From positions 1-64,000 of the forward strand of contig DASZKW010000043.1 in NCBI GenBank assembly GCA_035552775.1: a stretch of 64,000 bases of DNA. Reading direction: 5' to 3'. This document shows positions 1 to 64,000 of this stretch, one piece after another. Numbering within the stretch: the first letter of the stretch is position 1; each line of letters starts with the position of its first letter. The translations under genes were made by a program, and so were the position numbers. Under the pieces are notes generated by a model that made no database searches, had not been told where the DNA came from, and saw only the letters and a list, made by a program, of their open reading frames with translations. This DNA comes from Acidimicrobiales bacterium (GTDB taxonomy: Bacteria > Actinomycetota > Acidimicrobiia > Acidimicrobiales > Palsa-688).

Positions 1-713
1 ACCGGTTCGAGGCTGGGGCGTATCTGGTCGGCACCGAGGCCCTCCAGTTCTTCGAGCGGGTACGTTCCGGTGCCCACGAGCAGGCAGCGGGCTCCGGCCG
101 CCTGAGCGCACTCCAGGTCGCGAGGGGTGTCGCCGACGACCCAGGTGTCGCCGGCTGTGAGCTCCACGCCGTGGCGGCCGGCGACGCGGCGCAGGGCGAC
201 GGGCACCAGTACCCGGCGGTCGGCGTCGTCGCTTCCATAGGCGCCTACCTCCAGGTCGAGCCAGCGCTCCAGGCCGAACGCGGTCAACTTGACGACGGCG
301 TTGGGGGCGACGTTACCGGTGAGCACCGTCGACACCACCCGCCGGTCACAGTGGAGGCGCTCGAGCAGATCGACCACCCCGGGCAATACGTAGCCGTCGG
401 CGGCCATCGCCGCGGCCGCTGCCTCCAGCCCCTCCTCGAGGTGGCGGAGGATCTCGGGCAGAGCCTCGGGAGCGGCGTGCATCAGCTCCAGGTACTCGCT
501 CACGATCTGGGGATCGGTCTTGCCACCCATGCGGACACGGACTTCGGGAGCGCGCCCCAGCACCGCCTCCAGGGCACGGTCGAACACCGCAGCACCGTGG
601 CCGCCGGCGTGGAGCAGCGTCCCGTCCACGTCGAAGAGCACGAGGCGCCGGATCACCGGATCAAGGTACGGAGTTTCTTCGCCGTCACCAGCGGCGGGGT
701 AGACAATGGTCAT
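1..713 (-). CDS. HAD-superfamily hydrolase (C-terminus off left edge of window)
   Basis: Minus-strand translation begins [10 protein letters not shown]...[17 protein letters not shown] (DxDGT motif I) and later [24 protein letters not shown] (motif IV region). ATG at 713..711. The ORF is not in the track because it runs off the edge. Confidence 0.6.
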
Positions 714-2349
714 GCAGATCACTCCGGTGCGCATGACCGAGACGACCGAGTGGAAGGCGCTCGCCGAGCACCAGCGCCAGCTCGCGGACGTCCACCTGCG
801 TGACCTTTTCGCCGAGGATCCGAGCCGGGGCGACACCCTCACCGTCGACGCCGCCGACCTCCACCTCGACTACTCCAAGGGCAGGCTCACCGCCGAGACC
901 ATCCGCCTGCTGGTGGCCGTCGCCGAGCGAGCGGGCCTGCGCGAGCGCATCGACGCCATGTTCGCCGGCGAGCACATCAACACGACCGAGGACCGCGCCG
1001 TGCTCCACGTGGCGTTGAGGGCGCCGCAGGGCGCCGCCCTGACCGTTGACGGCGCCGACGTCGTCGGCCCCGTCCACCGTGTGCTGGAGAAGATGGCCGT
1101 TTTCTCCAACCAGGTTCGCAGCGGCGAATGGCGGGGGGCCACCGGCAAGCGCATCGCCAACGTGGTCAACATCGGCATCGGCGGATCCGACCTCGGGCCG
1201 GCCATGGCCTACGGGGCGCTCCAGCCGTTCGTGGATCGTTCCCTCACCGTCCGCTTCGTGTCCAACGTCGACGGCAGCGATATCTGGGAGGCCACCCGCG
1301 ATCTCGACCCCGCCGAGACGCTGTTCATCGTCAGCTCCAAGACCTTCACCACGACCGAGACCATCACCAACGCCCGCTCGGCGCGGTCGTGGCTCCTGGC
1401 CACCCTGGGAGACCCTTCGGCGGTGGCACGCCATTTCGTCGCCGTGTCCACCAACGCGGCCAAGGTGGCCGAGTTCGGGATCGACACCGACAACATGTTC
1501 GGCTTCTGGGACTGGGTGGGGGGCCGCTACTCCTTCGACTCGGCCATCGGGCTGTCACTGATGATCGCAGTGGGGCCCGACGCATTCTTCGAGATGCTCG
1601 GCGGCTTCCACGCCATCGACGAGCACCTGCGCACCACCCCCTTCGAGCGCAACCTGCCGGTGCTGCTGGGAATGATCGGCGTCTGGTACTACGACCTGTT
1701 CGGGGCCCAGACCCACGCCATCCTCCCGTACAACCACTACCTGGCCAAGTTTCCGAGCTACCTCCAGCAGTTGGACATGGAGAGCAACGGCAAGTCGGTG
1801 ACCCTCGCCGGCGAACCCGTCGACATGGCCACGGGGCCGGTCGTGTGGGGCACCCCCGGTACCAACGGCCAGCACGCCTACTACCAGCTGATCCATCAGG
1901 GCACCCGGCTAATCCCTGCCGATTTCATAGGTTTCCTGCGCCCAGCGCACCGCGTCGGCGACCACCACGACCTGCTCATGGCCAACCTGTTCGCCCAGAC
2001 CGAAGCCCTGGCGTTCGGCAAGACCGCATCAGAGGTTTCCGCCGAGGGGGTGGCCGCCCACCTGGTCCCCCACCGCACGTTCGCCGGCAACCACCCGACC
2101 ACCACCATCCTCGCCCCCGAGTTGTCGCCCCGGGTGCTCGGCGAACTCGTCGCCCTCTACGAGCACAAGGTCCTGACCCAGGGGGTGGTCTGGGGGATCA
2201 ACTCGTTCGACCAGTGGGGCGTGGAGCTCGGCAAGGCGCTCGCGGGCAGGATCGTCCCCGAGCTCACGTCGGAGGCGGAGCCCGAACTGGGCCACGACAG
2301 CTCGACCAACGCCCTCATCCGCAGGTACCGGGGCGCCCGTCGGGGCTGA
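706..2349 (+). CDS. pgi: glucose-6-phosphate isomerase
   Basis: 547-aa ORF with hallmark PGI motifs ([32 protein letters not shown]). Confidence 0.9.
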
Positions 2350-3388
2350 GCGGCACGCCGGCGGGGTCGGGCGGGGGGCCGGCGGGGTCGGGCGGGGGGC
2401 CGGCGGGCGGCCTGGCGGGGTCGGGCGGGGGGTCGGGGGGCGGCCCGGCGGGGTGGGGGGGCGGCCCGGCGGGGTCGGGCGAGTCCGCCTCCATTCTGGG
2501 GACGCAAACCAGGACTCTGTCTTGGTTTGCGTCCCCAGAATGAGTCGGGCCTGCGAAGGTGACCGGCGCGTCCCACGCGGCTCGCCGGGAGGCTCTGCGC
2601 AGGGCGGCTAGGACAGCCTTCCCGAGCACGAGGATGAGCGCGGCGTTGATCACCGCCCGGGGCAGGTCGAAGCCGAGCGAGGTGCTCAGGTCGAACGCCA
2701 CGAAGTGACGCAGGTTGGCGACGGCGCCGGCGCCGGCTTGGTAGGAGATGCTGGTCCCCGATGTCTGCAGGGGCCAGAACCACAAGTTGAGCAGCGCCCC
2801 GTACAGCACGGAAGCGACGGCGACGTAAGCGGCCAGCAGCGCGCATTCGGTACGCCCGGTGGCCCGGGGCAGGCAGCCGGCGCCGAAGCCCATCCACGCC
2901 GCGCCGAACATCTGGAACGGCAACCACGGTCCCACCCCTCCGCTGATCAGGGCGGACGTGACCAGTGTGACCGCGCCCAGGACGAAGCCGAACCCTCGGC
3001 CGAGGACACGGCCGGCGGGCACGAGGAGGAAGAACACCGGCTCGAACCCGGCGACGCCGGGGCCGACCACGCGCAGGGCGCTCCCGCACGCGGCGAGGAC
3101 GCCGAGCATGGCGATGGCCTTGGCGTCGATGGCGCCGTCCGCTATCTCGCTGAGGACGATGGCGAACAGCAGCGGGAGCAGCACGGCGAACTCCCAGGGA
3201 GCGTCGCCGGCGTGTGCCATCGCCGACGGCGATTGTCCGCTGATCACCAGCGGCCATATGAACGACGCCACGCCAAGCGCCGACGCCACCGCCAGCAGGA
3301 CCGACGTTGACGGCCGGAACCGGATGACGCCCGCCGGCCTGGGCGTCGCCAGCCGGGGTGCCCCCCGTGACCTCACTACCCCGCTCAT
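2315..3388 (-). CDS. polytopic membrane protein, putative substrate-capture (S-like) component of the ECF-type transporter; 3' end uncertain
   Basis: ATG at 3388 overlaps the TGA of the upstream ATPase (ATGA). About 290 aa of hydrophobic segments. The ORF reads through the hairpin and a proline-repeat tail to 2315. Confidence 0.45.
2350..2470. repeat. GC-rich tandem repeat (about 21-nt units, ggcggggtcgggcggggggcc) directly after the pgi stop
   Basis: Direct repeats visible in the sequence. They encode a PAGPPPDP repeat on the minus strand at the C-terminus of the downstream ORF. Confidence 0.7.
2493..2541. terminator. perfect 18-bp inverted repeat with 13-nt loop (attctggggacgcaaacc / ggtttgcgtccccagaat), no T-run
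   Basis: Seen directly. It lies between convergent pgi and the ECF-operon end, so it is a likely bidirectional terminator or an RNA processing hairpin. Confidence 0.45.
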
Positions 3389-5100
3389 GCTCGGCCCCCC
3401 GGTGGCCCGTCGGGCTGCGGGCTCCCCAGCGCGCCCGGCAACGCGCCCCCCAGCGCGCCCCCCTGCACGCCTTGCAGCGCGTCGCGCACCTCGCCGACGG
3501 TAAGCCAGGGGTCGGGGGCGAAGACCTTGGCCACCTGGGGGGCGAACACCGGGGAGTGGCACACCATCTGGCGCGCTGGTCCGTCGCCCACCACCGCGCC
3601 GTCGGCCAAGAACACCACCCGGTCGGCGACCTGGGCCGTCAACTCCACGTCGTGGGTGGCGACGACCACGGCGTGGCCGGCGCCGGCCAGATCGCCGAGC
3701 AGGGCGCCCAGCCGGCGCTTGGCGGTGTAGTCGAGGCCTCGGGTCGGCTCGTCGAGCAGCACCAGCGGGGGCTCGGGTGCGAGGATCACGGCGAGGGCGA
3801 GACCGAGGCGCTGACCCTCGGATAGGTCCCGGGGGTGGCGGCCGGGGTCCAGGTCAGCGGCGATGGTGTCCAGCACCGACGCCGTCGTTCCCGTCTTCAG
3901 CCCGCCGTCGCGGTCGGCGGTCGCGCATTCCTCGGCGACGCTCGACGCCCACAGCAACACCCCGGCGTCCTGGGGTACCAGTCCGACCCGGCGGGTCAGC
4001 TCGGCCGGGGTCATGGTGTGCGGCGCCCCGCCGAGCACCCGGACCCTCCCGCCGGTGGGGGCCCGGGCACCGGCGAGGCGGGAGAGGAGCGTGGACTTGC
4101 CCGATCCGTTGCGCCCCATCACCGCCGTGATCTGCCCCCGGTAGAACTCGACGTCGACATGGCGCAGCGCCGGCCGGCCGGCGTAGACCACGGTGAGCGC
4201 TTCGGCGGTGGCAACCGGCCCCCCTGGGGCACCCCGCGGCGCGCCGGCCGGCGCCTGGGCGCCGGCGCCGGCGGCGGCGGCGGCGGCGGTGAGCTCGGCA
4301 CGCAACGGGCCGGCAAATCGGCGGGCGTCGCGCACCGACAGCGGCAGCGGTGACCAGCCGGCCAGGCGCCCGAGCTCGACGATGGGCGGGGCGACGGGAG
4401 AGGTGGCCATCACCTCGGATGGCGGGCCCGTCTGCAAGGGCCGGCCGGCGCCGGGCACGCTGATGACCCGGTCGGCGAATGGGATCACCCGCTCCAGGCG
4501 GTGCTCGGCGACGACGACGGTGAGGCCGACGTCGTGGACGAGGCGGGCCAGCGACGCCAGCACGTCCTCGGCGGCGGCCGGGTCGAGGGCGGAGGTGGGC
4601 TCGTCGAGGACGAGGACCCGGGGGGAGGCGGCGAGCACGGCGCCGATGGCGACCCTTTGCTGCTGGCCGCCCGACAGACTCCGCACGGGGCGGGACCGCA
4701 CCTCGTGGAGTCCGAGAAGGTCGAGGGTGTCCTCCACCCGGCGGCGCATCGCCGCGGGGTCCACCCCGAGGTTCTCCATGGTGTAGGCGAGCTCGTCCTC
4801 GACGACGTCGGTGACGAAGCTGGCGGCCGGATCCTGGCCCACGAAACCGACGAGGTCGGCCATGTCCCGGGGCCGGTGATCGCGGGTGCTGCGCCCGTCC
4901 ACGCTGACCCGACCGCGCAAGTGGCCGCCACTGAAGTGGGGCACCAGGCCGTTGACGGCACGCAACAACGTGGATTTCCCCGAGCCCGTACGACCGATGA
5001 CGACGCACAACTCGCCCTCGGCGACATCGAGCGCCACGTCGCGCAACGTCGGTTCCGGGGCAGCGGGGTAGGAGAAAGAGACGTCGTCGAAGTTGATCAC
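3385..5100 (-). CDS. ECF transporter ATPase, EcfA-EcfA' fusion (two ABC domains)
   Basis: Two Walker A motifs (GRTGSGKST, GRNGSGKST) and two LSGGQ/LSEGQ signatures. The GTG start at 5100 overlaps the TGA of ecfT (GTGA). The upstream 500 aa of the track ORF 3385..6606 is out-of-frame read-through. Confidence 0.8.
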   Translation of the reverse strand: MINFDDVSFSYPAAPEPTLRDVALDVAEGELCVVIGRTGSGKSTLLRAVNGLVPHFSGGHLRGRVSVDGRSTRDHRPRDMADLVGFVGQDPAASFVTDVVEDELAYTMENLGVDPAAMRRRVEDTLDLLGLHEVRSRPVRSLSGGQQQRVAIGAVLAASPRVLVLDEPTSALDPAAAEDVLASLARLVHDVGLTVVVAEHRLERVIPFADRVISVPGAGRPLQTGPPSEVMATSPVAPPIVELGRLAGWSPLPLSVRDARRFAGPLRAELTAAAAAAGAGAQAPAGAPRGAPGGPVATAEALTVVYAGRPALRHVDVEFYRGQITAVMGRNGSGKSTLLSRLAGARAPTGGRVRVLGGAPHTMTPAELTRRVGLVPQDAGVLLWASSVAEECATADRDGGLKTGTTASVLDTIAADLDPGRHPRDLSEGQRLGLALAVILAPEPPLVLLDEPTRGLDYTAKRRLGALLGDLAGAGHAVVVATHDVELTAQVADRVVFLADGAVVGDGPARQMVCHSPVFAPQVAKVFAPDPWLTVGEVRDALQGVQGGALGGALPGALGSPQPDGPPGGRA

Positions 5101-6245
5101 GCCGCGGTCTCCCCGGGCTCGGTGCCCGCGGGTGCTCCGGTACCCTGCGGCGAGCCCGGAAGCGGAGGGGGCGTCAACGCGGCTGGGGCCAGAGCCACCA
5201 GGATGGCCGCCAGCGGAGCCGCCGCCAGCGCCGGCCACTGCGGCGGCGACACGCTCGGATGTATCCCCGCGCCGGTTGCCACCACTGCGACGACGGGTAC
5301 GAGCACGCTCGCCGCGGTGAGCCATTCGGGGCTGCCCCAACGGTCGGGGCGGTACCGGGTACGCGTCGTTCGCCGGCCCCGGGCGACGAGGGCACCGGCG
5401 AGCATCGCCACACCGAGCGGCAGGATCACCGGTCCCACCGGTCCGGGGATGCCCGTCTGGTCCACCAGGGCGGCCACCCCGAGGACGCTCAGTATCAGCC
5501 CGGCGACCGTGGCCACGTCGCCCACCCGCCCGGCCGGCCCGGGCCGGCGCACCCGGCGGCCGTAGCCACGGGCGTCCATTGACGCCGCCAGCTCCAGCGA
5601 GCGGTCGAGGGCTCCTTCGAGCACGGGGACGGCCATACCCCGTACCCCGGCTATGCCCCGCACGGGGCGGCCCCGCAGCCGGCGGGCGTCGCGGATGTTG
5701 CGCACCGTGATCATGGCCTCGGGGGTAAAAGCCAAACCCACGGTCACCGCAACCCCCGCCTCGTAGAGCAGCGACGGCAGGCAGCGCAGCAGCCGGTAGG
5801 GGCTGGCCAGCGAGTTGGCGGCGGCGAAGCAGGCCAGGATCACCGCCAGCTGGAGTCCCTGGTAGAGCGCCCCGAGGATGGCCTCCACCGTCACCGGGCC
5901 GCCGATGCTGACCCCCGCGGCCCACGTGGGCAGCGGGACACGGGGCAAGGCGAAAAGCTGATGACCGCCGACCTTGGCTCCGAAGACGACCTGGATCACC
6001 AGGCGCACCAAGACGATGGTGACCCCGAAGCGGACCGAGACCCCCAGCGTCGCCGCCCATGGGGCGTTGCCCCGCCGGGTGACCACCACCGACGCCACCA
6101 CCGCGAACACCAGCGCCAGCAGCAGCGGGCTGGTGGTGCGCCCGGCGACCACGGCCAGGCCCGCGGCCCACACCCACCACGCCAGGGGATGAAGCGTCCT
6201 CCTGTACGCCTGTACCCGGCCCCGCCCGCCAGAAGCGAGGCTCAC
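5097..6245 (-). CDS. ecfT: ECF transporter transmembrane T component (CbiQ/EcfT family)
   Basis: 382-aa polytopic membrane protein with CbiQ-like architecture. GTGA overlap with the upstream gene at 6242-6245 and with the ATPase at 5097-5100. Confidence 0.75.
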   Translation of the reverse strand: MSLASGGRGRVQAYRRTLHPLAWWVWAAGLAVVAGRTTSPLLLALVFAVVASVVVTRRGNAPWAATLGVSVRFGVTIVLVRLVIQVVFGAKVGGHQLFALPRVPLPTWAAGVSIGGPVTVEAILGALYQGLQLAVILACFAAANSLASPYRLLRCLPSLLYEAGVAVTVGLAFTPEAMITVRNIRDARRLRGRPVRGIAGVRGMAVPVLEGALDRSLELAASMDARGYGRRVRRPGPAGRVGDVATVAGLILSVLGVAALVDQTGIPGPVGPVILPLGVAMLAGALVARGRRTTRTRYRPDRWGSPEWLTAASVLVPVVAVVATGAGIHPSVSPPQWPALAAAPLAAILVALAPAALTPPPLPGSPQGTGAPAGTEPGETAA

Positions 6246-7288
6246 CCCACCTCGCCTCCCCGGCGCCGGTGGCGGCGCTGGTAGGCGACGACGCCCGCGG
6301 CCAAGGCGGCGAGGAGGGCTGCGGTGAGCAGCGCCGGCCAGGCGCTGCCGCCGGTCCGGCGCAGCGAGCCCGACGCGCCGGCCACGGCCCGGGGACCGCC
6401 AACGTTCGAGACCCGGTCCCCCGCCGGCGCCGAGGTGGTGGGGGCATCGAGTGTGGTCCGGGCACCCGTCGCCTGTTTCGGGGTGGGCGCTGCGACGCTG
6501 GACGCGACGGTTGCCGACACGGCCGGCGGGCGCGGCGCTTTCCCTGCCCGGTCACCGGTCGGTGGCGACTGAGCCGGCGCCGACGGCGAACTGCCGCCGC
6601 CCGCACCGGCTGCGACGGCGGCCGTCCCGGCCGGGTTCGACGCGCCGGACGGGGGTGACGAAGCGGGCGAGGAAGGTCCGGGGGGTGGCACAGTGGGCGA
6701 CGTCGCAGCGGGCACCGTCGTCGAGGCTGCGGTCGGAGACGGCGCCGTCGTACCGCAGGTGACGGCGGGGTCCGCCGGGCCGCGCGGCGCCGGGTCGCTC
6801 GGGTTACCGTGGCCGGGGTCTTGGAAACGCCAACCCTGCGTCGTGGCCGCCGACGCGGTGGCGAACGCCGGTCCGGTGTTGGAGTAGCTCCAGCCGCCGG
6901 CCGTGCCCTGCCAGTACGACCAGTAGTCGTACCCGCCGGCGGTGAGGGTCCCGCACCCCGAGGCGGGAGTGCCGTCGATGGCGCAGAGCAGCCCGCTCGG
7001 GTCGTAGCGGGGCGGGGGCCACCCCTCCTGGTTGGAGAGGTCGGCCAACGCCTGCGCGTTGTTGTCCCCGCTCGGGACCTCCACGCAAGCCTGGACGACG
7101 TTTCCCGGCGAGGTGGTGGGGCCGCCGAAGTCGACGACGAACGCCACGTGCGATCCCGTCGCCGCCGCCGCGCACCCCGCGCCGATCGGGCCGGCGAGGC
7201 TCGACGCCGGGAGCCAGGTGGCGGTGCCGACGACCACGCCGGCGGCCAGAGACATCCGCCCCCACCGCCGCGCCCACCGGTTCATCAC
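6242..7288 (-). CDS. secreted, membrane-anchored accessory protein (signal peptide, about 150-aa globular domain, Pro/Ser/Thr-rich linker, C-terminal TM anchor with RRHRRR stop-transfer)
   Basis: N-terminal [33 protein letters not shown]. Conserved domain with a YDYWSYWQG motif, a long PT-rich spacer, then a C-terminal hydrophobic helix plus basic tail. ATGA overlap with the upstream gene. Confidence 0.65.
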
Positions 7289-8748
7289 ACCCCGGGCGGG
7301 TCGGCGCCCATGGCTACCACGGGCCGGTTCAGTTGGGCACCGCCCTCGGAGCCCAAGAACGGGGCGTCTCCGAAGGTGAACACACCACCGTCGGACGCCA
7401 CCAGCCAGTAACCGCGCCCGTCGGCCGTCGGCGCCATCCCCACGATCGGCGCGTTGAGCTTGGCGCCGCCCTCCGACCCGTAGAAGCCGGCGTCGAAGCT
7501 GAACACCCCGCCGTCGGACGCCACCAGGCGGTAGCCCGAACCGGCGGTGGGGTGGGGGTTCTCGGGGAAACTCAGGCCGGCGAGGGCGGGCACCGCCTGC
7601 TCGGTGGCCAGCAGGTTGGCGGTCAGGGCGCCGTTTGCGCCGGCCTGGAACGCGAGGGCCCCCGTAGACGGGCTAGCGGAAATCTGGAGTCCGAGCAGGA
7701 ACGACAGGGCATCGGCGCCTCCCTTGACGAAGCGGGGACCGACGGGGGAGGTCCTGGCGGCGACTAGGGCTTGGATGACCAAGGCGGTGGAGTCCGAGTC
7801 GCTGGGCCCCCCGAAGTACGCCCAGCCTCCGTCGCCACCCTGGACGGCGGCGAGGAAGCCGACGGCGTCGTGGGCGGGAGCGGTCCGCTGGGCGGCGAGG
7901 CCCTCGACGGCAACGGCGGTGGAGTTGGTATCGGGTCCGGTATAGGTGGAGGGGTCGGCCGGCGGGCACGGTGTGGCGGTGTCGGCCCGGTATGCCTCCC
8001 ACCCGCCGCTCTGGCACTGCTGGCCCGTCAGCCACCGCAGCGCCGGGGCTATGACCGCCGTTCCCACGTCGCCGGCCCCGGCGAGGGCGGCTAGGGCCAG
8101 GCCCTGGCGGTACGCACCGTCGTAGGTCGGGTCGGCGCTGCCGAACAGGCCGGCGTCGGTTCCGCTGGTGCGCATGGTGGCGAGGAGCCGCGCCACCAGG
8201 TCGCTTCCGCCGAAACGGCGAGGGTCGACACCGGTGGCGTGAGCGTCGAGGATGAGCAGGGCGAGCCGCCCCGGGTCGTCGACCGGCGGGGTCTGCGAAC
8301 GGTCGACCACGGCGGCGTCGACGTGGGCCTGCAGGTAGGCGATTGCCGGCGCCACAGTTCCCGGGTTGGTTCCGGTGGCGGCGAGGGCCAGGACGGCCTG
8401 GGCGGTGTCGGAGTAGTCGGGTTGACCGGGCGAGGTGGCGGAGGGGATGAAACCGTGGGCGCCGAACTGGCTCGCCAGCCACGTCGAGGCGACAGCGGCG
8501 GCCGGCGACTGGGGGAGCCCGGCCGCGGTCCCAGGCGCACTGGCGGAGGCGCTCAGGCCGGCGAGCGCCGGGGTGGCCGCCAGCGCCGGGGTGGCCGCCA
8601 GCGCCGGGGTGGCCGCCAGCGCCGGGGTGGCCGCCAGCGCCGGGGTGGCGGCGACGGCCGCGGCCAGGGCCGCGGCGGCTACGGGGCGGAGTCGGAAGCA
8701 CAACCGACGGTCGCCGGGTCGGCGCCGGCGGGACGAGAGCGGGACCAT
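7285..8748 (-). CDS. secreted prenyltransferase/terpene-cyclase-like (alpha/alpha-toroid) repeat protein with C-terminal tandem [11 protein letters not shown] repeats
   Basis: ATG at 8748 with an AGGAGG Shine-Dalgarno 8 nt upstream. Signal peptide with an (ATPALA)x5 repeat. Q-x-x-GGW repeat motifs ([22 protein letters not shown]) typical of the prenyltransferase/squalene-cyclase fold. Two C-terminal 40-aa repeats. Confidence 0.65.
8563..8650. repeat. perfect 18-bp tandem repeat x5 (cagcgccggggtggccgc) encoding (ATPALA)n in the signal-peptide region
   Basis: Seen directly in the sequence. Confidence 0.85.
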
Positions 8749-9021
8749 GGTTCGTTTGCCTCCTGGTGAGCGGAGGAGACGAGGAACGCTCCTGCGACGC
8801 CCGGGAAGGGAACCGCACGAACCAACCTTGCTCCGAGGACTGGTTTCGTCGACCCGAAGCAGACGACCGGGCTCATGCTCCAATGGAGCCATCACCGTTG
8901 CGGCACAGCGCCGGGATCGCACCGGACTTCGCTGACATTCGGACCACCCCGCTGGTGGGCCAGGGCCAGCGAAATCTAATCCTGGCCCCCGGGGGTGTCA
9001 AGGTCCGGGGGCTACGGTCAT

Positions 9022-10074
9022 TCAGGCGCTGACGGTGGGCCTGTCGTTTATGGCCCCTTGACGCTCGGCGAGGGGACGCCCGTCGCGCCCGCAGCGCACC
9101 GCGAGGATCTCGGCGCCGATGCTCAGCGCCACCTCCGCGGCGCTGCGCCCGCCGAGGTCGAGGCCGATGGGCCGGTGGATACGCTCCAGGGCGGCGTCGG
9201 TCACCCCTGCGGCCCTCAGGCGTTCGATCCGGCGGGACTGGGTACGCCGGGAGCCCATGGCCCCGACGTACGCGGCGCCGGCAGCCAGGCCGGCGGCCAG
9301 GGCGGGAGCGTCGACATGGGGATCGTGGCTGAGGACCACCAGGGCGGTTGATGCCCCGCCCCATGCCAGCAGCCCGTCGACTTCGGTGAGAGCGTCGGTG
9401 GCGCGGGTCTCCCATCCCAGCAGGCTCGCCTGAGCGGCGATGGCGCCCACCAGCTCGCCGGCGCCGACGACCACGACGCGAGGCGAGGGCACCCAGATGT
9501 CGGCGAGCACCGCGCCGGTGGGATCGTCGAGACGGCGGGTCATGGTGTTGCCCGACCGAAGAGCCTCCACCGCGGCCGCTACCAGTCCGGCGCCGGGCGG
9601 TGTGGCCGGGTCCCCGAGACCGCCCTGCCAGGTCCCGTCGGGATGCACGGCGGTGCCGGCCGGTCCGGCACCAGGCCCGTCGATACGGGTCAACAGGGCG
9701 ACGGGGGCGCGCGCTGCGAGCGCCGCCCACAACTCCTCCGGTACCGCCTCGGCGGGCTGGAGGAGGAGGTCGGCTTGACCGCCGCAGCTCAGTCCCGCAT
9801 CGGCGACCCGCGAGCCGTGCACCTCGATGGCCAGGCGGAACAGGGTGCCCGGGCCGGCGAGGACGTCGGCGGCCGCCTCGGCCACCCGCCCGGCGCCGTA
9901 GCGGCCGAGGATGTCGCCGCGGCGCTCGCCGGCTTCGTTGACCGCCACCAGCTCGTCGCCGGACCAGGTGGAGAAACCTTGCAGCTCGACGACGCGCGCG
10001 AACACGGCCCTCGTGCCCTTTGCGCGCCAGGCCTCGAGCTGGGCGGCCGTCTGCTGAAGTCCTCGGTCGTCCAC
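9022..10074 (-). CDS. XdhC/CoxI-family accessory protein
   Basis: 350-aa ORF with XdhC-like N-terminal and Rossmann-like C-terminal regions (VVVVGAGELVGAIA...). Confidence 0.75.
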   Translation of the reverse strand: MDDRGLQQTAAQLEAWRAKGTRAVFARVVELQGFSTWSGDELVAVNEAGERRGDILGRYGAGRVAEAAADVLAGPGTLFRLAIEVHGSRVADAGLSCGGQADLLLQPAEAVPEELWAALAARAPVALLTRIDGPGAGPAGTAVHPDGTWQGGLGDPATPPGAGLVAAAVEALRSGNTMTRRLDDPTGAVLADIWVPSPRVVVVGAGELVGAIAAQASLLGWETRATDALTEVDGLLAWGGASTALVVLSHDPHVDAPALAAGLAAGAAYVGAMGSRRTQSRRIERLRAAGVTDAALERIHRPIGLDLGGRSAAEVALSIGAEILAVRCGRDGRPLAERQGAINDRPTVSA

Positions 10075-10086
10075 GCCGAACCCCGC

Positions 10087-10857
10087 TCAGGAGGGCCGCG
10101 CCGGCCCGGCGACGACGGCGAAGCGGGGGCTGGAACCGAGGATCCGCTCGGCGACCGGCGCGTCGAGCGACGCCGCCCACTCGACGTCGCGCAGGCGGTG
10201 CAACCGGGGCTGGGACCAACCGGCATCGGCGACCAGGGTGGCCACGGCGGAGGGCGACGTGCCTCCCCCGAGGGGCATGGCGGCGCGCACAGACGTCGGG
10301 TATTCGGCGTGATGGCCACCGCGGGGGGCGCCCCTGGCCGCCCTGCCTGCCGCCACCCGCCCGAGGGTCGACTTGGTCCGGTGACGTAGGCGCTCGAGAG
10401 AGTCGTGGCCTCCCCACATTCCCTCGAACAGGACCAGGCGGCCGCCACCCGAGCTTCGGTGCCAGGCCCGCAGAGCCTCGAGCGGGTCGGGCAGGGTCCA
10501 CAGCAGGTGGCGTTCGATGACCGCGTCGAAGGGGCCGGGGGGTGGCCGCTCGGCCGACCCCTCCACCACCTCGACCTCGAGGCCCTCGCCGGCGGCCTTG
10601 GACTCGAGGCGCGCCAGCATTCCCGGCGACAGATCGAGCGCCGTCACCTGGTGTCCGAGCCGCGCCGCCAGCAGGCTCAAAAAGCCGGTGCCCGCTCCGC
10701 AGTCGAGGACGCGGGCGGGGGCGGGCGGCAGCATTTCGGTCAGAGCGGCCGCCCACGCCGCCCGCTCCGCGGGGGCGGTGGGGTGGTGGTTGGGCACGTT
10801 GTCGTAGATGGCGCTGTCGTCGTCCCAGAAGCGGCGGACCTCGTCGGCGATGGTCAT
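10087..10857 (-). CDS. class I SAM-dependent methyltransferase
   Basis: Motif I VLDCGAGTGFLS. 256 aa. Confidence 0.75.
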   Translation of the reverse strand: MTIADEVRRFWDDDSAIYDNVPNHHPTAPAERAAWAAALTEMLPPAPARVLDCGAGTGFLSLLAARLGHQVTALDLSPGMLARLESKAAGEGLEVEVVEGSAERPPPGPFDAVIERHLLWTLPDPLEALRAWHRSSGGGRLVLFEGMWGGHDSLERLRHRTKSTLGRVAAGRAARGAPRGGHHAEYPTSVRAAMPLGGGTSPSAVATLVADAGWSQPRLHRLRDVEWAASLDAPVAERILGSSPRFAVVAGPARPS

Positions 10858-10930
10858 GCTCCCCAGCCTACGAAGGCTGGAGCGCTCAGTTCTGGCGCGG
10901 CGCTACGCTCCCGCGGTGGCGTCGTACAGC

Positions 10931-11317
10931 ATGAGCCAGGCTGCCCGCCTGCTCGGGGTGAGCGCGGACACCGTCAGGCGCTGGGCCGACGGCGGGCGCC
11001 TGCCGGTGACGCGCCGGCCCGCGGGCCGGCGGGAGGTCGACGGGGAGGAACTGGCCCGGTTGGCCTCGTCGATGGCCGACGACACTGACCTGGGGGCGAC
11101 GGGCAGCCACTCGGCGCGCAACCGCCTGGTGGGCATCGTCACCAAGGTGACCAAGGACGGGGTGATGGCCCAGGTGGAGCTCCAGGCAGGCCCGTTCCGC
11201 ATCGTGTCCCTGCTCAGCCGGGAGGCGGCCGACGAGCTGGCCCTGGCCCCGGGGACCATGGCGGTGGCGTCGGTGAAGTCGACCTCCGTCACCATCGAGC
11301 TGCCGGCACCGACCTGA
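10931..11317 (+). CDS. MerR/excisionase-type HTH plus TOBE (molybdate-binding) domain regulator, ModE-like
   Basis: MSQAARLLGVSADTVRRWADGGRL HTH followed by a TOBE/Mop domain (NRLVGIVTKVTKDG...VELQAGPFRIVSLLSREA). Convergent with modABC. Confidence 0.7.
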   Translation: MSQAARLLGVSADTVRRWADGGRLPVTRRPAGRREVDGEELARLASSMADDTDLGATGSHSARNRLVGIVTKVTKDGVMAQVELQAGPFRIVSLLSREAADELALAPGTMAVASVKSTSVTIELPAPT

Positions 11318-11392
11318 ACGCGCCAGGCCGCTGCCAGCGGCGGCGGCACCCGCTGATGGGCAAGTCGCGGCCGGCGGCTCAGGCGTGGACGA

Positions 11393-11448
11393 GATCGCCG
11401 ACTGGGTACCTTCGTTCCTCGGGGAGTCGACGTAGCAACGCTCGCCTC
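11393..11448. repeat. partial copy (one arm plus adjacent core, about 43/44 nt identity) of the palindromic element at 48444-48540
   Basis: ggtaccttcgttcctcggggagtcgacgtagcaacgctcgcct equals the reverse complement of 48444-48486 with one mismatch. Confidence 0.8.
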
Positions 11449-11491
11449 GGGTAACTGCCCCGGCGGGAGCTTGGCAATACCATCTCGGCCG

Positions 11492-13354
11492 TCAAGGGCC
11501 TGCGCTGATGGGGCGGCCCAGGGAGCGCGGCGACGTCAACTCCTCTTGGCGCCACGCGCCGACCGGGGGTAGGTCGACACGGGCGAAGGACCCGGCCGCC
11601 AGGTCCTCCACCGCCCGGTGGTGGCTGACCAGCACCACGCCGGGGGCGAGCTCGACGGTCGCCTCGCCGCGCCGGCCGAGGTCCACGACGTCGAGGACCC
11701 GCACCGGCCATCGCCCCGCCGCCGAGGGGGCGACCTCCTCGGGGTCGACCGACCACAACACCCGTGCGCCCGGCCGCGCCGCCGCGCCGGGACCCAGATC
11801 GCAGGGCACGACGATCGGCCATGCGCCCGACCCCGCCGCGACCAGCGACGCCCCCGCGACGGTGCCTTCGTGGACGTTGGCCAACCCGAGCAGGTGGGCC
11901 ACTGTGACCGACGCGGGGCGGTCGAACAGCTCCCGGCGCGTGCCGGCCTGGAGGACCCGCCCTCCAGCGAGCACGACTATCTCGTCGGCCAAGGCCGCAG
12001 CCTCCTCGGGGTCGTGGGTCACCACCACGCTGGGCATGCCGGTGTCGACCTGGAGACGGCGCAGCTCGGCGCGCAGGGCGCGGCGAAGGGTGGTGTCCAA
12101 GGCGGCGAGCGGCTCGTCGAGAAGCAGAACCCGGGCCGGAGAGGCCAGGGCCCGGGCGAGGGCGACGCGCTGGCCCTGTCCCCCCGACAGCTCGGCGGGG
12201 TAGCGGGCCTCCAAGCCGTTCAGCCCCAGGCGGTCCAGCCACCACGACGCCCGGCCCGGGGATGCCCCCACGGCGAAGGTGACCTGGTCCCAAACGTCGA
12301 GGTGGGGCACCAGGGCGCCCCCCTGGGGGACGTAGCCCATTCCCCGCTGCTCGGCGCTGAGGGCTCCCAGCTCGTCGTCGCCGACCCTCACCCATCCTTC
12401 GGTCGTCGCCCTCACGCCGGCCAGCAGCTGGAGGGTGAGGCTTTTCCCCGCCCCCGACGGACCCACCACGGCGAGACGGGGGGACCCGGCCCGGTGGGCG
12501 ACGCGCAGGTCGAAGGTGCCGAGGCGCGCCCGGACCGAGAAGTCGAGGGGGAGGCTGGCGCTGGGACGGGGGGCCTCGGGCGGCGGGGGGGGCGGGGGCG
12601 GGCGGCGGCGGCGGCGCAGGTGCCCGACGCCAACGGCCACCAAGGCGGTGGCGATGGCGAGGTCGACGGGCACCTGGGTGGCCGACAGGCCCGTGCTGTC
12701 GAAGCCCACGTATGCGTACACGGGCAGGGAGTAGGGGTGGTAGGCGAGCAGCACGGTGGCGCCGAACTCGCCGAACGCCCGCAGCCAGGTCAGCACCAGG
12801 CCGGCGCGGATCCCAGGCAGCGCTTCGGCGACATCCACACGCCAGAAACGGGACCACCGCCGGTGACCGAGGGTGGCCGCCACCGCGTCGAGGGAAGGGT
12901 CGACGCCGGAAAACCCGGCCCGGGCGGCGACGATCAGGAACGGACCAGCCACGAACGTCTGGGCCAGGACGATGCCCCAGATCGACTCGGTCAGGCGTCC
13001 ACCGCTGTGGCGGCCGAGGAACGTGTACGGCCCGACCACCCGGATGAGCAGCAGGCCGCTCACCAGCGGGGGCAGGGCGAGGGGAAGCTGGACGAGCGCC
13101 CCGACCGTCCCCCACGCCCGGCGGCCCCAGCCCGGCGGCCGGCGGCGGGCGAGGACCCATGCGAGGGGTATGCCGAGGAGCGCTGTCACGGCGGTGGCCA
13201 CGCTGCTGGCCAGCACGGAGGTGCCGAGCGCCGCCCATACGCTGCTGCCACCGAGGCCTTGCCAATGCCCGGGCCCGAGGCGGGTCAGGGTCAGGGCGAC
13301 TGGAACGATGAGGTAGACGGCCAGCACGCCGCCGAGCACGGCGGCGACCGGCAC
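11492..13354 (-). CDS. molybdate ABC transporter permease-ATPase fusion (ModB-ModC), with C-terminal TOBE
   Basis: N-terminal ModB permease (EAA-like loop, 6 TM). Poly-Pro linker [13 protein letters not shown] encoded by a poly-G/C tract near 12590-12625. Then Walker A GPSGAGKS, LSGGQGQRVALARAL, Walker B LLLDEP, and a TOBE tail. GTG start at 13354 with GAGGAGG Shine-Dalgarno. Confidence 0.75.
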   Translation of the reverse strand: MPVAAVLGGVLAVYLIVPVALTLTRLGPGHWQGLGGSSVWAALGTSVLASSVATAVTALLGIPLAWVLARRRPPGWGRRAWGTVGALVQLPLALPPLVSGLLLIRVVGPYTFLGRHSGGRLTESIWGIVLAQTFVAGPFLIVAARAGFSGVDPSLDAVAATLGHRRWSRFWRVDVAEALPGIRAGLVLTWLRAFGEFGATVLLAYHPYSLPVYAYVGFDSTGLSATQVPVDLAIATALVAVGVGHLRRRRRPPPPPPPPEAPRPSASLPLDFSVRARLGTFDLRVAHRAGSPRLAVVGPSGAGKSLTLQLLAGVRATTEGWVRVGDDELGALSAEQRGMGYVPQGGALVPHLDVWDQVTFAVGASPGRASWWLDRLGLNGLEARYPAELSGGQGQRVALARALASPARVLLLDEPLAALDTTLRRALRAELRRLQVDTGMPSVVVTHDPEEAAALADEIVVLAGGRVLQAGTRRELFDRPASVTVAHLLGLANVHEGTVAGASLVAAGSGAWPIVVPCDLGPGAAARPGARVLWSVDPEEVAPSAAGRWPVRVLDVVDLGRRGEATVELAPGVVLVSHHRAVEDLAAGSFARVDLPPVGAWRQEELTSPRSLGRPISAGP

Positions 13355-13371
13355 CCTCCTCGCCAGGCTGG

Positions 13372-14346
13372 TCAGGGGACGGCGCGAAGGTCGGCCCGCA
13401 GGGCGGGGGGTACGGCCGACACGGGCCCGTTGAGCACCGGCGGGGCCGTCAGGGTGAGGCCGGCGCCGGCTAGGGCCCGCCGGCCGGCGCCGGAGTACAA
13501 GAAGGCGACGAAGGCGACGGCCGCGCCCTGGTGGGGGGCGCGTGCGACGACCGTGACGGTGTAGGAGGCGGACAGATGCACAGGGTCCAAGGACACAGTC
13601 GGGATCCCCGCCGCCTCGGCCTCGTTGGCGTAGAAGAAGCCGGCGTCGAGCTGTCCCGATTGCAGCTCGCCGACCAGGCTCTCCTCGGGGAAGACGTTGG
13701 CGGTGCTGGTGATGACGCCCGCCAGGCTGGGAGCGCGGGCCGCCGTCTCGGCCTGTCGGATCGCCTGGAGCGTCAGCTTTCCCTTGGGGTCGAGCTCGGG
13801 ATCGGTCCGACCGAGCAGGAAGCCGGGTTGGGTGACCACGTCGTACCAGGGCATGGACCTGGGGCCGCCGGGCTCGATCTGGGCGGCGAAGCGGCCGTGG
13901 GGGTTGTAGCCGAGCACCAGGGGGGCCGACGCCAGCGAGGCGTACCACGAGACCCAGCCGCCGTTGGCGCTGCCCTCGAGGGCGGCGTCGGCGGTGGGGC
14001 TGGCGGAGACGAACACGTCGGCCTGGCGCACCTTGCCCTTGATCTCGTTGACCAGGGCGTCGGATCCCCCGGCGAACCCGGTGAAGCTGGCACCGTCGGC
14101 GGCGTCGAAAGCCGGCCCGATGGTGGTGGCCATGAGGTGCTCCAGGGAGGCGGCGTAGAGGACGTCCACCGGCCCAGCGGCGCGCCGCGAAGCGGAGGTC
14201 GCCGGCGACGGCCCGCTCGCCGGCGCTGTCGAACCGCAGGCGGTGAGCGCGGCGGTGAGCGCCGCGGTGAGAGCCGCGGTGACGACGGTGCCAGCCACCG
14301 TCTCCACTGAGGTCGCAGACACCGCAAGCAACGGTACCGCGCTCAC
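13372..14346 (-). CDS. modA: molybdate/tungstate-type ABC substrate-binding lipoprotein (ModA-like)
   Basis: Lipobox LTAALTAALTAC. Periplasmic-binding-protein fold motifs. Start assigned to GTG at about 14346 (uncertain). Confidence 0.65.
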   Translation of the reverse strand: MSAVPLLAVSATSVETVAGTVVTAALTAALTAALTACGSTAPASGPSPATSASRRAAGPVDVLYAASLEHLMATTIGPAFDAADGASFTGFAGGSDALVNEIKGKVRQADVFVSASPTADAALEGSANGGWVSWYASLASAPLVLGYNPHGRFAAQIEPGGPRSMPWYDVVTQPGFLLGRTDPELDPKGKLTLQAIRQAETAARAPSLAGVITSTANVFPEESLVGELQSGQLDAGFFYANEAEAAGIPTVSLDPVHLSASYTVTVVARAPHQGAAVAFVAFLYSGAGRRALAGAGLTLTAPPVLNGPVSAVPPALRADLRAVP

Positions 14347-14389
14347 GCATGTGCGGGCAACTTCCGCCGGGTTGGTGCTGCAAGTGCGC

Positions 14390-14411
14390 CGACGACCAGG
14401 GGAGGTCGTCG
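14390..14411. promoter_or_regulatory. 8-bp inverted repeat cgacgacc-N6-ggtcgtcg in the modA/GAF-ANTAR divergent promoter region
   Basis: Seen directly. Candidate operator. Confidence 0.3.
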
Positions 14412-14502
14412 TCCGGGTCCGGTGGCCAACCCCCTCCCCCGGGAGTGATCCCCGCGCCCGATTCTCCGGTATGGCGCCCGGTGGCATATTTTCTTCACCC
14501 GT

Positions 14503-15279
14503 ATGAGCGTGAAGCCGACAGGGAAAGAGACGCTGCTCGCCGAGACTTTCGTCGCCTTGGCCGACACCTTGGTGGACGACTTCGACGTGATCGACACCCT
14601 CACCACCCTCGTCGCCCGGACCATCGCCGTGCTGGGGGCGGAGGAGGCGGGCATCCTCCTGGCCGGCCCGGAGGGCGACCTCCACGTCGTGGCCGCCTCG
14701 AGCGAGGCGGCGCGCCTGTTGGAGCTGCTCCAACTGCAGACCTCCCAGGGCCCGTGCCTGGACTGCGTCGCCAGCGGCCGGCCGGTGCACGGCGACGATC
14801 TGTCCACGAGCTCTCGATGGCCGAAGTTCGCCCCGGTGGCGGCGGAAGCCGGGTTCCTCTCTGTCACCGCGATCCCGTTGCGCCTGCGCGACCGGGTCAT
14901 CGGCGGGCTGAACATGTTCATGGCCGAGCCCGCAGAGGTGGGCGACGACTACCTACGCACCGCCCAAGCCCTAGCCGCGGTGGCGACCATCGCCATCCTG
15001 CAGGACCAAGCGGTCCGGGACGCGCAACGCATCGCCGCCCAGTTGCAAGGTGCCCTCGACAGCCGGACGACGATCGAGCAGGCCAAGGGCATGCTGGCCG
15101 AACGGGCGGGCGTCGACATGGACGAGGCGTTCAACCGCCTGCGCCGCTACTCCCGCGACGCCAACGTCCGCCTGACCGCGCTCGCCGCCAAGGTGGTCGG
15201 CGGGGATCTCCCTGTCGAGGTCAAGTGCGCGTTGCTGTCGTCCCGTCGTTCGCCGGCCGGGCGGGCCACAACCAATTAG
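14503..15279 (+). CDS. GAF-ANTAR RNA-binding antitermination regulator
   Basis: N-terminal GAF-like domain. The C-terminal ANTAR signature includes RTTIEQAKGMLAERAGVDMDEAFNRLRRYSRDANVRL. Confidence 0.8.
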   Translation: MSVKPTGKETLLAETFVALADTLVDDFDVIDTLTTLVARTIAVLGAEEAGILLAGPEGDLHVVAASSEAARLLELLQLQTSQGPCLDCVASGRPVHGDDLSTSSRWPKFAPVAAEAGFLSVTAIPLRLRDRVIGGLNMFMAEPAEVGDDYLRTAQALAAVATIAILQDQAVRDAQRIAAQLQGALDSRTTIEQAKGMLAERAGVDMDEAFNRLRRYSRDANVRLTALAAKVVGGDLPVEVKCALLSSRRSPAGRATTN

Positions 15280-15369
15280 CAATTAGCCCGGCGGCTGGCC
15301 CGGTAGCACCGAGACCACGCGCTTTTCCGGCCGGGAGGAGAGCGCCGGCGTTACATGCTTCCTCGGTCA

Positions 15370-15459
15370 GGGTCCGGCGCCGAACTACTTGGACCGTGGC
15401 CGCGCCGCTGACTGGGCCAACGTCCCCGCAAGAGTGAAAAGTAGTTCGGCGCCGGACCC
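15370..15459. repeat. perfect 21-bp inverted repeat (gggtccggcgccgaactactt / aagtagttcggcgccggaccc) with 48-nt spacer
   Basis: Seen directly. Intergenic between the ANTAR regulator and nfeD-floT. Confidence 0.85.
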
Positions 15460-15474
15460 TTAGTACCATCGGAT

Positions 15475-15726
15475 TTGGTGCACCACGCCTTCTACGATCC
15501 TGGGTCCCAACCCGAAGAACAGCTGCAAGGCCGGATCGGGCGAGTAACGGTCCCGATCCCCGCACGCGGGCCCGGCGAGATCGTGGTCGCCATCCGTGGC
15601 GGGACCGAACGCTTCGCCGCCTGGTGCGACGAGCCTGTTCCCAAGCACGCGTCAGTCGTTGTCGTCGAGGTTCGCTCCCCGCGCTCGGTCGACGTCGCAC
15701 CATTCCCTGAAGCCGACGACCTGTGA
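15475..15726 (+). CDS. NfeD-like OB-fold domain protein (short form)
   Basis: GRVTVPIPARGPGEIVVAIRGGTERFAAWCDEPVPKHASVVVVEV resembles the NfeD C-terminal beta-barrel. It is immediately upstream of flotillin, the classic nfeD-floT pairing. TTG/GTG start uncertain. Confidence 0.5.
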   Translation: MVHHAFYDPGSQPEEQLQGRIGRVTVPIPARGPGEIVVAIRGGTERFAAWCDEPVPKHASVVVVEVRSPRSVDVAPFPEADDL

Positions 15727-15733
15727 GGCCCTG

Positions 15734-17113
15734 ATGTTCTTCTGGCACGTTCCCGCTCCCGACGAGGCCCTTCTCATTTCAGGTTCCAAGCACAAGGACG
15801 GGGCGACGCAGTTCCGCATCGTGACCGGCCACGGGTCGTTCGTCCTACCTGTGAAGCAGAAGGCCCGATTACTGTCGCTCGCCCTGCGAGAGGCCGAGCT
15901 TTTGGAGGAGTGCGTCACCACCCAGGGCATCCCGCTCAAGGTCACGGCCGTCGCGGTGTTCAAGGTGGGCGACGACAACCCGTCCATAGCCAACGCCGCG
16001 AGGCGCTTCCTGGCGGAGCAGAGCCGGATGGAGGAGCTGTGCGGGCGCATCTTCGCCGGCCATCTTCGCTCCATCGTGGGCAGCCTGACAGTCGAGGAGA
16101 TCATCCGCGAGCGCGACAAGGTCGCCCAGGAGGTCAAAGACGGGAGCCATCCCGAAATGGAGAAGCTCGGCATCGTCGTGGACGGCTTCCAGATCCAAGA
16201 GATCGAGGACCCGACCGGCTACATCAAGAACCTGGCTGCCCCCCACGCGGCCGCGGTTGCTTCGGCGGCTCGGATCGCCGCCGCCGAACGAGATCAGGAA
16301 GCTGCAGAAAAAGAGCAGGCGGCGGCACGGGCCAAGGCTCAATTCGAGCGGGAGACGGCGATCGTGCGGGCCAAGGTCGAAGCGGAGGTGCAAGAAGCTC
16401 AGGCCAAAGCCGCCCAAGCCGGACCGTTGTCCCAGGCCCAGGCCTCCCAAAACGTCATCGCCGAGCAGACCGCGCTGGCCGAACGGGAAGCGGCCCTTAC
16501 CGAGAAGCGCCTCGAGTCCCAGGTGCGCCGGCCTGCCGACGCCGAAGCGTACAAGCAGCGCACCCTGGCCGAAGCCGCCCGCGATGCGGTGATGCACAAC
16601 ACGGAGGGCGAAGCGTTCAAGCAGCGGGCCATGGCCGAGGCCAACCGTGACACCACGCTGCTCAACACCGGGGCCGAGGCCTCCCGTCGCCGCTCGCTCG
16701 CGGAAGCCGAAGCCGACGCCCAGCGGGTCTCCGCCCAGGCCGGGGCCGATGCCGTCAAGGCCCGCGCCGATGGTGACGCGTTCGCCCAGCGAGCCACCGC
16801 CACCGCCGAGGCCGATGCCATCAACGCCAGGGCGGCGGCCCTGTCGGGTGAGAACCAGGCTCTCATCGCCGCCAACAAGCTCGTCGACATGCTGCCGTCG
16901 TTGGTGGAAGCGGCGGCTGGAGGCATCTCCGGCTCCAACCTGACCGTGCTCAACGGCTCCCAGGGCGTCAACGAGATGGCCGTCGGCGTCGTCGCCCAGG
17001 GTCTCAGCATCTTCGACACCCTGCGTAAGAGCCTGGCAACCGGAAACGGCGCCCTACGGGTACCTAACGTACCGGCCGACGGCGAAGCTGCGCCCGAGAA
17101 GGTGGCCCGCTAG
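15734..17113 (+). CDS. floT: flotillin (SPFH/band-7 family) with Ala/Glu-rich coiled-coil repeats
   Basis: MFFWHVPAPDEALLISGSK... SPFH domain followed by a long EA-repeat region (AEAYKQRTLAEAARDA...). Confidence 0.8.
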   Translation: MFFWHVPAPDEALLISGSKHKDGATQFRIVTGHGSFVLPVKQKARLLSLALREAELLEECVTTQGIPLKVTAVAVFKVGDDNPSIANAARRFLAEQSRMEELCGRIFAGHLRSIVGSLTVEEIIRERDKVAQEVKDGSHPEMEKLGIVVDGFQIQEIEDPTGYIKNLAAPHAAAVASAARIAAAERDQEAAEKEQAAARAKAQFERETAIVRAKVEAEVQEAQAKAAQAGPLSQAQASQNVIAEQTALAEREAALTEKRLESQVRRPADAEAYKQRTLAEAARDAVMHNTEGEAFKQRAMAEANRDTTLLNTGAEASRRRSLAEAEADAQRVSAQAGADAVKARADGDAFAQRATATAEADAINARAAALSGENQALIAANKLVDMLPSLVEAAAGGISGSNLTVLNGSQGVNEMAVGVVAQGLSIFDTLRKSLATGNGALRVPNVPADGEAAPEKVAR

Positions 17114-17167
17114 AGCCGGCTGCTCGTCTCGGTCGGCGACCCGCTCGTGGGTGGCGGCGGCCCAGCG

Positions 17168-17251
<84 letters not shown>

Positions 17252-17321
17252 GAGTGGGATACCGACCCTATACGACCTGGCACCGGACAAGCACCCGCCG
17301 CAGGTACGATCAGCGACGATC

Positions 17322-18047
17322 ATGGGACTCCAGCAGTTCGAGCGCCGCCTCGAACGCCTCGTCGAAGGGGTGTTCGCAAGGGCCTTCCGCAGCGGGCTCC
17401 AGCCCGTCGAGGTGGGGCGCCGCCTGGCGCGCGAGATGGACCTGAGGCGCCAGGTGGCACCGAAGGGGATCCTGGCGCCCAACCGGTTCATAGTCTCCCT
17501 CTCCCCCGAGGACCGTGCCCGCTTCGCACCCATAGAGGACGAACTGGTCCGTGAGCTGATGTCGGTGGCCAAGGACCACGCCCGCAGCGAGGCTTACTCC
17601 TTCGTCGGGCCGGTGGAGGTGGACCTCGAGACCGACGACGACCTGTCGCCGGGCGTGGTGCTGGTGTCGGGGGAGATGATGGGCGACGAGCGCCCCGCCC
17701 CTGGGCGCGGCGCTCCCACGGGGGCGCCCCCGCGCGGTGCCATGACGGGGGCGCCCCCGCGCCGTGGCGCCACCATCGTCCTGCCGGACGGCCGGCGCCT
17801 GGTGCTGGGAGCCAAGAGCCTGGTCATGGGCCGGCTCCCTGAGTGCGACCTGGTGCTCGCCGACCCCAACGTGAGCCGCCGCCACGCCGAGCTGCGCCCG
17901 GCGGGCAACGGGCGCTTCGAAGTGGCCGATCTGGGCAGCACCAACGGGACCAGGGTGAATGGCATCCCGGTGAGGGGGGCACAGCTTCTCCGCGACGGCG
18001 ACGAGATCACCGTGGGAGCCACGGCCGTGCGCTTCGAGCAGGGCTGA
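17322..18047 (+). CDS. fhaA: FhaA (DUF3662 plus C-terminal FHA domain)
   Basis: MGLQQFERRLERLVEGVFARAFRSG N-terminus and a C-terminal FHA domain (GRLPECDLVLADPNVSRRHAEL...GSTNGTRVNG). Confidence 0.85.
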   Translation: MGLQQFERRLERLVEGVFARAFRSGLQPVEVGRRLAREMDLRRQVAPKGILAPNRFIVSLSPEDRARFAPIEDELVRELMSVAKDHARSEAYSFVGPVEVDLETDDDLSPGVVLVSGEMMGDERPAPGRGAPTGAPPRGAMTGAPPRRGATIVLPDGRRLVLGAKSLVMGRLPECDLVLADPNVSRRHAELRPAGNGRFEVADLGSTNGTRVNGIPVRGAQLLRDGDEITVGATAVRFEQG

Positions 18048-18520
18048 TGCCGAGCTCGCTGCTCACGTTCCTCAAGTACATCTTTTTGGCTGTGCTCTAC
18101 CTGTTCTTCCTGCGGGTGCTGCGGGCCGTGTGGATCGAGCTGCGCGACCCGAAGGTCGTCCCTGCTGGCGCCGGGGCTGCCCCGTCGCCAGCCGGGTCAC
18201 CCGCCGCCAGGCCGGCTCCCCCCCAGCCGGTGGAGCGCCTCACCGTCGTGGCTCCGGTCGAGCGGGCGGGCCACGTTTACCACCTCGGGGAGGAACTGAC
18301 GGTCGGTCGGGCCCCTGGGTGCGGTGTTTCCCTGGCTGACGACAGCTTCGTCTCCCAGCTCCACGCCAGGGTCTTCCGCCGAGATGGTGAGTACTTCGTG
18401 GAAGACCTCGGGTCCACCAACGGGACGCTGCTCAACAACCACAAGGTCGCCGCGCCGGTGGCCCTGCGCCCCGGGGACCGTCTCCAGATCGGCAAGACAG
18501 TGCTGGAGCTGGCCCGGTGA
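18046..18520 (+). CDS. fhaB: FhaB/FipA (TM plus FHA domain)
   Basis: ATG overlaps the fhaA stop (TGATG). N-terminal TM, C-terminal FHA (VSQLHARVFRRDGEYFVEDLGSTNGTLLNN). Confidence 0.8.
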
Positions 18521-18530
18521 GCACGGGTCC

Positions 18531-19832
18531 ATGAGGCTGCGAGCCGGCGCGGCCACCGACATCGGCCTGGTGAGAGCCACCAACCAGGACCAGCTCCTGG
18601 TCGCCTTCCCCCTGTTCGCGGTCGCCGACGGGATGGGGGGACACGCTGCGGGGGAGGTGGCGTCCCGGGTTGCGGTCGAAGCCCTGGGCGCCGCGTTCGG
18701 CGAGCTGGCGGCGCCGACGCCCGAGGGTCTCGGCGCGGCCGCCCGTGCCGCCAACCGGGCGGTGTGGGACCACGCCCAAACCGAACCGGAACTGCGGGGC
18801 ATGGGGACCACGCTCGTGGCCATCGCCTTGGTGGAGGCCGACGGCAGCGAAGAGCTCGCCGTCGCCAACGTGGGTGATTCCCGGGCCTACCGCATGCACG
18901 ACAGCGCCCTCGAGCAGATCACCGTCGACCACAGCCTCGTCCAGGAACTGGTCGACGAGGGCCAGTTGGCCGAGGAGGAAGCCGCCTACCACCCTCAACG
19001 CCACGTGCTGACCCGGGCCCTGGGGGTGGACGCCGCCGTCACCGTCGACCTCATGGAGGTGTCCCCCACACCGGGTGACCGCTTCCTGCTGTGCAGTGAC
19101 GGTCTCGTGCGCGAGGTCGGAGACGACCAGGTGGCGTCCATCCTGCGCCGCTTTTCCGACCCGGACGACTCCGCCCGGGAACTGGTCGCCCAGGCCAAGC
19201 ACAACGGGGGCAACGACAACATCACCGTGGTGGTGGTCGACGTCGTGGCAGACGAGGAACCCACCGTCGCCGATGACGGGCTGGTCGCCGCCAAAGAGGA
19301 GGAGAAAGGAACCGCCGTCGTTCCGCCCAGCCCCGTGCGGGGTGTACGGACCCGGTGGCTGCGCCGGCCTGCGAGCCCCGCCGGCTCAAGAGGCGACCAA
19401 CCGAGCCCCGCCGGCTCAAGAGGCGACCAACCGAGCCCCGCCGACGCCGTGGGCCGGCAGTCCCGGCCGGCGCCGCTGTCGGGGGTGCTCAGTATCCGCG
19501 TGGTCGCCTTCTTGGTCCTGTTCGTCGGCATCCTGGCCCTCGCCGGCGCCGGCGTCGGGCTCTACGCGCGCGGCACCTACTACGTCGGTCTGTCAGGCAC
19601 CCAGCTGATCATCTTCCAGGGCCGCCCCGGCGGCCTGTTGTGGTTCCGGCCCACCATTGCGGCGAGAACCTCACTTACCACCGCCGACGTGCTGCCCTAC
19701 CAAATACCGGTCCTGCGCGCCGGACAAGAAGAGGGCAGCCTGGCCGGCGCCCAGGCGTACGTCCGCAACCTGGCAACCGAGTACTCCCAGGCTCGAGGCG
19801 TGACCACGACCACCGGGACGTCCGCTCCGTGA
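18531..19832 (+). CDS. pstP: PP2C-family Ser/Thr phosphatase PstP
   Basis: VADGMGGHAAGEVAS motif, C-terminal TM. Confidence 0.85.
   Translation: MRLRAGAATDIGLVRATNQDQLLVAFPLFAVADGMGGHAAGEVASRVAVEALGAAFGELAAPTPEGLGAAARAANRAVWDHAQTEPELRGMGTTLVAIALVEADGSEELAVANVGDSRAYRMHDSALEQITVDHSLVQELVDEGQLAEEEAAYHPQRHVLTRALGVDAAVTVDLMEVSPTPGDRFLLCSDGLVREVGDDQVASILRRFSDPDDSARELVAQAKHNGGNDNITVVVVDVVADEEPTVADDGLVAAKEEEKGTAVVPPSPVRGVRTRWLRRPASPAGSRGDQPSPAGSRGDQPSPADAVGRQSRPAPLSGVLSIRVVAFLVLFVGILALAGAGVGLYARGTYYVGLSGTQLIIFQGRPGGLLWFRPTIAARTSLTTADVLPYQIPVLRAGQEEGSLAGAQAYVRNLATEYSQARGVTTTTGTSAP
19371..19443. repeat. 30-bp perfect tandem duplication (ccggctcaagaggcgaccaaccgagccccg x2) inside the pstP linker
   Basis: Seen directly. 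Encodes PAGSRGDQPS x2. Confidence 0.85.
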
Positions 19833-21148
19833 TGGCGGCGATCGCTCGGCGGCCGCCCCGGCGCCGGACCGAGCTCGGCCTGATAATCCTGGCGGTGATC
19901 CTGACCGGCGGCCTGTACACCCTCGCCGGCGAGGGCAAGAGCGGCTCGTTGCCCGCCAACATCGTCCCCTTCCTGATCGTCATCTTCGTGTTGTTGGTGG
20001 TCGCCCACATCGGGATGCGCTTCTTGGCCCCCGACGCCGACCCCGTCCTGCTGCCCATAGCCGGCCTTCTCAACGGGATCGGTTACGTGTTCATCGCCCG
20101 GCTGGTCAAACACGACGCCGCTCTCCAAGCGGTGTGGACCGCGATCGGCGTGGCCGCCTTCTTGGTCACCCTGGCGGTGGTGCGCCGCGGCCGTGACCTG
20201 CAGCGCTACCGCTACAGCTTCGGCCTTCTCGGCGTGGGGCTGCTGCTGCTGCCCCTCGTGCCGGGCATAGGCGAAGACATCAACGGCGCCCGCCTCTACA
20301 TCCACCTCGGCCCGGTGAACTTCGAGCCGGCGGAGGCGGCGAAAATCCTTCTGGCCATCTTCTTCGCGTCGATAATGGTCGAGCGGGCCGAGCTGCTACG
20401 TACCGGGACCCGGCGCATCGGTCGGTTTCTGGTGCTCGACCCCAAATACCTGGCGCCCATCCTGCTCGCGTGGGGCTTCTCGCTCCTGATCCTCACCGCG
20501 GAGAACGACCTGGGGTCGTCGTTCCTGTTCTTCGCCCTGTTCATCGCCATGCTCTTCGTCGCTACCGGCCGCTACTACTACGTCGGCCTCGGCACCGTAC
20601 TGTTCGCCACGGGTGCAGTGTTCGCCCTCAAGTTCATCGGCCACGCCCAGAGCAGGGTCCAGGCGTGGATCAACCCGTGGCCGCACTACAACACCAACGG
20701 TTACCAGATCATCCAAGGCTGGTTCGCCATCGCCGCGGGCGGCGTGTTCGGCGACGGGCCCGGCCAGGGAACGCCCCAGCAGATCCCCGAGGCTCCCACC
20801 GACTTCATCTTCGCCGTCATCGCCGAGGAGATCGGGCTGGTAGGCGCCACCGCTGTCCTCATCGGGATCCTGCTCATGGTCGGTACCGGCCTGCGCATCG
20901 CGCTACGGGCCGAGCGCCCCTTCGAAAAGCTCCTAGCCACCGGCCTGTCCCTCATCCTCGGGATCCAGACCTTCGTCATCGTCGCCGGGGTGACGCGGTT
21001 GATCCCGCTCACCGGCATCACCCTGCCCTTCGTGTCCTACGGAGGGTCGTCGCTCGTCACCAACTACGTCCTGCTCGCATTGCTGCTTCGCCTTTCCCAT
21101 GACACCAACTCGGCGACGGCGGAACTGGTCGAGGCGGTGGCGGCGTGA
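19832..21148 (+). CDS. rodA: SEDS-family peptidoglycan glycosyltransferase RodA/FtsW
   Basis: Ten-TM SEDS protein. ATG overlaps the pstP stop. Confidence 0.85.
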   Translation: MAAIARRPPRRRTELGLIILAVILTGGLYTLAGEGKSGSLPANIVPFLIVIFVLLVVAHIGMRFLAPDADPVLLPIAGLLNGIGYVFIARLVKHDAALQAVWTAIGVAAFLVTLAVVRRGRDLQRYRYSFGLLGVGLLLLPLVPGIGEDINGARLYIHLGPVNFEPAEAAKILLAIFFASIMVERAELLRTGTRRIGRFLVLDPKYLAPILLAWGFSLLILTAENDLGSSFLFFALFIAMLFVATGRYYYVGLGTVLFATGAVFALKFIGHAQSRVQAWINPWPHYNTNGYQIIQGWFAIAAGGVFGDGPGQGTPQQIPEAPTDFIFAVIAEEIGLVGATAVLIGILLMVGTGLRIALRAERPFEKLLATGLSLILGIQTFVIVAGVTRLIPLTGITLPFVSYGGSSLVTNYVLLALLLRLSHDTNSATAELVEAVAA

Positions 21149-22680
21149 ACCCCCAGATCCGCCTGGTCGGTGTGGGTCTGATCGTGTTGTTCGTCGGTCT
21201 TTTCGCCCAGCTCAACTACCTGCAGGTGTTCCACGCCTCCGCCTTGGACGCCAAGCCGCAGAACAGCCGCCGAATCATCAAGGAATACGACAGTCCCAGG
21301 GGCAACATCGTGTCGGCTGACGGGACCTTGCTCGCCTACTCCAAGCCCGTCAACAGCAACTTCAAGTACCAGCGTGTGTACCCGCAGGGTTCGCTGTTCG
21401 GCCAGATCACAGGCTTCTTCTCCTTCACCTATGGAAGCGACGGGGCAGAGAAGACCTACGACAGGGTGCTGACCGGCGCCACGTCCCAGTTCAACCTCCC
21501 GACCAGCCTCAAGGGCCTGGAGAACGAACTGGCCAACTCCAACAAGGCCCAGAACATCATCCTCACCCTGTCGACCAAGTTGCAGACGGTGGCGGCCAAG
21601 GCTCTCGGTAACCGCGTCGGCTCCGTGGTCGCCCTCGACCCCAAGACCGGGGCCATTCTCGCCATGTACTCCTCCCCCACCTTCGACCCCAACCTGTTGT
21701 CGTCGACCAGCCAGGCCCAGGCGACCCAGAACTACCAGTCGCTCGTGCATGCACCCGGCAACCCCCTGTCGTCTGGCGCCTACCGCAACCGCTTCCCGCC
21801 CGGATCCACTTTCAAGATGCTCACCGCCTCCGCCGTTTACGACCGCGACCCGTCGCTGGCCACCAAGAACTACCCGGTTTCGAGCGGCCTGCCGCTGCCT
21901 GACACGAAAGGCCAGACCCTCAACAACTTCGCAGGCGAGCGCTGCGGTGGCCAGCTTCTGGAGGACTTCACGGTCTCGTGCAACAGCGCCTTCGGAGCAA
22001 TCGGCCTCGACCTCGGAGCGCAGAACCTCGCTGCCGAGGCCCGCGCGTTCGGCTTCGACCAGACGCCGCCTCTCGACCTGCCCGCCGTGGCCCAGTCCTA
22101 CTTCCCCCCCGCGTCGTCGTTCGCCCAGAATCCGCCGGCGCTGGCCAAGTCGGCCATCGGCCAGGAGAACGTGGCCGCCACGCCCCTGGAGATGGCGCTG
22201 GTGGCGGGCGGGCTGGCCAACGGGGGCGCCATCATGGTCCCCCACATCCTGGCCCGGGTGACCAACTCGCAGAACCAGGTGGTGAGCACGTTCCAGCCCT
22301 CGACCTGGCTCAACGCCACCTCCGGGCAGACGGCCGCCCAGATGGCCACCCTCATGCAGTCAGTCGTCTACTCCGCCAACGGAACCGGCGTCGCAGTGCA
22401 GATCCCCGGGATCCGGGTGGCAGGCAAGACGGGCACCGCCCAGACGGGAACGGGCACCATCGACGCCTGGTTCGCCAGCTTTGCTCCGGTAAGCAACCCC
22501 ACCATCGCTGTCGGCGTGCTGGTGGAGAACCAGCCGGCCGGCAACCAGTACCAGGGAGGGACCATCGCCGCTCCGATCGCCAAGGCCATGCTCGAGGCGG
22601 ACTTGAGCGGGGGTGGCACCGCCCCGGCCGGCGGGGCGCCGGCCGGCGCCACGACCACAACCACCGCCCCTAGGCTCTGA
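21145..22680 (+). CDS. pbpA: class B penicillin-binding protein PbpA
   Basis: Transpeptidase motifs STFK, SCN, KTGT. GTGA overlap with rodA. Confidence 0.85.
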   Translation: MNPQIRLVGVGLIVLFVGLFAQLNYLQVFHASALDAKPQNSRRIIKEYDSPRGNIVSADGTLLAYSKPVNSNFKYQRVYPQGSLFGQITGFFSFTYGSDGAEKTYDRVLTGATSQFNLPTSLKGLENELANSNKAQNIILTLSTKLQTVAAKALGNRVGSVVALDPKTGAILAMYSSPTFDPNLLSSTSQAQATQNYQSLVHAPGNPLSSGAYRNRFPPGSTFKMLTASAVYDRDPSLATKNYPVSSGLPLPDTKGQTLNNFAGERCGGQLLEDFTVSCNSAFGAIGLDLGAQNLAAEARAFGFDQTPPLDLPAVAQSYFPPASSFAQNPPALAKSAIGQENVAATPLEMALVAGGLANGGAIMVPHILARVTNSQNQVVSTFQPSTWLNATSGQTAAQMATLMQSVVYSANGTGVAVQIPGIRVAGKTGTAQTGTGTIDAWFASFAPVSNPTIAVGVLVENQPAGNQYQGGTIAAPIAKAMLEADLSGGGTAPAGGAPAGATTTTTAPRL

Positions 22681-22685
22681 CGAAG

Positions 22686-24656
22686 ATGCCGCCGCCGCAG
22701 CAGCAACAGGTCTTCAGCGACCGCTACGAGCTCGTCCGCCATGTCGCCCGTGGGGGCATGGCCCAGGTGTACCTGGCGAAGGACCTTCTCCTCGACCGCC
22801 CGGTGGCCCTCAAGGTCCTATTCCCGGAACTGTCGGTCGACCAGTCCTTCGTCGAGCGCTTCCGGCGGGAGGCCCAGGCCGCCGCCAACCTGTCCCACCC
22901 CAACATCGTCTCGATCTACGACTGGGGCCAGGGCGAGCAGACCTACTTCATAGTCATGGAGTACATCGACGGCCACACGCTCTCCTCGCTCATCCGCCAA
23001 GGCCTACCCGGTCCTGAAGGCCAGCCCCCCACTCCCCTCGACGCCGGCCGGGCCGCCGCCATCGGCGCCGACGTGGCGTCGGCGCTCGAGTTCGCCCACC
23101 GCCACAACGTCATCCACCGCGACGTCAAGCCCGGCAACGTCCTGCTCGACAAGTCGGGCCAGGTGAAGGTCACCGACTTCGGCATCGCCCGCGCCGTCGG
23201 TGCCAAGGAGGGGCTGACCCAGACGGGCGCGGTCATGGGCACGGCCACCTACTTTTCCCCCGAGCAGGCCCAGGGCTACTCGGTCGACGCCCGCAGCGAC
23301 ATCTACTCGCTCGGGGTGGTGCTCTACGAGATGGTGGTCGGCCGCACGCCCTTCGACGGCGACAATCCGGTGGCCATCGCCTACAAGCACGTGCGCGAGG
23401 TACCTGTGCTGCCGAGCGTGGCCAACCCGGCGGTGCCCAAGTCCTTCGAGGCCATCATCATGCAGGCCATGGCGAAGGATCCCGACGCCCGCTACCAGAC
23501 GGCCGACGCCCTGCGCGCCGACCTCATGCGCTTCCATCTGGGGCAGGGGGTCATGGCTCCGGAGGTGACCCCCACAATGGTGGCAGCGACGGGGGTCCTC
23601 CCCCCCGCCCGGGTCGCGCGCGACGCCACCGTGGTACGCGACGGTGCCGTGCTCGAAGACGAGGAGCGTTCGCGCACGGCCTTGTGGGCCGCCCTGCTGC
23701 TCCTGCTCCTCGCGCTGCTCGGCGTGCTCATCTTCTTCCTCGGACGCCATTTCGGCCTGTGGGCAACGGGCGCCAAGACCCTCACCGTGCCCACCAACCT
23801 GGTGGGCCAGCCCTACAACTCGGCCCGCGCCGAGCTGACCAGGGACGGGTTCACGGACGTGGCCAAGGCCACCAGGTCGAGCACCCAACCCGTCGACCAG
23901 GTGCTCGCCAGCACGCCGACCGGCGGCAGCCAGATGAAGGCCAACGGCTTGCTGACCCTGGATGTCAGCGGCGGTCCCGCCCAGGTCGGCGTGCCCAACG
24001 AACAGGGCCAACCCCAGGCCGCCGCCGTCGCCGACCTCACCAGCAAGGGCTTCCAGGACACCGTCAGCACCCAGCCCTCTCCCACCGTGGGGCAGGGCAT
24101 CGTGATCAGCCAGACCCCGCCCGGCGGCGCCACCGCCGCGCAAGGCTCGACGGTCAACCTGGTGGTCTCCAGCGGTCCGGCGACTGTCGCGGTGCCCTCG
24201 GTGGCCAACGACGACCCCACCACGGCCGACAACGCCCTCCACGCCGCTGGGCTCAACCCGACCCAGAAGAACCAGGCCTCGAGCCGGGTCAAAGGTGGCC
24301 TCGTCATCGGGACCAACCCGCCGGCGGGAACGCAGGTGACCCCGGGGTCGGCTGTCACCGTCTACGTGTCCACCGGGCCGGCGCAGGTGACGGTGCCCAA
24401 CGTCGACGGCCAGACGCTCCAGCAGGCGCAGGCCATGCTCAGCGCCGCGGGCCTCACCCCCAGCGTGACCGAGCAGCCGGTGACCGACCCGAGCCAGAAC
24501 AACCAGGTGCTGTCGTCCAACCCGGCGCAGGGGACGACGGTCAACCAGGGGTCCACGGTGACTCTGGTGGTCGGCCAGTACACGGCGCCCTCGACGACCA
24601 CCACCGCCCCGCCGGCGACAACGACCACCACGGCCGGTACCACGACGACGGGATAG
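22686..24656 (+). CDS. pknB: Ser/Thr protein kinase PknB with four PASTA domains
   Basis: Kinase motifs (HRDVKPGNVLL, DFG, SPEQ). TM. Four PASTA repeats. C-terminal Thr/Pro-rich tail. Confidence 0.9.
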   Translation: MPPPQQQQVFSDRYELVRHVARGGMAQVYLAKDLLLDRPVALKVLFPELSVDQSFVERFRREAQAAANLSHPNIVSIYDWGQGEQTYFIVMEYIDGHTLSSLIRQGLPGPEGQPPTPLDAGRAAAIGADVASALEFAHRHNVIHRDVKPGNVLLDKSGQVKVTDFGIARAVGAKEGLTQTGAVMGTATYFSPEQAQGYSVDARSDIYSLGVVLYEMVVGRTPFDGDNPVAIAYKHVREVPVLPSVANPAVPKSFEAIIMQAMAKDPDARYQTADALRADLMRFHLGQGVMAPEVTPTMVAATGVLPPARVARDATVVRDGAVLEDEERSRTALWAALLLLLLALLGVLIFFLGRHFGLWATGAKTLTVPTNLVGQPYNSARAELTRDGFTDVAKATRSSTQPVDQVLASTPTGGSQMKANGLLTLDVSGGPAQVGVPNEQGQPQAAAVADLTSKGFQDTVSTQPSPTVGQGIVISQTPPGGATAAQGSTVNLVVSSGPATVAVPSVANDDPTTADNALHAAGLNPTQKNQASSRVKGGLVIGTNPPAGTQVTPGSAVTVYVSTGPAQVTVPNVDGQTLQQAQAMLSAAGLTPSVTEQPVTDPSQNNQVLSSNPAQGTTVNQGSTVTLVVGQYTAPSTTTTAPPATTTTTAGTTTTG

Positions 24657-24728
24657 ACCAAGCGAGGTAGCGGCTACGCGGGGCCATGCCGAGCGTCCCG
24701 GTCGGGCGTGGAGCAGGGTCGGGCGCCG

Positions 24729-25337
24729 TCAGGTAGGCACGGCGGAGAGGGCCTCTGGTTGACCGCAGGCGGCCAGCCAGTTGGCCACCAGGCGGTGGCC
24801 GGCGGTGGTGAGTATCGACTCGGGGTGGAACTGCACCCCCTCGACAGCCAGGGAGCGGTGCCTCAGGCCCATGACGGTGCCGTCGTCTGCCCAGGCGCTG
24901 ACCTCCAACGCGGCGGGGATGGCGTCGGGCGCCACCACCAGGGAGTGGTACCGGGTGCCTACCAGAGGCTCGGGGAGGCCGGCGAAGACGCCGCGACCGT
25001 CGTGGCTCACCTCGGAAGTCTTGCCGTGCATCAGCCGAGCGGCGCGCTCGACGCGGCCGCCGAACACCTCGGCGATGCACTGGTGACCGAGACAGACCCC
25101 GAGGATCGGCACCCGCCCGGCCAGCGCCGCTATCGCGGGGCTGGCGATGCCGGCGCCGGCCGGGCGGCCGGGCCCGGGTGACACGAGCATGCCGTCGGGG
25201 CCGAGCGCCTCGATCCCAGCCACGTCGGTGGCGTCGTTGCGGACGACCACGGGATCGGCGCCGAGCTCGCCTAGGTACTGGACCAGGTTGTACACGAACG
25301 AGTCGTAGTTGTCGACGACGACGATCCGGGCGCCCAC
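24729..25337 (-). CDS. trpG: anthranilate/aminodeoxychorismate synthase component II (glutamine amidotransferase)
   Basis: GVCLGHQ catalytic Cys motif. Conserved position next to pknB as in mycobacteria. Confidence 0.85.
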   Translation of the reverse strand: MGARIVVVDNYDSFVYNLVQYLGELGADPVVVRNDATDVAGIEALGPDGMLVSPGPGRPAGAGIASPAIAALAGRVPILGVCLGHQCIAEVFGGRVERAARLMHGKTSEVSHDGRGVFAGLPEPLVGTRYHSLVVAPDAIPAALEVSAWADDGTVMGLRHRSLAVEGVQFHPESILTTAGHRLVANWLAACGQPEALSAVPT

Positions 25338-25400
25338 CCGACCAAGGCTAGGGCCCTAGGGCGCCGGACGGTGCGGCCTTCGTTCACCTATCGTGGGGGC

Positions 25401-25688
25401 ATGGCCAGAAGGACCAAGGACGCGCCTGGTCGGGTAACCCCCAAGGGCGGTCCTGCAAAATCGCGAGCGGCGGTGACGTCGGGCCGCTATACGGCGCCGA
25501 TACCGAGCGAGTACCGCTCCAGCCCGTGGTGGACGCCGGTGGTCATGCTGGCGTTCTTCGGCCTCGGCATCCTGTGCATCCTGCTCAACTACCTGAGCAT
25601 CCTGCCCGGCGGGGCGAGTAACGCTTACCTGCTGACGGGCTTGGGCCTCATCGTGGTCGGCTTCATCATCGCCACCCGCTGGCACTGA
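25401..25688 (+). CDS. crgA: cell division protein CrgA
   Basis: Two-TM small protein ending ...IATRWH, as in mycobacterial CrgA. Confidence 0.75.
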   Translation: MARRTKDAPGRVTPKGGPAKSRAAVTSGRYTAPIPSEYRSSPWWTPVVMLAFFGLGILCILLNYLSILPGGASNAYLLTGLGLIVVGFIIATRWH

Positions 25689-25929
25689 CGCCGCCCGCCG
25701 CGTGACCGGCGGGTTAACGGGGCCTCCTCGGTAGTTACAGAGGTGTGACACTCCCCAGATTTGTCCACAGTCTGGGGATAAGAAAAATCTGGGTGGTCAG
25801 ATGGGCTTCGGTCCTATGAGGGTCGCGGTCATGGCAACCCCTGACTAATGGGGTTGCGCCGGGTACCCTCGCTCGGTTCCACCTCGGGCGCCGCAGCGGC
25901 CCGGCTGGCGATCGGACCCACACGAGAAG

Positions 25930-26919
25930 ATGTCCCGTCCGTATAGATCTCCCCATCTGCGCACGGTCGGCCTCTATGCATTGACCCTGTGGGCCGTAAT
26001 CACGCTCGTATTCGTGCTACCCCGGCTGCTGCCCGGCGATCCCCTGGCCAGCCTCAGCGATCCGAGCAGCGGCAACTTCCTCTACGACCCGACCGCCCGA
26101 GCCAAGATCGCCGCCTACTACGGGTTGAACAAACCGCTCGTCAACCAGTACTTCGCCTACCTGGCAGGCCTGGCCCATGCCCAACTCGGCTGGTCAATCT
26201 CGCAGAACACTCCCGTCACCACCATCATCGCCCGGCGCCTGCCTTGGACCCTGCTGCTAATGGTGACCGCGTTGGCATTGTCGTCGGTGATCAGCTTCCT
26301 GACCGGGGTGACAGCTGCCTGGCACCGGGGGGACCGGATCGACCGCGCGCTGATCGTAGCGCTCTCGGCGGCGCGCACGATCCCCGACTACGCCGTGGCG
26401 AGCCTCCTTCTGGTCGCCTTGGCGGTCGTGGTGCCGGTGTTCCCGCTGGCGGGAGCCAAGACCGCCTTCGCCAGCTACTCGTCGCCTTTCGCGGCCATCG
26501 GTGACGTCGGCCGCCACATGGTCCTACCGGTCGTGGCGCTGACCGCGGGACTGGCGGGCAACAAGTTCCTCACCGTCCGCAACACGGTCATCTCCACCCT
26601 CGGGGAGGACTACATGCTGCTGGCCCGGGCCAAGGGGCTCCCGCGCCGGCTGCTCAAGTACCGTCACTCCGGTCGCAACGCCCTTCTCCCGTTCGTGACC
26701 GCCGTGGGCATCCAGACCGGTTTCGCGGTCGGCGGGGCTCTGTTCGTGGAGACCGTCTTCTCCTACCCCGGCATGGGCACCCTGATGAACGCGGCTGTGA
26801 CCGCCCGGGACTATCCACTGCTCCAGGGCAGCTTCTTGGTGCTGGCAACTGTCGTCTTGGTGGTCAACCTGGTCGTCGAGTTGGCCTACGGGCGGCTGGA
26901 CCCCCGCGTGCGGGTATGA
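25930..26919 (+). CDS. ABC peptide/nickel-type permease (DppB/NikB family)
   Basis: Six-TM permease with EAA loop (ARAKGLPRRLLKYRHSGRNALLP). Confidence 0.85.
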   Translation: MSRPYRSPHLRTVGLYALTLWAVITLVFVLPRLLPGDPLASLSDPSSGNFLYDPTARAKIAAYYGLNKPLVNQYFAYLAGLAHAQLGWSISQNTPVTTIIARRLPWTLLLMVTALALSSVISFLTGVTAAWHRGDRIDRALIVALSAARTIPDYAVASLLLVALAVVVPVFPLAGAKTAFASYSSPFAAIGDVGRHMVLPVVALTAGLAGNKFLTVRNTVISTLGEDYMLLARAKGLPRRLLKYRHSGRNALLPFVTAVGIQTGFAVGGALFVETVFSYPGMGTLMNAAVTARDYPLLQGSFLVLATVVLVVNLVVELAYGRLDPRVRV

Positions 26920-27803
26920 CCCTGCCCGCCGTGACCGGCGATGCAGCGGTCCGAGCGCGAGCGGTCCCGTTCTGGCGCCGGCGCCCGGGGATGGGGCTGG
27001 TCGGTGGCGTCGTCGTAGGCGCCTTCGCAGTGCTGGCCGCGCTGGGCGGGACGCTCGCCCCCTACCGGCCGTCGGCCATCACCGGTGCGACCCTCCAGGC
27101 GCCAGGGACCGGCCATCTCCTAGGCACCAACGGCATCGGCCAGGACGTGGCCACCCAGCTGATCCTGGGTACACGGGTCTCGCTGGTGGTGGCCGTGCTC
27201 GCCGGCGTAGGCACCGTGGCGCTCGGGGGGATCGTGGGGATCGGGGCCGGCTGGTCCAGGGGCTGGGTGGACGCCGTGCTGATGCGTTTCACCGACGTGG
27301 TGCTGGTGTTGCCCAAACTGCCGCTGCTGCTGCTGGTAGGCGCCTTGACGGGTGGCTCCGTGGTGGCGTTGGCCGGGCTGATCGCTGCCACCTTCTGGCC
27401 GATGACCGCACGCATCTTGCGCTCCCAGGTCCTCACTTTGCGGTCGCGCACCCATATCCGGGCGGCCACCGGCTTCGGGGCGGGGTCCTGGTACCAGCTA
27501 CGCCATCACATCCTCCCCGACCTGGGACTGCTCCTCATCGCCGACCTCATCCCCGCGGCCGGACGGGCGGTCGCCCTGCAGGCGGGCCTGGCCTTCCTCG
27601 GGGTGGGCAACCCCGCCCAGCCCAGCTGGGGTGCCATGATGCGTGATGCCCTCAATTACCCGTACCTGTTCGAGACTTCGGCGTGGTTGTGGTGGCTGGT
27701 CCCGCCCGTGCTGTGCATCATGGCGCTGGTGATCGGCGTGACTTTGCTCGGCACGGCGGCTGAGACCCGCGTAAGCCCCCGGCTGGCCCGCCACCAGCGC
27801 TAA
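26916..27803 (+). CDS. ABC peptide/nickel-type permease (DppC/NikC family)
   Basis: Permease with EAA-like loop. Overlaps the previous gene. Confidence 0.85.
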   Translation: MTLPAVTGDAAVRARAVPFWRRRPGMGLVGGVVVGAFAVLAALGGTLAPYRPSAITGATLQAPGTGHLLGTNGIGQDVATQLILGTRVSLVVAVLAGVGTVALGGIVGIGAGWSRGWVDAVLMRFTDVVLVLPKLPLLLLVGALTGGSVVALAGLIAATFWPMTARILRSQVLTLRSRTHIRAATGFGAGSWYQLRHHILPDLGLLLIADLIPAAGRAVALQAGLAFLGVGNPAQPSWGAMMRDALNYPYLFETSAWLWWLVPPVLCIMALVIGVTLLGTAAETRVSPRLARHQR

Positions 27804-27809
27804 GCCGCC

Positions 27810-29570
27810 ATGAGCTCCCCGAGGCTGCGTGTCGAGGACCTGCGGGTCACCTACCCGGGGAATCGGCCGGTGACGGCGCTCGCCGGCGTCGACCTGACGC
27901 TGGACGCCGGGAGCTGCCTGTGCGTGCTCGGCGAGTCGGGATCCGGCAAGTCGACTCTGGCTCACGGCCTGATCGGGCTCCTCGGCGATGCCGAGGTCGC
28001 TGGCCGCATCCGGCTGGAGGGCGAGGACCTCGCCGACCAGGGCGACTGGCAGCGCGTGCGCTGGCGCCAAATTTCGATAGTGCTGTCGTCGGGCACAGCG
28101 CTCAACCCGGTGCTGCGCATCGGGGACCAAATCGCCGAGCCGCTAAAGGTACACGGGGGAGCGAGCTCAGGAGCAGCCAATGCGCGGGTCGACGCGCTGC
28201 TCGACCAGGTCGGCCTGGGACCGTGGGCGGCAGGGCGTTTCCCTAGGGAGCTTTCGACCGGCCAGCGCAGGCTGGCCATGATTGCGGTGGCGCTGGTTTG
28301 CGACGCTCCGGTGGTCCTCCTGGACGAGCCGACTTCGGGGCTCGACCCGCAAACTCGCAGGGAGCTACTGCGCCTGCTGGGCGCGCTCCGCGACGAGGGC
28401 CGCAGCCTGCTCATGCTCACCCACGACCTGGCCGCCGCCCGGGCCCTGGCCGACGAGGTGCTCGTGTTGTACCGGGGGTGGGTGGCCGAACGGGGACCGG
28501 CGGCCGCCGTGCTCGACGATCCGCGCCACCCCTACTCCTTCGGGCTACTCAACGCCAATCCCAGCCTGGGGTCGGTGAAGGAGCTGCGCGGCATCCGCGG
28601 CGACCCCCCCGACCCGAGCCAGGTGGCGGTCGGGTGCCCGTTCGTCGAGCGCTGCACCCAGGCCATCCCCGCCTGTGTGAAGCAGCGGCCCCCCGAGATC
28701 CCACCCGACGGCGAGGACGGGCCGCGGCACGTGGCCTGCGTCCGCGCCGGTCTGGTCCCGGTCCTCGAGCTGCGGGCGATCACCAAGAGCTACCTTCTCC
28801 GCCAGGGCCCGCTCGGCCATCAGCATGTGGCCGCCGTGGCAGGGGTCGATCTAACCGTCCGCGAGTCCGAGGTGGTCGGCCTGGTCGGCCGCAACGGGGC
28901 TGGCAAGTCGACCCTCGCCCAGATATGCGCCCGCCTCCTCGAGCCTGACGCTGGCGAGGTTCGCCTGGAGGGGACCGACGTGCTGGCGCTGACCGGGCGC
29001 GACTTGCGCCGGGCCCGGGCCCGGGTGCAGATGCTCTTCCCCGACCCGCTCGAGGCGCTGTCTGCCCGGTTCACGGTCGGCCGGCTGGTGCGCGAGCCGC
29101 TCGACGTCCAGGAGGTCGGCGACCCTGAATGGCGCGACGAGGAGGTGACCCGCCTCCTCGGCCAGGTTCGCCTGCCCGCGTCCGCGGTCCTCGACCGGAG
29201 GACCCACGAGCTCTCCACCGGCCAGCTCCAGCGGGTGGCGCTGGCCAGGGCACTGGCGCTGGCTCCCAAGCTGCTCGTGGCCGACGAGCCCGTGGAGCAC
29301 CTGGACCCCTCCGAGCGGGCCAAGGTGCTGCAGCTGTTGAAGACCATCCAGGTGGAACGGGGAATGGCCATGTTGCTGGTCTCCCATGACCTGGGGGTCG
29401 TGCTGCGCGTCGCCGACCGGGTGGTGGTGGTCGACGGCGGCCGGGTCGTTGAGGAGGGGCCGAGCGCCCAGATACTCCGCCACCCCGCGCATCCGGTCAC
29501 CCGCCAGCTTTTGGAGGCCAGCGGAGCGGAGATCGCTGATCGGTTTTCCGGCCTACTTGACCCGGTATAG
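27810..29570 (+). CDS. fused double ABC ATPase (DppD-DppF-like)
   Basis: Two Walker A motifs (GESGSGKST, GRNGAGKST), two signature motifs, and a C-terminal oligopeptide-ABC C-terminal region. Confidence 0.85.
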   Translation: MSSPRLRVEDLRVTYPGNRPVTALAGVDLTLDAGSCLCVLGESGSGKSTLAHGLIGLLGDAEVAGRIRLEGEDLADQGDWQRVRWRQISIVLSSGTALNPVLRIGDQIAEPLKVHGGASSGAANARVDALLDQVGLGPWAAGRFPRELSTGQRRLAMIAVALVCDAPVVLLDEPTSGLDPQTRRELLRLLGALRDEGRSLLMLTHDLAAARALADEVLVLYRGWVAERGPAAAVLDDPRHPYSFGLLNANPSLGSVKELRGIRGDPPDPSQVAVGCPFVERCTQAIPACVKQRPPEIPPDGEDGPRHVACVRAGLVPVLELRAITKSYLLRQGPLGHQHVAAVAGVDLTVRESEVVGLVGRNGAGKSTLAQICARLLEPDAGEVRLEGTDVLALTGRDLRRARARVQMLFPDPLEALSARFTVGRLVREPLDVQEVGDPEWRDEEVTRLLGQVRLPASAVLDRRTHELSTGQLQRVALARALALAPKLLVADEPVEHLDPSERAKVLQLLKTIQVERGMAMLLVSHDLGVVLRVADRVVVVDGGRVVEEGPSAQILRHPAHPVTRQLLEASGAEIADRFSGLLDPV

Positions 29571-29621
29571 TCCAGCGACTCCCACGGAGTCCGATCTCGA
29601 CGGGGAAGGGATGCACTCCCA

Positions 29622-31274
29622 GTGACACGACGCTACGTGACCGCCTTCGCCTGCGCCGCTGTGCTGGCGCTCGGACTTACGGCGTGCGGGAGCTCCGGCG
29701 CCAAAAAAGCCAGCGGCGCGGGCCCCTTAACATTGCGTTTCGCCGGCTCCAGCCAGGGAGCTGGCTATCCCACCCCGTTCGCCGCCATCCGGGGGCCAGG
29801 ACAGCTGCTGACAACCTTCATGTTCGACACCCTGGCCTTCCCCGACGTCACCGGTCAGCCGAAGCCGTGGCTCGCCCAGTCCTGGCAGGAGTCTGCCGAT
29901 GGCAAGACGTGGACCTTCCAGCTTCACCCCAAGGTCACCTGGCAGGACGGCAAGCCGCTCACGTCGGCCGACGTGGTGTTCAGCTTCAATTACGACCTGC
30001 ACGGGCCGGGAGAGGCGACCGGCGTCGCCCAAGGCATCAACTACATCCGCAACGTCACCGCCACGGGGCCCGACACGGTGGTCATCAAGCTCAAAGCCCC
30101 CGAAGCCTCGTTCCTCTCCGACATCGCCGGGGCGTTCGGGGTGGCCATCATCCCCCAGCACATCTGGGCGGCGGTGAGCGACCCCGCCCATTTCCAGGGG
30201 CCCCAGTCGCTGATCGGATCGGGCCCGTACCGGCTGAAGACGTTCGACCTGAGCACCGGCAGCTACGACTTCGTGGCCAACGACGGATTCTACCTCGGCA
30301 GGCCCACTGTCCAGCAGTTCCAGATCATCCCGGAAAACAACCCGCTGGTTGCCCTCCAGCAAGGACAGCTGACTTCGGCCTCCACGTCCAACGGCGTGTT
30401 CCCCCAGGCGGAGTTCAACCTACTCAGCAAGAGCTTCAAGTTGCTGACAGCCCCGGGAGAGTTCAACGAGGCTCTCTTTTTCAACCTGGCCGGCGGCTCC
30501 CCCTACAACCAGGTGGATTTCCGCCACGCGGTGGCCTACGCCCTGAACCGCCAGGACATGCTCGACCGGCTGGCAGACGGGCGCGGCGTTCCCGGTAGCG
30601 CCGGCGGCCTGGGGCCTGACAACCCCTACCTCGACAACAACGTGGCGTCCTACCCCTACGACCCGGCCAAGGCAAAAGCACTCCTCGACCAGCTCGGGAT
30701 CAAGGCTGCCGCCGGTGCCACCTTTCGCACAAGCCCCGACGGTGCGTCCCTGACGATCCCGCTTCTCGCCAGCGCGGCCGACATCCAGCAGGCACAGCTC
30801 GTCCAGCAGTACCTGCGGGCGGTGGGCCTCAACGTGCAGATCACCTCGGTCGACCAGCCGACCTCCGACGCAGCCGACGCGAGCGGGCACTACAAGATGG
30901 CCATCGTGCACTTTGGCGGCCTGGGCAGCGATCCGAGCGGGCTCATCCAAAGGTTCGCCTCCTCCTCCAAGAGCAAGTCGTTCACCCGGGTGACCGGCTA
31001 CCACGACCCGGCCTTCGACAAGCTGGCCGCCGAGCAGGCCACCACGGTCGACGTCGCCCATCGCAAGCAGCTCGTCGACCAGATGCAGGTACTCCTGGCC
31101 AACGACCTGCCCGAGTTGCCCCTCTACATCCCTGAACAGATCACCTTCGTGAACGCCAAGGTGTTCCACGGGTGGGCCTACACGCCGGCGTGCCCGCCTT
31201 GCGGGGCGGGTATGAACAAGCGGATGCTGGTGAGCGGTAGCGCTGCCCCGGCGCCGAGCAATTCGTCGACATAG
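29622..31274 (+). CDS. family-5 ABC substrate-binding lipoprotein (DppA/NikA-like)
   Basis: Lipobox LGLTAC. 550 aa SBP_bac_5 architecture. Confidence 0.85.
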   Translation: MTRRYVTAFACAAVLALGLTACGSSGAKKASGAGPLTLRFAGSSQGAGYPTPFAAIRGPGQLLTTFMFDTLAFPDVTGQPKPWLAQSWQESADGKTWTFQLHPKVTWQDGKPLTSADVVFSFNYDLHGPGEATGVAQGINYIRNVTATGPDTVVIKLKAPEASFLSDIAGAFGVAIIPQHIWAAVSDPAHFQGPQSLIGSGPYRLKTFDLSTGSYDFVANDGFYLGRPTVQQFQIIPENNPLVALQQGQLTSASTSNGVFPQAEFNLLSKSFKLLTAPGEFNEALFFNLAGGSPYNQVDFRHAVAYALNRQDMLDRLADGRGVPGSAGGLGPDNPYLDNNVASYPYDPAKAKALLDQLGIKAAAGATFRTSPDGASLTIPLLASAADIQQAQLVQQYLRAVGLNVQITSVDQPTSDAADASGHYKMAIVHFGGLGSDPSGLIQRFASSSKSKSFTRVTGYHDPAFDKLAAEQATTVDVAHRKQLVDQMQVLLANDLPELPLYIPEQITFVNAKVFHGWAYTPACPPCGAGMNKRMLVSGSAAPAPSNSST

Positions 31275-31299
31275 CCGTAGCCAAACCCCGGAGGTTCAG

Positions 31300-31947
31300 A
31301 TGTCCGCCACCGACCAAGAGACCATTCGCCGGATCGAGGACTTCCACGGACACATGTGCCCCGGGCTAGCGATGGGCATCCGGGCCGCCGAGGTGGCGCT
31401 GGAGTGTATTGGAGCCCACGCGGCGGACGAGGAGGTAGTGGCCATCGTCGAGACCGACATGTGCGGCGTCGACGCCATACAGTTCCTGACCGGCTGCACC
31501 TTCGGTAAGGGCAATCTCATCCACTTGGACTACGGCAAGAACGCCTACACGTTCTGCCGTCGCTCCGACGGTCGGGCGATCCGGGTTACCGGCAAGGCCC
31601 GCGCGTGGGGTGGAGAGGACCCCGAGTGGCAGCGCCTGTTCACTTCCGTGCGGGGCGGCGGCGCCACCCCCGAGGAGCACCGGCGCTTCACCACGTTGCA
31701 CCGCGCCCGGGCAGAGCGAGTCCTGTCTGCCCCCATCGACGATCTCTACGAGGTGGCCAAAGTGGACGTCGAGGTGCCGGCGAGGGCACGCATCCACACC
31801 TCGCTGCCCTGCGCCAACTGCGGCGAGAACACCATGGAGACCCGGGTGCGGCTTCTTCGGGGCCGCCAACTGTGCCCTCCCTGCTTCGAGGCCGAGCTGG
31901 CCGGTCGCCATCCGGTCGCCATGCGCGGGGCGCCCAGTTCCACCTGA
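31300..31947 (+). CDS. FmdE-family protein with C-terminal zinc ribbon
   Basis: FHGHMCPGLAMGIRAAEVAL N-terminal FmdE-like motif. C-terminal CANCGEN...CPPCFEAE zinc ribbon. Confidence 0.65.
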   Translation: MSATDQETIRRIEDFHGHMCPGLAMGIRAAEVALECIGAHAADEEVVAIVETDMCGVDAIQFLTGCTFGKGNLIHLDYGKNAYTFCRRSDGRAIRVTGKARAWGGEDPEWQRLFTSVRGGGATPEEHRRFTTLHRARAERVLSAPIDDLYEVAKVDVEVPARARIHTSLPCANCGENTMETRVRLLRGRQLCPPCFEAELAGRHPVAMRGAPSST

Positions 31948-32015
31948 CCCGTTCGAGCGGCGCCCGACCCGTTCGAGCGGCGCCCGACCCATCCGAGTTG
32001 CGCCGTGCCGACGGC

Positions 32016-33212
32016 TCAACCGAGACGCTCGATGATCATTGCGTTGGCCAGCCCGCCACCTTCGCACATGGTCTGGAGCCCGTAGCGGCCGCCGCTTCGG
32101 CCCAGCTCGAACACCAAGGTGGCGAGCAACTTGGTGCCCGAAGACCCCAGGGGATGACCGAGGGCGATCGCCCCCCCGTTGACGTTGACCCGGCTCATGT
32201 CGGGGCGAAGCTCCTGCTCCCAGGCCAACACGACTGACGCGAAGGCCTCGTTGATCTCGACCGCGTCGATGTCGTCGATGGTCAGCTTGGCCTTCTCCAG
32301 CACCTTGCGGGTGGCGGGGATGGGACCGGTGAGCATGGTTACGGGATCGACGCCTGCCAGGGCAAAGGCGTGGAACCGGGCCAGCGGCGTGAGACCGAGA
32401 GCGGCGCATCGCTCCTCGCTCATGATGAGAGCAGCTGACGCGCCGTCGGTGATCTGCGAGGAGTTGCCGGCGGTGATCTTGCCATCCGGCTTGAACGCCG
32501 GCTTCAAGTTGGCCAAAGTCTCGGCGGTGGTGCCCGGTCGGATCCCTTCGTCGGCGGTGACGGTCTCGCCGGTAGCGACGATCTTGCCCGTTTCCTTGTC
32601 CTTGACCCTCGCCGCCACGGGCACGATCTCCTGGTCGAAGCGGCCCTCCTCGGTGGCTCGGACCGCCAGTTGCTGGCTGCGGGCGCCGAAGGCGTCGAGA
32701 TCGGCACGCGACAGGTCCCACCGGTCGGCGATGAGCTCTGCGGAGATGCCCTGAGGGACCAGACCGCCTACTGCGGCGTAGCGCTCGGCCACCGTCGGGC
32801 CGAAGGGGACGCCAACGCCGGGGACAATGGCCGAAGCGCCCATGGGTACCAGGCTCATCACCTCGACGCCGGCGGCGACGACCACGTCGTAGGCCCCGGA
32901 CATGACGCCCTGGGCGGCGAAGTGCACCGCCTGCTGCGACGACCCGCACTGGCGGTCGATGGTCGTGGCCGGCACGGACTCGGGCCAACCCGCGGCCAGC
33001 ACGGCGTTACGCCCGACGTTGATGGACTGGGCGCCGACCTGCATGACGCAGCCCATGATCACGTCCTCGACCATTTCGGGGTCGAGGTCGTTGCGTGCGG
33101 CCAAGGCCTCGAGGACCGCAGCCGCCAAGTCGACGGGATGCCACCCCGACAGCTTCCCGTTGCGCTTGCCCCCGGCGCTGCGGACGGCGTCGACGATCAC
33201 GGCGGTGGTCAT
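32016..33212 (-). CDS. acetyl-CoA C-acetyltransferase (thiolase)
   Basis: Catalytic motifs: Cys (DRQCGSSQQAV), NGGAIALGHPLGSSG, CEGGGLANAM. Confidence 0.9.
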   Translation of the reverse strand: MTTAVIVDAVRSAGGKRNGKLSGWHPVDLAAAVLEALAARNDLDPEMVEDVIMGCVMQVGAQSINVGRNAVLAAGWPESVPATTIDRQCGSSQQAVHFAAQGVMSGAYDVVVAAGVEVMSLVPMGASAIVPGVGVPFGPTVAERYAAVGGLVPQGISAELIADRWDLSRADLDAFGARSQQLAVRATEEGRFDQEIVPVAARVKDKETGKIVATGETVTADEGIRPGTTAETLANLKPAFKPDGKITAGNSSQITDGASAALIMSEERCAALGLTPLARFHAFALAGVDPVTMLTGPIPATRKVLEKAKLTIDDIDAVEINEAFASVVLAWEQELRPDMSRVNVNGGAIALGHPLGSSGTKLLATLVFELGRSGGRYGLQTMCEGGGLANAMIIERLG

Positions 33213-33313
33213 GTGGGCTCCTCGGGCGTAAAAGAACAGTGGTCAGTGACCATTGTGCGGCGTCCCCGCCGCAAACGAGTCGCCGGCCCCGCGAACGGGC
33301 CGAGGCGCGGGAA

Positions 33314-33343
33314 GGGCGCCCGCACACGACGGGCGCCCTTTTT
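33314..33343 (+). terminator. Rho-independent terminator (gggcgcccg cacacga cgggcgccc TTTTT)
   Basis: 9-bp GC stem, 7-nt loop, T5 run on the + strand. No + strand gene ends here, so it is possibly bidirectional for prx or marks an unannotated small transcript. Confidence 0.6.
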
Positions 33344-33365
33344 CCCACTGTATTCGGCTGTGGCG

Positions 33366-34001
33366 CTACTTGTTCGGTTGGGGTGTCAGGCGCAGGTACG
33401 GGCGCTTGGTCTCCCAGCCCCTGGGAAACTTCTCCTTGGCCGCCTCGTCGCTGATGGCGGGGGATATCACCACGTCGCCTCCGTCGACCCAGTCGGCGGG
33501 CGTGGACACCGAGAACTTGGCCGTCAACTGCAACGAGTCGATCACCCGCAGGATCTCGGCGAAGTTGCGTCCCGTGCTCTGGGGATAGGTGATGGTCAAC
33601 TTCACCTTCTTGTCCGGACCGATCACGAACACCGAGCGGACCGTGACCGTGTCGCTGGCGTTGGGGTGGATCATGCCGTACAGGTCGGCCACCTTGTGGT
33701 CCGGGTCGGCGATGATCGGGAAGTTCATCTTGGTGTCCTGGGTGTCGTTGATGTCGTCCAGCCAGTCCTTGTGGGATTCCACGGAATCCACGCTGACCGC
33801 GATGACCTTGGTGTTGCGCTTGTCGAACTCGTCCTTGAGCTTGGCCACCGCCCCCAGTTCGGTGGTGCACACCGGCGTGAAGTCCTTGGGATGGGAGAAC
33901 AGCACGCCCCACCCGTCACCCAGCCACTCGTGGAAGTGCACCGTGCCCTCTGTGGTGTCCGCGGTGAAGTCCGGTGCCTCGTCACCTAGCTGCAATGCCA
34001 T
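33366..34001 (-). CDS. 1-Cys peroxiredoxin (Prx6-like)
   Basis: FTPVCTTE peroxidatic Cys motif. 211 aa. Confidence 0.85.
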   Translation of the reverse strand: MALQLGDEAPDFTADTTEGTVHFHEWLGDGWGVLFSHPKDFTPVCTTELGAVAKLKDEFDKRNTKVIAVSVDSVESHKDWLDDINDTQDTKMNFPIIADPDHKVADLYGMIHPNASDTVTVRSVFVIGPDKKVKLTITYPQSTGRNFAEILRVIDSLQLTAKFSVSTPADWVDGGDVVISPAISDEAAKEKFPRGWETKRPYLRLTPQPNK

Positions 34002-34116
34002 GCATCCTCCTCAGAGTCGTCTCGAGAGTCGTCTCGACTACGGTCGCCTGCCAGGCTATCCCCAACTGGCCCGAAAGTCGACTTGACTGATCACCTTTTC
34101 CGAGGTCAGTGGGTGG

Positions 34117-35328
34117 TCAAGGCGGATCCTCGGCACCATCGGCGGTGGTTGCGGGCTTCGGCCGGCGGGTGACCCGTCTCAGGGCGCGTGCCAAAGTAGC
34201 AGGATAGGCAGCGGCGCGTGAGGCGTCGGCGGCGACGCTAGGTGTCGCGGCGGCGGGTGGTTCGGGGTGGGGACCACCATGCTTGCCGTCGAGCGACTGC
34301 GAAGCCACCTCGGAGCCAGCGGGCGCGGCCCCGGACCCGTCCGCCGGCAGAGGTGCGCCGTCGGGAGCATCGCCGTTGCCGGCGGGCGTGGTGACCCACG
34401 CCAGTCCGTCGGTGCGGAGGCGTTCCAATATCCTCAAGCGGAGTTCCCGGGCGACGCGTTGGTGCTGGCCGGGCCCGGTGCGGACGGACACCCGCATGGT
34501 GACACCGCCGGCGTCGACGGAGGCCACACCGGCGAAGTTGGGCTGACCGATGATGCACGACGCCCACTGCGGATCGTCGGCCATTGCCCTGGCCTCCTCC
34601 TCGGCCACCCGTCCGGTGCGCTGAAGGTCGGTTCCAAGGGGGACGACCACCTCCACGAGCGCGACGCTGTCGCCCTCGGAGTTGTTTCCCACGGTGCGGA
34701 TGTCGCCGTTCGGCACGTACCAGACCACGCCGTCGATGGACCGGATACGCGTCACGCGGAGCGTCACGCCTTCGACGGTGCCCGACGTCGACCCCACCAC
34801 GATGTTGTCGCCCACCTCGTACTGGTCCTCGGCCAGGATCAGGAGTCCCGAGAGGAAATCCTTGACGAGCGTCTGGGCACCGAAGCCGACCGCCGCGCCG
34901 ATGACGGTGGCGCCGGCGACGAAGGGCGTCAGGTTGATCCCGACCTCGCTGAAGATCGTGAGGAAGGCGATCACCCAGATCACCGCCCGGAAAACCGCCG
35001 ACACCACCCCGGCGATGGTCTCCGCCCGCTCCGTGCCCCGGGCGGTGGCCGCCCTCAGCGGCGAGACGAAGTGCACGGCGGACACCAGCCGCCGGGAGAA
35101 GCGCCTTTCGAGGCGGGTGAGGACGAAGGCGACCACCAGGACCACGGCCACCTTGAGCGGCCCGATTGCCCAGACCTGAACGGTGTGAGCGGTGCCGGCG
35201 TTGACGCCGAGGTCTTGGTGAAGGAGCTGGTAGATCACCCCACGGTCGCCGGACACGGCGCCGGTGTCGGCGGCGGCACGGATCCCGGTGGCCACGTTGC
35301 TCAGAATGACCGCGTCAACCCCCGACAT
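34117..35328 (-). CDS. mechanosensitive ion channel family protein (MscS-like)
   Basis: TM helices followed by an MscS beta-domain. Start uncertain (35328 or 35355). Confidence 0.7.
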   Translation of the reverse strand: MSGVDAVILSNVATGIRAAADTGAVSGDRGVIYQLLHQDLGVNAGTAHTVQVWAIGPLKVAVVLVVAFVLTRLERRFSRRLVSAVHFVSPLRAATARGTERAETIAGVVSAVFRAVIWVIAFLTIFSEVGINLTPFVAGATVIGAAVGFGAQTLVKDFLSGLLILAEDQYEVGDNIVVGSTSGTVEGVTLRVTRIRSIDGVVWYVPNGDIRTVGNNSEGDSVALVEVVVPLGTDLQRTGRVAEEEARAMADDPQWASCIIGQPNFAGVASVDAGGVTMRVSVRTGPGQHQRVARELRLRILERLRTDGLAWVTTPAGNGDAPDGAPLPADGSGAAPAGSEVASQSLDGKHGGPHPEPPAAATPSVAADASRAAAYPATLARALRRVTRRPKPATTADGAEDPP

Positions 35329-36037
35329 TGACGCCGACCAGGCGACCGATGGCAAAAGCGAACCCGGCCGCCAGCATGCTCACCACCAGCTGACGTAGCG
35401 CAGATCGCCACATGGAGCGCCCCGTCGCCCGGGCGAGCAGGGTCCCGATGACGATGGCGCTGCCGGCAGCGAGTGCCACCGACAGTGCCTCGGCGAGCGT
35501 GCTGGTGGTGAAGAACCACGGCAAGAGGGGGATCACCGCCCCCAGGGCGAAGCTGGCGAACGACGACACCGCGGCCAGGTAGGGCGACCCGAGCGAGCTC
35601 GGGTCGACGCCCAGTTCCTCCCGGGCGTGCGTCTCGAGGGCCATCTCTGGCGTGCGCATCATCTCCGAGGCCATCTCTCCCGCGATGTCGGGGGCGACAC
35701 CCCGGGACTCGTAGATGTCGGCCAGCTCGCGTTGCTCGGCGACGGGTGAACGCTTCAGCTCCCGCCGCTCCATGTCCAACTCATGCTGGAGCAGCTCGGA
35801 TTGGGCGTGCATGGAGACATACTCGCCTGCGGCCATCGAGAAAGCGCCGGCGAGGAGCCCGGCGAAGCCAGCCAGGCGCACGTAGGGACCCGCGCTCTGG
35901 GCTCCGGCGACACCGATGATGAGCGAGACGTTTGTCACCAGACCGTCGCTGACGCCGAACACGGCGGCGCGAGCCGCGCCGCCCTGCACGTTGCGGTGGT
36001 GGCTCTCGGGTTGGTCCGTGGTGCTGCGAGTGGACAT
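35315..36037 (-). CDS. VIT1/CCC1-family Fe/Mn transporter
   Basis: MSTRSTTDQPESHHRNVQGGAARAAVFGVSDGLVTNVSLIIGVAGA..., the VIT family signature region. Confidence 0.75.
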   Translation of the reverse strand: MSTRSTTDQPESHHRNVQGGAARAAVFGVSDGLVTNVSLIIGVAGAQSAGPYVRLAGFAGLLAGAFSMAAGEYVSMHAQSELLQHELDMERRELKRSPVAEQRELADIYESRGVAPDIAGEMASEMMRTPEMALETHAREELGVDPSSLGSPYLAAVSSFASFALGAVIPLLPWFFTTSTLAEALSVALAAGSAIVIGTLLARATGRSMWRSALRQLVVSMLAAGFAFAIGRLVGVNVGG

Positions 36038-36326
36038 CGCTGGGACGGCACCCTTCGGGTCCGGGGATGATGGCCGGCGTGGACCACCGGTCTTCGTGAC
36101 CCACCAGGCTACGCGCCCGGCGGTCAGGCGGTGGATGGCCCGGACAGCTACGACGACTTGTGCAGGTCGTGGCCGACGATACCGGCACGGAGACGACCGC
36201 GGGCCGGTTACCCGACTCCCCGTCGCTGCTCTAAGATGACCGGCGAGCCAGCGGGCCGCAGGATCGCGCGCGCCGACGCCACCCGGGCGTGTGGCGCCGA
36301 GGCACCCGCCAGGGACCGAGGAGGCC

Positions 36327-36971
36327 ATGGGTGAAGCGCACATATCAACCGAACACCAGGCGGCGAGCCAAGCGACACGGTTTCCGGCACCGGATGTCCA
36401 CGCGTGCCGGTCAGGCGATCATCAAGTCCAGGCGGCTCAAGGGCCGCAAGCGCCTCTCGGCCTGATCTGGCGTGTCCGCAGGCGGGGTACCTTCGGTGAA
36501 CTCCACCGGGCCCGGACGCGGCGCGGGGCCCCGGGAGGGACCCGGCAGGGCGTGGCGGCCGGCACCAGAGCGCAGCGTCACCGTCGTGGGCCTATCACGG
36601 TATCTTGGGTGGGCGACGACTGGTCGGTACCGCCCCGCGTCGGTTTTGCTGTGGGCCGCAACGTTGGCTCCGCGGTGCTCCGAAATCGCCTCAAGCGCCA
36701 ACTGAGGGCGATCTTGGGGTCCGAAGCCGCCCGCCTTTCGGCCGGCGCCTACCTGGTTCGGGTGGCACCAGACGCCATTCACCTATCCTTCCATGATCTA
36801 CAGATCACTTTGGTGCAAACACTCGATACCATGGGCCTTCTGAAAGAGGCTCCCGCCAGTGCTGCATCGACGGCGAGTACCGCCTCTGTGTCGAGTACCG
36901 CCTCTGTGTCGAGTACCGCCTCGGTGTCGAGCAGTGACGTAGGGCACAGCGAAGCGAGAGCCGGTGGTTGA
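36327..36971 (+). CDS. rnpA: ribonuclease P protein component RnpA (long form; 5' part overlaps rpmH out of frame; C-terminal Ser/Thr repeat tail)
   Basis: RnpA core ([26 protein letters not shown]). The only canonical in-frame start is the ATG at 36327, 4 nt before the rpmH GTG. No ATG/GTG/TTG lies between the rpmH stop and the core. Confidence 0.55.
36331..36465 (+). CDS. rpmH: 50S ribosomal protein L34
   Basis: GTG-initiated [52 protein letters not shown] Shine-Dalgarno upstream. Confidence 0.9.
36875..36928. repeat. 18-bp tandem repeat x3 (gagtaccgcctctgtgtc) in the rnpA 3' tail
   Basis: Seen directly. Encodes STASVS repeats. Confidence 0.8.
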
Positions 36972-37305
36972 CGAGCCCTTGAATGGCGCTTCGGTCCTAT
37001 CGGCCCCCGCTGTACGCGTACTGGATCGGCCGGCGCCAGGCGGTGCCATCCGGGGGCGACGCCCCGCCGCCGATGAGGTCTCGTCGGCCCGGGGATGGTC
37101 GCGGCTGCTCGTAGGTCTCATCCAGATCTACCAACTGGCTCGGAGTGGTCGAGTATCGCCGTGCCGCTTCACTCCGACGTGCTCCCAGTACGCCGTAGAA
37201 GCCCTTTCCCGCCATGGCGTCACGCGGGGCCTGCGTTTGACCGCCGGCCGCCTCGTGCGCTGCCGCCCCGGGGGTCCCTTCGGAGCGGACCCCGTCCCGG
37301 AATGA
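36964..37305 (+). CDS. yidD: membrane protein insertion efficiency factor YidD
   Basis: LIQIYQLARSGRVSPCRFTPTCSQYAVEAL...RLVRCRPGGPFGADPVP. Confidence 0.7.
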   Translation: MVDEPLNGASVLSAPAVRVLDRPAPGGAIRGRRPAADEVSSARGWSRLLVGLIQIYQLARSGRVSPCRFTPTCSQYAVEALSRHGVTRGLRLTAGRLVRCRPGGPFGADPVPE

Positions 37306-37312
37306 GGAACTG

Positions 37313-38854
37313 ATGTACTCCTTCCTTAACCCGATCGCCAAGCCGATCGCCGCCGTTTTGGCCGCGTTCTACAGCCTGATCCCGAACTTCGGCGTCGACA
37401 TCTTGGTGCTGGCGCTGATCTGGATGGTGATCATCTCGCCGCTGACGCTCAAGTCGACGCGCTCGATGCTCGCCATGCAGGCCCTCCAGCCGGAGATCAA
37501 GCGCCTACAGGAAAAGCACCGCAACGACAGGCAGGCCTTCGCCCAGGCCCAGATGGACCTGTTCCGCGAGCGGGGAGTGAGCCCGTGGGGATCGTGCCTT
37601 CCTACCATCCTGCCCCTGCCCGTGTTCTTCGCCCTCTTCCAGGTGATCGACGGTCTCAGCCGGATGGTGAAGAACAGCGCAGGTCACCTGGTGTCAAGCC
37701 CGCGCTACCTCGACACTCACTCGGCGATATACCACGCCATCACCACGGCCAAGGGGCACATCAACGCCTTCGGCCTCGACCTTTCCAAGAACCCTCTGTC
37801 GCCGCACTCGTCGTTCGCCGGCGCCCTGCCGTACTACCTGCTTCTGCTGATCATGATCGGCACGCAGTACTACCAGACGTCGATGATGATGAACCGCAAC
37901 CCGGCGGCTGCGCAGAACCCGCAGATGAAGATGATGAAGTACCTGCCGATCGTCTTCGGCGTCATCCTCATCCGGTTCCCCGCCGGCGTCATCCTCTACT
38001 ACGCCATGTCGAACGTGTGCCGTATCGCCCAGCAGTGGGCCATGTACCGATACGACCCCAAGGTGAAGAGCCTGGTGGTGCAAGAGGTCAATGAGATAGA
38101 GGCCAAGACCCGCGAGATCGACAAGGCGGACAAGGCCAACAAGGACCCGTCCGGCAGGTCCCTTCCCTCCAAGGCAGCGCCGGCAAAGCCGCCGGCGGCC
38201 GGGCGTCCCCGGCTGCGTGACCTGCTCTCGCCGCCTGCGGCGCCCGACCAGGCCAGACCTTCCAACGCGACGGCGGGGCGCGACAGGGGCTCGAGGCCCA
38301 AGGGCGCCCCGCCGGCCGGTAGCAACAGGTCCGGCGGTCAGGGCACCATGGCCCCTGGTGCCAAGTCGGCCAAGGGCAATCCGGGAGCCACTCGAAAGGC
38401 GCCCGGAGACTCGAGCAACCGGACCGCCGGCAATGGCAACGGGTCAAACCGGGTCAAGCCGAATGGGAAGGGCTCGGACATATCCAAGAAAAGCTCAGGT
38501 GGCGCACCGGCCGGCGCCAGAGGCAACCCGGGGGCCGGGAGCGGCTCCGGAAGCGCCCGTGGCGCCGCCAAGGCAGGCCCCGGCAAGCCGGGCGCGCCCG
38601 GCACCGGCACGGGGTCTTCTGGCACGGGGTCTTCTGGCACGGGGTCTTCGGGCACCGTGTCTCCGAGCCCTGCGGCTCCTGGCGCGGCGTCGCCAGCCAC
38701 GACCCCCCCGAACACCACCTCCAACGGGTCCGGCTCCAACGGCTCGGGTGGAGGGCAACGAGCATCCACAGGCGCACCTCGTACCGGCGCCGGGGCCAAG
38801 CGCAACATTCCGCCCCCTCGCCGCGGCCGCTCGAAGAAACGTAGAGGCCGCTGA
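37313..38854 (+). CDS. yidC: membrane protein insertase YidC with about 250-aa Gly/Ser/Pro-rich basic C-terminal tail
   Basis: Five-TM 60-kDa-IMP core. The tail ends RRGRSKKRRGR. Contains 15-bp tandem repeats. Confidence 0.85.
   Translation: MYSFLNPIAKPIAAVLAAFYSLIPNFGVDILVLALIWMVIISPLTLKSTRSMLAMQALQPEIKRLQEKHRNDRQAFAQAQMDLFRERGVSPWGSCLPTILPLPVFFALFQVIDGLSRMVKNSAGHLVSSPRYLDTHSAIYHAITTAKGHINAFGLDLSKNPLSPHSSFAGALPYYLLLLIMIGTQYYQTSMMMNRNPAAAQNPQMKMMKYLPIVFGVILIRFPAGVILYYAMSNVCRIAQQWAMYRYDPKVKSLVVQEVNEIEAKTREIDKADKANKDPSGRSLPSKAAPAKPPAAGRPRLRDLLSPPAAPDQARPSNATAGRDRGSRPKGAPPAGSNRSGGQGTMAPGAKSAKGNPGATRKAPGDSSNRTAGNGNGSNRVKPNGKGSDISKKSSGGAPAGARGNPGAGSGSGSARGAAKAGPGKPGAPGTGTGSSGTGSSGTGSSGTVSPSPAAPGAASPATTPPNTTSNGSGSNGSGGGQRASTGAPRTGAGAKRNIPPPRRGRSKKRRGR
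38606..38655. repeat. 15-bp tandem repeat x3 (ggcacggggtcttct) in the yidC tail
   Basis: Seen directly. Encodes GTGSS repeats. Confidence 0.8.
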
Positions 38855-38857
38855 GCG

Positions 38858-39919
38858 ATGGAATGGGTCGAGACCACGGGTCGAACCATCGAAGAAGCCA
38901 AAGAAGCAGCTCTTGACGAACTGGGCGTCGATCAGCACGACGCCGAGTTCGAGGTGGTCACGGAAGCCCGGTTGGGTCTTTTCGGTCGCCTTCGTTCGGA
39001 AGCCCGGGTGCGGGCGCGCGTGCGCCCGACCGCCCCCCGCGCCAAAGATGACCGCCGTGACCGGCGGCGCCGCCGTAAGTCTGAACCCGAGAGTGATACC
39101 GTGGTCTCCGACGCTGGTGGCGCCGACGCGAGGACCGGGCTCGGTACCGGCGAAAAGGCACCCGCGGGCCCGAGCCGGCGGCCCAGGACCAGCGCTCCAC
39201 CGCGGCCCACAGGGGATGGTACGACGGGGCCCTCGGTTACGCCTTCGGCGGACGCCCTACCCTCGGCGGGGGACGCTGACAGACCCAAGTCCCCCGGGGT
39301 CAACGCCCGCTCGACGGATACCCAATCGGGCAATGGGCGGCGCGCCGGCAACGGCGATGGAGCGCGATCCCCGAGAAATGAACGCCCGGCGCGTCCTGGG
39401 CGGACCGCAGATTCATCCAAGCAATCGAGACCCGAGGAGGCAGGACCGGTGGAGGTGGCGCTTGAGGAGCAGGGCCAGGTGGCGCAGGACTTCCTGCGAG
39501 GGCTCATGGACGAGTTGGGTCTGGGCGCCGCGATCCGGGTCGCCCGACCGGACGAGGACACCCTGGAGCTGGGCTTGGAGGGTGACGACCTGGGCGTCCT
39601 CATTGGACAGAAGGGGGCCACGCTGTTCGCCCTCCAGGACCTGACCCGCACCGTGGTCCAACGGCGCACGGGCGCCTCCAACGGCCGTCTGCTGGTCGAC
39701 GTAGGCGGTTATCGCCAAAAGCGCCACCAGGCGTTGGCCCGCTTCGCCGAGCAGGTCGCGGAGCAGGTTCGGTCCTCCGGTTCGCGCAGGGCGATGGAGC
39801 CGATGAATGCCTCCGACCGCAAGGTCGTCCACGACACCATCAACCGCATCGATGGCGTCCAGACCACATCCGAGGGCGAGGATCCCCGGCGCTATGTGGT
39901 CGTTCTGCCCCTCGACTAA
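38858..39919 (+). CDS. Jag/KhpB RNA-binding protein (Jag-N, KH, R3H)
   Basis: N-terminal MEWVETTGRTIEEAKEAALDELG. C-terminal KH/R3H region (VHDTINRIDGVQTTSEGEDPRRYVVV). Confidence 0.8.
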   Translation: MEWVETTGRTIEEAKEAALDELGVDQHDAEFEVVTEARLGLFGRLRSEARVRARVRPTAPRAKDDRRDRRRRRKSEPESDTVVSDAGGADARTGLGTGEKAPAGPSRRPRTSAPPRPTGDGTTGPSVTPSADALPSAGDADRPKSPGVNARSTDTQSGNGRRAGNGDGARSPRNERPARPGRTADSSKQSRPEEAGPVEVALEEQGQVAQDFLRGLMDELGLGAAIRVARPDEDTLELGLEGDDLGVLIGQKGATLFALQDLTRTVVQRRTGASNGRLLVDVGGYRQKRHQALARFAEQVAEQVRSSGSRRAMEPMNASDRKVVHDTINRIDGVQTTSEGEDPRRYVVVLPLD

Positions 39920-39967
39920 CGCAGGCCCGGCGATCCGGCCGGTCGGCGACCCTCCCGTTCCGCCCCG

Positions 39968-40594
39968 TTGACCGAGGGCGAGCGCCGTCAGCTGGTCGAT
40001 GTGCTCGAGCAGGCGCGGGAGTGGGGCTTCGTGGGCCCGGGAGACCTCGATGCCCACGTCGAGCACAGCCTGGCCTTCTTGCCGTTGTGCGGTCCGGCCC
40101 AGGCTGGGACTGATCTGGCTGTTGACCTCGGAAGTGGGGGAGGGTTACCCGGCCTTGTCCTGGCCCTCGTCCAAGTCGACCGCCCCTGGTTGCTGTTGGA
40201 CGCCAACCGGCGCCGCACCGACTTCCTCATCACCGCCGTCCGCCAACTCGGAATCGGTGACCGCACAAAGGTGATATGCCAGCGTGCCGAAGTCGCAGGC
40301 CGGGGTCCCCTCCGAAACAGCGCCACGCTGGTGGTGGCCCGAGGTTTCGCCGCTCCTGGTCCCACCGCCGAGTGCGCCGCTCCCCTACTGGGGGTCGATG
40401 GCATGCTCGTCGTCGCCGAACCGCCCGGTGGGGCCCCCACTCGTTGGCCAGCAACCCAACTCGCCGATCTAGGGTTGGACTTCGACAGCATGACCACCGA
40501 GCCTGTCGCCCTCAGGCGCTTCCGCCAGGTGCGGCCCTGCCCGGATCGTTATCCACGCCGGGTGGGCATCCCGGGCAAGCGTCCCCTGTTCTGA
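39968..40594 (+). CDS. rsmG: 16S rRNA m7G527 methyltransferase RsmG
   Basis: LDLGSGGGLPGLVLAL motif. TTG start. Confidence 0.8.
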   Translation: MTEGERRQLVDVLEQAREWGFVGPGDLDAHVEHSLAFLPLCGPAQAGTDLAVDLGSGGGLPGLVLALVQVDRPWLLLDANRRRTDFLITAVRQLGIGDRTKVICQRAEVAGRGPLRNSATLVVARGFAAPGPTAECAAPLLGVDGMLVVAEPPGGAPTRWPATQLADLGLDFDSMTTEPVALRRFRQVRPCPDRYPRRVGIPGKRPLF

Positions 40595-40626
40595 TACTGG
40601 CCCCGTGGTTCCCCCTGGAAGGGTTG

Positions 40627-40642
40627 CGTTCCACGTGAAACC
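40627..40642. promoter_or_regulatory. parS: parS centromere-like site (cGTTCCACGTGAAACc, 1 mismatch to the TGTTTCACGTGAAACA consensus)
   Basis: Palindrome in the rsmG-parA intergenic region, where parS sites usually lie. Confidence 0.6.
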
Positions 40643-40734
40643 TTGGCTCTCGGCTGGATCTCTAGACTTGCCTCTCTGGGTCCCTAAAGCGAAATACTTG
40701 CTTCTGCTGGTGGCGCCGACGCACCATAGGGGGG

Positions 40735-42060
40735 ATGACAGAACCTGAGGAGTTGCGGGAGCGGGCCGCCTCCATATTTCAGCAGCTGCGAAATCAGCCC
40801 CATGTCGCTGACGACTACGAGCCCAGCACCGGAGAGGACGTCGCGTCCAGCACCGGAGAGGACGTCGCGTCCAGCGCTCTACCCGGCACCGCAGAAGACG
40901 GGGCCGAAGACACGGGCACGGACTCGGACCCCGCCGATCACGTCGACCTCACCCGCCCTTCTGCTCCCGAGAACGGCGATCCCGGCCTAAGCAACCCCGT
41001 TGTTACCGACTCCGCCGTCGCCCAGCCGTCGTCGGTCCTCCTAGGAATGACGACGGTGCCGGACCTTCCTGAAGCCCGGGTCACGAGCGATCCCGACGCG
41101 GGCGCAAAGGGTGGCACCGTACCGGCCGAGGTGACTCCCACCGTCCCACGCCGATCGGTGCAGGCTTCAGCTCTGGGCGAGGGTGGTGTCGGTTTTGCCC
41201 TCAGCGGGGCTGAGCTCTCTGCCCTCTCCCCGGAGCGTGAGCGCGAGTCGGGAACACGCCGGCATCCCGGGAGCGACCGACCCCTGCCCCGGGTCTTGGC
41301 CATCGCCAACCAGAAGGGTGGCGTGGGCAAGACCACCACGGCTGTGAACCTCGGAGCGACCCTGGCCGAGCTCGGCTACCGGGTCCTGGTCGTCGACCTT
41401 GATCCCCAAGGCAACGCCACCACCGGCCTCGGGGTGAACCCCCGCAACCTCGACGCCTCGGTGTACGACGTCATCCTCCACGAGACCCCGATCGAGGACT
41501 GCATCGAGCCGTCGAGCCTGCGGAACCTGTTCATCGTTCCCGCCACCATCGACCTGGCCGGTGCCGAGATCGAACTCGTTCCCGCTTTCAGCCGGGAACT
41601 ACGCCTCCGCAGGGCGATTGACAGTGTCAAGGACGACTTCGAGTTCATCCTCATCGACTGTCCCCCGTCCCTCGGTCTGCTCACCGTGAACGGCTTGGCC
41701 GCGGCCAGCGAGGTTGTCGTGCCCATCCAGTGCGAGTATTACGCCCTCGAAGGCCTGGGCCAGCTCCTACGCAACGTGAACCTGGTCAAGTCCAACCTCA
41801 ACCCCAACCTCGAGGTGACCACCATCATCCTCACCATGTTCGATGCCCGTACCAGGCTGGCCGAGCAGGTAGTGGACGAGGTGCGCTCTCATTTCGGTGA
41901 CCGAGTCTGTCGTCATATAGTCCCTCGCACGGTGCGATTGAGCGAGGCCCCCTCGTTCGGACAACCCATCATCGTCTTCGACTCCTCCTCACGGGGAGCG
42001 ATCGCTTATCGGGAGTTGGCCAAGGAGGTAAGTGGTGGCGCGCCGCAGCGGATTGGGTAA
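40735..42060 (+). CDS. parA: chromosome partitioning ATPase ParA with about 190-aa acidic N-terminal extension
   Basis: Deviant Walker A KGGVGKTT. Extension contains a 24-bp tandem duplication (STGEDVAS x2). Confidence 0.8.
   Translation: MTEPEELRERAASIFQQLRNQPHVADDYEPSTGEDVASSTGEDVASSALPGTAEDGAEDTGTDSDPADHVDLTRPSAPENGDPGLSNPVVTDSAVAQPSSVLLGMTTVPDLPEARVTSDPDAGAKGGTVPAEVTPTVPRRSVQASALGEGGVGFALSGAELSALSPERERESGTRRHPGSDRPLPRVLAIANQKGGVGKTTTAVNLGATLAELGYRVLVVDLDPQGNATTGLGVNPRNLDASVYDVILHETPIEDCIEPSSLRNLFIVPATIDLAGAEIELVPAFSRELRLRRAIDSVKDDFEFILIDCPPSLGLLTVNGLAAASEVVVPIQCEYYALEGLGQLLRNVNLVKSNLNPNLEVTTIILTMFDARTRLAEQVVDEVRSHFGDRVCRHIVPRTVRLSEAPSFGQPIIVFDSSSRGAIAYRELAKEVSGGAPQRIG
40824..40871. repeat. 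24-bp perfect tandem duplication in the parA N-terminal extension
   Basis: cagcaccggagaggacgtcgcgtc x2. Confidence 0.85.
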
Positions 42061-42943
42061 GGGCCTAGGGGCCCTTATCCCCAACGAAGTGGTGGGCGAT
42101 CGGTCGTCGGCCCTGCTCGACATACCGGTGGCGTCGATCAGGCCCAACCCCCACCAACCCCGGGCACACTTCGACGAGGAAACTCTGGCCTCCCTGGCCG
42201 CCTCGATTCGCGAGCTCGGCGTACTCCAGCCCATCCTCGTCCGGCAGGTCGCAGACAACGACTTCGAGTTGGTCGCCGGCGAACGTAGGTGGCGCGCGGC
42301 ACGACGCGCCGGGTTGCCCACCATCCCCGCCATCGTGCGCAACGTCACCGATATCGCCAGCGTGGAGCAGGCGCTGGTGGAAAACCTGCACCGCCAAGAC
42401 CTGAATCCCCTGGAAGAGGCCGCCGCCTACCAGCAGCTCATCGAGGATTTCGGTCTCACCCACGAGCAGCTGTCGGGTCGTGTCGGCAGAAGCCGGGTCA
42501 CCATCACCAACACCCTGCGGCTGTTCCAGCTACCACCCGCCGTCCAGAAGCTGGTGGCCGACGGGCAGCTGTCCGCCGGTCACGCCCGCGCTCTACTCGG
42601 TACCCCCGACCGCTCCTACCAGGAGGCTCTCGCCCGGCGGGCCGTCGGCGAGCAGCTCTCGGTGCGCTCGGTGGAGGACTCGGTACGTGATCGCAACGAG
42701 CTGGGGGGGGCGACGGGGGGTGTCGCCAAGCGCACGGATGCGCCGCGGCCTCCGGGGATCCTGGAGCTCGAGGAGATCCTGTCGGCCCGCCTCGACACCC
42801 GGGTCAGGGTCGACCTGCGCGCCCGGCGGGGCAAGGTGGTAATCGAATTTGCCACGCTGGAGGACCTGGAAAGGATCTACCGGGCGATGACCGAACCGCT
42901 TGACGGCCATCGGGTCAGTCCGCAAGCCTCGACCCACACCTGA
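42032..42943 (+). CDS. parB: chromosome partitioning protein ParB
   Basis: GLGKGLGALI N-terminus. ParB box LVENLHRQDLNPLEEA. HTH. Confidence 0.85.
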   Translation: MVARRSGLGKGLGALIPNEVVGDRSSALLDIPVASIRPNPHQPRAHFDEETLASLAASIRELGVLQPILVRQVADNDFELVAGERRWRAARRAGLPTIPAIVRNVTDIASVEQALVENLHRQDLNPLEEAAAYQQLIEDFGLTHEQLSGRVGRSRVTITNTLRLFQLPPAVQKLVADGQLSAGHARALLGTPDRSYQEALARRAVGEQLSVRSVEDSVRDRNELGGATGGVAKRTDAPRPPGILELEEILSARLDTRVRVDLRARRGKVVIEFATLEDLERIYRAMTEPLDGHRVSPQASTHT

Positions 42944-42963
42944 GAGTCTCCCCTCCTTCACCT

Positions 42964-42994
42964 CGTCCACAGGCTGTGCATCAATCTGTGGACG
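42964..42994. terminator. 9-bp perfect inverted repeat (cgtccacag-N13-ctgtggacg) between convergent parB and cwlM-like gene
   Basis: Seen directly. Each arm resembles a DnaA box (TCGTCCACA vs TTGTCCACA). Confidence 0.4.
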
Positions 42995-43038
42995 AAGTAT
43001 TCGGACGACTACGGGGTGGGACGCCTACGGGGGGACGC

Positions 43039-43920
43039 CTACTCGGGGAAGGGCCGCTCCACCCAGCGATCGAGGGCGGACAGGAGAGCATCGGCGATCT
43101 CAGCGGCGCGCATGACGGCGACCGACGCCGGACCGATCTCCACCAGGACCGCTGGCATCCGGGTTTCCCGCAGGATGGTGATGCGCATGCCCCGGCAACC
43201 GGTACCGGGGATACGGAGCCGTGCCGGTAGATCCTCGTGGACAAGACCGGCGAGGTGGCGCCCGGCTTCCGAACAGAAGCCGTTGTGGCCCAAGAAGTAA
43301 GCGGTGCGACATCCGTCCAGGTCCGGGTCGAGCCGCACCCCGAGGTATACGTCGACCTTGGCGGCGTTGGCCTGCGCCGCCTGGGCGGATTCGTCGAGGT
43401 CGTGCAGGCTCAGCACCTCGGCTCCTCCCCGGCGCAACGCCCGGCGGATGGCGTCGGCCAGCGCCGCCAGTCCTCCGGTCTCGCCGACCGCGATGCGCCA
43501 GCCCCGCAGGGTGCGGGGAGCGTCGCTCAGGCGTACCCGCTCCCGGATGCCCGCCACGAGCACCGTCCCGGTTATCTTCGCCGTGTAGCTACGCAACAGC
43601 TGCACGGTTCCCGGACCGCAGATCCCGTCTTCGGTCAGGCCCAGGTTGCGCTGGAACTCACAGACCGCGGCGTGCGTTTGGGGCCCGAAGATCCCGTCCA
43701 CCCGGCCGGCGTCGAAACCGAGGGCGCCCAGCTGGCGCTGCAGGGAGGCCACGTCGTCGCCCCGCAGCATCCCTCGCCGGTAGTACAAGAGCCGCTCGCC
43801 CAAGGTCCGCCCGGCCTCCACCAACGCGTTCCAGGTCTGATGGCCGCAGACGGCATCCACCCTCAGCCCGTGGCTGGCCTGGAACACACGGACAGCGGCG
43901 ACGGTGCCCGGACCGAACAA
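43039..43920 (-). CDS. CwlM-like protein: two peptidoglycan-binding domains plus degenerate amidase_3-like domain; 5' end unresolved
   Basis: PG_binding_1 repeats (GPGTVAAVRVFQASHGLRVDAVCGHQTWNAL; DGIFGPQTHAAVCEFQRNLGLTEDGICGPGTVQLL). The annotated TTG start truncates the first domain (see findings). Confidence 0.6.
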   Translation of the reverse strand: MFGPGTVAAVRVFQASHGLRVDAVCGHQTWNALVEAGRTLGERLLYYRRGMLRGDDVASLQRQLGALGFDAGRVDGIFGPQTHAAVCEFQRNLGLTEDGICGPGTVQLLRSYTAKITGTVLVAGIRERVRLSDAPRTLRGWRIAVGETGGLAALADAIRRALRRGGAEVLSLHDLDESAQAAQANAAKVDVYLGVRLDPDLDGCRTAYFLGHNGFCSEAGRHLAGLVHEDLPARLRIPGTGCRGMRITILRETRMPAVLVEIGPASVAVMRAAEIADALLSALDRWVERPFPE

Positions 43921-44174
43921 GCCCTCTGGGTCGGGCGCGGTGCTGATGCCGAGGGCCTGCAGACGCTGCTGCAGATCCGTGGCCGCCGCTCCGATGGTCC
44001 CTTCGACCAGAGGGAGCCCGCCCTCACCCCTCGCCGCAGTGCCCCCTACGGGAGTGCTGTGCGCCGGGTGGTACCGGTCCCCGGAAACAGGGCCGCCTAC
44101 AGGAAAAGAGCCCGCTGCCGGAGCAGAGGCCTCTGCCCCTACAGGAGCGGGGCCCTCTACCGGAACGGAGCCCT

Positions 44175-44501
44175 CTACAGGAATTGATTTAGCTCCTCGA
44201 GTAGCTGACCCTTGCCCTTGGCACCGACGAGACGGAGCCGCGGCTCACCGTCCTTGAACAGGATGAGGGTAGGGATGCTCATCACGTCGAAGCGTCGAGC
44301 CAACTCGAGGTTGTCGTCCACGTTGATCTTGGCGATGCGCAACCTTCCCTCCGTGTCGGATGCGATCTCGTCGAGCACGGGAGCGATCATCTTGCATGGC
44401 CCGCACCACTCGGCCCAGAAGTCGACGAGGACAGCTCCCTCAGCCCCTTTGATCTCCTCATCGAACGTTTGATCCGTGAGCGTCAATGCGCCTTCAGCCA
44501 C
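44175..44501 (-). CDS. trxC: thioredoxin
   Basis: WCGPC active site. GTG start giving about 108 aa. Confidence 0.85.
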   Translation of the reverse strand: MAEGALTLTDQTFDEEIKGAEGAVLVDFWAEWCGPCKMIAPVLDEIASDTEGRLRIAKINVDDNLELARRFDVMSIPTLILFKDGEPRLRLVGAKGKGQLLEELNQFL

Positions 44502-44616
44502 TGAACTCGACCTCCTGGAAGTATGCGGGACATCTGCCCCACGCGACTGCTGCAACGCCGGGCGGCAGGACCCACATTCCGGTCCTACCCAAGGCCGCCG
44601 TGCGACTTGTGTCCTC

Positions 44617-45618
44617 TCAGCCTGACCAATCCTCGGTCACGGCCACCTCGCCGGCGCCCGCGCCCTCCAACCACCGCTCGGCGTCGATGGCGGCCATGCA
44701 GCCCGATCCCGCAGCGGTGACGGCCTGGCGGTAGGTGTGGTCCTGCACGTCGCCGCACGCGAAGACTCCCTCGACGTTGGTGCGGGTGCCGTCGTGGGTG
44801 AGGAGATAGCCGGCGTCATCCATGTCCAGCTGACCTTGGAACAGGGCGGTGTTGGGCACGTGGCCGATGGCCACGAACACACCGGTGGCGTCCAGCGTGC
44901 TCTCCTCGCCGGTCACCACGTTTCGCAGGGCGACGCCCTCGACCATGTTGTCACCCAACACGTCGGTCACCACCGTGTCCCAGATGAAATCCACCTTGGG
45001 GTTGGCGAACGCTCGGTCCTGCATGATCTTGGACGCTCGCAACTCCTTGCGCCTGTGGATCACGGTCACCTGGTCGCCGAACTTGGCCAGGTGGTTGGCC
45101 TCCTCCAGGGCGGAGTCTCCGCCCCCCACCACGGCGATGTGGTGGCCGCGGAAGAAAAAACCGTCACACGTGGCGCACGTCGACACCCCGTGGCCGAGCA
45201 GACGCGATTCCGACTCCAACCCGAGCATGAGCGAGCGGGCGCCGGTGGACACGATGATCGAGCGAGCAGTGAACTCGATCTCCGCTCCCGTCGAAGGGTC
45301 GGTGGCCCACACCCGGCGGGGACGCCCCGAGAAGTCAACCCGAACAACTTTCGAGGTCACGAACTCGGCCCCGAAACGCTCGGCCTGGGCACGCATGGTG
45401 ATCATGAGTTCGGGCCCCATGACGGCGTCCGCGAAGCCGGGATAGTTCTCCACTTCGGTGGTGAGCATCAGTTGGCCACCGGGTTGGTCGCTCGTGGACG
45501 ACGGCTGTCCCTCGATCACCAAGGGGTGCAAGTTGGCCCGGGCCGTGTAGATGGCCGCCGTGAGACCCGCGGGGCCCGAACCGACGATGATCACGTTGCG
45601 CATCGCGCTATCCGACAT
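44617..45618 (-). CDS. trxB: thioredoxin-disulfide reductase
   Basis: GSGPAG FAD motif. CATC redox-active site. GGGDSA NADPH motif. Confidence 0.9.
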   Translation of the reverse strand: MSDSAMRNVIIVGSGPAGLTAAIYTARANLHPLVIEGQPSSTSDQPGGQLMLTTEVENYPGFADAVMGPELMITMRAQAERFGAEFVTSKVVRVDFSGRPRRVWATDPSTGAEIEFTARSIIVSTGARSLMLGLESESRLLGHGVSTCATCDGFFFRGHHIAVVGGGDSALEEANHLAKFGDQVTVIHRRKELRASKIMQDRAFANPKVDFIWDTVVTDVLGDNMVEGVALRNVVTGEESTLDATGVFVAIGHVPNTALFQGQLDMDDAGYLLTHDGTRTNVEGVFACGDVQDHTYRQAVTAAGSGCMAAIDAERWLEGAGAGEVAVTEDWSG

Positions 45619-45642
45619 TTCCTACCTCGTCTCTTGGACCGC

Positions 45643-46026
45643 TCAGTCATCCCGAGCGGCCCGCTTCCGCCAGAAGAACGCCCCCGCGAGCATGAATATT
45701 GCACCTAGCACGGCATACGACGTCCACACCCGCCGGCCTTCGGGATGAAACGGCAGGTAGACGTGCAGGCGGACGACGGCTATGACCACGAGAATCAAAG
45801 CGGTGGTTCCCGCCGCCGCTGCCACCAGGCCGAACACGACGCCTCTAGCCACCTTGGTGACCGGCACCGTCGTCTTGTCCCGTACCGTCTCCACCACGAA
45901 TTCGATGTGATCCGCCACGCTGAGCGTCCAATCCGAACCGGTGGGGGCCGGCGCCGGCCGGGGGCGGTCCGCGGACACAGGCGTCGTCGTCGACCGGGTG
46001 GGATCTGACGGGGCGGTATCTGACAT
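45643..46026 (-). CDS. hypothetical two-TM membrane protein
   Basis: 127-aa ORF. Hydrophobic segments VVFGLVAAAAGTTALILVVIAVV and AVLGAIFMLAGAFFW. Codon bias is coding-like. Confidence 0.4.
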   Translation of the reverse strand: MSDTAPSDPTRSTTTPVSADRPRPAPAPTGSDWTLSVADHIEFVVETVRDKTTVPVTKVARGVVFGLVAAAAGTTALILVVIAVVRLHVYLPFHPEGRRVWTSYAVLGAIFMLAGAFFWRKRAARDD

Positions 46027-46130
46027 GGGCGTCTCCTACCCTGGCTCACCTGCGACGACTCTGCTCAGCCTGCAAGCACGCTGGTCACCCGATGCGACGG
46101 TGACATGACGGGTCGGTAAGGTCACCAGCC

Positions 46131-46508
46131 GTGCGGACTGTACTCGCCGTCGCGGTCGGTGCCGCCCTGGCGGCCGTCGCGGCGGTGATCCTCGGAGAGT
46201 ACAACTTCAGCGGGGCCGTGCCGTGGGTGGCCGGTGTGGCGGTACCCGCGGTCATGGGAGAGGCGGTGGTCCTGATAAACGGGCGGGGCGAACCCGAGCT
46301 GTGGCTGGCGGTGGCAGCGCTCTCCGCCGGGGGTCTGGCTTGGGGGGCGTGGCTGTCGGAGGGCAGCGGCCTGAGCCCCCTGCCCCTGGACGGCTGGGTG
46401 GCCATCGCGCTGGGAGCGCTGGTCCCCATCGTGTTCGCCCTCGGCGGCCGCCGTCAGGGGAAAAGAACACCCACCAAAGCCGACGAAGCTCACTCAGGTC
46501 ACCTGTAA
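46131..46508 (+). CDS. hypothetical membrane protein
   Basis: 125-aa Ala/Leu-rich ORF with three hydrophobic segments. Weak evidence. Confidence 0.3.
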   Translation: MRTVLAVAVGAALAAVAAVILGEYNFSGAVPWVAGVAVPAVMGEAVVLINGRGEPELWLAVAALSAGGLAWGAWLSEGSGLSPLPLDGWVAIALGALVPIVFALGGRRQGKRTPTKADEAHSGHL

Positions 46509-48389
46509 CTCGCTGATCGACAGGGTGAGCGCCGGCCCGGTGTCAGTCATCCACAGCAGAACCCAACTCCCGGAGCGGTTCCCGAGATCGAATGTCGTCG
46601 ACCCGGCGATGTCGGTGTGCGTGGCGGTGAGTGGCCCCCAGGCGGCCAGGTCGGCGCCATCGGCGCCGGCGACGTAGGTGCTGGCCGCCCAGCCCTGGGT
46701 GGGCGAGGTCACCGACAGGCGCTGGAGGGGCTGGGTACCGACCAGGTGGATGGCGAGGCCCTCGCCGCCGTAGCCGGCGAAATCGCGGCCGTAGTAGCGC
46801 GACGTCTGCCAGGCCGTGCGGTCATTGCCGTCGTAGGTGTACTTGACGTCCTGAGGGTTGTCGGCATGTTTCTGGGGCGGCACGATCCACACCGAAACGT
46901 CACTGATCGTCACCGTGGTGCCGGACGCCCCCGCCGAGTTCGGGTGCCCCCCCCCGTGGCCGCCGACGACGAGCATGCCGGCCACCACCACCCCGGCGAT
47001 CGCCAATGCCCCAACGACGAGGCCCGGTGCCCGGCGACGCCGGCGGCGGCCCGGCGGGGGGCCGGCCCGACCGGGGGTCTCCTGGGTCGGCCGGTGCCGG
47101 CCGGGGGACTGCTGGGCGGGCCAGGCTCTACCGGTGCCCCCCTGCGGCGGGAAAGCCCCGCCGGCGCCCGCCGGAGCCGGCCAGGCCCTGCCGGCGGCTT
47201 CCTGGGCCGGGCCGACCCCCGCCCAATAGGGACCGGCGGCTGCCCTGGCACCCGTCGCCGTCTGGCGATCGGTGCGTGTGTCGGGAATGCCAGCCTCCGC
47301 CGCCTCTTCCTGCCGGCCCCGCCCAGCCACCTCGGTGTGCGACGCGTCCGATCGTCGATCCCGAGGTCCGGCCGAGTTAGCCCCCTCCGTGAGGGAACGG
47401 GCCGGGCGCTGCTGATGGCCTCTTGGTCCCGCCGGACCCTGCCCCGCCGGGCCGGCACCTCCGTCGGGACGGCGCTCACCGAGACGCCGGCGCCGGCCGG
47501 GTGCCCCGACCGGGGGAGGCGAATCGGTGGCCTGCAGGCCGACGAGCATCTGGCTCAAGGCGGTGGCCGAGGGCACCCGCCGGGCGGGGTCTGTGGCCAG
47601 CATCTCCGCCACCAGGGCGTCGAGGGGCCCCGACACGTCGGCACGAAGGCTGCGCAACCGCGGTGCGGGTCGGTCTAGGCGGGCCATGGCCATGGCCATC
47701 TCGCTTTCGCCATCGAACGGCGACCGCCCGGCCAGCATCTCGAATGTCACCACTCCGAGTGCGTACACGTCGGCGCGGGCGTCGGGCTCGATGCCCTGCA
47801 CCTGCTCGGGGCTCAGGTAGCGCGGGGTCCCCAGGACCATGCCGGTGCGGGTGAGGTCCATGCCCAGGCTCTCGGCCGCCTTGGCGATGCCAAAATCTGT
47901 GACCTTTACACCGGGCACCTCGGCGCCGTCGTCGAACAACAAGATGTTCGCCGGTTTGATATCGCGGTGAATGATCCCGGCCCGGTGGGCGTGGACCAGC
48001 GCGTCCGCGATCTGGGAGGTGATCCCGACGGCCAGCCACGGGGGGAGCATCCCCCGCGTCGCGAGATACTGCCGCAGGGTGTCGCCGCGCACCAGTTCCA
48101 TCACGATGTAGGTGGTTGGTCCGTCCACTCCGGCGTCGAAGGTGGCGACCACCCTCGGGTGGACGAGACGGGCGGCGGCGATCGCCTCACGCCGGAAGCG
48201 TTCGAGGAAGATCTCGTCGGTGGCGTATTGGCGCTGGAGGACCTTGATCGCCACCGCCCGGCTGAGGACCTGGTCGTGGGCCTCCCACACGTCGGCCATG
48301 CCCCCCCTGGCGATGGGGCGGACCAATCTGTAACGCCCACTCAGGACCTGGTCGACGGTCAGAGGCGCTGGGGCGTCAGGTCCGGGCAC
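46494..48389 (-). CDS. active Ser/Thr protein kinase with TM segment and C-terminal extracellular discoidin/galactose-binding-like domain
   Basis: Intact catalytic motifs (Gly loop ARGGMADV, VAIK, HRDIKPANILL, DFG, SPEQ). Long disordered linker, one TM (VVGALAIAGVVVAGMLVV), and a 150-aa beta-rich C-terminal domain. GTG start at 48389. Confidence 0.8.
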   Translation of the reverse strand: MPGPDAPAPLTVDQVLSGRYRLVRPIARGGMADVWEAHDQVLSRAVAIKVLQRQYATDEIFLERFRREAIAAARLVHPRVVATFDAGVDGPTTYIVMELVRGDTLRQYLATRGMLPPWLAVGITSQIADALVHAHRAGIIHRDIKPANILLFDDGAEVPGVKVTDFGIAKAAESLGMDLTRTGMVLGTPRYLSPEQVQGIEPDARADVYALGVVTFEMLAGRSPFDGESEMAMAMARLDRPAPRLRSLRADVSGPLDALVAEMLATDPARRVPSATALSQMLVGLQATDSPPPVGAPGRRRRLGERRPDGGAGPAGQGPAGPRGHQQRPARSLTEGANSAGPRDRRSDASHTEVAGRGRQEEAAEAGIPDTRTDRQTATGARAAAGPYWAGVGPAQEAAGRAWPAPAGAGGAFPPQGGTGRAWPAQQSPGRHRPTQETPGRAGPPPGRRRRRRAPGLVVGALAIAGVVVAGMLVVGGHGGGHPNSAGASGTTVTISDVSVWIVPPQKHADNPQDVKYTYDGNDRTAWQTSRYYGRDFAGYGGEGLAIHLVGTQPLQRLSVTSPTQGWAASTYVAGADGADLAAWGPLTATHTDIAGSTTFDLGNRSGSWVLLWMTDTGPALTLSISELQVT

Positions 48390-48443
48390 GACGCCGGCAA
48401 GGCTACCGGCCGAAGTTGCCGCCCTGGCATCAACACGATGTAC

Positions 48444-48540
48444 CAAGGCGAGCGTTGCTACGTCGACTCCCCGAGGAACGAAGGTCCAGGGTAACCGTCC
48501 GAGTCGGCGACAGCATCGTCGACGTAGCAACGCTCGCCTT
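48444..48540. repeat. perfect 23-bp inverted repeat (aaggcgagcgttgctacgtcgac / gtcgacgtagcaacgctcgcctt) with 51-nt spacer; member of a repeated element family
   Basis: Seen directly. Lies between degV and the kinase in a locally low-GC stretch. Partial second copy at 11393-11448. Confidence 0.85.
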
Positions 48541-48700
48541 TGTAAGTCCCGGCAAAATCGTGGCCTGTGGTAACGAATCGGAGCCCCGACTACGCCCGTC
48601 CGGCATCTTGTGTGCAGTTCCCGGGGATATAGCCAATGTTTCTGCAGTTAAGGTCAGCGCCGGCCGGCGACGGGGGAGGTTTTCGGCCCAGCGGGCTCTG

Positions 48701-49561
48701 CTAGTGGCCTGCGGGGGCAGGGCGGGCGCGGAGCATGGCCACGCCGATGGCGCCGGGACCACAGTGTGTCCCGATGACGGGGCCGATCTCGCCCACCACA
48801 ATGGGTACTGCCGGCTTGACGTCGGCAATGAGGGCGAGAAAGTCGTCGAGGTCGGGGGCGTCCGCCCCGAACGCGGCCATGCGCTCGAGCGGCCCTGCGG
48901 CGTGAACCTTGGCGGCCAGGTAACGCAGCGAACGACCCCGCGTCCGCTGCTTGGATTCCTCGGCCACCTCCCCGTCGCGCACCTCGATCACCGGTTTGAT
49001 GGCGAGCATCGATCCGATCATGGCCTGGGCGCCGCCGATGCGGCCTCCGTTGCGGAGATTCTCCAAGGTGTCGAAGGCGGCGAACACCAGCAGGCGGCTC
49101 TGGGCCCCGGCGACGGCGTCGGCCACCTCGTCGAGGCCTTTCTCCTCCTCCGCGGCCTGGGCGGCGATGAGCACCTGCAGCCCCTGTCCCAGGGTGACGT
49201 TGAGCGAGTCCACCACGAGCACCGGTAACCGTCCTTGCAGGTCCCGTGCCGCTTGCCGTGCGGCCTCGATCGTCGCCGACAGCTTCGAGGACAGGCTCAC
49301 ACACACGACTCCGTCGGCGCCCTCGCCGGCCATGCGGACGAAGGCCTCTCGGAAGTGGCCCGGCGACGGTGCCGCGGTGGCCGGCAGCCCGGCGAAGCTG
49401 CGCGCCCGGGCCCAGAAGTCCTTGGTCGGCAGTTCCTCGCGATCGACCAGTTCCTCGTCGCCGAAGCGGATCCGCAGCGGTACGAGACCTATGCCGTGCT
49501 CGGTGAGCACCTCGTCGGGAAGATCGCAAGCGCTATCGGTCACGACGCGGATACCGGGCAT
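48701..49561 (-). CDS. DegV-family fatty-acid-binding protein
   Basis: MPGIRVVTDSACDLP N-terminus typical of DegV. Confidence 0.8.
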   Translation of the reverse strand: MPGIRVVTDSACDLPDEVLTEHGIGLVPLRIRFGDEELVDREELPTKDFWARARSFAGLPATAAPSPGHFREAFVRMAGEGADGVVCVSLSSKLSATIEAARQAARDLQGRLPVLVVDSLNVTLGQGLQVLIAAQAAEEEKGLDEVADAVAGAQSRLLVFAAFDTLENLRNGGRIGGAQAMIGSMLAIKPVIEVRDGEVAEESKQRTRGRSLRYLAAKVHAAGPLERMAAFGADAPDLDDFLALIADVKPAVPIVVGEIGPVIGTHCGPGAIGVAMLRARPAPAGH

Positions 49562-49626
49562 GGCCCCCCTCTAGGTGACGTTGTTGTGAATGTTCGGACC
49601 ACGACGCTCCCCCGATGGTGACACGC

Positions 49627-52041
49627 TCAGCCGGCCGGGCGCCGCACACGAAGCACGTTGCGGACCTCGGCCACCCCGAGCCACAAGGCGACGAGGATGT
49701 ACACCGCCGCTCCCACCGCGCCGAGCACCACCACCCGCAACAACAGCACGGCGATCGCACCGCTGTTGGGAAGGAGGGCCGAGAGCCCCTCGAGCACCGC
49801 GGCCATGACAGCGGTCGCCAGCACCACCCTGAACGCGGCGACGAAGACGGCCGAGCCCTGCAGACCACCGGCTTTGACCCGTAGGTGGGCGAAGGACGCG
49901 ACGGCCGCCACCGAGTACGCCCCGATCCAGCCGATGACCAGACCCTTGACGCCGAGCATGGGGTAGAGACCCACCCCCACGAGCAAGGTGAGGGCGTTCT
50001 CGAAGCAGTAACGCCAGAACATCGAGCGGGTGTCCTTCATCGACTGGTATGCACGCATGAGAAGCAGGTACACGCTGAACCCGGGCAGGCCCACGGCGAA
50101 GATTGCGACGAGCACCCCGGTCAGGTGGGCCTCGCCGACCGACACCCGGCCGTGGCGCAGGGCAAGGCGGAGCAGGGGCTCGGCGAGGATGGCGTAGCCC
50201 ACGCCGGCGGGGACCATGATGGCGAGGGTGAGACGCAGGCCCGAACCCATCCGCGCCCTGAACGCTCGCAGCCGGCCGGCCGACCAGCGCTCGGCGAGAT
50301 CCGGGGCGATCACCGACGCGATGGACACCGCGAATATGGCGTAAGGCAGCTGGAAGAACTGGTAGGCGTAGTTGAACGCGGTCACGTCGCCGCTACGGGA
50401 GCTGGCCAGGAGCTGGATCACGTAAAAGCTCACCTGGTTGGCCAGCACGGCCCCGAATGTCCACCCCGACAGCCGCAATACCGTGCGCACCGCAGGATGC
50501 CCCGGCTCCCATACCGGGCGGAGGCGGACGCCCGTGCCGAGCAAGGCCGGCAGCTGGGCGCCGAACTGGACGAGGTAGCCGGCGGTGGTCCCGAGACCGA
50601 GGACGAGTATGGCGGCCTCGTCCCGCGCGAAGCCGGTCAGGGTGAGCGAGTGGGCCACCACGCCGGTCAGGATCACCGCGGCGACGGTCACGAGGTTGCA
50701 AACGATGGGGGAAAAGGCGGGCGCCGCGAACCGGCGCCGCGCGTTTAGCAGCGCCGTTGTCACCGCGATGGCCCCGAGGAGGAATAGCTGGGGCGCGAAG
50801 AGGCGCAACAGGTGGGTGGCGAGTTGGCGTTCGGCCCCGATGGCCGCCCCATGGTCCCTCACCAACAGCAGGTCGATGATGAGGGGGGCGGCCAACCAGA
50901 ACAGCGCCGTCAGCACCACCAGGGCGGCGGTGATGGTGGTAACCACGGCCGAGATGGACCTGTCCCCCTCGCGGCGGTCCCGCCGGGCCAGTTCTTCCAC
51001 GAAAACCGGTATCAGGGTGGCCGACAGCACCCCGCCGAGAACGAGGTCGTAGATGCTGTTGGGCATGTTGTTGGCCAGGTTGTAGGCGTCGGCCAGGCGG
51101 TCGACACCCAGCACCCAAGCCAGGGCGAGGACCTTGCCAAAGCCGGTGAGGCGGGACAGGAGGGTGCCCACGGCCATCATCGACGTGTTGCGGGAGAACG
51201 ACCGGCGCTCGTCGGCACCTTCCACCGGCAGACGCACGGGTGATGGCGGAGCGGGCGGGCGCGTCCCCCCGGGCTCGGGGGGTGGGGGCGGTGGCACGGG
51301 CCTTGTCGGCGACGACGGCACTCCGGGCCCGACGGGGGGCGCCGGCCGACCCGTTCGACCAGGCGGCGTGGCCGGCGCGGCCGGGGGAGGGGCCGGCGCG
51401 GGCGCGACCGGGGGGGCGGCTCGATCGGGCGGCGCGGCCGGCGCCGCCGGCGGGGAGGCGGGCAGGATCACCGGCTGGTCCGAAGGCTCGCCCCGGCGCA
51501 ACGTCGTCGGCGCCCGTGTCGGCGGGGGGGGGATTGCGGGGAGCGCCGGCCGGCGACTGCCTGCTCCCTGGCGGTCGTCGGGGCGTTCCCGGGCCGTGGT
51601 CTCGACTGGACCGCCGTCCGGCTCGAGGACCCGCACCCCCGAGCTGACCCGGAAGCCGGGCCGGACGGAGCCGGGCTGGTCGGGCGGTTCGATGCGACGC
51701 TGCGGACCCACGCGGACGGCATCGACGCCCACAGCGGCCACCGGGCCCGACAGCCCGGTGGTTGCCATCCCTATCGACGTGTAATCCGGGTAGTGGGGGG
51801 CGCCGTAGTCGGGCCCGGAGGCGTCCGCGTCGCCCTCGTCATCCACCTCGTCCGCCCGGCCCCCCCTGGCCGACCGGTAGTCGTGGGCTGGACCGTAGAC
51901 CTTGTCCCCCGAGCGGTGGTCCTTCGCGCCATCGTGGCGCCCCGGGCTCACCTCCGGTGCCCAGCCCGGGGTGGGCGGTCCGGATACTCCGGCGGCGGGG
52001 ACGCAAAGAACTCGGCCACCACGGGATCGTCGTCGACCCAC
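49627..52041 (-). CDS. murJ: lipid II flippase MurJ/MviN with an apparent roughly 280-aa proline-rich N-terminal extension (start uncertain; core begins near 51190)
   Basis: 14-TM MurJ core from MMAVGTLLSRLTGFGKV. The upstream in-frame region is Pro/Ala-rich with high GC3. Confidence 0.75.
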   Translation of the reverse strand: MGRRRSRGGRVLCVPAAGVSGPPTPGWAPEVSPGRHDGAKDHRSGDKVYGPAHDYRSARGGRADEVDDEGDADASGPDYGAPHYPDYTSIGMATTGLSGPVAAVGVDAVRVGPQRRIEPPDQPGSVRPGFRVSSGVRVLEPDGGPVETTARERPDDRQGAGSRRPALPAIPPPPTRAPTTLRRGEPSDQPVILPASPPAAPAAPPDRAAPPVAPAPAPPPAAPATPPGRTGRPAPPVGPGVPSSPTRPVPPPPPPEPGGTRPPAPPSPVRLPVEGADERRSFSRNTSMMAVGTLLSRLTGFGKVLALAWVLGVDRLADAYNLANNMPNSIYDLVLGGVLSATLIPVFVEELARRDRREGDRSISAVVTTITAALVVLTALFWLAAPLIIDLLLVRDHGAAIGAERQLATHLLRLFAPQLFLLGAIAVTTALLNARRRFAAPAFSPIVCNLVTVAAVILTGVVAHSLTLTGFARDEAAILVLGLGTTAGYLVQFGAQLPALLGTGVRLRPVWEPGHPAVRTVLRLSGWTFGAVLANQVSFYVIQLLASSRSGDVTAFNYAYQFFQLPYAIFAVSIASVIAPDLAERWSAGRLRAFRARMGSGLRLTLAIMVPAGVGYAILAEPLLRLALRHGRVSVGEAHLTGVLVAIFAVGLPGFSVYLLLMRAYQSMKDTRSMFWRYCFENALTLLVGVGLYPMLGVKGLVIGWIGAYSVAAVASFAHLRVKAGGLQGSAVFVAAFRVVLATAVMAAVLEGLSALLPNSGAIAVLLLRVVVLGAVGAAVYILVALWLGVAEVRNVLRVRRPAG

Positions 52042-54530
52042 AACGCGATCGCCTCCTCCGGGCGGCCAGCCGTCCCGGCTGCGGGCTCGGGTTCGGGCTG
52101 CACCACACCATCGTCGGGCTGCGCCACACCATCGTCGGGCTGCGGGGCACTGTCCGCCCGCTCCGGGACACCCTCGCCGGGCTCGGGGGCGGCTGGTGCA
52201 CCGTTTGCCGACTCCCCGTCCGCGAGCCGCCCGCTCGCCGCTTCTCGTTTGCCCGGTGCCGTTGCTCGGACTGCTCCGGGCAAGGACCGGGTCCCCTCGA
52301 CGGGCAGGGCCGCGCCGTTGCCTGCTCCGCGCCCCGATAGGGCGACCTCGGCACCCGGGCTGGCGACCGACGCGTCGCCTGAGCCGTCGCCTCCTTCGTC
52401 AACTGGGGGAAGCGGGGGGTCGACCAGTTGGCGGGCCCGCCGGCCGTGGCGTCGGTCGCGCACCCACCACACGCCAAGCAGCAACACCGCACCGATCATG
52501 AGAATTATCGCCACCACCGACACCGCGGTGCTGCGCACCGTGTAGTGGGCCTGTCCGAGCACGAGCGAACCGTCCCCCGAGCGCAGGGCGAGCTGGAGGG
52601 TGAAGACCCCGGTGGTCCTGGCCACCACCGGGACGCGCAAGGTGGTGGCCGGTCCCGTGAGGCTGAGGCTGCACACGACGGTGGTGGCGTCGCTCGACTG
52701 GCAGGTGCCCTCGGGGGGTTTGAACGAGTGGAAGGTCAGCTTTTGGCTGGTGAGCTGGAGGCGGACGCGGGCGACGCCGCTGCTGGTGCTCAGGACGGTG
52801 ACTGGGACGTTGCCGTTCTGGGAGGTGAGGGTTAGCGACACGCCCGGCGGCAACCGCACGCGGCCCGTCGCCGCCGAGAGGTCGTGTGCGACGCTGCCCA
52901 GGGCCGTCGAGCGCCGGCGGGCCGACAGGTCACTGGACTCGCCTACAAGCACCCGGCGCGCAAAGGCCCCGGCCTGGGCAGTGGCGGTGGGAAACGTCGA
53001 CTCGAAGGCGCTCAGCTGACGGCGCACGGCTCGCACGGCGGCCGCCTCGGAAAAGGTGTCGGTGGGCGGGCGGGGTGACACCAGGGACCGGCTGAGCGGG
53101 GTCGTGGCGCGAGGGACGCTGGCGAAGAGCTGGTCGAGTGTCATCGGCTGCAGAAGCGGGTTGCCGTGCAACCCGTCGAGAACCGTCTCGATGAACGCTG
53201 TGTTCGCGGTCCAGCTGCGCGGGGTCAGGACCCCGATGCCTCGTTGGTCGCCCGGCGTCTCGGTCTCGATCATGGACAGCTCGGCCAGCAGCTGGTCGGC
53301 CTGCAGGACCTGGTCCCCGGTGTTGGTGAAATGACGATCGAGATTGGTGTCTGCCCCGAGCACCGAGGTGGTGCCAGGCGACGCTTGGTTCACCCCCGGT
53401 GTCTCCAGCGAAGTGGGCTGCGCGAACGTCGTCTGCTGGCCCGCCGGCAGTGGGTCGAGGTCGCCGTCGGGCACGACGAGGCGGACAGCTCCGCGAGCCT
53501 CCAACACCCCCGCCGTCGAAGGGTCGAGGGGTCCGTCCACCGCCCACGTGCCCGGGTCGGCGGATGTCTGCAGGGTGGTTTGCAGGGTGCCGGCGCCGGC
53601 GCGCAGCTGGGCGCGTACCTCGCCGTCGAGGCCGGCCGCCTCCAGGGCGGGAAGGTCGAGTGCGACGTAGGGGGCGGGGAGGACCTGGTCGGGACCCGCC
53701 GCCACCGCCGAAAGCGCCGCTAAGGGGGCTTTACCCGACGCGCCGGCCGCGCTCAGCGAGTCGAGCGTCTGGGGGTCGGGTATCACCGAAACGGCCACGC
53801 CCGGGTGGGCGTCGAGGACGCCGATCTCGCCGCCGAGGCCGGTTACCGTGCTCGCCGACAACCGGCCGGGCTCGCCTGAGTTGGTGAGAGCCGGCGCGGC
53901 ACGCACCGGCAGGACCCAGGACACGGCCAGCTTGGGGAACCCGTTGGCCGTGGGTACCCACACCAGGTAGGTGGTGAGCGGATCACCCAGGAAGGCGCCG
54001 TTGGACCGGTTCACCACCCCGATCTGGACGGGATAGACACCGTTGTTGGTGCTGTTCAGCCCGATGCTGGACAGCCCTCCGGGCGGCGGCGGGGCGGCAG
54101 AATCGATCGGCAGCACGACCTCGGACCCTCCGCCCGGGCCGGCGGGCAGCGTGGAGACCGGTACCTGACCGCTCTGCCAGATGTAGCTGCCCCGCATCTG
54201 ACCGGCGAGGGTCGTCTCGAAGTCCGTGGTCGTGGTCAGCCGCGGGTATACGTACATGGCGAGCGCGGCATCCGCAGGGGCGTTCGGCGAGACTCGCACG
54301 TCCATGACGAACTGGGCGCCTGCGCCCCCTCCGACCCAGGGTGACTGGTCGACGACGCTGAGCAGGGCACTGGGGGACGACGAGGGCAACGAAGGGGGCG
54401 TCGTCGTCGTCGTGGTCGACGGCCCCGGGTTGTGGTGCGGTGACGCGGACGCCACCGGGGTGGCACCGAAAGAGGTGAGCACGGCGCCGCACGCGGCCAG
54501 GGCGCGCCACCACGGCCGGCGCCGGGTCAC
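51948..54530 (-). CDS. Rv3909-like large secreted protein (signal peptide, C-terminal TM and acidic cytoplasmic tail)
   Basis: 860 aa. The GTG start overlaps the GNAT stop (GTGA). Signal peptide WWRALAACGAVLTSFGATPVASA. TM AVSVVAIILMIGAVLLLGVWWV. 21-bp tandem repeat in the tail. Confidence 0.65.
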   Translation of the reverse strand: MTRRRPWWRALAACGAVLTSFGATPVASASPHHNPGPSTTTTTTPPSLPSSSPSALLSVVDQSPWVGGGAGAQFVMDVRVSPNAPADAALAMYVYPRLTTTTDFETTLAGQMRGSYIWQSGQVPVSTLPAGPGGGSEVVLPIDSAAPPPPGGLSSIGLNSTNNGVYPVQIGVVNRSNGAFLGDPLTTYLVWVPTANGFPKLAVSWVLPVRAAPALTNSGEPGRLSASTVTGLGGEIGVLDAHPGVAVSVIPDPQTLDSLSAAGASGKAPLAALSAVAAGPDQVLPAPYVALDLPALEAAGLDGEVRAQLRAGAGTLQTTLQTSADPGTWAVDGPLDPSTAGVLEARGAVRLVVPDGDLDPLPAGQQTTFAQPTSLETPGVNQASPGTTSVLGADTNLDRHFTNTGDQVLQADQLLAELSMIETETPGDQRGIGVLTPRSWTANTAFIETVLDGLHGNPLLQPMTLDQLFASVPRATTPLSRSLVSPRPPTDTFSEAAAVRAVRRQLSAFESTFPTATAQAGAFARRVLVGESSDLSARRRSTALGSVAHDLSAATGRVRLPPGVSLTLTSQNGNVPVTVLSTSSGVARVRLQLTSQKLTFHSFKPPEGTCQSSDATTVVCSLSLTGPATTLRVPVVARTTGVFTLQLALRSGDGSLVLGQAHYTVRSTAVSVVAIILMIGAVLLLGVWWVRDRRHGRRARQLVDPPLPPVDEGGDGSGDASVASPGAEVALSGRGAGNGAALPVEGTRSLPGAVRATAPGKREAASGRLADGESANGAPAAPEPGEGVPERADSAPQPDDGVAQPDDGVVQPEPEPAAGTAGRPEEAIALWVDDDPVVAEFFASPPPEYPDRPPRAGHRR
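52090..52139. repeat. 21-bp tandem repeat x2 (ctgcgccacaccatcgtcggg) in the tail of the Rv3909-like gene
   Basis: Seen directly. Encodes PDDGVAQ/PDDGVVQ. Confidence 0.75.
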
Positions 54531-55246
54531 CGGAGGCCGGCCGAGAGCACCGACAACCCGGACGGTTCCTCCCGGAAGCCGGCCGCGAGGTAGAGGGCGA
54601 GGGCGACGTCGTTTCCCACCTGGGTGTTCACCAGTGCGCGCCGAGCCCCCCGCCGGCGCAGCCAGTGCAAGCCGTCGAGGAGGAGGCGCCTCCCGGTACC
54701 GGTGCCCTGACCGGCGGGATCGACCGCCAGGCGCTGGACGAAACCGCGCCTGACCGCCCGGCCGCAAATTGCGTAGCCGATGACGTGGCCTTGGTCACCG
54801 ATCGCGGTGCGCACCCGGGTGTGGGGGGTGGCGCTGATGGCGTCGAGCAGGGTCCGGGCGTCGAACCGCCAGAACGTGGAAAACGCCGCTCTGTCGACGG
54901 CGAGGATGTCGGCGTGCCGTGACCGCCCGCCGCGCCGCAGCACCAGACCGTCAGGCACGGCGGGCAACGGGGGGCGGAGATCGACACCCAGCAGATGAAG
55001 GCGTTGCTCCACCGCGAAGCCGGCGGCGAGGAAACCGCCCTGCTCGGCAGGCAACAAGGCACCGGTGACGACCCGGGCGAAACCCCGATCGGCGAGGATC
55101 GCCAAGCAGCGCTTGACGAACTCGGAGGAGGGCAGGGGCGAGTTGGGCAGCGGTGCCAGGTAGGCGACATGGCGATCACCCCGCCACGGACCGGTCCGGG
55201 CACGTTCGTGCCCCCAGCGCAGCACGTCAGCGGTGGGGACGCTCAT
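54527..55246 (-). CDS. GNAT-family N-acetyltransferase
   Basis: Acetyl-CoA binding motif RLAVDPAGQGTGTGRRLL. Confidence 0.75.
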   Translation of the reverse strand: MSVPTADVLRWGHERARTGPWRGDRHVAYLAPLPNSPLPSSEFVKRCLAILADRGFARVVTGALLPAEQGGFLAAGFAVEQRLHLLGVDLRPPLPAVPDGLVLRRGGRSRHADILAVDRAAFSTFWRFDARTLLDAISATPHTRVRTAIGDQGHVIGYAICGRAVRRGFVQRLAVDPAGQGTGTGRRLLLDGLHWLRRRGARRALVNTQVGNDVALALYLAAGFREEPSGLSVLSAGLR

Positions 55247-55453
55247 GCCAAGCCGGGCCAGGATCCTAGCGAAACCACCGCGGCTGGCGATCCCTCCGAA
55301 GGGCCGCCTGACGAGCGCGAACAGCGAAGCGGCAGTTCGGCGTGCTCGGCGTCAACCCACCATGCGGCTCTTTCATGGTCGCTCACGGCAGACATCAAGA
55401 GTAGTGCCACCCCCCAGGCTCATCCGTACGGTTCCCCAGGTAGCCTGGCGGCT

Positions 55454-56470
55454 GTGACCGGTGCCACCGTCCTGATCGAGTCGCACCCCGACAGCGGTGC
55501 CCACGACACCGGTCCCGCCCACCCCGAACACCCTGGTCGCCTCGACGCAGTCCTCCGGGGCATCCACGCCGCCGGCGTCGACGACGCCCTCCTCCCGGTC
55601 ATCCCCCGCCCGGCCTCGCGCGCCGAGCTCGAGGCTGTTCACGACAGCGAGTACCTCGATGCCATGGAGGCGTTCTGCGCCCGGGGCGGGGGCGCCGTGG
55701 ACGCCGACACAGTGGCCTGCTCCCGTTCGTGGCAGGCCGCGCTCGTCGCCGCCGGTGCGGGCATCGACGCCACCGAACGCCTGCGGGCCGGGGAGGCCGA
55801 CGCCGCCTTCATCGCCGTACGCCCACCCGGTCATCACGCCACCGCCAGGCGGGCCATGGGGTTCTGCCTGCTCAACAACGTGGCGGTGACCGCGGCGGCG
55901 CTGGCCGATTCAGGCGAACGTGTCCTGATCGTCGACTACGACGCCCACCACGGCAACGGCACCCAGGGCGTCTTCTGGGACGACGGGCGGGTGACGTACC
56001 TGTCGCTGCACCAGTGGCCGTTCTACCCGGGCACCGGGTCCCTCGAGGAGTCCGGGAAAGGTGCCGGCGCCGGCGCCACCGTCAACGTGCCGCTGCCCGC
56101 CGGGACCACCGGCGACGTCTACCTGGCTGCCTTCGACGAGGTCATAGCTCCCGTCGCCGAACGGGCCCGACCCACCTGGGTCATCATCTCCGCCGGCTTC
56201 GACGCCCACCGTGACGATCCCCTGTGCAACCTGTCGCTGTCGGCCGGTGACTACTCGGAGCTCACGGCCAGGATCTCCTCGCTGGTTCCCCCGGGGAGGC
56301 GCCTGGTGGTGCTCGAAGGGGGCTACGACCTCGACGCCCTGGCTGCCTCCGCCGGCGCCTGCGTGGCCGCCCTGGCCGGTGGGCGCTACCAGCCCGAGCC
56401 TTCCACCAACGGGGGCCCCGGCCGCGAGGTGGTCGACGCCGTCCGCCGCCTCCACGTGGACGGGCGTTGA
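55454..56470 (+). CDS. histone deacetylase-family protein (AcuC/HDAC class)
   Basis: HP..P.R...L motifs, DYDAHHGNG, GGGY. GTG start chosen to avoid the antisense overlap with the GNAT gene. Confidence 0.75.
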   Translation: MTGATVLIESHPDSGAHDTGPAHPEHPGRLDAVLRGIHAAGVDDALLPVIPRPASRAELEAVHDSEYLDAMEAFCARGGGAVDADTVACSRSWQAALVAAGAGIDATERLRAGEADAAFIAVRPPGHHATARRAMGFCLLNNVAVTAAALADSGERVLIVDYDAHHGNGTQGVFWDDGRVTYLSLHQWPFYPGTGSLEESGKGAGAGATVNVPLPAGTTGDVYLAAFDEVIAPVAERARPTWVIISAGFDAHRDDPLCNLSLSAGDYSELTARISSLVPPGRRLVVLEGGYDLDALAASAGACVAALAGGRYQPEPSTNGGPGREVVDAVRRLHVDGR

Positions 56471-56575
56471 CCGGGGTATGTGCGGGGGTGGCCGCCTGAA
56501 GCCGGAAGGGGACAGGGCGGCGGGCGAGCCCAGCGGTAGGAGGTCGCCACTTTCCCCAACAGTCACGCACCCATC

Positions 56576-57682
56576 GTGTCGATGGAATGTACCGTGCTCG
56601 ACTTTCCCGCCCTCCTGCGTTTCACCGTCGACCAGGGAGCATCGGACCTCCATATGCGCGTCGGCGCCCCCCCGAGGGTGAGGGTCGACGGCGAACTACG
56701 CCTGACCCCGTTCCCGGCGGTGGAATCCGACGAGGCTGAGGCCCTGCTCGCCCGGGTGATGCCAGCGGACCGCAGGGCCGAATTCTTGGCTACCGGCGAG
56801 GCCGACTTCTCCGTGTCCGAGGCAGGGCTGGGTCGGTTCCGGGCCAACGCATTCCGTCAGCGGGGCAGCATCGGGCTGGTGTTGCGCCGAGTCGTGCCCG
56901 CAGCCCGCACCGTCGCCGAGATGGGCCTGCCGGCGGTGGTGACCCGCCTGTCCGACGAAGCCCGAGGGATGGTGCTGGTAACGGGGCCGACGGGGTCGGG
57001 CAAGACCACCACCCTCGCCGCCATGATCGACCACATCAACCGCACCCGGGCGGTCCACATCATCACCATCGAGGATCCCATCGAGGTCACTCATCCTGAC
57101 AAGAAGGCGATCATCAGCCAGCGCGAGATCGGCAACGACACGACAAACTTCGCCCAGGCCATGCGCCGGGCGCTGCGCCAGGACCCCGACGTCATCCTCA
57201 TCGGGGAGATGCGTGACGCCGAGACCGTCAGCGCCGCACTGTCCGCGGCGGAAACCGGCCACCTCGTCCTGTCCACCCTGCACACGACCAACGCGGAGGA
57301 GACCATCAACCGGGTGGTCGACTTCTTCCCCCCCCATCAGCAGCACCAGGTCCGCCTCACGCTGGCGTCGGTCCTGCGCGGCGTGATCAGCCAGCGCCTG
57401 GTCCCCAGGGCCGACGGCGAGGGCAGGGTGGCGTCCATCGAGGCGATGGTGGCGACAGGACGGATCGCGGACCGCATCATCGATCCCGGCGGCGGTCAGG
57501 GCGAGACCATCACCGAGCTCATCGCCGAGGGCGAGTACCACGGGATGCAGACCTTCGACCAGAGCCTGTTCTCCCTCTACCAGCAGGGCCAGATCACGTT
57601 GCGCGCCGCGCTTTCGAGTGCGTCCAACGCCCACGACCTGAGGGTGGCCCTGCAGGGTGCGGGGCTGCTGGCCACCGCCTGA
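56576..57682 (+). CDS. pilT: type IV pilus retraction ATPase PilT
   Basis: GASDLHM. Walker A GPTGSGKTT. PilT signature AIISQRLV-like (VISQRLVPRADGEGRVASIE). Confidence 0.85.
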   Translation: MSMECTVLDFPALLRFTVDQGASDLHMRVGAPPRVRVDGELRLTPFPAVESDEAEALLARVMPADRRAEFLATGEADFSVSEAGLGRFRANAFRQRGSIGLVLRRVVPAARTVAEMGLPAVVTRLSDEARGMVLVTGPTGSGKTTTLAAMIDHINRTRAVHIITIEDPIEVTHPDKKAIISQREIGNDTTNFAQAMRRALRQDPDVILIGEMRDAETVSAALSAAETGHLVLSTLHTTNAEETINRVVDFFPPHQQHQVRLTLASVLRGVISQRLVPRADGEGRVASIEAMVATGRIADRIIDPGGGQGETITELIAEGEYHGMQTFDQSLFSLYQQGQITLRAALSSASNAHDLRVALQGAGLLATA

Positions 57683-57723
57683 TCAGCCCGGTACGCCGCC
57701 GGGGCGTCGGTAGGCTGCGCCGT

Positions 57724-59154
57724 GTGATTCCCGAGCGCCTGCAGCCCCTAGTCACCGAGCTAGGTGGACTAGCCGAGCGCTTCAGCGCGTCAGGGCACCG
57801 GCTCTATCTCGTCGGAGGAGTGGTACGCGACGCGGTGCTCGGGCGCCTGGCGCCCGACGGCGACCTCGACTTCACCACCGACGCCACCCCCGACGAGATC
57901 GAGGCCATCGTCGTCGGCTGGGCTGACGCGGTTTGGACCCAGGGCAAGCGGTTCGGGACCATCGGCATGCGCAAGAACGGCATGGCCGGCGGGTCGGGGG
58001 GTGGCGGGTCGGGGGGCGGCGATCGGGTGCTGGAGATCACGACCCACAGGGCGGAGATGTACCACCCCGACTCGAGGAAACCCGACGTGGTGTTCGCCGA
58101 CGCCGTCGAGACCGACCTGTCGCGGCGGGACTTCACTGTCAACGCCATGGCCCTGTCGTTGCCGGACCTGACCCTGATCGACCCCTTCGACGGGGTTGGC
58201 GACCTCGGCGCCGGCCGGCTCCGCACGCCGCTTTCCCCCGACGAGTCCTTCGGCGACGACCCCCTCCGCATGATGCGGGCGGCGCGTTTCATCGCCGCCT
58301 ACGACCTGACCCCCGAGCCCGAGCTGGTCGACGCCATCGTGCGCCTCCGCGGTCGGCTCGAGATCGTTTCCGACGAGCGCATCCGCGACGAGCTCGACAA
58401 ACTGGTGGTCGTCGAGCGACCCGGCGCCGGTCTTTGGTTCCTGGTGCGCACCGGGTTGGCCGAGGAGTTCCTGCCCGAGCTGCCGGCCATGGCCCTAGAG
58501 CAGGACCCGATCCACCGCCACAAGGATGTCCTGGCTCACACCATCGCCGTGGTCGAGAAGACCTCAGTGGACCGGTTGCTGCGCTTGGCCGCCCTCTTCC
58601 ACGACGTCGGAAAGCCCAAGACCCGGTCGTTCGGGCCCGGCGGGACGGTGTCGTTCCACCACCACGAGGTGGTGGGGGCCCGCATGACGCGCGACCGGAT
58701 GAGGGCGCTGCGGTATTCGACCGAGGACGTGGAGATCGTGACCCGCCTGGTGGAGCTCCACCTTCGTTTCCACACCTACCGCATGGGCTGGACCGACAGC
58801 GCCGTGCGCCGATACGTGCGCGACGCCGGGCCCCTCCTCGAGCGCCTCAACGAGCTCACCCGCTGCGACTGCACCACCCGCAACGAGGCGAAGGCCCGCA
58901 GCCTGGCACGGCGCATGGACGAGCTCCAGGAACGCATCGCCGAGCTGGAGGCGAGCGAGGAGCTCGCCGCCATACGACCCGACCTCGACGGGCGCGCCGT
59001 CATGGCGCGCCTCGGGATCGGACCGGGACCGGCGGTCGGCGAGGCGCTGGCGTTCCTGCTCGAGCTGCGCTTGGAGGAGGGCCCGCTCGACGAGGAGGAG
59101 GCAGGCCGGCGCCTCGACACCTGGTGGGAAGCCCGGAATCCGGGCTCTAGCTGA
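57724..59154 (+). CDS. CCA tRNA nucleotidyltransferase / poly(A) polymerase with HD domain
   Basis: Nucleotidyltransferase motif GGVVRD...DGDLDF. HD motif LFHDVGK. Gly-rich insertion GGSGGGGSGGG. Confidence 0.85.
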   Translation: MIPERLQPLVTELGGLAERFSASGHRLYLVGGVVRDAVLGRLAPDGDLDFTTDATPDEIEAIVVGWADAVWTQGKRFGTIGMRKNGMAGGSGGGGSGGGDRVLEITTHRAEMYHPDSRKPDVVFADAVETDLSRRDFTVNAMALSLPDLTLIDPFDGVGDLGAGRLRTPLSPDESFGDDPLRMMRAARFIAAYDLTPEPELVDAIVRLRGRLEIVSDERIRDELDKLVVVERPGAGLWFLVRTGLAEEFLPELPAMALEQDPIHRHKDVLAHTIAVVEKTSVDRLLRLAALFHDVGKPKTRSFGPGGTVSFHHHEVVGARMTRDRMRALRYSTEDVEIVTRLVELHLRFHTYRMGWTDSAVRRYVRDAGPLLERLNELTRCDCTTRNEAKARSLARRMDELQERIAELEASEELAAIRPDLDGRAVMARLGIGPGPAVGEALAFLLELRLEEGPLDEEEAGRRLDTWWEARNPGSS

Positions 59155-59166
59155 CGCTTTGGCGGA

Positions 59167-59904
59167 TCAGTTGCCTTCCTTGCGCGCCCGCACGATGAGC
59201 GTCCGCGGCACCATGGTGAAGGTGTCGCGCCAGAACTGGCTCCGGGGACCGGACGGCACAGGCTCAGGCTCGAGCACCAGGTCCACCTTGTAGCTGGCCC
59301 GGACCAGACCCATGTACAGGTCGGCAAAGGTGTGGCGGTAGTCGGTAAAAGCGATGCCCGCCCACGTGTAGTCGATGGGTCGCCTGTCGAAGTACGACCG
59401 GCGTACGAGCAGGGGGGGAACGGCGTCGTCGTCGATCATGTCGTAGGCGGGGTGAGGGAGGCTGAACACGAGCGGCGCCCCCACCTTGAGTACCCGGTGG
59501 ACCTGGCGGAATACCCGGTTGAGGTCCTCGACGTAGCCGAAGGCGTAAGCCGAAAATGCCAGGTCGATCGTGTCGGCCCGGAGGAAGGCGAGGTCGGCGA
59601 GGTCGCCTTGGCGGAGCTCGACGCGCACCTCCTCCCGCTCGCAGAGGCGGCGGGCGAAGGCCAGCTGCTCGATCGAGAAATCGACCCCTATGGCCGTCGC
59701 GCCCGCCCTGGCGAACGAGATCGAGCACTGGGCGCCTCCGCATCCCAGCTCGAGGACCCGCTTGCCCTTCAGGTCACCGAGCAGGCGCAGCTCCGCTTCG
59801 GTGGCGATGTCGGGGCCGTAGTGGGCGGTGCTGGTGGGCAGCTGCGCTCCCGCCTGGTAAATCGTTGCGTAGCGGTCCCACGCCGCGGCGTTGTCGGTCG
59901 GCAT
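59167..59904 (-). CDS. class I SAM-dependent methyltransferase
   Basis: Motif I VLELGCGGAQ. Confidence 0.8.
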   Translation of the reverse strand: MPTDNAAAWDRYATIYQAGAQLPTSTAHYGPDIATEAELRLLGDLKGKRVLELGCGGAQCSISFARAGATAIGVDFSIEQLAFARRLCEREEVRVELRQGDLADLAFLRADTIDLAFSAYAFGYVEDLNRVFRQVHRVLKVGAPLVFSLPHPAYDMIDDDAVPPLLVRRSYFDRRPIDYTWAGIAFTDYRHTFADLYMGLVRASYKVDLVLEPEPVPSGPRSQFWRDTFTMVPRTLIVRARKEGN

Positions 59905-59911
59905 CTCGCGC

Positions 59912-60988
59912 CTACGAACCGGCGGCGGCGAACTCCTCCACCATGCGGTGGGCCTCGTCGTCGTGGTACTGCACCGGAGGCGACTTCATGAAGTAGGCCG
60001 ACGGTCCGAGCAGCGGGCCGCCGATGCCCCGGTCGGTGGCCAGCTTGGCGCAGCGCACGGCGTCGATGATGACTCCGGCGGAGTTGGGTGAGTCCCACAC
60101 CTCGAGCTTGAGCTCGATGTTCAGGGGCACGTCTCCGAAGTTGCGGCCTTCGAGGCGAATGTAGGCCCACTTGCGGTCGTCCAGCCAGGCCACGTGATCC
60201 GAGGGACCGATGTGGACGTCGTCGGCCGCGATGCCGTTGTCGATCTGGCTGGTCACCGACTGGGTCTTGGAGATCTTCTTCGATTCGAGGCGCTCGCGCT
60301 CGAGCATGTTCTTGAAGTCCATGTTGCCACCGACGTTGAGCTGATAGGTCCGGTCGAGCACCAGACCCCTGTCCTCGAACAGGCGGGCCAGGATGCGGTG
60401 CACGATCGTCGCCCCGACCTGGCTCTTGATGTCGTCGCCGACGATGGGAACGCCGGCGTCGGTGAACTTCTGGGCCCATTCTGGGTCACTGGCGATGAAC
60501 ACGGGAATGGCGTTGACGAAAGCCACCTTGGCGTCAAGGCACGCTTGGGCGTAGTGCTTCTGGGCCACTTCGGAGCCGACAGGCAGGTACGACACGAGGA
60601 CATCGGCGCGCGCGTCACGAAGCGCCTGGGCCACGTCGACGGGCCCGGCGGGGGATTCCTCGATGGTCTCGCGGTAGTACTTCCCGAGGCCGTCGAGCGT
60701 CGGGCCCCGTTGAACGCTCACGCCCAACTCGGTGACGGTGGCGAACCGGACGGTGTTGTTCTGCCCCGCAAAGATCGCCTTGCCGAGATCGAGCCCGACC
60801 TTGGCCGCATCGACGTCGAAGGAGGCGACGAACTCGACGTCGCCCACGTGGTACCCGCCGAGGCTCACGTGCATCAGGCCCGGCACGGTGTCACCGGGGT
60901 CTGCGTGGCGGTAGTACTCCACCCCCTGGATCAAGGAGCTGGCGCAGTTTCCTACCCCGGCGATAGCCACGCGGATGGTGTTGCTCAT
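59912..60988 (-). CDS. ino1: myo-inositol-1-phosphate synthase
   Basis: [27 protein letters not shown]-terminus. Full-length bacterial/archaeal Ino1 architecture. The upstream 350 aa of the track ORF is read-through. Confidence 0.9.
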
Positions 60989-61677
60989 AGCTGTTGGACC
61001 TCCATCGATGACGCGGAGCCAACGGCCCCGTCGGGCGGATCTGATACAGGCGAATCGGGCAGACGCCGCTCGGACCCGATCAGGCGTTCGACCCAGGAGA
61101 TGTCCCGTTCTGTCGTCTCCCGGTCGTGTTCGATCAAGCTGCGGGCGTAGGTGTCGAGACGGTCCCGCCCCGCCCGAATGCGAGCACCGAGCCGTGTCCT
61201 GCGCTCGACGAGCTCTACCCGCCGGCGCTCGAGCAACCCGAGTCGCCCAGCGGTGGGAAGGTGGCGGGCAAAGGTAAGCCGCAGGCCGAAAAGTCTGTCG
61301 TCGTCGGCCGTGCGGTTGTCGAGCGTCAGCAACTCCTCGAAGCGTGCCTCGCCCTCGGGGGTGATGCCGTAGACCTTCTTGCCCCGACTGCCGCGAGCCA
61401 CCCCTGAGCGGGCCCGGAAGGCGGCGAACTCCCCGCCGAGCGAGCCGGTGTGGGGGATGGCGGCGGGCGGCCCGAGAGCTTCGACCGCCTTGAGCGCACC
61501 ACGGGCCTCGAGACGGGCGAGGGCCGGGTAAAGCGAGCCGAACGAGACCCCCTTGGACAAGCTCAAGAGGTCGGTCAGGCGCTTCTTGAGCTCGTAGCCG
61601 TGGAATTCGTGGTCCTTGAGCAGGCCCAGGATGGCCAACTCCAACACGTTGGCCCGGTGATGCCCGTCGTCGCGCAT
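60985..61677 (-). CDS. PadR-family transcriptional regulator
   Basis: Winged helix [23 protein letters not shown]...[20 protein letters not shown] overlap with ino1. Confidence 0.8.
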
Positions 61678-61708
61678 TGCGCAACACTATAACGCGTTTC
61701 GTGAGACG

Positions 61709-61733
61709 TGCGATATATCGCTTAGATATATCG
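61709..61733. promoter_or_regulatory. AT-rich palindromes gcGATATATCgc and aGATATATCga in the padR upstream region (candidate PadR operator / promoter)
   Basis: Seen directly. The only AT-rich 60 bp in the neighbourhood. Confidence 0.5.
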
Positions 61734-61775
61734 ACCTGTAAACGGGTCATCGCCGGCGGGCCAGCCGGCGGCGCC

Positions 61776-61910
61776 GGGCCGCAGGGCGCCGCGGGCCGCG
61801 GGCCGCGGGCCGCGGGGGCAGCGGGGGCAGCGGGCAGCGGGGGCGGCGGGGGCAGCGGGGGCAGCCGGCCCCGGGGGCGGCGGGCGGCGGGGGCGGCGGC
61901 GTGTAGGGGT
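61776..61910. repeat. GC-rich short tandem repeats (gggccgc / gggggcagc units)
   Basis: Seen directly between padR and the next gene. Confidence 0.7.
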
Positions 61911-61921
61911 AGGCTTCGGCG

Positions 61922-62335
61922 GTGATGAGCTTCCGTCCGGAGTCGATGAGGGGCGCCCCCTCGGGTGGGCGGGTGGGCGGTCACATCGACTACCGGCTGG
62001 CACGCAACGCGGTGATCAGCGAGTACCGCAAGGGGCGCCTGTCGCGCCTGGACGTGTGCGACGCCCACCCTGAACTGCTGAGGGCGGCTACCAACGTGGG
62101 GGAGCCGTCACGGGAGCAATGCCCCATATGCGAGGCGGACAACGTGCGCCTGGTGTCCTACGTGTTCGGGAGCCGCCTGCCGCCGAGCGGGCGGTGCGTC
62201 ACCTCCAAGCGCGAGATGGCCAAGCTGTCGCGCTCGGCGCGGGACCTGGCCTGTTACGTCGTCGAGGTTTGCCCGAGCTGCTCGTGGAACCACCTGGCAC
62301 AGACGTTCGCCATAGGGTCCGCCCGCCAGGCGTGA
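61922..62335 (+). CDS. DUF5318-like Cys-rich protein (Rv0049-like, conserved upstream of ponA1)
   Basis: CPICEADN...CPSC zinc-ribbon-like cysteines. Conserved position before ponA1. Confidence 0.65.
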
Positions 62336-62348
62336 AGGGCGACATGAC

Positions 62349-62438
62349 GGGTTCGGCGGCACGGGCGGGTTCGGCGGCACGGGCGGGTTCGGCGGCACGG
62401 GCGGCTGCGGCGGCACGGGCGGGTGCCGCGGCACGGAC
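62349..62438. repeat. 18-bp tandem repeat x5 (gggttcggcggcacgggc, last two copies diverged)
   Basis: Seen directly in the Rv0049-like/ponA1 intergenic region. Confidence 0.85.
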
Positions 62439-62496
62439 CGCCTTTTTCCCCCCGGTGTTCGCCTACCCAGTCTGCCGGTAGGTCCGGCGCATTCCG

Positions 62497-64000
62497 ATGG
62501 TCACCGACGTCCGATCGCCGCGCCGCCCGGCGGACCGACGTCCCGCCACCAGCAAGGCGCCGGCCGGCAGACGGCCGACCGCCAAGCCGCCGGCGCGCAA
62601 ACAGCGCGGTCGCCGGTGGTGGCGCTTCCGCCGCCCCCTCTTCGTGGTCGGCTTCGTCGCCTTCGCAGTGGTGGCCGGCGGTATCTACTACGTCGCCCAG
62701 ACGCCCCTACCGAAACCGCCGGCGCTGGCCCAGACCAGCTTCGTGTACGACTCCGCCGGCAACGTCCTGGCGTCGTTCGACGCCGGCCAGAACCGCGTCA
62801 ACGTGTCCCTACGCCAGGTGCCCCAGGTCCTGATCGACGCGGTGGTGTCCACCGAGGACCGCCACTTCTTCACCGAGGGTGCCCTCAACCCCCTGAGCAC
62901 CGTGAGGGCCTTGTGGTCGGACCTGAGCGGCGGCACTCTCCAGGGCGGCTCGACCATCACCCAGCAGTACGTGAAGGTGACCTACACCGCCTCCCAGCGC
63001 ACCATCGCCCGCAAGATCAAAGAGGCGGTCATCGCCGAGAAGGTCGACCGCAAGTACACCAAGACCCAGATCCTGCAGGACTACCTCAACACCATCTACT
63101 TCGGTCGCGGAGCCTACGGCGTGCAAGCCGCGTCCAAGGCCTACTTCGGCGAGGACGTGGGGCGGCTCGACCTATCCCGGGCGTCGTTGCTTGCCGGTCT
63201 CATCCACGACCCCGAGGGCGACGACCCGACTCACGACCTGCCCGCAGCGCGGGAACGCCAGGCGGTGGTGCTCGCCGGCATGCTGCGCGACCACAAGGTC
63301 AGCGCCGCCCAGGTACGCGCCGTGGAAGCCACCCCGATGTCGAGTTACGTCGTGAGCCCGACGGTAGGCACCGGCATCACCATGAACGCGGCCAACGGGG
63401 ACCAGTACTTCATCGACGACGTGCGCCAACAACTCGTCGCCCGCTTCGGACCGGCCGTGGTCTACGGCGGCGGCCTGCGGGTGACCACCACCCTCGACCC
63501 GACCCTGCAGGCGGACGCCTACAACGCCGTTTACCGAACGGCCGGGAGCTTGAACCCGGCAAAGGGCGACCCGGCGGGCGCCCTCGTGTCGGTGGACGAC
63601 CAGGGCAACGTCAGAGCCATGGTCGGCGGCCAGGACTACGCCAGCTCGCAGGTCAACCTGGCGCTCGGCAAGGCCGGCGGGGGAAGCGGGCGGCAGGCGG
63701 GGTCCACGTTCAAGGCGTTCCTCCTGGCCCAGTTGGTGAAAGAGGGGTACTCGGTGGAGTCCCAGGTCCCCGCCCCCCCCGAGGTGGTGGTGGCCCACGG
63801 CAATTCGAACGGCGGCCCCTGGGTCGTCAAGAACTTCGAGAGCGAGAGCCCGGGCAAGGCGGTGTCGGTAGTCGATGCAACGGCCCAGTCCATCAACACC
63901 GTCTTCGCCCAGTTGGTAGAGAAGATCGGCCCCTCCGCCCTCGAACAGATCGCCATCCAGATGGGGATCAGCCCCTCCGAGGTCGGCGACTACCCGTCCC
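62497..64000 (+). CDS. ponA1: class A penicillin-binding protein PonA1 (transglycosylase-transpeptidase), 3' end beyond window
   Basis: Basic N-terminus plus TM. GT51 motifs (EDRHFFTEGALNP, GGSTITQQYVK, RKIKEAVIA). Start of transpeptidase STFK. Not in the track because no stop lies within the window. Confidence 0.85.
   Translation, partial: MVTDVRSPRRPADRRPATSKAPAGRRPTAKPPARKQRGRRWWRFRRPLFVVGFVAFAVVAGGIYYVAQTPLPKPPALAQTSFVYDSAGNVLASFDAGQNRVNVSLRQVPQVLIDAVVSTEDRHFFTEGALNPLSTVRALWSDLSGGTLQGGSTITQQYVKVTYTASQRTIARKIKEAVIAEKVDRKYTKTQILQDYLNTIYFGRGAYGVQAASKAYFGEDVGRLDLSRASLLAGLIHDPEGDDPTHDLPAARERQAVVLAGMLRDHKVSAAQVRAVEATPMSSYVVSPTVGTGITMNAANGDQYFIDDVRQQLVARFGPAVVYGGGLRVTTTLDPTLQADAYNAVYRTAGSLNPAKGDPAGALVSVDDQGNVRAMVGGQDYASSQVNLALGKAGGGSGRQAGSTFKAFLLAQLVKEGYSVESQVPAPPEVVVAHGNSNGGPWVVKNFESESPGKAVSVVDATAQSINTVFAQLVEKIGPSALEQIAIQMGISPSEVGDYPS

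Follow-up and report, generated by a model that had tools for sequence, protein, structure and literature searches.

Results

A cwlM-like gene without a canonical start

Where does translation begin in a gene whose called start lies inside its first conserved domain? The question is raised by a cwlM-like gene in the window, a 64,000-nt stretch of DNA from an uncultured Acidimicrobiales bacterium; all trxC and cwlM coordinates are given on the minus strand. A preliminary description of this locus had stated that the reading frame continues about 320 nt upstream of the called TTG at 43920 without any ATG, GTG or TTG, that this extension encodes the missing half of the first peptidoglycan (PG)-binding domain, and that it crosses a repeat region into the 3' end of trxC. 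Each of these observations was reproduced. The frame is open for about 108 codons 5' of the TTG (44244..43921), up to an in-frame TGA at 44247-44245, and ATG, GTG and TTG are absent from all 108 in-frame codons of that interval. It encodes ...GGLPLVEGTIGAAATDLQQRLQALGISTAPDPEG, has tandem repeats with TRF periods of 18 and 42 in its path, and overlaps the last 23 codons of trxC. The main features of the locus are as follows.

44175..44501, minus strand: trxC (thioredoxin), 108 aa, probably from GTG 44501-44499 to TAG 44177-44175; Pfam Thioredoxin, E=3.8e-31
44245..44247, minus strand: TGA, first in-frame stop upstream of cwlM, which bounds any start or frameshift site
43999..44016, minus strand: LPLVEG, onset of amino-acid conservation, kept across relatives with synonymous changes
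43039..43920, minus strand: called cwlM-like ORF, TTG start, 293 aa, identical to the JGI-called protein P0001
43918..43920, minus strand: TTG picked by gene callers, probably just an internal Leu
43822..43986, minus strand: PG_binding_1 domain 1, Pfam profile positions 4-57 of 57 when the upstream region is included
43594..43764, minus strand: PG_binding_1 domain 2 (Pfam), residues 161-217 of the query starting at 44244
43132..43467, minus strand: degenerate Amidase_3 (PF01520), 28.1 bits against a cut-off of 27, profile positions 27-144 of 174

Start-type codons make up roughly 5-6% of codons in GC-rich coding DNA. A run of 108 codons without one is unusual, but the decisive argument is homology and not chance. 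The Pfam profile PG_binding_1 (PF01471) matches two stretches (E=1e-35), indicating two N-terminal domains, the first of which is whole only if the codons 5' of the TTG are counted in; translation from the TTG leaves profile positions 26-57 and removes 25 of the 57 Pfam positions. Homologues extend over the same upstream region. The C-terminal Amidase_3 domain is called degenerate because its PF01520 match is marginal, and the only matches from NCBIfam and PDB sequence searches were to generic PG-binding domains. The gene order trxB-trxC-cwlM beside parB/parA was found both among the ORFs of the window and among the called genes of relatives.

The TTG itself leaves only half a domain, no SD motif precedes it at a useful spacing, and its position is not conserved, being Thr in the closest relative (L090). 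Gene callers choose differing internal GTG or TTG codons in different relatives, giving called lengths of 253 to 375 aa within this one family. The annotated TTG is probably a gene-caller artefact.

The upstream half-domain is under purifying selection

Between the window and seven relatives, pN/pS ranges from 0.13 to 0.47 over the 32 codons that precede the TTG (44016-43921), against 0.10-0.25 for the remainder of the gene. By this sequence comparison, the upstream half-domain is under purifying selection, and N-terminal decay, which had been one of three alternatives put forward in the preliminary description, was rejected because these codons are constrained like the gene downstream. A metagenome scan for further close relatives yielded only seven loci, of which two were useful.

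The second alternative, a frameshift or sequencing error, fares no better. Start-less loci make up 34 of about 90 related loci, come from many different assemblies, and include close relatives at 73-92% identity. Assembly error was rejected because the same absence of a start, with the same frame relation to trxC, recurs in all 34. An out-of-frame GTG at 44025..44027 (minus strand) was considered as a start hidden by an indel and was ruled out, since the codon-by-codon match with L090 is colinear and holds no indel between this GTG and the domain. In no orthologue does a half-domain protein genuinely begin at the position matching 43920. With error and decay both rejected, the remaining alternative, non-canonical initiation, is the one that the sequence comparisons appear to support.

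As a separate observation, the long-read assembly of relative L001 carries a frameshift inside the PG-binding domain.

The cwlM frame is locked to the trxC stop codon

We see that in 34 of 34 start-less loci cwlM lies in frame +2 of trxC (the -1 frame) and is open across the trxC stop. These spacers are GC-rich and largely open in every one of the six frames; openness as such was therefore discarded as evidence, and only the phase of the spacer length is informative. The spacers of the 34 loci have 11 distinct lengths that differ solely by multiples of 3. This result is partly tautological, in that class B, all 1 mod 3, is defined by frame; for class B it gains its meaning only from the protein tree, which shows the clade to be monophyletic. 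In the clade of the window the spacers measure 6, 9, 12, 20, 23 and 54 codons, all in frame. The aligned loci thus indicate that the lock of cwlM to the trxC stop holds across the clade.

Two further observations concern the site itself. The peptide directly after the trxC stop is kept with synonymous changes (VEPGDELPL in L085, VEPGDGLPL in L047), and L035 and L063 have a canonical GTG exactly at the trxC stop (TAGTG), which maps the cwlM N-terminus to this stop.

A conserved ATT at the end of trxC

The trxC gene has an AGGAGG at 44516-44511, at 9-nt spacing from its start, and relatives are also called at 108 aa. Its 3' end holds the candidate signals for cwlM.

44193..44197, minus strand: AGGAG, SD-like motif in trxC (Glu-Glu codons), 8 nt upstream of ATT
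44182..44184, minus strand: in-frame ATT, favoured start, from trxC codons caA TTc; 10-nt overlap with trxC
44176..44178, minus strand: in-frame GTA over the trxC stop (GTAG), alternative re-initiation codon; GTA, ATA or CTG in most start-less loci, GTGA avoided
44017..44181, minus strand: spacer of degenerate 18-nt tandem repeats (CCTGTAGAGGGCnnnnnn), in frame and stop-free, would encode PVEGSV PVEGPA PVGAEA ...
43039..44184, minus strand: proposed full cwlM-like CDS, 381 aa, from the ATT to stop TAG 43041-43039; based on open frame, upstream homology, frame lock and ATT covariation

The ATT at 44184-44182, 7 nt before the trxC TAG, is the sole classical near-cognate codon upstream of the LPL motif in the window. 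Throughout the clade of the window it arises from a trxC end of the form '..xxA TTC CTG TAG', and the ATT-state lineages form one deep clade on the protein tree. The wobble base before the penultimate Phe of trxC is A in 18 of 21 loci with Phe, against 1 of 56 in other contexts, counts that are not phylogenetically corrected. Third-position A in Trx otherwise ranges from 0 to 13%, and the A of ATT is supplied by five different codons (caA, ccA, gcA, gaA and tcA), all of them rare and A-ending. It is lost only in lineages with their own downstream GTG: where a Phe lineage owns a start (L035, L063, L095 and L096), G or C replaces the A. Comparison of the loci shows, therefore, an A that is conserved and whose presence goes together with the lack of a canonical start, and the conservation of ATT in orthologues appears to exceed what the overlap with trxC would impose, on counts made without phylogenetic correction. 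In L004 an in-frame stop lies 10 codons upstream of the ATT, so that no start-like codons other than the ATT and the stop-overlapping GTA remain before the domain.

AUU has been documented as a weak bacterial start, initiating at 0.1-3% of AUG (bioRxiv 10.1101/063800). The AGGAG is present in all clades, including those that do not use it, and we treat it as permissive and not as independent evidence because it also encodes the conserved QEL/EEL peptide of Trx.

The spacer is an in-frame repeat array

In the window the spacer is 144 nt longer than in relatives (d=341 vs 197). TRF reported period 18 at 44135-44183 and period 42 at 44096-44176, and a repeat search found five in-register copies; an 18-nt unit keeps the frame automatically. 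Constraint at the protein level was absent (pN/pS ~1 against L090), and third-position GC was atypically low (GC3 0.64). The codon-phase GC signal is weak in start-less spacers, flat in the canonical-start clade and atypical in the repeat of the window. A genome-wide dispersed repeat was considered and set aside: within the 64-kb window the motif CCTGTAGRGG has 12 matches against 7.8 expected, 5 of the 12 in the spacer, with no enrichment outside it. An RNA element in the spacer was likewise rejected, with no Rfam match at E<=1 and a fold z of -0.96 relative to shuffles. The spacer has one weak terminator-like hairpin and no promoter-like site. If the spacer is translated as proposed, the predicted tryptic peptides of CwlM would include YHPAHSTPVGGTAAR and GEGGLPLVEGTIGAAATDLQQR.

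Proposed mechanism and competing explanations

The explanation that we favour, to which we assign about an even chance on these sequence comparisons, is AUU initiation coupled to translation of trxC. The cwlM-like ORF would start at the 3' end of trxC, in its -1 frame, most likely at AUU 44184-44182 served by the AGGAG at 44197-44193 inside trxC. Ribosomes translating or terminating on trxC would initiate cwlM with a low but fixed frequency, as a form of attenuated translational coupling. The 381-aa product would carry a variable, Pro/Val/Gly/Ala-rich N-terminal tail encoded by the expanded 18-nt repeat, followed by the two PG-binding domains and the degenerate amidase domain. We infer that AUU is the codon really used and that initiation is coupled to trxC; the arrangement would serve to keep CwlM expression low relative to thioredoxin.

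A different balance is struck if ribosomes terminate at the trxC stop and reinitiate there with little dependence on a start codon, resuming in the -1 frame at GTA 44178-44176 or nearby, with ATT as the helper of a single clade. Sister clades with Tyr or His in place of Phe lack the ATT and yet are equally start-less and frame-locked, with eight spacer lengths all in phase, so that there may be a more general, ATT-independent mechanism. Most start-less loci have GTA, ATA or CTG as the codon overlapping the stop, compared with roughly half of the loci in the clade that has its own start, and the commonest spacer class (d=197) places the stop-overlapping codon six codons before LPL, which is the position of the GTG in the other clade. 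GTGA at the trxC stop is avoided, with 0 of 15 TGA stops preceded by G against 48 of 69 (Fisher p=3.8e-7, without phylogenetic correction); neither GTGA nor ATGA occurs at the trxC stop in any locus, the window having GTAG and only L035 and L063 having TAGTG. Starts in the canonical-start clade are without exception xTGA and have no clear SD; in 31 of 31 loci no stop interrupts the -1 frame between the trxC stop and the start-overlapping TGA, which fits a relay ORF. However, the spacers of that clade have hairpins and no codon-phase GC signal, the counts carry no phylogenetic correction, and GUA and CUA are not known as efficient bacterial starts, non-near-cognate codons initiating at merely 0.01-0.1% of AUG in E. 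coli (bioRxiv 10.1101/063800). The conserved A of ATT would also be left unexplained. As an account of the window, we consider such reinitiation rather unlikely.

The start could instead be a near-cognate codon beside the domain (CTG 44010-44008 or ATC 43995-43993), which would make the repeat spacer an untranslated leader. This would agree with protein-level constraint that begins only at LPL, and with the atypical codon usage of the spacer. Moreover, L090 has an in-frame ATG six codons before LPL, so a start near the domain is possible in the lineage of the window, and GTG occurs at the Val of LPLVEG in L085, L086 and L097 and within LPV in L010, L017 and L055. Against this, both of these codons fall within or beyond the conserved LPL with no good SD ahead, and there is no near-cognate in a fixed column (GTC in the window, ATC in L090 and L001, GGT in L002, CGT in L004). 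An untranslated spacer would not have stayed in step with the trxC stop at all 34 start-less loci, and the covariation of ATT would go unexplained. We consider a domain-proximal start improbable.

Programmed -1 ribosomal frameshifting near the end of trxC, yielding a TrxC-CwlM fusion, would account for the constant -1 position of the cwlM frame relative to trxC and for its uninterrupted passage over the trxC stop. There is also an AGGAG 12 nt before the last trxC sense codon, and an SD-like motif at such spacing can stimulate -1 shifts, as in dnaX. Yet no X_XXY_YYZ heptamer occurs in the trxC frame between 44244 and 44175, tRNA-Leu would be unable to re-pair on CCU, and in L004 the -1 frame is closed by a stop 12 codons ahead of the end of trxC. 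With no significant downstream structure or Rfam match, and with a thioredoxin domain in none among the 120 homologues listed, such a fusion is very unlikely. Least credible of all is a true start at TTG 43920 with a decayed half-domain, or a contig indel masking a normal start: the choice of gene callers and the L001 frameshift speak for it, but purifying selection on the half-domain, an unconserved TTG without an SD, the same start-less layout in dozens of different assemblies, and an L090 match that leaves no space for an indel near GTG 44027 all speak against it.

Discussion

Coupled AUU initiation, the explanation we prefer, has partial parallels in known systems. In E. coli, infC and pcnB are AUU-start genes in which the weak start sets low expression and the codon is conserved across orthologues. 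The cwlM-like gene appears to share with them an in-frame AUU with an SD at normal spacing and a non-canonical codon conserved among orthologues. It differs in that both AUU and SD lie within the CDS of the upstream gene, the AUU 7 nt before its stop, so that the codon would be maintained via synonymous-site selection in trxC; autoregulation by IF3 is not implied here.

The layout also resembles coupling by stop/start overlap (ATGA, GTGA, TGATG), sharing the co-direction, a start within 10 nt of the stop and the -1 frame (PMC6728339, PMC12548453). Here, in contrast, the canonical overlap motif is absent and is replaced by GTAG, GTAA or CTGA, and the coupling would be deliberately weak. Mycobacterial MIRU-type translated repeats are likewise tandem repeats between operon genes, with a repeat ORF in phase with the upstream stop, which allows ribosomes to translate through it (PMC12548453), and the 18-nt unit and 144-nt insertion seen here are both frame-preserving. 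The unit seen here differs from MIRU in its length of 18 nt, where MIRU units span 46-101 bp, in not being scattered over the window, in its in-frame fusion to the downstream protein and in not ending with a -4 overlap.

A further counterpart is M. tuberculosis CwlM (Rv3915), which has the same domain order of two PG_binding_1 domains and then Amidase_3. Its trxB2-trxC-cwlM locus has the same synteny (trxB, trxC, cwlM, convergent parB and parA, and a Ser/Thr kinase upstream; PMC7527780). The protein encoded here differs in its marginal amidase match (28.1 bits vs 27), its lack of a long C-terminal tail and its repeat-encoded N-terminal tail. In M. tuberculosis, CwlM is phosphorylated by PknB and activates MurA, and post-transcriptional control acts at the 5' end of cwlM in connection with redox and iron stress, with apo-aconitase binding an IRE in codons 14-22 (PMC7527780). 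That gene has its own transcription start, RBS and ATG (PMC7527780), whereas the ORF described here overlaps trxC and has no canonical start.

A broader scheme can be put forward, tentatively and as a possibility that we hold with less than even confidence. Throughout the Acidimicrobiales, a ribosome that has finished trxC may take up translation again in the -1 frame at the stop without a canonical start, whether by a near-cognate codon or independently of a start codon. In one clade group the resumed frame would be cwlM; in another clade it would be a relay ORF of 9-44 codons whose TGA overlaps the cwlM start (xTGA) and passes the ribosome on. A strong GTGA would be selected against, and the whole would work like a reduction gear, by which thioredoxin output sets a low level of the cell-wall regulator.

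In short, a CwlM-like regulator of an essential type is cut at arbitrary internal GTG or TTG codons by gene callers across a whole order of Actinomycetota, and its first PG-binding domain is therefore systematically mis-annotated. Sister clades in which even a near-cognate codon is missing and which are yet frame-locked offer a natural test of how important the start codon is in bacterial re-initiation at stops. Such a layout suggests a tie between CwlM synthesis and the translation of thioredoxin, made by a deliberately weak start; M. tuberculosis also links redox and iron stress to cwlM translation, by a different mechanism.

The cwlM-like gene and its locus

The gene order at the locus is Ser/Thr kinase, small membrane protein, trxB, trxC and cwlM, followed by convergent parB and parA, the same order as in the actinobacterial cwlM locus known from M. 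tuberculosis (PMC7527780). The two genes of interest are placed as follows.

43039..43920, minus strand: cwlM-like ORF as called in the ORF list, TTG start, 293 aa
44177-44175, minus strand: TAG stop of trxC, the thioredoxin gene upstream of cwlM (ORF list and Pfam)

The JGI-called protein P0001 is exactly ORF 43039..43920. Pfam detects PG_binding_1 twice and gives a marginal Amidase_3 match; domain content and synteny identify the protein as a CwlM orthologue. Upstream of TTG 43920 the same frame is open to a TGA at 44247-44245, encoding the peptide ...KSIPVEGSVPVEGPAPVGAEASAPAAGSFPVGGPVSGDRYHPAHSTPVGGTAARGEGGLPLVEGTIGAAATDLQQRLQALGISTAPDPEG ahead of the TTG, and none of the 108 codons in this open stretch is ATG, GTG or TTG. 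When the upstream part is included, PG_binding_1 is matched over profile positions 4-57 of 57 (window 43822-43986); counted from the TTG, only positions 26-57 are covered. A degenerate 18-nt tandem repeat lies between the trxC stop and PG-binding domain 1. The preliminary description, of an open frame that supplies a missing half-domain and runs without a canonical start through a repeat and the trxC end to an upstream stop, was thus confirmed in every detail. The likely trxC start is GTG 44501, preceded by AGGAGG (44516-44511), which yields 108 aa, the length called in relatives.

Some neighbouring annotations also deserve mention. The ORF-list version of trxC (window 44499-44555) begins at TTG 44555 and is 126 aa long. 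A second short tandem repeat (43003-43049; unit of ~14-16 nt, GGACGCCTACGGGG, ~3 copies) adjoins the cwlM stop in the convergent gap ahead of parB. The parA homologue (40735-42060) has a ~190-residue low-complexity N-terminal extension ahead of its ATPase domain, and as the called lengths of its relatives range from 315 to 502 aa, its start is also uncertain.

The half-domain upstream of the called start is translated

The best homologues all derive from Acidimicrobiales metagenome-assembled genomes. Their called N-termini spread across 60 alignment columns, with gene callers choosing differing internal GTG/TTG codons from relative to relative. Close relatives with 73-92% identity were compared at the DNA level (loci L001, L002/L003, L004, L085, L086, L087, L090, L094 and L097), and in all of them the frame is open from the trxC end into the domain. 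Against seven relatives, pN/pS was 0.13-0.47 for the 32 codons from LPL, the motif where conservation begins, to the window TTG, and 0.10-0.25 for the 88 codons after it. The 32-codon stretch is therefore translated and constrained. In L090, the closest relative, the TTG position is a Thr codon. Both a truncated protein starting at the TTG and an assembly error can be rejected from the pN/pS values, the open frames in relatives and the lack of TTG conservation. The constrained half-domain and open frames likewise dispose of the earlier suggestions of a frameshift or sequencing error and of N-terminal decay. An out-of-frame GTG (44027) combined with an indel was ruled out as the true start, as window and L090 codons align colinearly. 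The start-less cwlM, i.e. with no in-frame ATG, GTG or TTG ahead of the domain, is a real, conserved biological feature.

Separately, L001 (2950-3000, long-read contig_102314) carries a 1-nt frameshift inside PG-binding domain 1, probably an assembly error, which accounts for the truncated call of the homologous protein P0006.

cwlM keeps a fixed frame relative to trxC

In ~90 related loci, positions were determined for the trxC stop and for a fixed domain 1 anchor (TW..LVEAG), and the distance between them (d) and the frame relation were recorded. Start-less loci number 34, and in 34/34 cwlM lies in trxC frame +2 (= -1) and is open across the trxC stop. Their 11 distinct d values (185, 188, 194, 197, 203, 206, 212, 215, 239, 263 and 341) differ from each other only by multiples of 3. 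The sole exception to the frame relation is L001, frameshifted inside the domain in a long-read assembly. Phase kept in this way would not be expected of a non-coding leader. The peptide directly after the trxC stop is conserved through synonymous differences, as seen for L085 (gta gaa ccc ggc gac gag ctg ccg ctg) and L047 (gta gaa ccg ggc gac ggg ctc ccc ctc).

A canonical GTG falls exactly at the trxC stop (TAGTG) in L035 and L063, and a separate monophyletic clade has a GTG, TTG or ATG start exactly 6 codons ahead of the LPL column. At d=197, the commonest start-less class, the codon 6 before LPL is the one that overlaps the trxC stop. These positions therefore place the N-terminus of the cwlM family in the region of the trxC stop.

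AUU is the favoured start codon

Read in the cwlM frame, the trxC end ..xxN TTC CTG TAG becomes NTT CCT GTA G. N is A, giving ATT, in 18 of the 21 loci with Phe as penultimate trxC residue, and in 1/56 of all other contexts. The A is supplied by caA, ccA, gcA, gaA or tcA; codons ending in A are rare in these genes (thioredoxin third-position A 0-13%). Of the three Phe loci without A, two (L035, L063) possess a canonical start; L095 and L096, where the trxC end reads caG TTC, likewise have a GTG of their own downstream. The ATT lineages group as a single deep clade in the protein tree; there the A persists across five amino-acid contexts, and its only losses coincide with the appearance of a canonical start. 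No classical near-cognate (ATT, ATC, ATA, CTG) other than ATT 44184-44182 occurs ahead of LPL in the window, and AGGAG sits 8 nt upstream of this ATT. L004 has an in-frame stop 10 codons before its ATT, and only this ATT and the GTA overlapping the trxC stop (44178-44176 in the window) remain as start-like codons ahead of the domain. AUU is a weak bacterial start, with 0.1-3% of AUG activity in E. coli (bioRxiv 10.1101/063800). Together, the conservation and covariation of the A, the lack of another near-cognate, the AGGAG, the L004 stop and known AUU use favour cwlM initiation at AUU, 7 nt ahead of the trxC stop, which ribosomes terminating on trxC would plausibly feed.

A near-cognate start adjoining the domain (CTG 44010 or ATC 43995) is a less likely possibility; it would leave both the frame lock and the ATT covariation unexplained. 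A -1 frameshift producing a Trx-CwlM fusion is unlikely: the trxC end lacks a slippery heptamer and a stimulatory structure, tRNA would re-pair poorly, a stop interrupts the -1 frame in L004, and no natural fusion occurs among the homologues listed. Non-canonical initiation, one option of the preliminary description, is thus left as the best-supported mechanism, as judged from the conserved start-less frame lock and the ATT covariation.

The repeat spacer evolves rapidly

In the window d is 341 nt, compared to 197 nt in the nearest short-spacer relatives, and the excess of 144 nt equals eight 18-nt units. The unit starts with the trxC stop context: CCTGTAGAGGGC. L090 (92% identical) shows a different expansion of the same spacer (d=248), with two in-frame ATGs (1130-1200), one exactly 6 codons ahead of LPL (ATGA); the window codon at that position is GCG (44034-44032). 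Upstream of LPL, changes between window and L090 are mostly non-synonymous (pN/pS ~1), and the window spacer has many T-/A-ending codons (third-position GC 0.64). The spacer motif was not found dispersed elsewhere in the window. These data therefore describe a fast-evolving, VNTR-like segment, which, if translated from the ATT, would give an unconstrained ~55-residue tail rich in Pro, Val, Gly and Ala. Because the unit is 18 nt, frame preservation is automatic here, so the case for spacer translation in this genome comes from the clade-wide argument and the lack of any other start.

A clade with its own canonical start

In the canonical-start clade (within L012-L080; e.g. L015), A follows the GTG/TTG/ATG in every case (xTGA), and Ser at codon 2 is always AGY; no clear SD was seen at the cwlM start. 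Between the trxC stop and the TGA of xTGA, the -1 frame of trxC is uninterrupted in 31/31 loci. Spacer phase is kept in 30/33 members over at least 15 spacer lengths, the exceptions being L027 and L038, where the -1-frame TGA lies 7 nt past the cwlM start, and L083, where the -1 frame coincides with that of cwlM. This spacer may be a relay ORF (uORF) between trxC and cwlM. The spacers gave no codon-phase GC signal, and they contain hairpins.

GC-rich hairpins directly 3' of trxC occur in L052, L058, L061, L064 and L076, and also in L015/L019/L023, L037/L048 and L013. They show compensatory changes (e.g. GCCGCCCC-GGAA-GGGGCGGC) and might act as terminators that lack a U-tract, or as stability elements.

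Comparison with known systems and clades lacking ATT

The cwlM gene of M. tuberculosis comes with a promoter, RBS and ATG of its own, and apo-aconitase regulates it by binding to an IRE located in codons 14-22 (PMC7527780). For the window cwlM, the mode of initiation proposed from sequence resembles that of AUU-start genes (e.g. infC). The junction also resembles stop/start-overlap coupling (PMC6728339, PMC12548453), but the overlap motif at trxC-cwlM is non-canonical. With MIRUs (PMC12548453) it shares an intercistronic repeat in phase, but the window repeat is local and fused to the protein. The best-supported mechanism brings together two known phenomena, of which it is a new instance: initiation at a weak non-canonical start and translational coupling.

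Some observations limit the ATT reading. The AGGAG also codes for the conserved QEL/EEL of thioredoxin and is found in all clades. Sister clades in which Tyr or His replaces Phe read GTA, CTA or CCA at the ATT column, where the wobble base looks neutral, and are equally start-less and frame-locked (8 spacer lengths, all in phase). Their sole recurrent start candidate is the stop-overlapping codon (GTA, ATA or CTG). As a side observation, the trxC end of L081 (..gca tac cta TAA) uses two rare A-ending codons, giving ATA at both candidate columns (ATA CCT ATA); L086 likewise has cta TAG, giving ATT CCT ATA.

The last trxC sense codon ends in G in 48/69 loci before TAG/TAA (window 44175-44180), and in 0/15 before TGA (Fisher p=3.8e-7, loci counted as independent). 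A canonical GTGA overlap at the trxC stop is absent across all loci; G-TGA is ordinary elsewhere in the window. This absence suggests selection for a weak, not strong, junction start. The start-less clades without ATT and the GTGA avoidance leave open a more general re-initiation mechanism, and add some further potential to the finding.

Follow-up and report, generated by a model that had tools for sequence, protein, structure and literature searches.

Gene content of the locus

The window (the whole 64-kb stretch of DNA that was analysed) carries a separate receptor Ser/Thr kinase gene two genes downstream of the lipid II flippase gene murJ, with a DegV-family gene between them (Table 1). Positions agree with the original prediction, made from the sequence alone, which had also placed fhaA in the window; FhaA_N and FHA domains were found at that gene. 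The 939-aa protein encoded upstream of murJ has no Pfam match itself and corresponds by position to the DUF6049 gene upstream of mviN. CwlM of Mycobacterium tuberculosis (Mtb) is a PknB substrate and binds both MurJ and FhaA (PMC6180346). In the window, the short FhaA has an intact FHA pocket, with the phospho-Thr-binding residues GR, SRRH and NG present, and its gene lies upstream of pstP, rodA, pbpA and the PASTA-type pknB. Since the fhaA-pknB operon is one of the standard origin-proximal operons of actinobacteria, fhaA in the window is no specific evidence. A promoter and terminator scan of the locus gave nothing informative.

Table 1 Features of the kinase locus and related genes in the 64-kb window
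Feature	Position	Strand	Basis
Receptor Ser/Thr kinase CDS, 678-aa ORF	46494..48530	-	Pkinase E 4.7e-46
Kinase domain, aa 67-326	47553..48332	-	Pkinase match; every catalytic motif intact
Low-complexity cytoplasmic linker, aa 327-502	47025..47552	-	Composition
Single transmembrane helix, aa 503-524	46959..47024	-	Hydropathy scan
Extracellular discoidin/CBM32-fold domain, aa 539-678	46497..46916	-	Predicted fold, profiles
DegV-family gene (FakB-like, fatty-acid-binding)	48701..49561	-	Pfam E 3.4e-71
MurJ lipid II flippase ORF	49627..52041	-	Pfam MurJ, TIGR01695; Pfam domain 49729-51120
Proline-rich (22% Pro) N-terminal cytoplasmic extension of MurJ	51121..51951	-	Reading-frame GC, conservation
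DUF6049-like membrane-anchored protein, 939 aa	51948..54767	-	tblastn relatives carry PF19516
Small conserved membrane protein, 127 aa, between kinase and trxB	45643..46026	-	Synteny
Thioredoxin reductase TrxB, locus marker	44617..45618	-	Synteny
Thioredoxin, locus marker	44175..44555	-	Synteny
CwlM-like protein	43039..43920	-	Two PG_binding_1 repeats and weak Amidase_3 match
Short FhaA	17322..18047	+	FhaA_N and FHA
Canonical PknB, four PASTA repeats	22686..24656	+	Second, distinct cell-wall kinase of the window

An intact kinase and an unfused MurJ

The kinase had been described as carrying all catalytic motifs and one transmembrane (TM) segment, and both features were recovered. Its motifs comprise a G-loop ARGGMADV (aa 74), VAIK (93), the alpha-C Glu in RFRREA (111), HRDIKPAN (188), DFG (212), an activation loop TRTGMVLGT (227) and SPE (240), and among solved structures PknB and PknA are its best relatives (~1e-57). 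Judged from these motifs, the protein is apparently a working, catalytically competent Hanks-type Ser/Thr kinase. The TM helix is the sole segment above the hydropathy threshold and is preceded on the cytoplasmic side by RRRRRR; the linker before it is rich in G, A, R and P, contains ten Thr and could serve as a phospho-docking region. The start codon is uncertain (TTG 48530 to GTG 48389), and the gap to degV, at 170–310 nt, is wider than the 0–130 nt of relatives.

The kinase was also compared with the PASTA-type cell-wall receptor kinases. The kinase domains of PknB and PknA are 43–46% identical to that of the window kinase (46% for the window's own PknB). These proteins have a TxT activation loop as well, and they too connect the kinase through a juxtamembrane linker and a single TM helix to an extracellular sensor. 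The sensor differs, the window kinase having a discoidin/CBM32 fold in place of PASTA repeats, and the PASTA-kinase model NF033483 (NCBIfam PknB_PASTA) scores 345 against a cutoff of 450, with the kinase part alone matching.

MurJ is well supported by Pfam MurJ (1.3e-73 over aa 308–771) and by the TIGR01695 equivalog model (272.7, above its cutoff of 235.55). It stops directly after the last membrane segment and, as predicted, has no kinase-like or extracellular module. The proposed proline-rich N-terminal extension also appears genuine: third-position GC in the murJ frame supports it as coding, and two relatives (L001 and P0175) conserve its protein sequence around G[FY]R[VL]SSGVR[VI]L. Translation probably begins at GTG 51951, which overlaps the upstream stop codon as GTGA, or at GTG 52041; the source gene call (P0172, 536 aa) omits the extension.

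The outer domain has a discoidin/CBM32 fold

The C-terminal domain had been proposed to be discoidin/galactose-binding-like, and structure prediction agrees. The AlphaFold model of aa 539–678 has a pLDDT of 95.3, and comparing its fold with the PDB ranks CBM32/F5-8 type C modules first (TM-scores 0.6–0.8). The domain itself has no Pfam match, and so no CBM32/F5-8 type C model above its gathering score. The sequence profile of its family reaches F5/8 type C proteins in the PDB (E 5.8e-6), and 15 of 30 family members show weak, sub-threshold matches to Pfam F5_F8_type_C (best E 4.3e-5). The domain shares a beta-sandwich fold and a DGNxxTxW motif with CBM32/F5-8 type C modules such as those of Clostridium perfringens GH89 and ZmpB and the N-domain of galactose oxidase; identity is only 11–21%, however, and those modules sit on a glycoside hydrolase or protease whereas this one sits on a signalling kinase.

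Animal discoidin-domain receptor tyrosine kinases (DDR1/2) are built of comparable parts, namely an extracellular discoidin domain, one TM helix and a cytoplasmic protein kinase, but in the opposite orientation along the chain and with a kinase of another class. We regard this likeness as an analogy that implies no common origin of the architecture.

Homology to the extracellular tail of MviN

The complex of the MviN pseudokinase with FhaA is a textbook case of a bacterial pseudokinase controlling cell-wall synthesis, and in the literature examined it is described as confined to Mycobacteriales. The Mtb module (MviN, Rv3910) was reported by Gee et al. 2012, as described in PMC12599244, PMC10166564 and PMC11898655; its pseudokinase has VALT, LSIDHPSR and a deleted activation loop (PMC12599244). 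Like the window protein, Mtb MviN has a cytoplasmic kinase fold, one TM helix and an outer carbohydrate-binding-like domain, and the window genome likewise encodes FhaA and a PASTA-type PknB. MviN, however, carries this tail fused to the C-terminus of MurJ, and its kinase fold is catalytically dead; the window kinase is a gene of its own, separated from murJ by degV, with all catalytic residues intact, a full activation loop and a long, low-complexity linker unlike that of Mtb MviN.

Comparison of the outer domain with the MviN extracellular domain had been set beforehand as one of two refuting tests. The decisive sequences were found on two actinobacterial chromosomes that PLSDB wrongly lists as plasmids, and MviN of Nocardia farcinica stood in for the Mtb extracellular domain. 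Its identity as a genuine MviN is shown by a MurJ domain and a pseudokinase with VALT, LSIDHPDR and FPG motifs that scores 271 bits against the Mtb MviN structure 3OTV; it also has an N-terminal extension of ~388 aa, comparable to that of the window MurJ. The outer-domain family profile matched its tail at 70–74 bits (E ~6e-18 at Z = 1e6), and the match was also found with hhalign (99.1% probability, E 1.9e-18, 141 columns) and with BLASTP using the window domain (29% identity, E 3e-9). By these sequence comparisons, the outer domain of the window kinase is homologous to the MviN extracellular tail, as tested on the Nocardia orthologue.

The kinase domain gives a less distinct signal. A profile of the stand-alone pseudokinases described below matches 3OTV, 3OUN and 3UQC (E 3.9e-19), scoring 164 bits against PknB and 72 bits against the MviN pseudokinase. 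In a kinase-domain tree, the MviN pseudokinase groups with stand-alone pseudokinases bearing the same outer domain (70% bootstrap). This group, on long branches, adjoins the active kinases of the locus at 42% bootstrap, and a second discoidin-kinase subfamily groups with PknA. The phylogeny thus weakly supports the MviN link: the kinase is not placed among unrelated Ser/Thr kinase families, as a contrary outcome would have had it, but the node that ties it to MviN is weak. MviN was absent from the lists obtained by searching single pseudokinase sequences against the PDB, was not matched by a profile of the C-lobe and juxtamembrane region only, and ranked too low for an alignment with an anchor-peptide chimera query.

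Docking motifs were also compared. The Thr947-type site of Mtb (context DRTEVL) has no match in the window kinase. A shared juxtamembrane motif was suspected between LQATDSPPPVGAP in the window and the Mtb phosphopeptide GGSLQEVADTSPSPVGAIR and was dropped, because the Mtb peptide sits inside the pseudokinase domain and the motif is not kept in the window's closest relatives. Another juxtamembrane motif, DDAxP...TPPxG, is common to many family members and absent from both the window protein and MviN.

A large family with intermediate forms

The gene is a member of a large family in actinobacteria, hardly annotated so far, of kinases or pseudokinases joined through a TM helix to a discoidin domain, with 1791 cluster representatives at 50% identity (E <= 1e-3). 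The HRD, DFG and VAIK motifs are preserved in most long representatives. Of the long representatives among the 150 matches listed, about 15 combine this outer domain with a degenerate pseudokinase; the VAIK Lys and HRD Asp are missing from these, their activation segment is shortened, and the DFG Asp survives in about half. Such stand-alone pseudokinase::discoidin genes follow MurJ-DegV, or directly follow MurJ in Nonomuraea, and form a graded series of intermediates (L012, L013, L015 and L059). When the C-terminal domain served as query in word-indexed homologue searches, all matches were short gene fragments, and a chimeric MurJ-plus-discoidin query found only unfused MurJ proteins among the 120 matches listed.

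These pseudokinases bear on the ActPs3 family of actinobacterial pseudokinases (bacterial kinase atlas, bioRxiv 10.1101/2025.01.12.632604; review, PMC12599244), in which the VAIK Lys, HRD Asp and DFG Asp have been lost and ~40 residues of the activation loop are deleted. The stand-alone pseudokinases of the window family largely fit this description, with lost Lys and Asp, a shortened activation segment, a C-terminal TM helix and grouping with the MviN pseudokinase; the window protein does not, all its active-kinase motifs being intact. ActPs3 members other than MviN are stated to lack a carbohydrate-binding domain (PMC12599244). Contrary to that review, the stand-alone pseudokinases found here carry a domain of carbohydrate-binding fold that Pfam does not detect above threshold.

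Synteny

We surveyed 30 loci together with those of Nocardia and Nonomuraea, in which ORFs and domains were confirmed. The conserved order is GNAT, DUF6049, [MurJ], DegV, kinase::discoidin, [ECF sigma, anti-sigma], small membrane protein, TrxB, TrxA, CwlM and ParB. Nocardia has DUF6049, the MviN fusion, ECF sigma, TrxB, TrxA and CwlM, and Nonomuraea has DUF6049, MurJ, a separate pseudokinase::discoidin gene, ECF sigma, TrxB and TrxA. The window kinase and the Mtb MviN tail occupy the same slot, between DUF6049/MurJ and (sigM)/trxB/trxC/cwlM. Synteny adds independent support for reading the window gene as the counterpart of the MviN tail.

The constant neighbour of the kinase is DegV, not MurJ. 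DegV lies directly upstream in all 30 loci, with gaps of 0–130 nt or overlapping stop and start codons, whereas MurJ adjoins the kinase in 9 of the 25 loci where its position can be judged. Other Acidimicrobiia (Acidiferrimicrobium and two further genomes) keep MurJ at another locus, so adjacency gives limited support for a functional link to MurJ. A scan of species genomes yielded three close loci only. In the loci gathered, linkage to MurJ appears to track the loss of catalytic residues: all five pseudokinase forms with a visible upstream region (L012, L013, L015, Nonomuraea and Nocardia) are adjacent or fused to MurJ, compared with 6 of 22 active kinases (one-sided Fisher ~0.006, a value that ignores shared ancestry and uneven sampling).

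Probable origin of the MviN tail and proposed mechanism

Because the slot of the window gene is filled in Mycobacteriales by the MviN tail, we consider it likely that this gene is the unfused, still-active homologue of the MviN pseudokinase::TM::discoidin tail, that the mycobacterial fusion is derived, and that the kinase acts broadly as outlined below. The original prediction had called the locus a split, active-kinase version of the MviN module. Homologous parts and a shared slot bear out the correspondence, but the direction implied by 'split' does not hold: the unfused form is widespread (1791 clusters) and therefore probably ancestral as judged from its distribution, with the fusion derived and DegV as the constant partner. 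Catalysis was probably lost first and degV next, with fusion to murJ as the last step.

The protein would act through its layout of cytoplasmic kinase, long Thr-containing linker, single TM helix and extracellular discoidin/CBM32-fold domain. The outer domain may bind a cell-wall glycan, and binding could drive PknB-like autophosphorylation of the activation loop at TRTG. FhaA might then dock through its FHA domain on phospho-Thr, either in the linker of the kinase itself or in neighbouring envelope proteins (the N-terminal extension of MurJ, CwlM or DegV), and lipid II export would be tuned in this way. In such a scheme the window kinase would perform in cis the role that PknB plays in trans for the MviN pseudokinase.

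The invariable DegV neighbour invites a different reading of function, compatible with shared ancestry with the MviN tail, in which the DegV-kinase pair senses or controls membrane lipid or fatty-acid status and the proximity of murJ is an accident of locus history with no role in lipid II flipping. The minority of loci with adjacent MurJ, and the genomes that keep MurJ elsewhere, are as this reading would have it. Yet the remaining locus is oriented towards the cell wall (CwlM, DUF6049 and, in a third of cases, MurJ), the outer domain has a carbohydrate-binding rather than a lipid-binding fold, and where degV was lost (Nonomuraea and Nocardia) the kinase-like gene still adjoins MurJ or is fused to it; we judge this explanation rather unlikely. 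It is very improbable that the likeness to MviN arose by convergence or domain shuffling, with the Mycobacteriales tail assembled from a PknB-like duplicate and a discoidin domain from elsewhere. The 42% bootstrap at the joining node, the higher score of the pseudokinase profile against PknB than against MviN and the failure of discoidin-bearing kinases to form a single group would all be expected in that case, but the order of parts (kinase-like domain, TM, discoidin) is identical, homology of the outer domains extends along their whole length, the slot is the same in a colinear locus of ~10 genes, and graded intermediates exist.

An artefactual 678-aa ORF, whether through a false join of two genes at the low-complexity linker or through gene decay, is scarcely credible. 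Kinase and discoidin parts do lie in different frames in the close relatives L001 and L005-L007, and many database entries are short discoidin-only calls. However, the frameshifts look like assembly errors, since the same error-prone, probably long-read assemblies also break murJ, trxB and degV; the short entries sit at contig ends, and in dozens of contigs from short-read metagenomes a single unbroken ORF of 500–600 aa has the same architecture.

If the window gene is indeed the unfused, active homologue of the MviN tail, the ligand of the outer domain becomes studiable in proteins with a phosphorylation read-out, and the path from kinase to scaffold can be traced through active and separate, dead and separate, and dead and fused forms. 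The constant pairing of a fatty-acid-binding DegV with the active form likewise becomes a defined question. More tentatively, DegV and the discoidin receptor kinase may constitute an undescribed two-gene envelope-sensing unit, ancestral in Actinomycetota, in which catalysis was lost repeatedly where the kinase became tied to MurJ, turning it into a scaffold and ending in the MviN fusion. The view that stand-alone ActPs3-type pseudokinases lack a carbohydrate-binding domain is corrected by these data: the domain is present and missed by current domain libraries. JGI gives one family member, shortened to the TM helix and discoidin domain, the name 'putative peptidoglycan lipid II flippase'.

Kinase gene beside MurJ

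On sequence grounds, the kinase gene of the window is best read as an unfused, catalytically active homologue of the regulatory tail of MviN, mainly because of its outer domain, shared architecture and synteny. The gene arrangement on which the original prediction was built was confirmed in every particular: MurJ has no tail, its C-terminus lying directly after the last membrane segment, a separate intact kinase follows with DegV between the two, and fhaA, whose product keeps its phospho-Thr pocket residues, is in the window. All catalytic motifs of the kinase are intact. Its kinase domain is closest to PknB and PknA of M. tuberculosis (~1e-57), is 46% identical to that of the window's own PASTA-type PknB and is followed by a single transmembrane (TM) helix (amino acids 503–524) with six arginines just before it.

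Genes of the murJ row and associated features in the window
Feature	Coordinates	Strand	Remark
GNAT acetyltransferase	54527-55246	-	
Membrane-anchored protein, 939 aa	51948-54767	-	without Pfam match
MurJ	49627-52041	-	above NCBIfam equivalog cutoff
DegV	48701-49561	-	
Protein kinase, 678 aa	46494-48530	-	
127-aa membrane protein, then trxB, trxA, CwlM-like gene		-	downstream of kinase
parB		opposite to row	end of same gene row
Membrane-like ORF, 125 aa	46131-46508	+	convergent to kinase
FhaA (FhaA_N and FHA)	17322-18047		heads pstP-rodA-pbpA-pknB row

The closest genomes in a species-genome scan were Acidimicrobiia-type MAGs and Acidiferrimicrobium. GC content is ~70% across the window, with ~75% at 2000–14000 and ~69% elsewhere. 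The convergent ORF overlaps the 3′ end of the kinase gene by 15 nt and is 44% identical to the stretch at the equivalent position in Acidiferrimicrobium (locus L004). FhaA is only 241 aa long, with 40 aa linking FhaA_N to FHA; mycobacterial FhaA has ~500 aa.

Outer domain and its similarity to MviN

The C-terminal domain of the kinase is a divergent discoidin domain, as had been proposed. None of the models in a Pfam search matched it, and sub-threshold matches to F5_F8_type_C or CBM_AftD were obtained in half of its relatives. AlphaFold modelling based on 30 relatives reached a pLDDT of 95.3, and the top PDB matches of the model were CBM32/F5-8 type C modules (TM-scores 0.6–0.8). A sequence profile retrieved F5/8 type C proteins and the galactose oxidase N-domain (E 6e-6 to 2e-3).

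When a discoidin domain from the family was searched against a plasmid collection (PLSDB) with tblastn, two actinobacterial records matched: NZ_LN868939.1 from Nocardia farcinica (Mycobacteriales; 2.66 Mb) and NZ_LT559118.1 from Nonomuraea gerenzanensis (Streptosporangiales; 11.85 Mb). Both bear an origin-proximal locus with DUF6049, MurJ, TrxB and TrxA (CwlM was found in the Nocardia record only) and are therefore whole chromosomes, or parts of them, listed as plasmids. In N. farcinica, one 1,584-aa ORF comprises a proline-rich extension, MurJ, a pseudokinase, a TM helix and, at the C-terminus, a further domain; it is flanked upstream by a DUF6049 gene and downstream by genes for ECF sigma, TrxB, TrxA and CwlM. 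Its pseudokinase shows the published motifs of MviN and the ActPs3 pseudokinase family (VALT, LSIDHPDR and FPG) and matches the M. tuberculosis MviN structure 3OTV with 271 bits, which identifies it as a true MviN.

The outer-domain comparison with MviN was made with this Nocardia protein. The window-family discoidin profile matched the Nocardia C-terminal domain over its full length (70–74 bits, E ~6e-18 for a notional million sequences), and even a narrow profile, made from the window domain with its five nearest relatives, scored 37 bits. The predicted similarity of the two outer domains was further borne out by hhalign (probability 99.1%, E 1.9e-18, 141 columns) and by pairwise BLASTP, in which the window domain was 29% identical (E 3e-9).

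Active kinases, pseudokinases and the origin of the fusion

An exhaustive profile search returned 1,791 cluster representatives. Among the best 150 of these, the long proteins share the layout kinase, TM, discoidin; HRD, DFG and VAIK are preserved in most of them, and ~15 are degenerate. These degenerate sequences form a good alignment among themselves; the lysine and catalytic aspartate are gone and the activation segment is shortened. Their profile matches the M. tuberculosis MviN pseudokinase structures 3OTV, 3OUN and 3UQC (E 3.9e-19), although PknB outscores the MviN pseudokinase against it. Several related assemblies (L001, L005, L006 and L007) carry frameshifts in housekeeping genes (murJ, trxB, degV and the kinase gene), indicating assembly errors, which also account for many short discoidin-only database entries.

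Neighbour-joining trees of the kinase domain were built from 31 sequences (254 trimmed columns) and from an alignment rebuilt with extra outgroups under the same trimming rule; PknA, PknB, PknE and three neighbouring kinases served as outgroups. The pseudokinases of Nocardia MviN and of Nonomuraea clustered with stand-alone pseudokinases that bear a discoidin domain; this grouping had 70% bootstrap support in the first tree and appeared in 42/60 replicates of the second. Its union with the active locus kinases was recovered in only 42% of replicates of the second tree, with long branches a concern. The kinase therefore does not cluster with unrelated Ser/Thr kinase families in these trees, but support for its tie to the MviN group is weak.

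The original prediction described a split version of the MviN module. The unfused form is so widespread that it is probably the ancestral state instead. A graded series runs from an active kinase following MurJ-DegV, as in the window, through a dead kinase in the same position and a dead kinase immediately following MurJ, to a dead kinase fused to MurJ. In Nonomuraea, a separate 530-aa pseudokinase::TM::discoidin gene lies ~100 nt after MurJ, without degV between, and is followed by ECF sigma, TrxB and TrxA genes. A 2023 study reports the MviN pseudokinase extension only from organisms with arabinogalactan, and ActPs3 pseudokinases other than MviN are described as being without its carbohydrate-binding domain (2025 review, PMC12599244). 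A bacterial kinase atlas preprint (bioRxiv 10.1101/2025.01.12.632604) mentions neither the MurJ neighbourhood nor discoidin domains.

As an unfused MviN-tail homologue, the window kinase might sense a glycan through its discoidin domain and be activated in a PknB-like manner; phospho-Thr-dependent FhaA recruitment could follow, or the kinase could phosphorylate neighbouring envelope proteins directly. In M. tuberculosis, CwlM binds both MurJ and FhaA (PMC6180346).

Probable MurJ N-terminal extension

A proline-rich N-terminal extension of MurJ had also been proposed. GC at third positions tracks the MurJ frame from ~51980, and within the extension the motif G[FY]R[VL]SSGVR[VI]L marks an island of conservation common, in frame, to two relatives. 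The source gene call of MurJ (536 aa, 100% identical) excludes it, so that translation of the extension is likely but unproven. The ORF at the DUF6049 position overlaps the MurJ ORF, with a GTGA stop/start at 51948–51951 and a candidate GTG start at 51951; a second candidate, GTG at 52041, has the Shine-Dalgarno sequence GGAGGAGG. In several Acidimicrobiales (P0185, P0202 and P0209), the DUF6049 protein and MurJ form a single ORF of ~1,230 aa with a proline-rich joint, and a comparable proline-rich extension of ~388 aa precedes the MurJ domain in Nocardia MviN.

Conservation of the gene neighbourhood

Loci were collected by encoding-contig look-ups, a species-genome scan and a metagenome scan (42 loci); the window's proteins were mapped onto all of them and kinase motifs scored in discoidin-bearing ORFs. 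The recurrent order is GNAT, DUF6049, [MurJ], DegV, kinase::discoidin, [ECF sigma, anti-sigma], small membrane protein, TrxB, TrxA, CwlM and ParB. The strongest conserved partner of the window-type kinase is DegV, which lies immediately 5′ of it in 30/30 loci of the conserved type with a visible upstream region, two of them near-identical (loci bearing on this count: the window, L001, L004–L007, L012–L015 and L017–L052). The gap is usually 0–130 nt, and stop and start codons often overlap or nearly touch; neither the Nonomuraea nor the Nocardia locus has degV. To our knowledge, DegV figures in no current model of MviN regulation. Literature searches on DegV with MurJ and kinase, DUF6049 and Streptomyces locus tags found nothing relevant; Gee et al. 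2012 may treat unfused homologues.

Only 9/25 loci place MurJ between DUF6049 and DegV. In three other Acidimicrobiia (L009, L010 from Acidiferrimicrobium sp. IK, and L011), the origin-proximal locus has DUF6049, DegV and the kinase without MurJ; a MurJ, 51–53% identical and either relocated or a paralogue, is found at an unrelated locus, where its neighbours are genes for adenylosuccinate lyase and a GT2 glycosyltransferase. Where the upstream region is visible, pseudokinase forms adjoin MurJ or are fused to it in 5/5 cases (L012, L013 and L015, where they stand alone downstream of MurJ-DegV, and loci L058 and L059 from Nocardia and Nonomuraea), compared with 6/22 active forms adjoining MurJ (one-sided Fisher test ~0.006, uncorrected for phylogeny). 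A second, separate kinase::discoidin subfamily (L044–L048) has a different context: its members at L044–L046, L048 and L051 lie outside the conserved locus, beside other Ser/Thr kinase genes, and join PknA in the tree.

Follow-up and report, generated by a model that had tools for sequence, protein, structure and literature searches.

A probable TA-inserting MITE with filled and empty sites in a genome of the Acidimicrobiia

The palindrome located between degV and a Ser/Thr kinase gene in the 64-kb stretch of Acidimicrobiales DNA analysed here (the window) is very probably a 100-nt non-coding MITE, which inserts at TA and duplicates this dinucleotide. Two full copies and one partial copy have been identified in about 80 kb surveyed of this one genome: a full copy in the degV-kinase spacer (site 1), a partial one between a regulator gene and a fused ModB-ModC gene (site 2), and a second full copy between rplI and dnaB (site 3). 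Bacterial MITEs have been described in terms of their size, terminal repeats, TA termini, lower G+C and long stem-loop transcripts (PMC2229807). The element is likewise small and non-coding, with terminal inverted repeats, a target duplication, presence or absence at orthologous positions, a lower G+C and a predicted stem-loop transcript. The family is new, and the kind of bacterial MITE that it represents is already well known. Three possibilities, REP-like, MITE-like and structured RNA, had been proposed in the initial annotation of this DNA; the empty sites and the TA duplication uphold the MITE, and the other two options found no support.

The third copy was reached by following the JGI contig past the window through the Ino1 protein. 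It lies at L015 2655-2758 (= L016 9636-9739), about 4 kb past the window end (~68.3 kb in window coordinates), and its existence just outside the window supports the idea of a dispersed family that had been put forward from the two window copies. An empty-site test was possible at this position with contigs L017 and L018 of two relatives, which include the spacer upstream of dnaB and whose DnaB proteins are 97% and 95% identical, respectively. The focal rplI-dnaB spacer reads ...CCCGGAGT-TA-[100 nt]-TA-GCGTCCCACC..., that of the closer relative ...CTCGGAGT-TA-GCGTCCCACC... and that of the other ...CCCAGGT-TA-CGGTCACACC... Aligned as filled and empty sites, L016 (focal, filled) has ...ACCCGGAGT-TA-[CAAAGGCGAGCG...CGCTCGCCTTGG, 100 nt]-TA-GCGTCCCACCCAGCTGGTAAACATCG..., L017 (empty) has ...TCCTCGGAGT-TA-GCGTCCCACCTACCTGGTAGATATCG... 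and L018 (empty) has ...CACCCAGGT-TA-CGGTCACACCCCGCTGGTAGACATCG... Once the 100 nt and one TA are subtracted, the focal sequence is colinear with L017, being identical at 18/18 positions across the junction. At site 3, therefore, the element was inserted precisely and its 2-bp target, TA, was duplicated, and the junction sequences exclude a target duplication >2 bp. A search for target-site duplications had been advised from the outset, and it proved decisive, with the TA duplicated at site 3 and single in both L017 and L018. The duplication is direct at site 3 only, and for sites 1 and 2, whose relatives are too divergent for junctions to be compared, we infer it.

Site 1 spans 48443-48542 (100 nt, no strand assigned), and its boundaries come from its equal length and termini with respect to site 3, where the empty sites of the relatives fix the edges. 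Its layout is TA-CCAAGGCGAGCGTTGCTACGTCGAC-[50 nt]-GTCGACGTAGCAACGCTCGCCTTTG-TA, the TAs at 48441-48442 (left end) and 48543-48544 (right end) being the two copies of the target in a presumed duplication. The left terminal inverted repeat (48443-48467, + strand) and the right one (48518-48542, + strand) are 25 nt long and enclose an interior, or loop, of 50 nt (48468-48517, no strand). They differ by one mismatch, at the second base from the tip, and site 3 shows the same asymmetry. Thus, the element is bounded by 25-nt terminal inverted repeats (CMAAGGCGAGCGKTGCTACKTCGAC, 1 mismatch) placed at its exact ends, where they meet the insertion junction. If the TAs are included, the inverted repeat covers 48441-48544, with arms of 27 nt (48441-48467 and 48518-48544) and 1 mismatch, and a perfect 23-bp core is formed by 48445-48467 and 48518-48540. 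The initial annotation had described a perfect 23-bp inverted repeat around a 51-nt core, in a locally low-GC spacer. This description was right overall, its coordinates being off by one or two bases: the 23 bp are indeed perfect and the G+C is low (0.61 in the element and 0.63 in the spacer vs 0.70 in the window), and the loop measures 50 nt.

Within the window there are three occurrences of the 22-nt arm vs 0.00 expected from 100 dinucleotide shuffles, in none of which (0/100) was the arm present, and the match between sites 1 and 2 is by far the strongest long-range repeat within the 64 kb. TA accounts for only 1.2% of the window positions, yet it is found on either side of each full copy and next to the intact end of site 2. 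No plausible coding capacity was found in the element, in which three of the six reading frames contain stops; a small ORF (MYQGERCYVDSPRNEGPG, + strand of site 1) was considered and rejected, as its start codon is lacking at site 2 and no homologue was found. With 100 nt and no transposase gene inside, the element falls within the size range of 50-500 bp given for MITEs (PMC10969869).

Site 1 is placed between the degV stop (48701) and the start of the kinase gene, both genes being on the - strand. The focal spacer has 311 nt vs 62 nt, 169 nt and one greater length in three relatives (DegV 83%, 84% and 77% identical), and none of the three shows similarity to the element. In the same way, the modE-modBC spacer that contains site 2 has 174 nt vs 55 nt in relatives (regulator 82% identical), again with no similarity to the element. 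Given these element-free orthologous spacers, both window sites are extra sequence specific to the lineage. As a separate observation, the degV-kinase spacer of one relative (L008 10900-11010, GCA_963757175.1) holds ~3 tandem copies of a 33-nt unit, GCGGCTGACACTGAGCGCCGCTTGCGGTGCGAG, and therefore repeats seem to be acquired readily by this spacer, the one in which the focal genome bears the MITE.

On the side of the kinase, the element ends 7 nt upstream of TTGATGCCAGGGCG, a promoter-like stretch whose equivalent in L007 is TTGACGCCAGAGCG, and this promoter-like region is kept in two of the three relatives compared. The conserved GTG start of the kinase is at 48389, where GTGCCCGGACCTGACGCC is common to the relatives. 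Regarding the gene itself, the residues MPGPDAPAPLT that follow this GTG are conserved among relatives, and the JGI gene call puts the start at an ATG at 48299 (- strand), inside the glycine-rich loop of the kinase domain. A -10-like box (TAGCCT/TAGCGT) is located 10 nt upstream of the GTG in the window and in relatives L005 and L007. No Shine-Dalgarno is present before the GTG at 48389, which suggests that the kinase mRNA may be leaderless or nearly so.

Site 2 (11408-11451, - strand) retains one terminal repeat and 18 nt of the interior, and is found between a MerR-HTH/TOBE regulator gene (stop 11317, + strand) and the fused ModB-ModC gene (stop 11492, - strand). These genes are convergent, as the initial annotation had stated in placing the second site downstream of convergent modE-like/modBC genes. 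It had also reported a 43-nt segment on the opposite strand with a single mismatch, and this holds: read as its reverse complement, 48443-48485 matches 11408-11450 of the + strand over 43 nt (42/43, 98%, with 40/40 contiguous positions exact). The interval that it had given, 11393-11448, has to be corrected to 11408-11450. The tip of the repeat is a variant, CCCGAGG in place of CCAAGG, and a TA (11452-11453) abuts the repeat at its outer end. A covariance-model alignment at this site covers 11376-11452 with 17.8 bits and proposes a degenerate second arm. Thus, 11376-11407 (- strand) is a possible decayed remainder of the copy, with a shortened loop and a degenerate second arm, although this stretch is not statistically supported, homology past the 43 nt giving p about 0.02-0.05 in local alignment and about 0.10 in boundary-anchored alignment. 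Site 2 appears to be a truncated or decayed copy.

When the two full copies are compared, both are exactly 104 nt long including the TAs and carry identical asymmetric tips (TACCAAGG...CCTTTGTA), and the arms of site 3 also form a perfect 23 bp. Their arms differ at four bases, which belong to two base pairs, each replaced in a compensatory way (T-A by G-C, G-C by T-A), with no one-sided change, and their loops, conserved in length at 50 nt, are identical at only 24/50 positions (48%). Conserved arms with a divergent loop constitute the type II MITE pattern (PMC10969869). Three copies in about 80 kb would mean many genome-wide, although this is only an extrapolation.

Both window sites are unchanged in JGI contig Ga0376674_0000671 (63 kb), an independent assembly of the same organism that is 99.87% identical over 20.8 kb, and therefore they are not an assembly artefact. 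The window is also matched at 100% identity by contigs from run SRR11842680, and two of these short-read contigs, L010 and L004, stop at 11406 and 48519, within 2 nt of element boundaries. The former end is just before the shared 43-mer of site 2, and the latter is at the arm-loop junction of site 1; contig ends at element boundaries are as expected for a repeated sequence. The break at 48519 is not explained by the known repeats, taking into account that the arm is shorter than a 31-mer, and it hints at further copies sharing the arm, the TA and an AGTC flank, or at heterogeneity of the loop.

The window genes, according to Pfam and the gene calls of L003, are housekeeping only, and include pgi, fhaA/fhaB, rodA, pbpA, pknB, crgA and an oligopeptide ABC system, together with yidC-jag-gidB-parA-parB, trxB, murJ and ino1. 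No transposase, and no autonomous insertion sequence with matching CMAAGGCGAGCG-type ends, was found by Pfam among about 40-50 window genes or in the gene calls of the extended contig. Pfam scans of the window genes revealed no recombinase, and no Y1/RAYT gene was seen in about 80 kb. An exact scan for a 21-mer of the arm gave only two chance hits in genome and metagenome collections, both apparently within coding sequence, and none in a viral collection; these scans detect exact matches only, and therefore variant arms such as those of site 3 would escape them. The spacer had no blastn match in plasmids, a covariance model of the two full copies detected none beyond those already known, either in the window or in about 110 kb of DNA from relatives, and the translated element gave only low-complexity noise against 1.8 billion protein representatives. 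In the window, Rfam 15 at gathering thresholds identified only a tRNA-Leu and no family over the element. At E up to 10 it returned noise, the best match over the element being isrG, with 16.9 bits vs a gathering score of 100. Neither a terminator-like T run nor a promoter or an IHF site was found at the element. Integron attC, dif/Xer and parS sites were also considered, and discarded because, judged by eye, their consensus sequences did not fit.

The covariance model picked up, through structure alone (25.9 bits), a second and unrelated palindrome at L016 6264-6331 (~64.9 kb equivalent), in the spacer that separates panB from a class A PBP gene. Around a 20-nt loop, the arms CCGGAATCTGGTGTTACATC and GATGTAACACCAGATCCCGG are complementary at 19/20 positions; the G+C of this palindrome is low (0.59), and it may represent another repeat family or a terminator.

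Duplication of TA is the signature of IS630/Tc1-mariner-type transposition, and some IS5-group elements also give duplications of 2-4 bp; the TA duplication is the single character from which the IS630/Tc1-mariner assignment would be drawn. According to the mechanism proposed, a DDE transposase of this type, encoded elsewhere in the genome, would mobilise the element in trans, binding both terminal repeats, cutting the element out and pasting it into a TA. On one side of the TA, the flanking sequences of the three sites resemble one another (GCCGGGACT, ACCCGGAGT and GGGGCAGT). Each of them has GGG(A/C)(C/G/A)(G)T in front of the TA, and such targets may be preferred. Predicted folds of the full copies reach -58 to -63 kcal/mol, with z between -6.9 and -9.4 on either strand, and no stable fold is predicted for site 2 (z +0.55 and +1.26). 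Upon transcription of the flanking genes, the full copies would form an RNA hairpin of 23-26 bp (about -60 kcal/mol), which could alter the read-through of the degV-kinase and rplI-dnaB transcripts or their processing by RNase III.

It has to be noted that arm changes that are all compensatory exceed what simple independent decay of two sites bound by the transposase predicts, and hint at an added constraint on pairing, which may reflect selection of the hairpin or co-evolution with a variant of the transposase. Taking into account these compensatory pairs, the same orientation of the copies downstream of genes and the GGGAsT-TA flank, the element could be more than a passive MITE: its hairpin could be selected, for instance as a module for RNase III or for termination that transposition disseminates, or its movement could depend on the hairpin, unlike the cut-and-paste of IS630. 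We consider either variant unlikely.

A conserved structured RNA, namely a cis-regulatory hairpin, a small RNA or a terminator selected for its fold and recurring across transcripts, would explain why both full copies are such stable hairpins on either strand (z -6.9 to -9.4) and why both arm differences between them are compensatory and none is one-sided. It would also suit the orientation of the three copies, which is the same with respect to the upstream gene (degV, modBC and rplI), although three of three has a 1-in-4 chance. However, relatives with flanking proteins 77-97% identical do not have the element in their orthologous spacers, its loops are only 48% identical, and site 2 has neither a second arm nor a stable fold. 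Moreover, no terminator-like T run or promoter was found, Rfam gave no match beyond noise even at E up to 10, and a precise, TA-flanked insertion is the signature of transposition and not of an RNA gene, all of which makes this explanation very unlikely. The palindromic nature of the element, its intergenic position downstream of genes and its co-varying arms, which would suit recognition as single-stranded DNA hairpins, also recall a REP-type palindrome related to IS200/IS605 ends and moved by a RAYT (Y1) transposase via single-stranded hairpins; the GTAG contained in the arm and the possible one-sided similarity of the targets (GGGAsT beside TA at three sites) point the same way. REPs are imperfect palindromes of 20-40 nt that are not known to have 25-nt terminal inverted repeats or a target-site duplication, whereas here a 100-nt element has exactly terminal 25-nt repeats and a 2-bp TA duplication, and no Y1/RAYT gene was seen in about 80 kb, so that such an origin is highly improbable.

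Site-specific recombination has been contemplated in two forms, a switch upstream of the kinase and the flipping of a 37-kb segment by the 43-bp inverted repeats at 11.4 and 48.4 kb. Sites 1 and 2 have opposite orientations in the window, the interior of site 2 is inverted vs those of sites 1 and 3 relative to the similar target flank, a short-read contig stops exactly at the arm-loop boundary, and inversion has been reported for Correia elements (PMC10969869). However, no recombinase was found among the window genes scanned, the 50-nt interior has no promoter-like sites and was judged too short for recombinase-mediated inversion, and the third copy and its empty sites would be left unexplained; we regard inversion as extremely unlikely. 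Its 37-kb form was rejected on the grounds that the adjacency of degV and the kinase is conserved in relatives, and is ancestral. Lastly, a chance similarity or an artefact of assembly, to which only the small number of copies lends itself, has practically no probability in view of the arm matches in 0/100 shuffles, the 40/40 identity of site 2 to site 1, the presence of the same sequence in two assemblies and a third copy with equal length and tips.

As a MITE, the element adds to the Acidimicrobiia, an uncultured high-G+C actinobacterial lineage, a family documented by a TA duplication and by the comparison of filled with empty sites; among the papers searched, none dealt with MITEs in Acidimicrobiia. 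Elements of this kind break short-read assemblies, as occurs at both window copies, and mark very recent divergence of strains. They can also change the expression of neighbouring genes, and copies are located here 7 nt upstream of the promoter-like region of the kinase and before dnaB.

Some other features of the region deserve mention. Directly downstream of site 3 and upstream of dnaB, L016 9760-9870 contains a cluster of DnaA-box-like motifs (GTGGACA / TTGTCCAC), also conserved in the relatives' contigs L017 and L018. An extra 15 nt in the focal genome (AGGTGCCGTGGACAC) add one further box to it. The cluster yidC-jag-gidB-parA-parB (window 37241-42943) lies ~29 kb from dnaA-dnaN-recF-dciA-gyrB-gyrA (L016 13330-21266), on the same strand, with murJ, degV, the kinase, trxAB, ino1, rpsF-ssb-rplI and dnaB between them. 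In most Actinobacteria both clusters are adjacent and divergent around oriC, and the layout observed here therefore suggests a rearranged origin region. The G+C, measured in 2-kb windows, is about 0.75 in 1-14000 of the window and then steps down to 0.65-0.71 in 14001-48000. Short tandem repeats are found at 8543-8663, 36858-36929, 38606-38665 and 62348-62437, with periods of 18, 18, 15 and 18 nt, respectively; most of them are within ORFs and would encode repeated peptides, such as ATPALA in a secreted protein (7285-8922).

Among known systems, REP/BIME sequences with their RAYT resemble the element as dispersed intergenic palindromes, often just downstream of genes and with co-varying stems, and differ from it in being much shorter and in not being known to have such terminal repeats or target duplications. 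A closer parallel is the RUP of pneumococcus, which has 107 bp, is non-coding, inserts at TA and is mobilised by IS630-Spn1, being the bacterial MITE for which mobilisation in trans through an IS630-family transposase has the best support (PMC2229807). The element is similar to it in size, TA insertion and lack of coding capacity. However, the terminal repeats of RUP are short (9 contiguous bp in the table of that review) and match an insertion sequence in the same genome (PMC2229807), whereas those of the element have 25 nt and no partner insertion sequence was found in about 80 kb.

The non-coding Correia elements (CREE/NEMIS) of Neisseria measure about 107 or 155 bp; they terminate in TA, carry terminal inverted repeats of about 24-26 bp and show a duplication of the target (PMC2229807, PMC10969869). 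Located between genes, they give transcripts that fold into long stem-loops, which RNase III is able to cleave (PMC2229807, PMC10969869). Their hosts are Betaproteobacteria and that of the element belongs to the Acidimicrobiia; they exceed 100 copies vs the three documented here in about 80 kb. Unlike Correia, the element is G+C-rich in absolute terms (0.61) and neither an IHF site nor promoter-like hexamers were detected in it. We know of no sequence shared between the two, and the comparison, made on architecture alone, defines an analogue and not a family assignment. On these terms, with its 100 nt, 25-nt repeats, TA duplication and 23-26-bp predicted hairpin, the element has in the Correia elements its closest architectural analogue.
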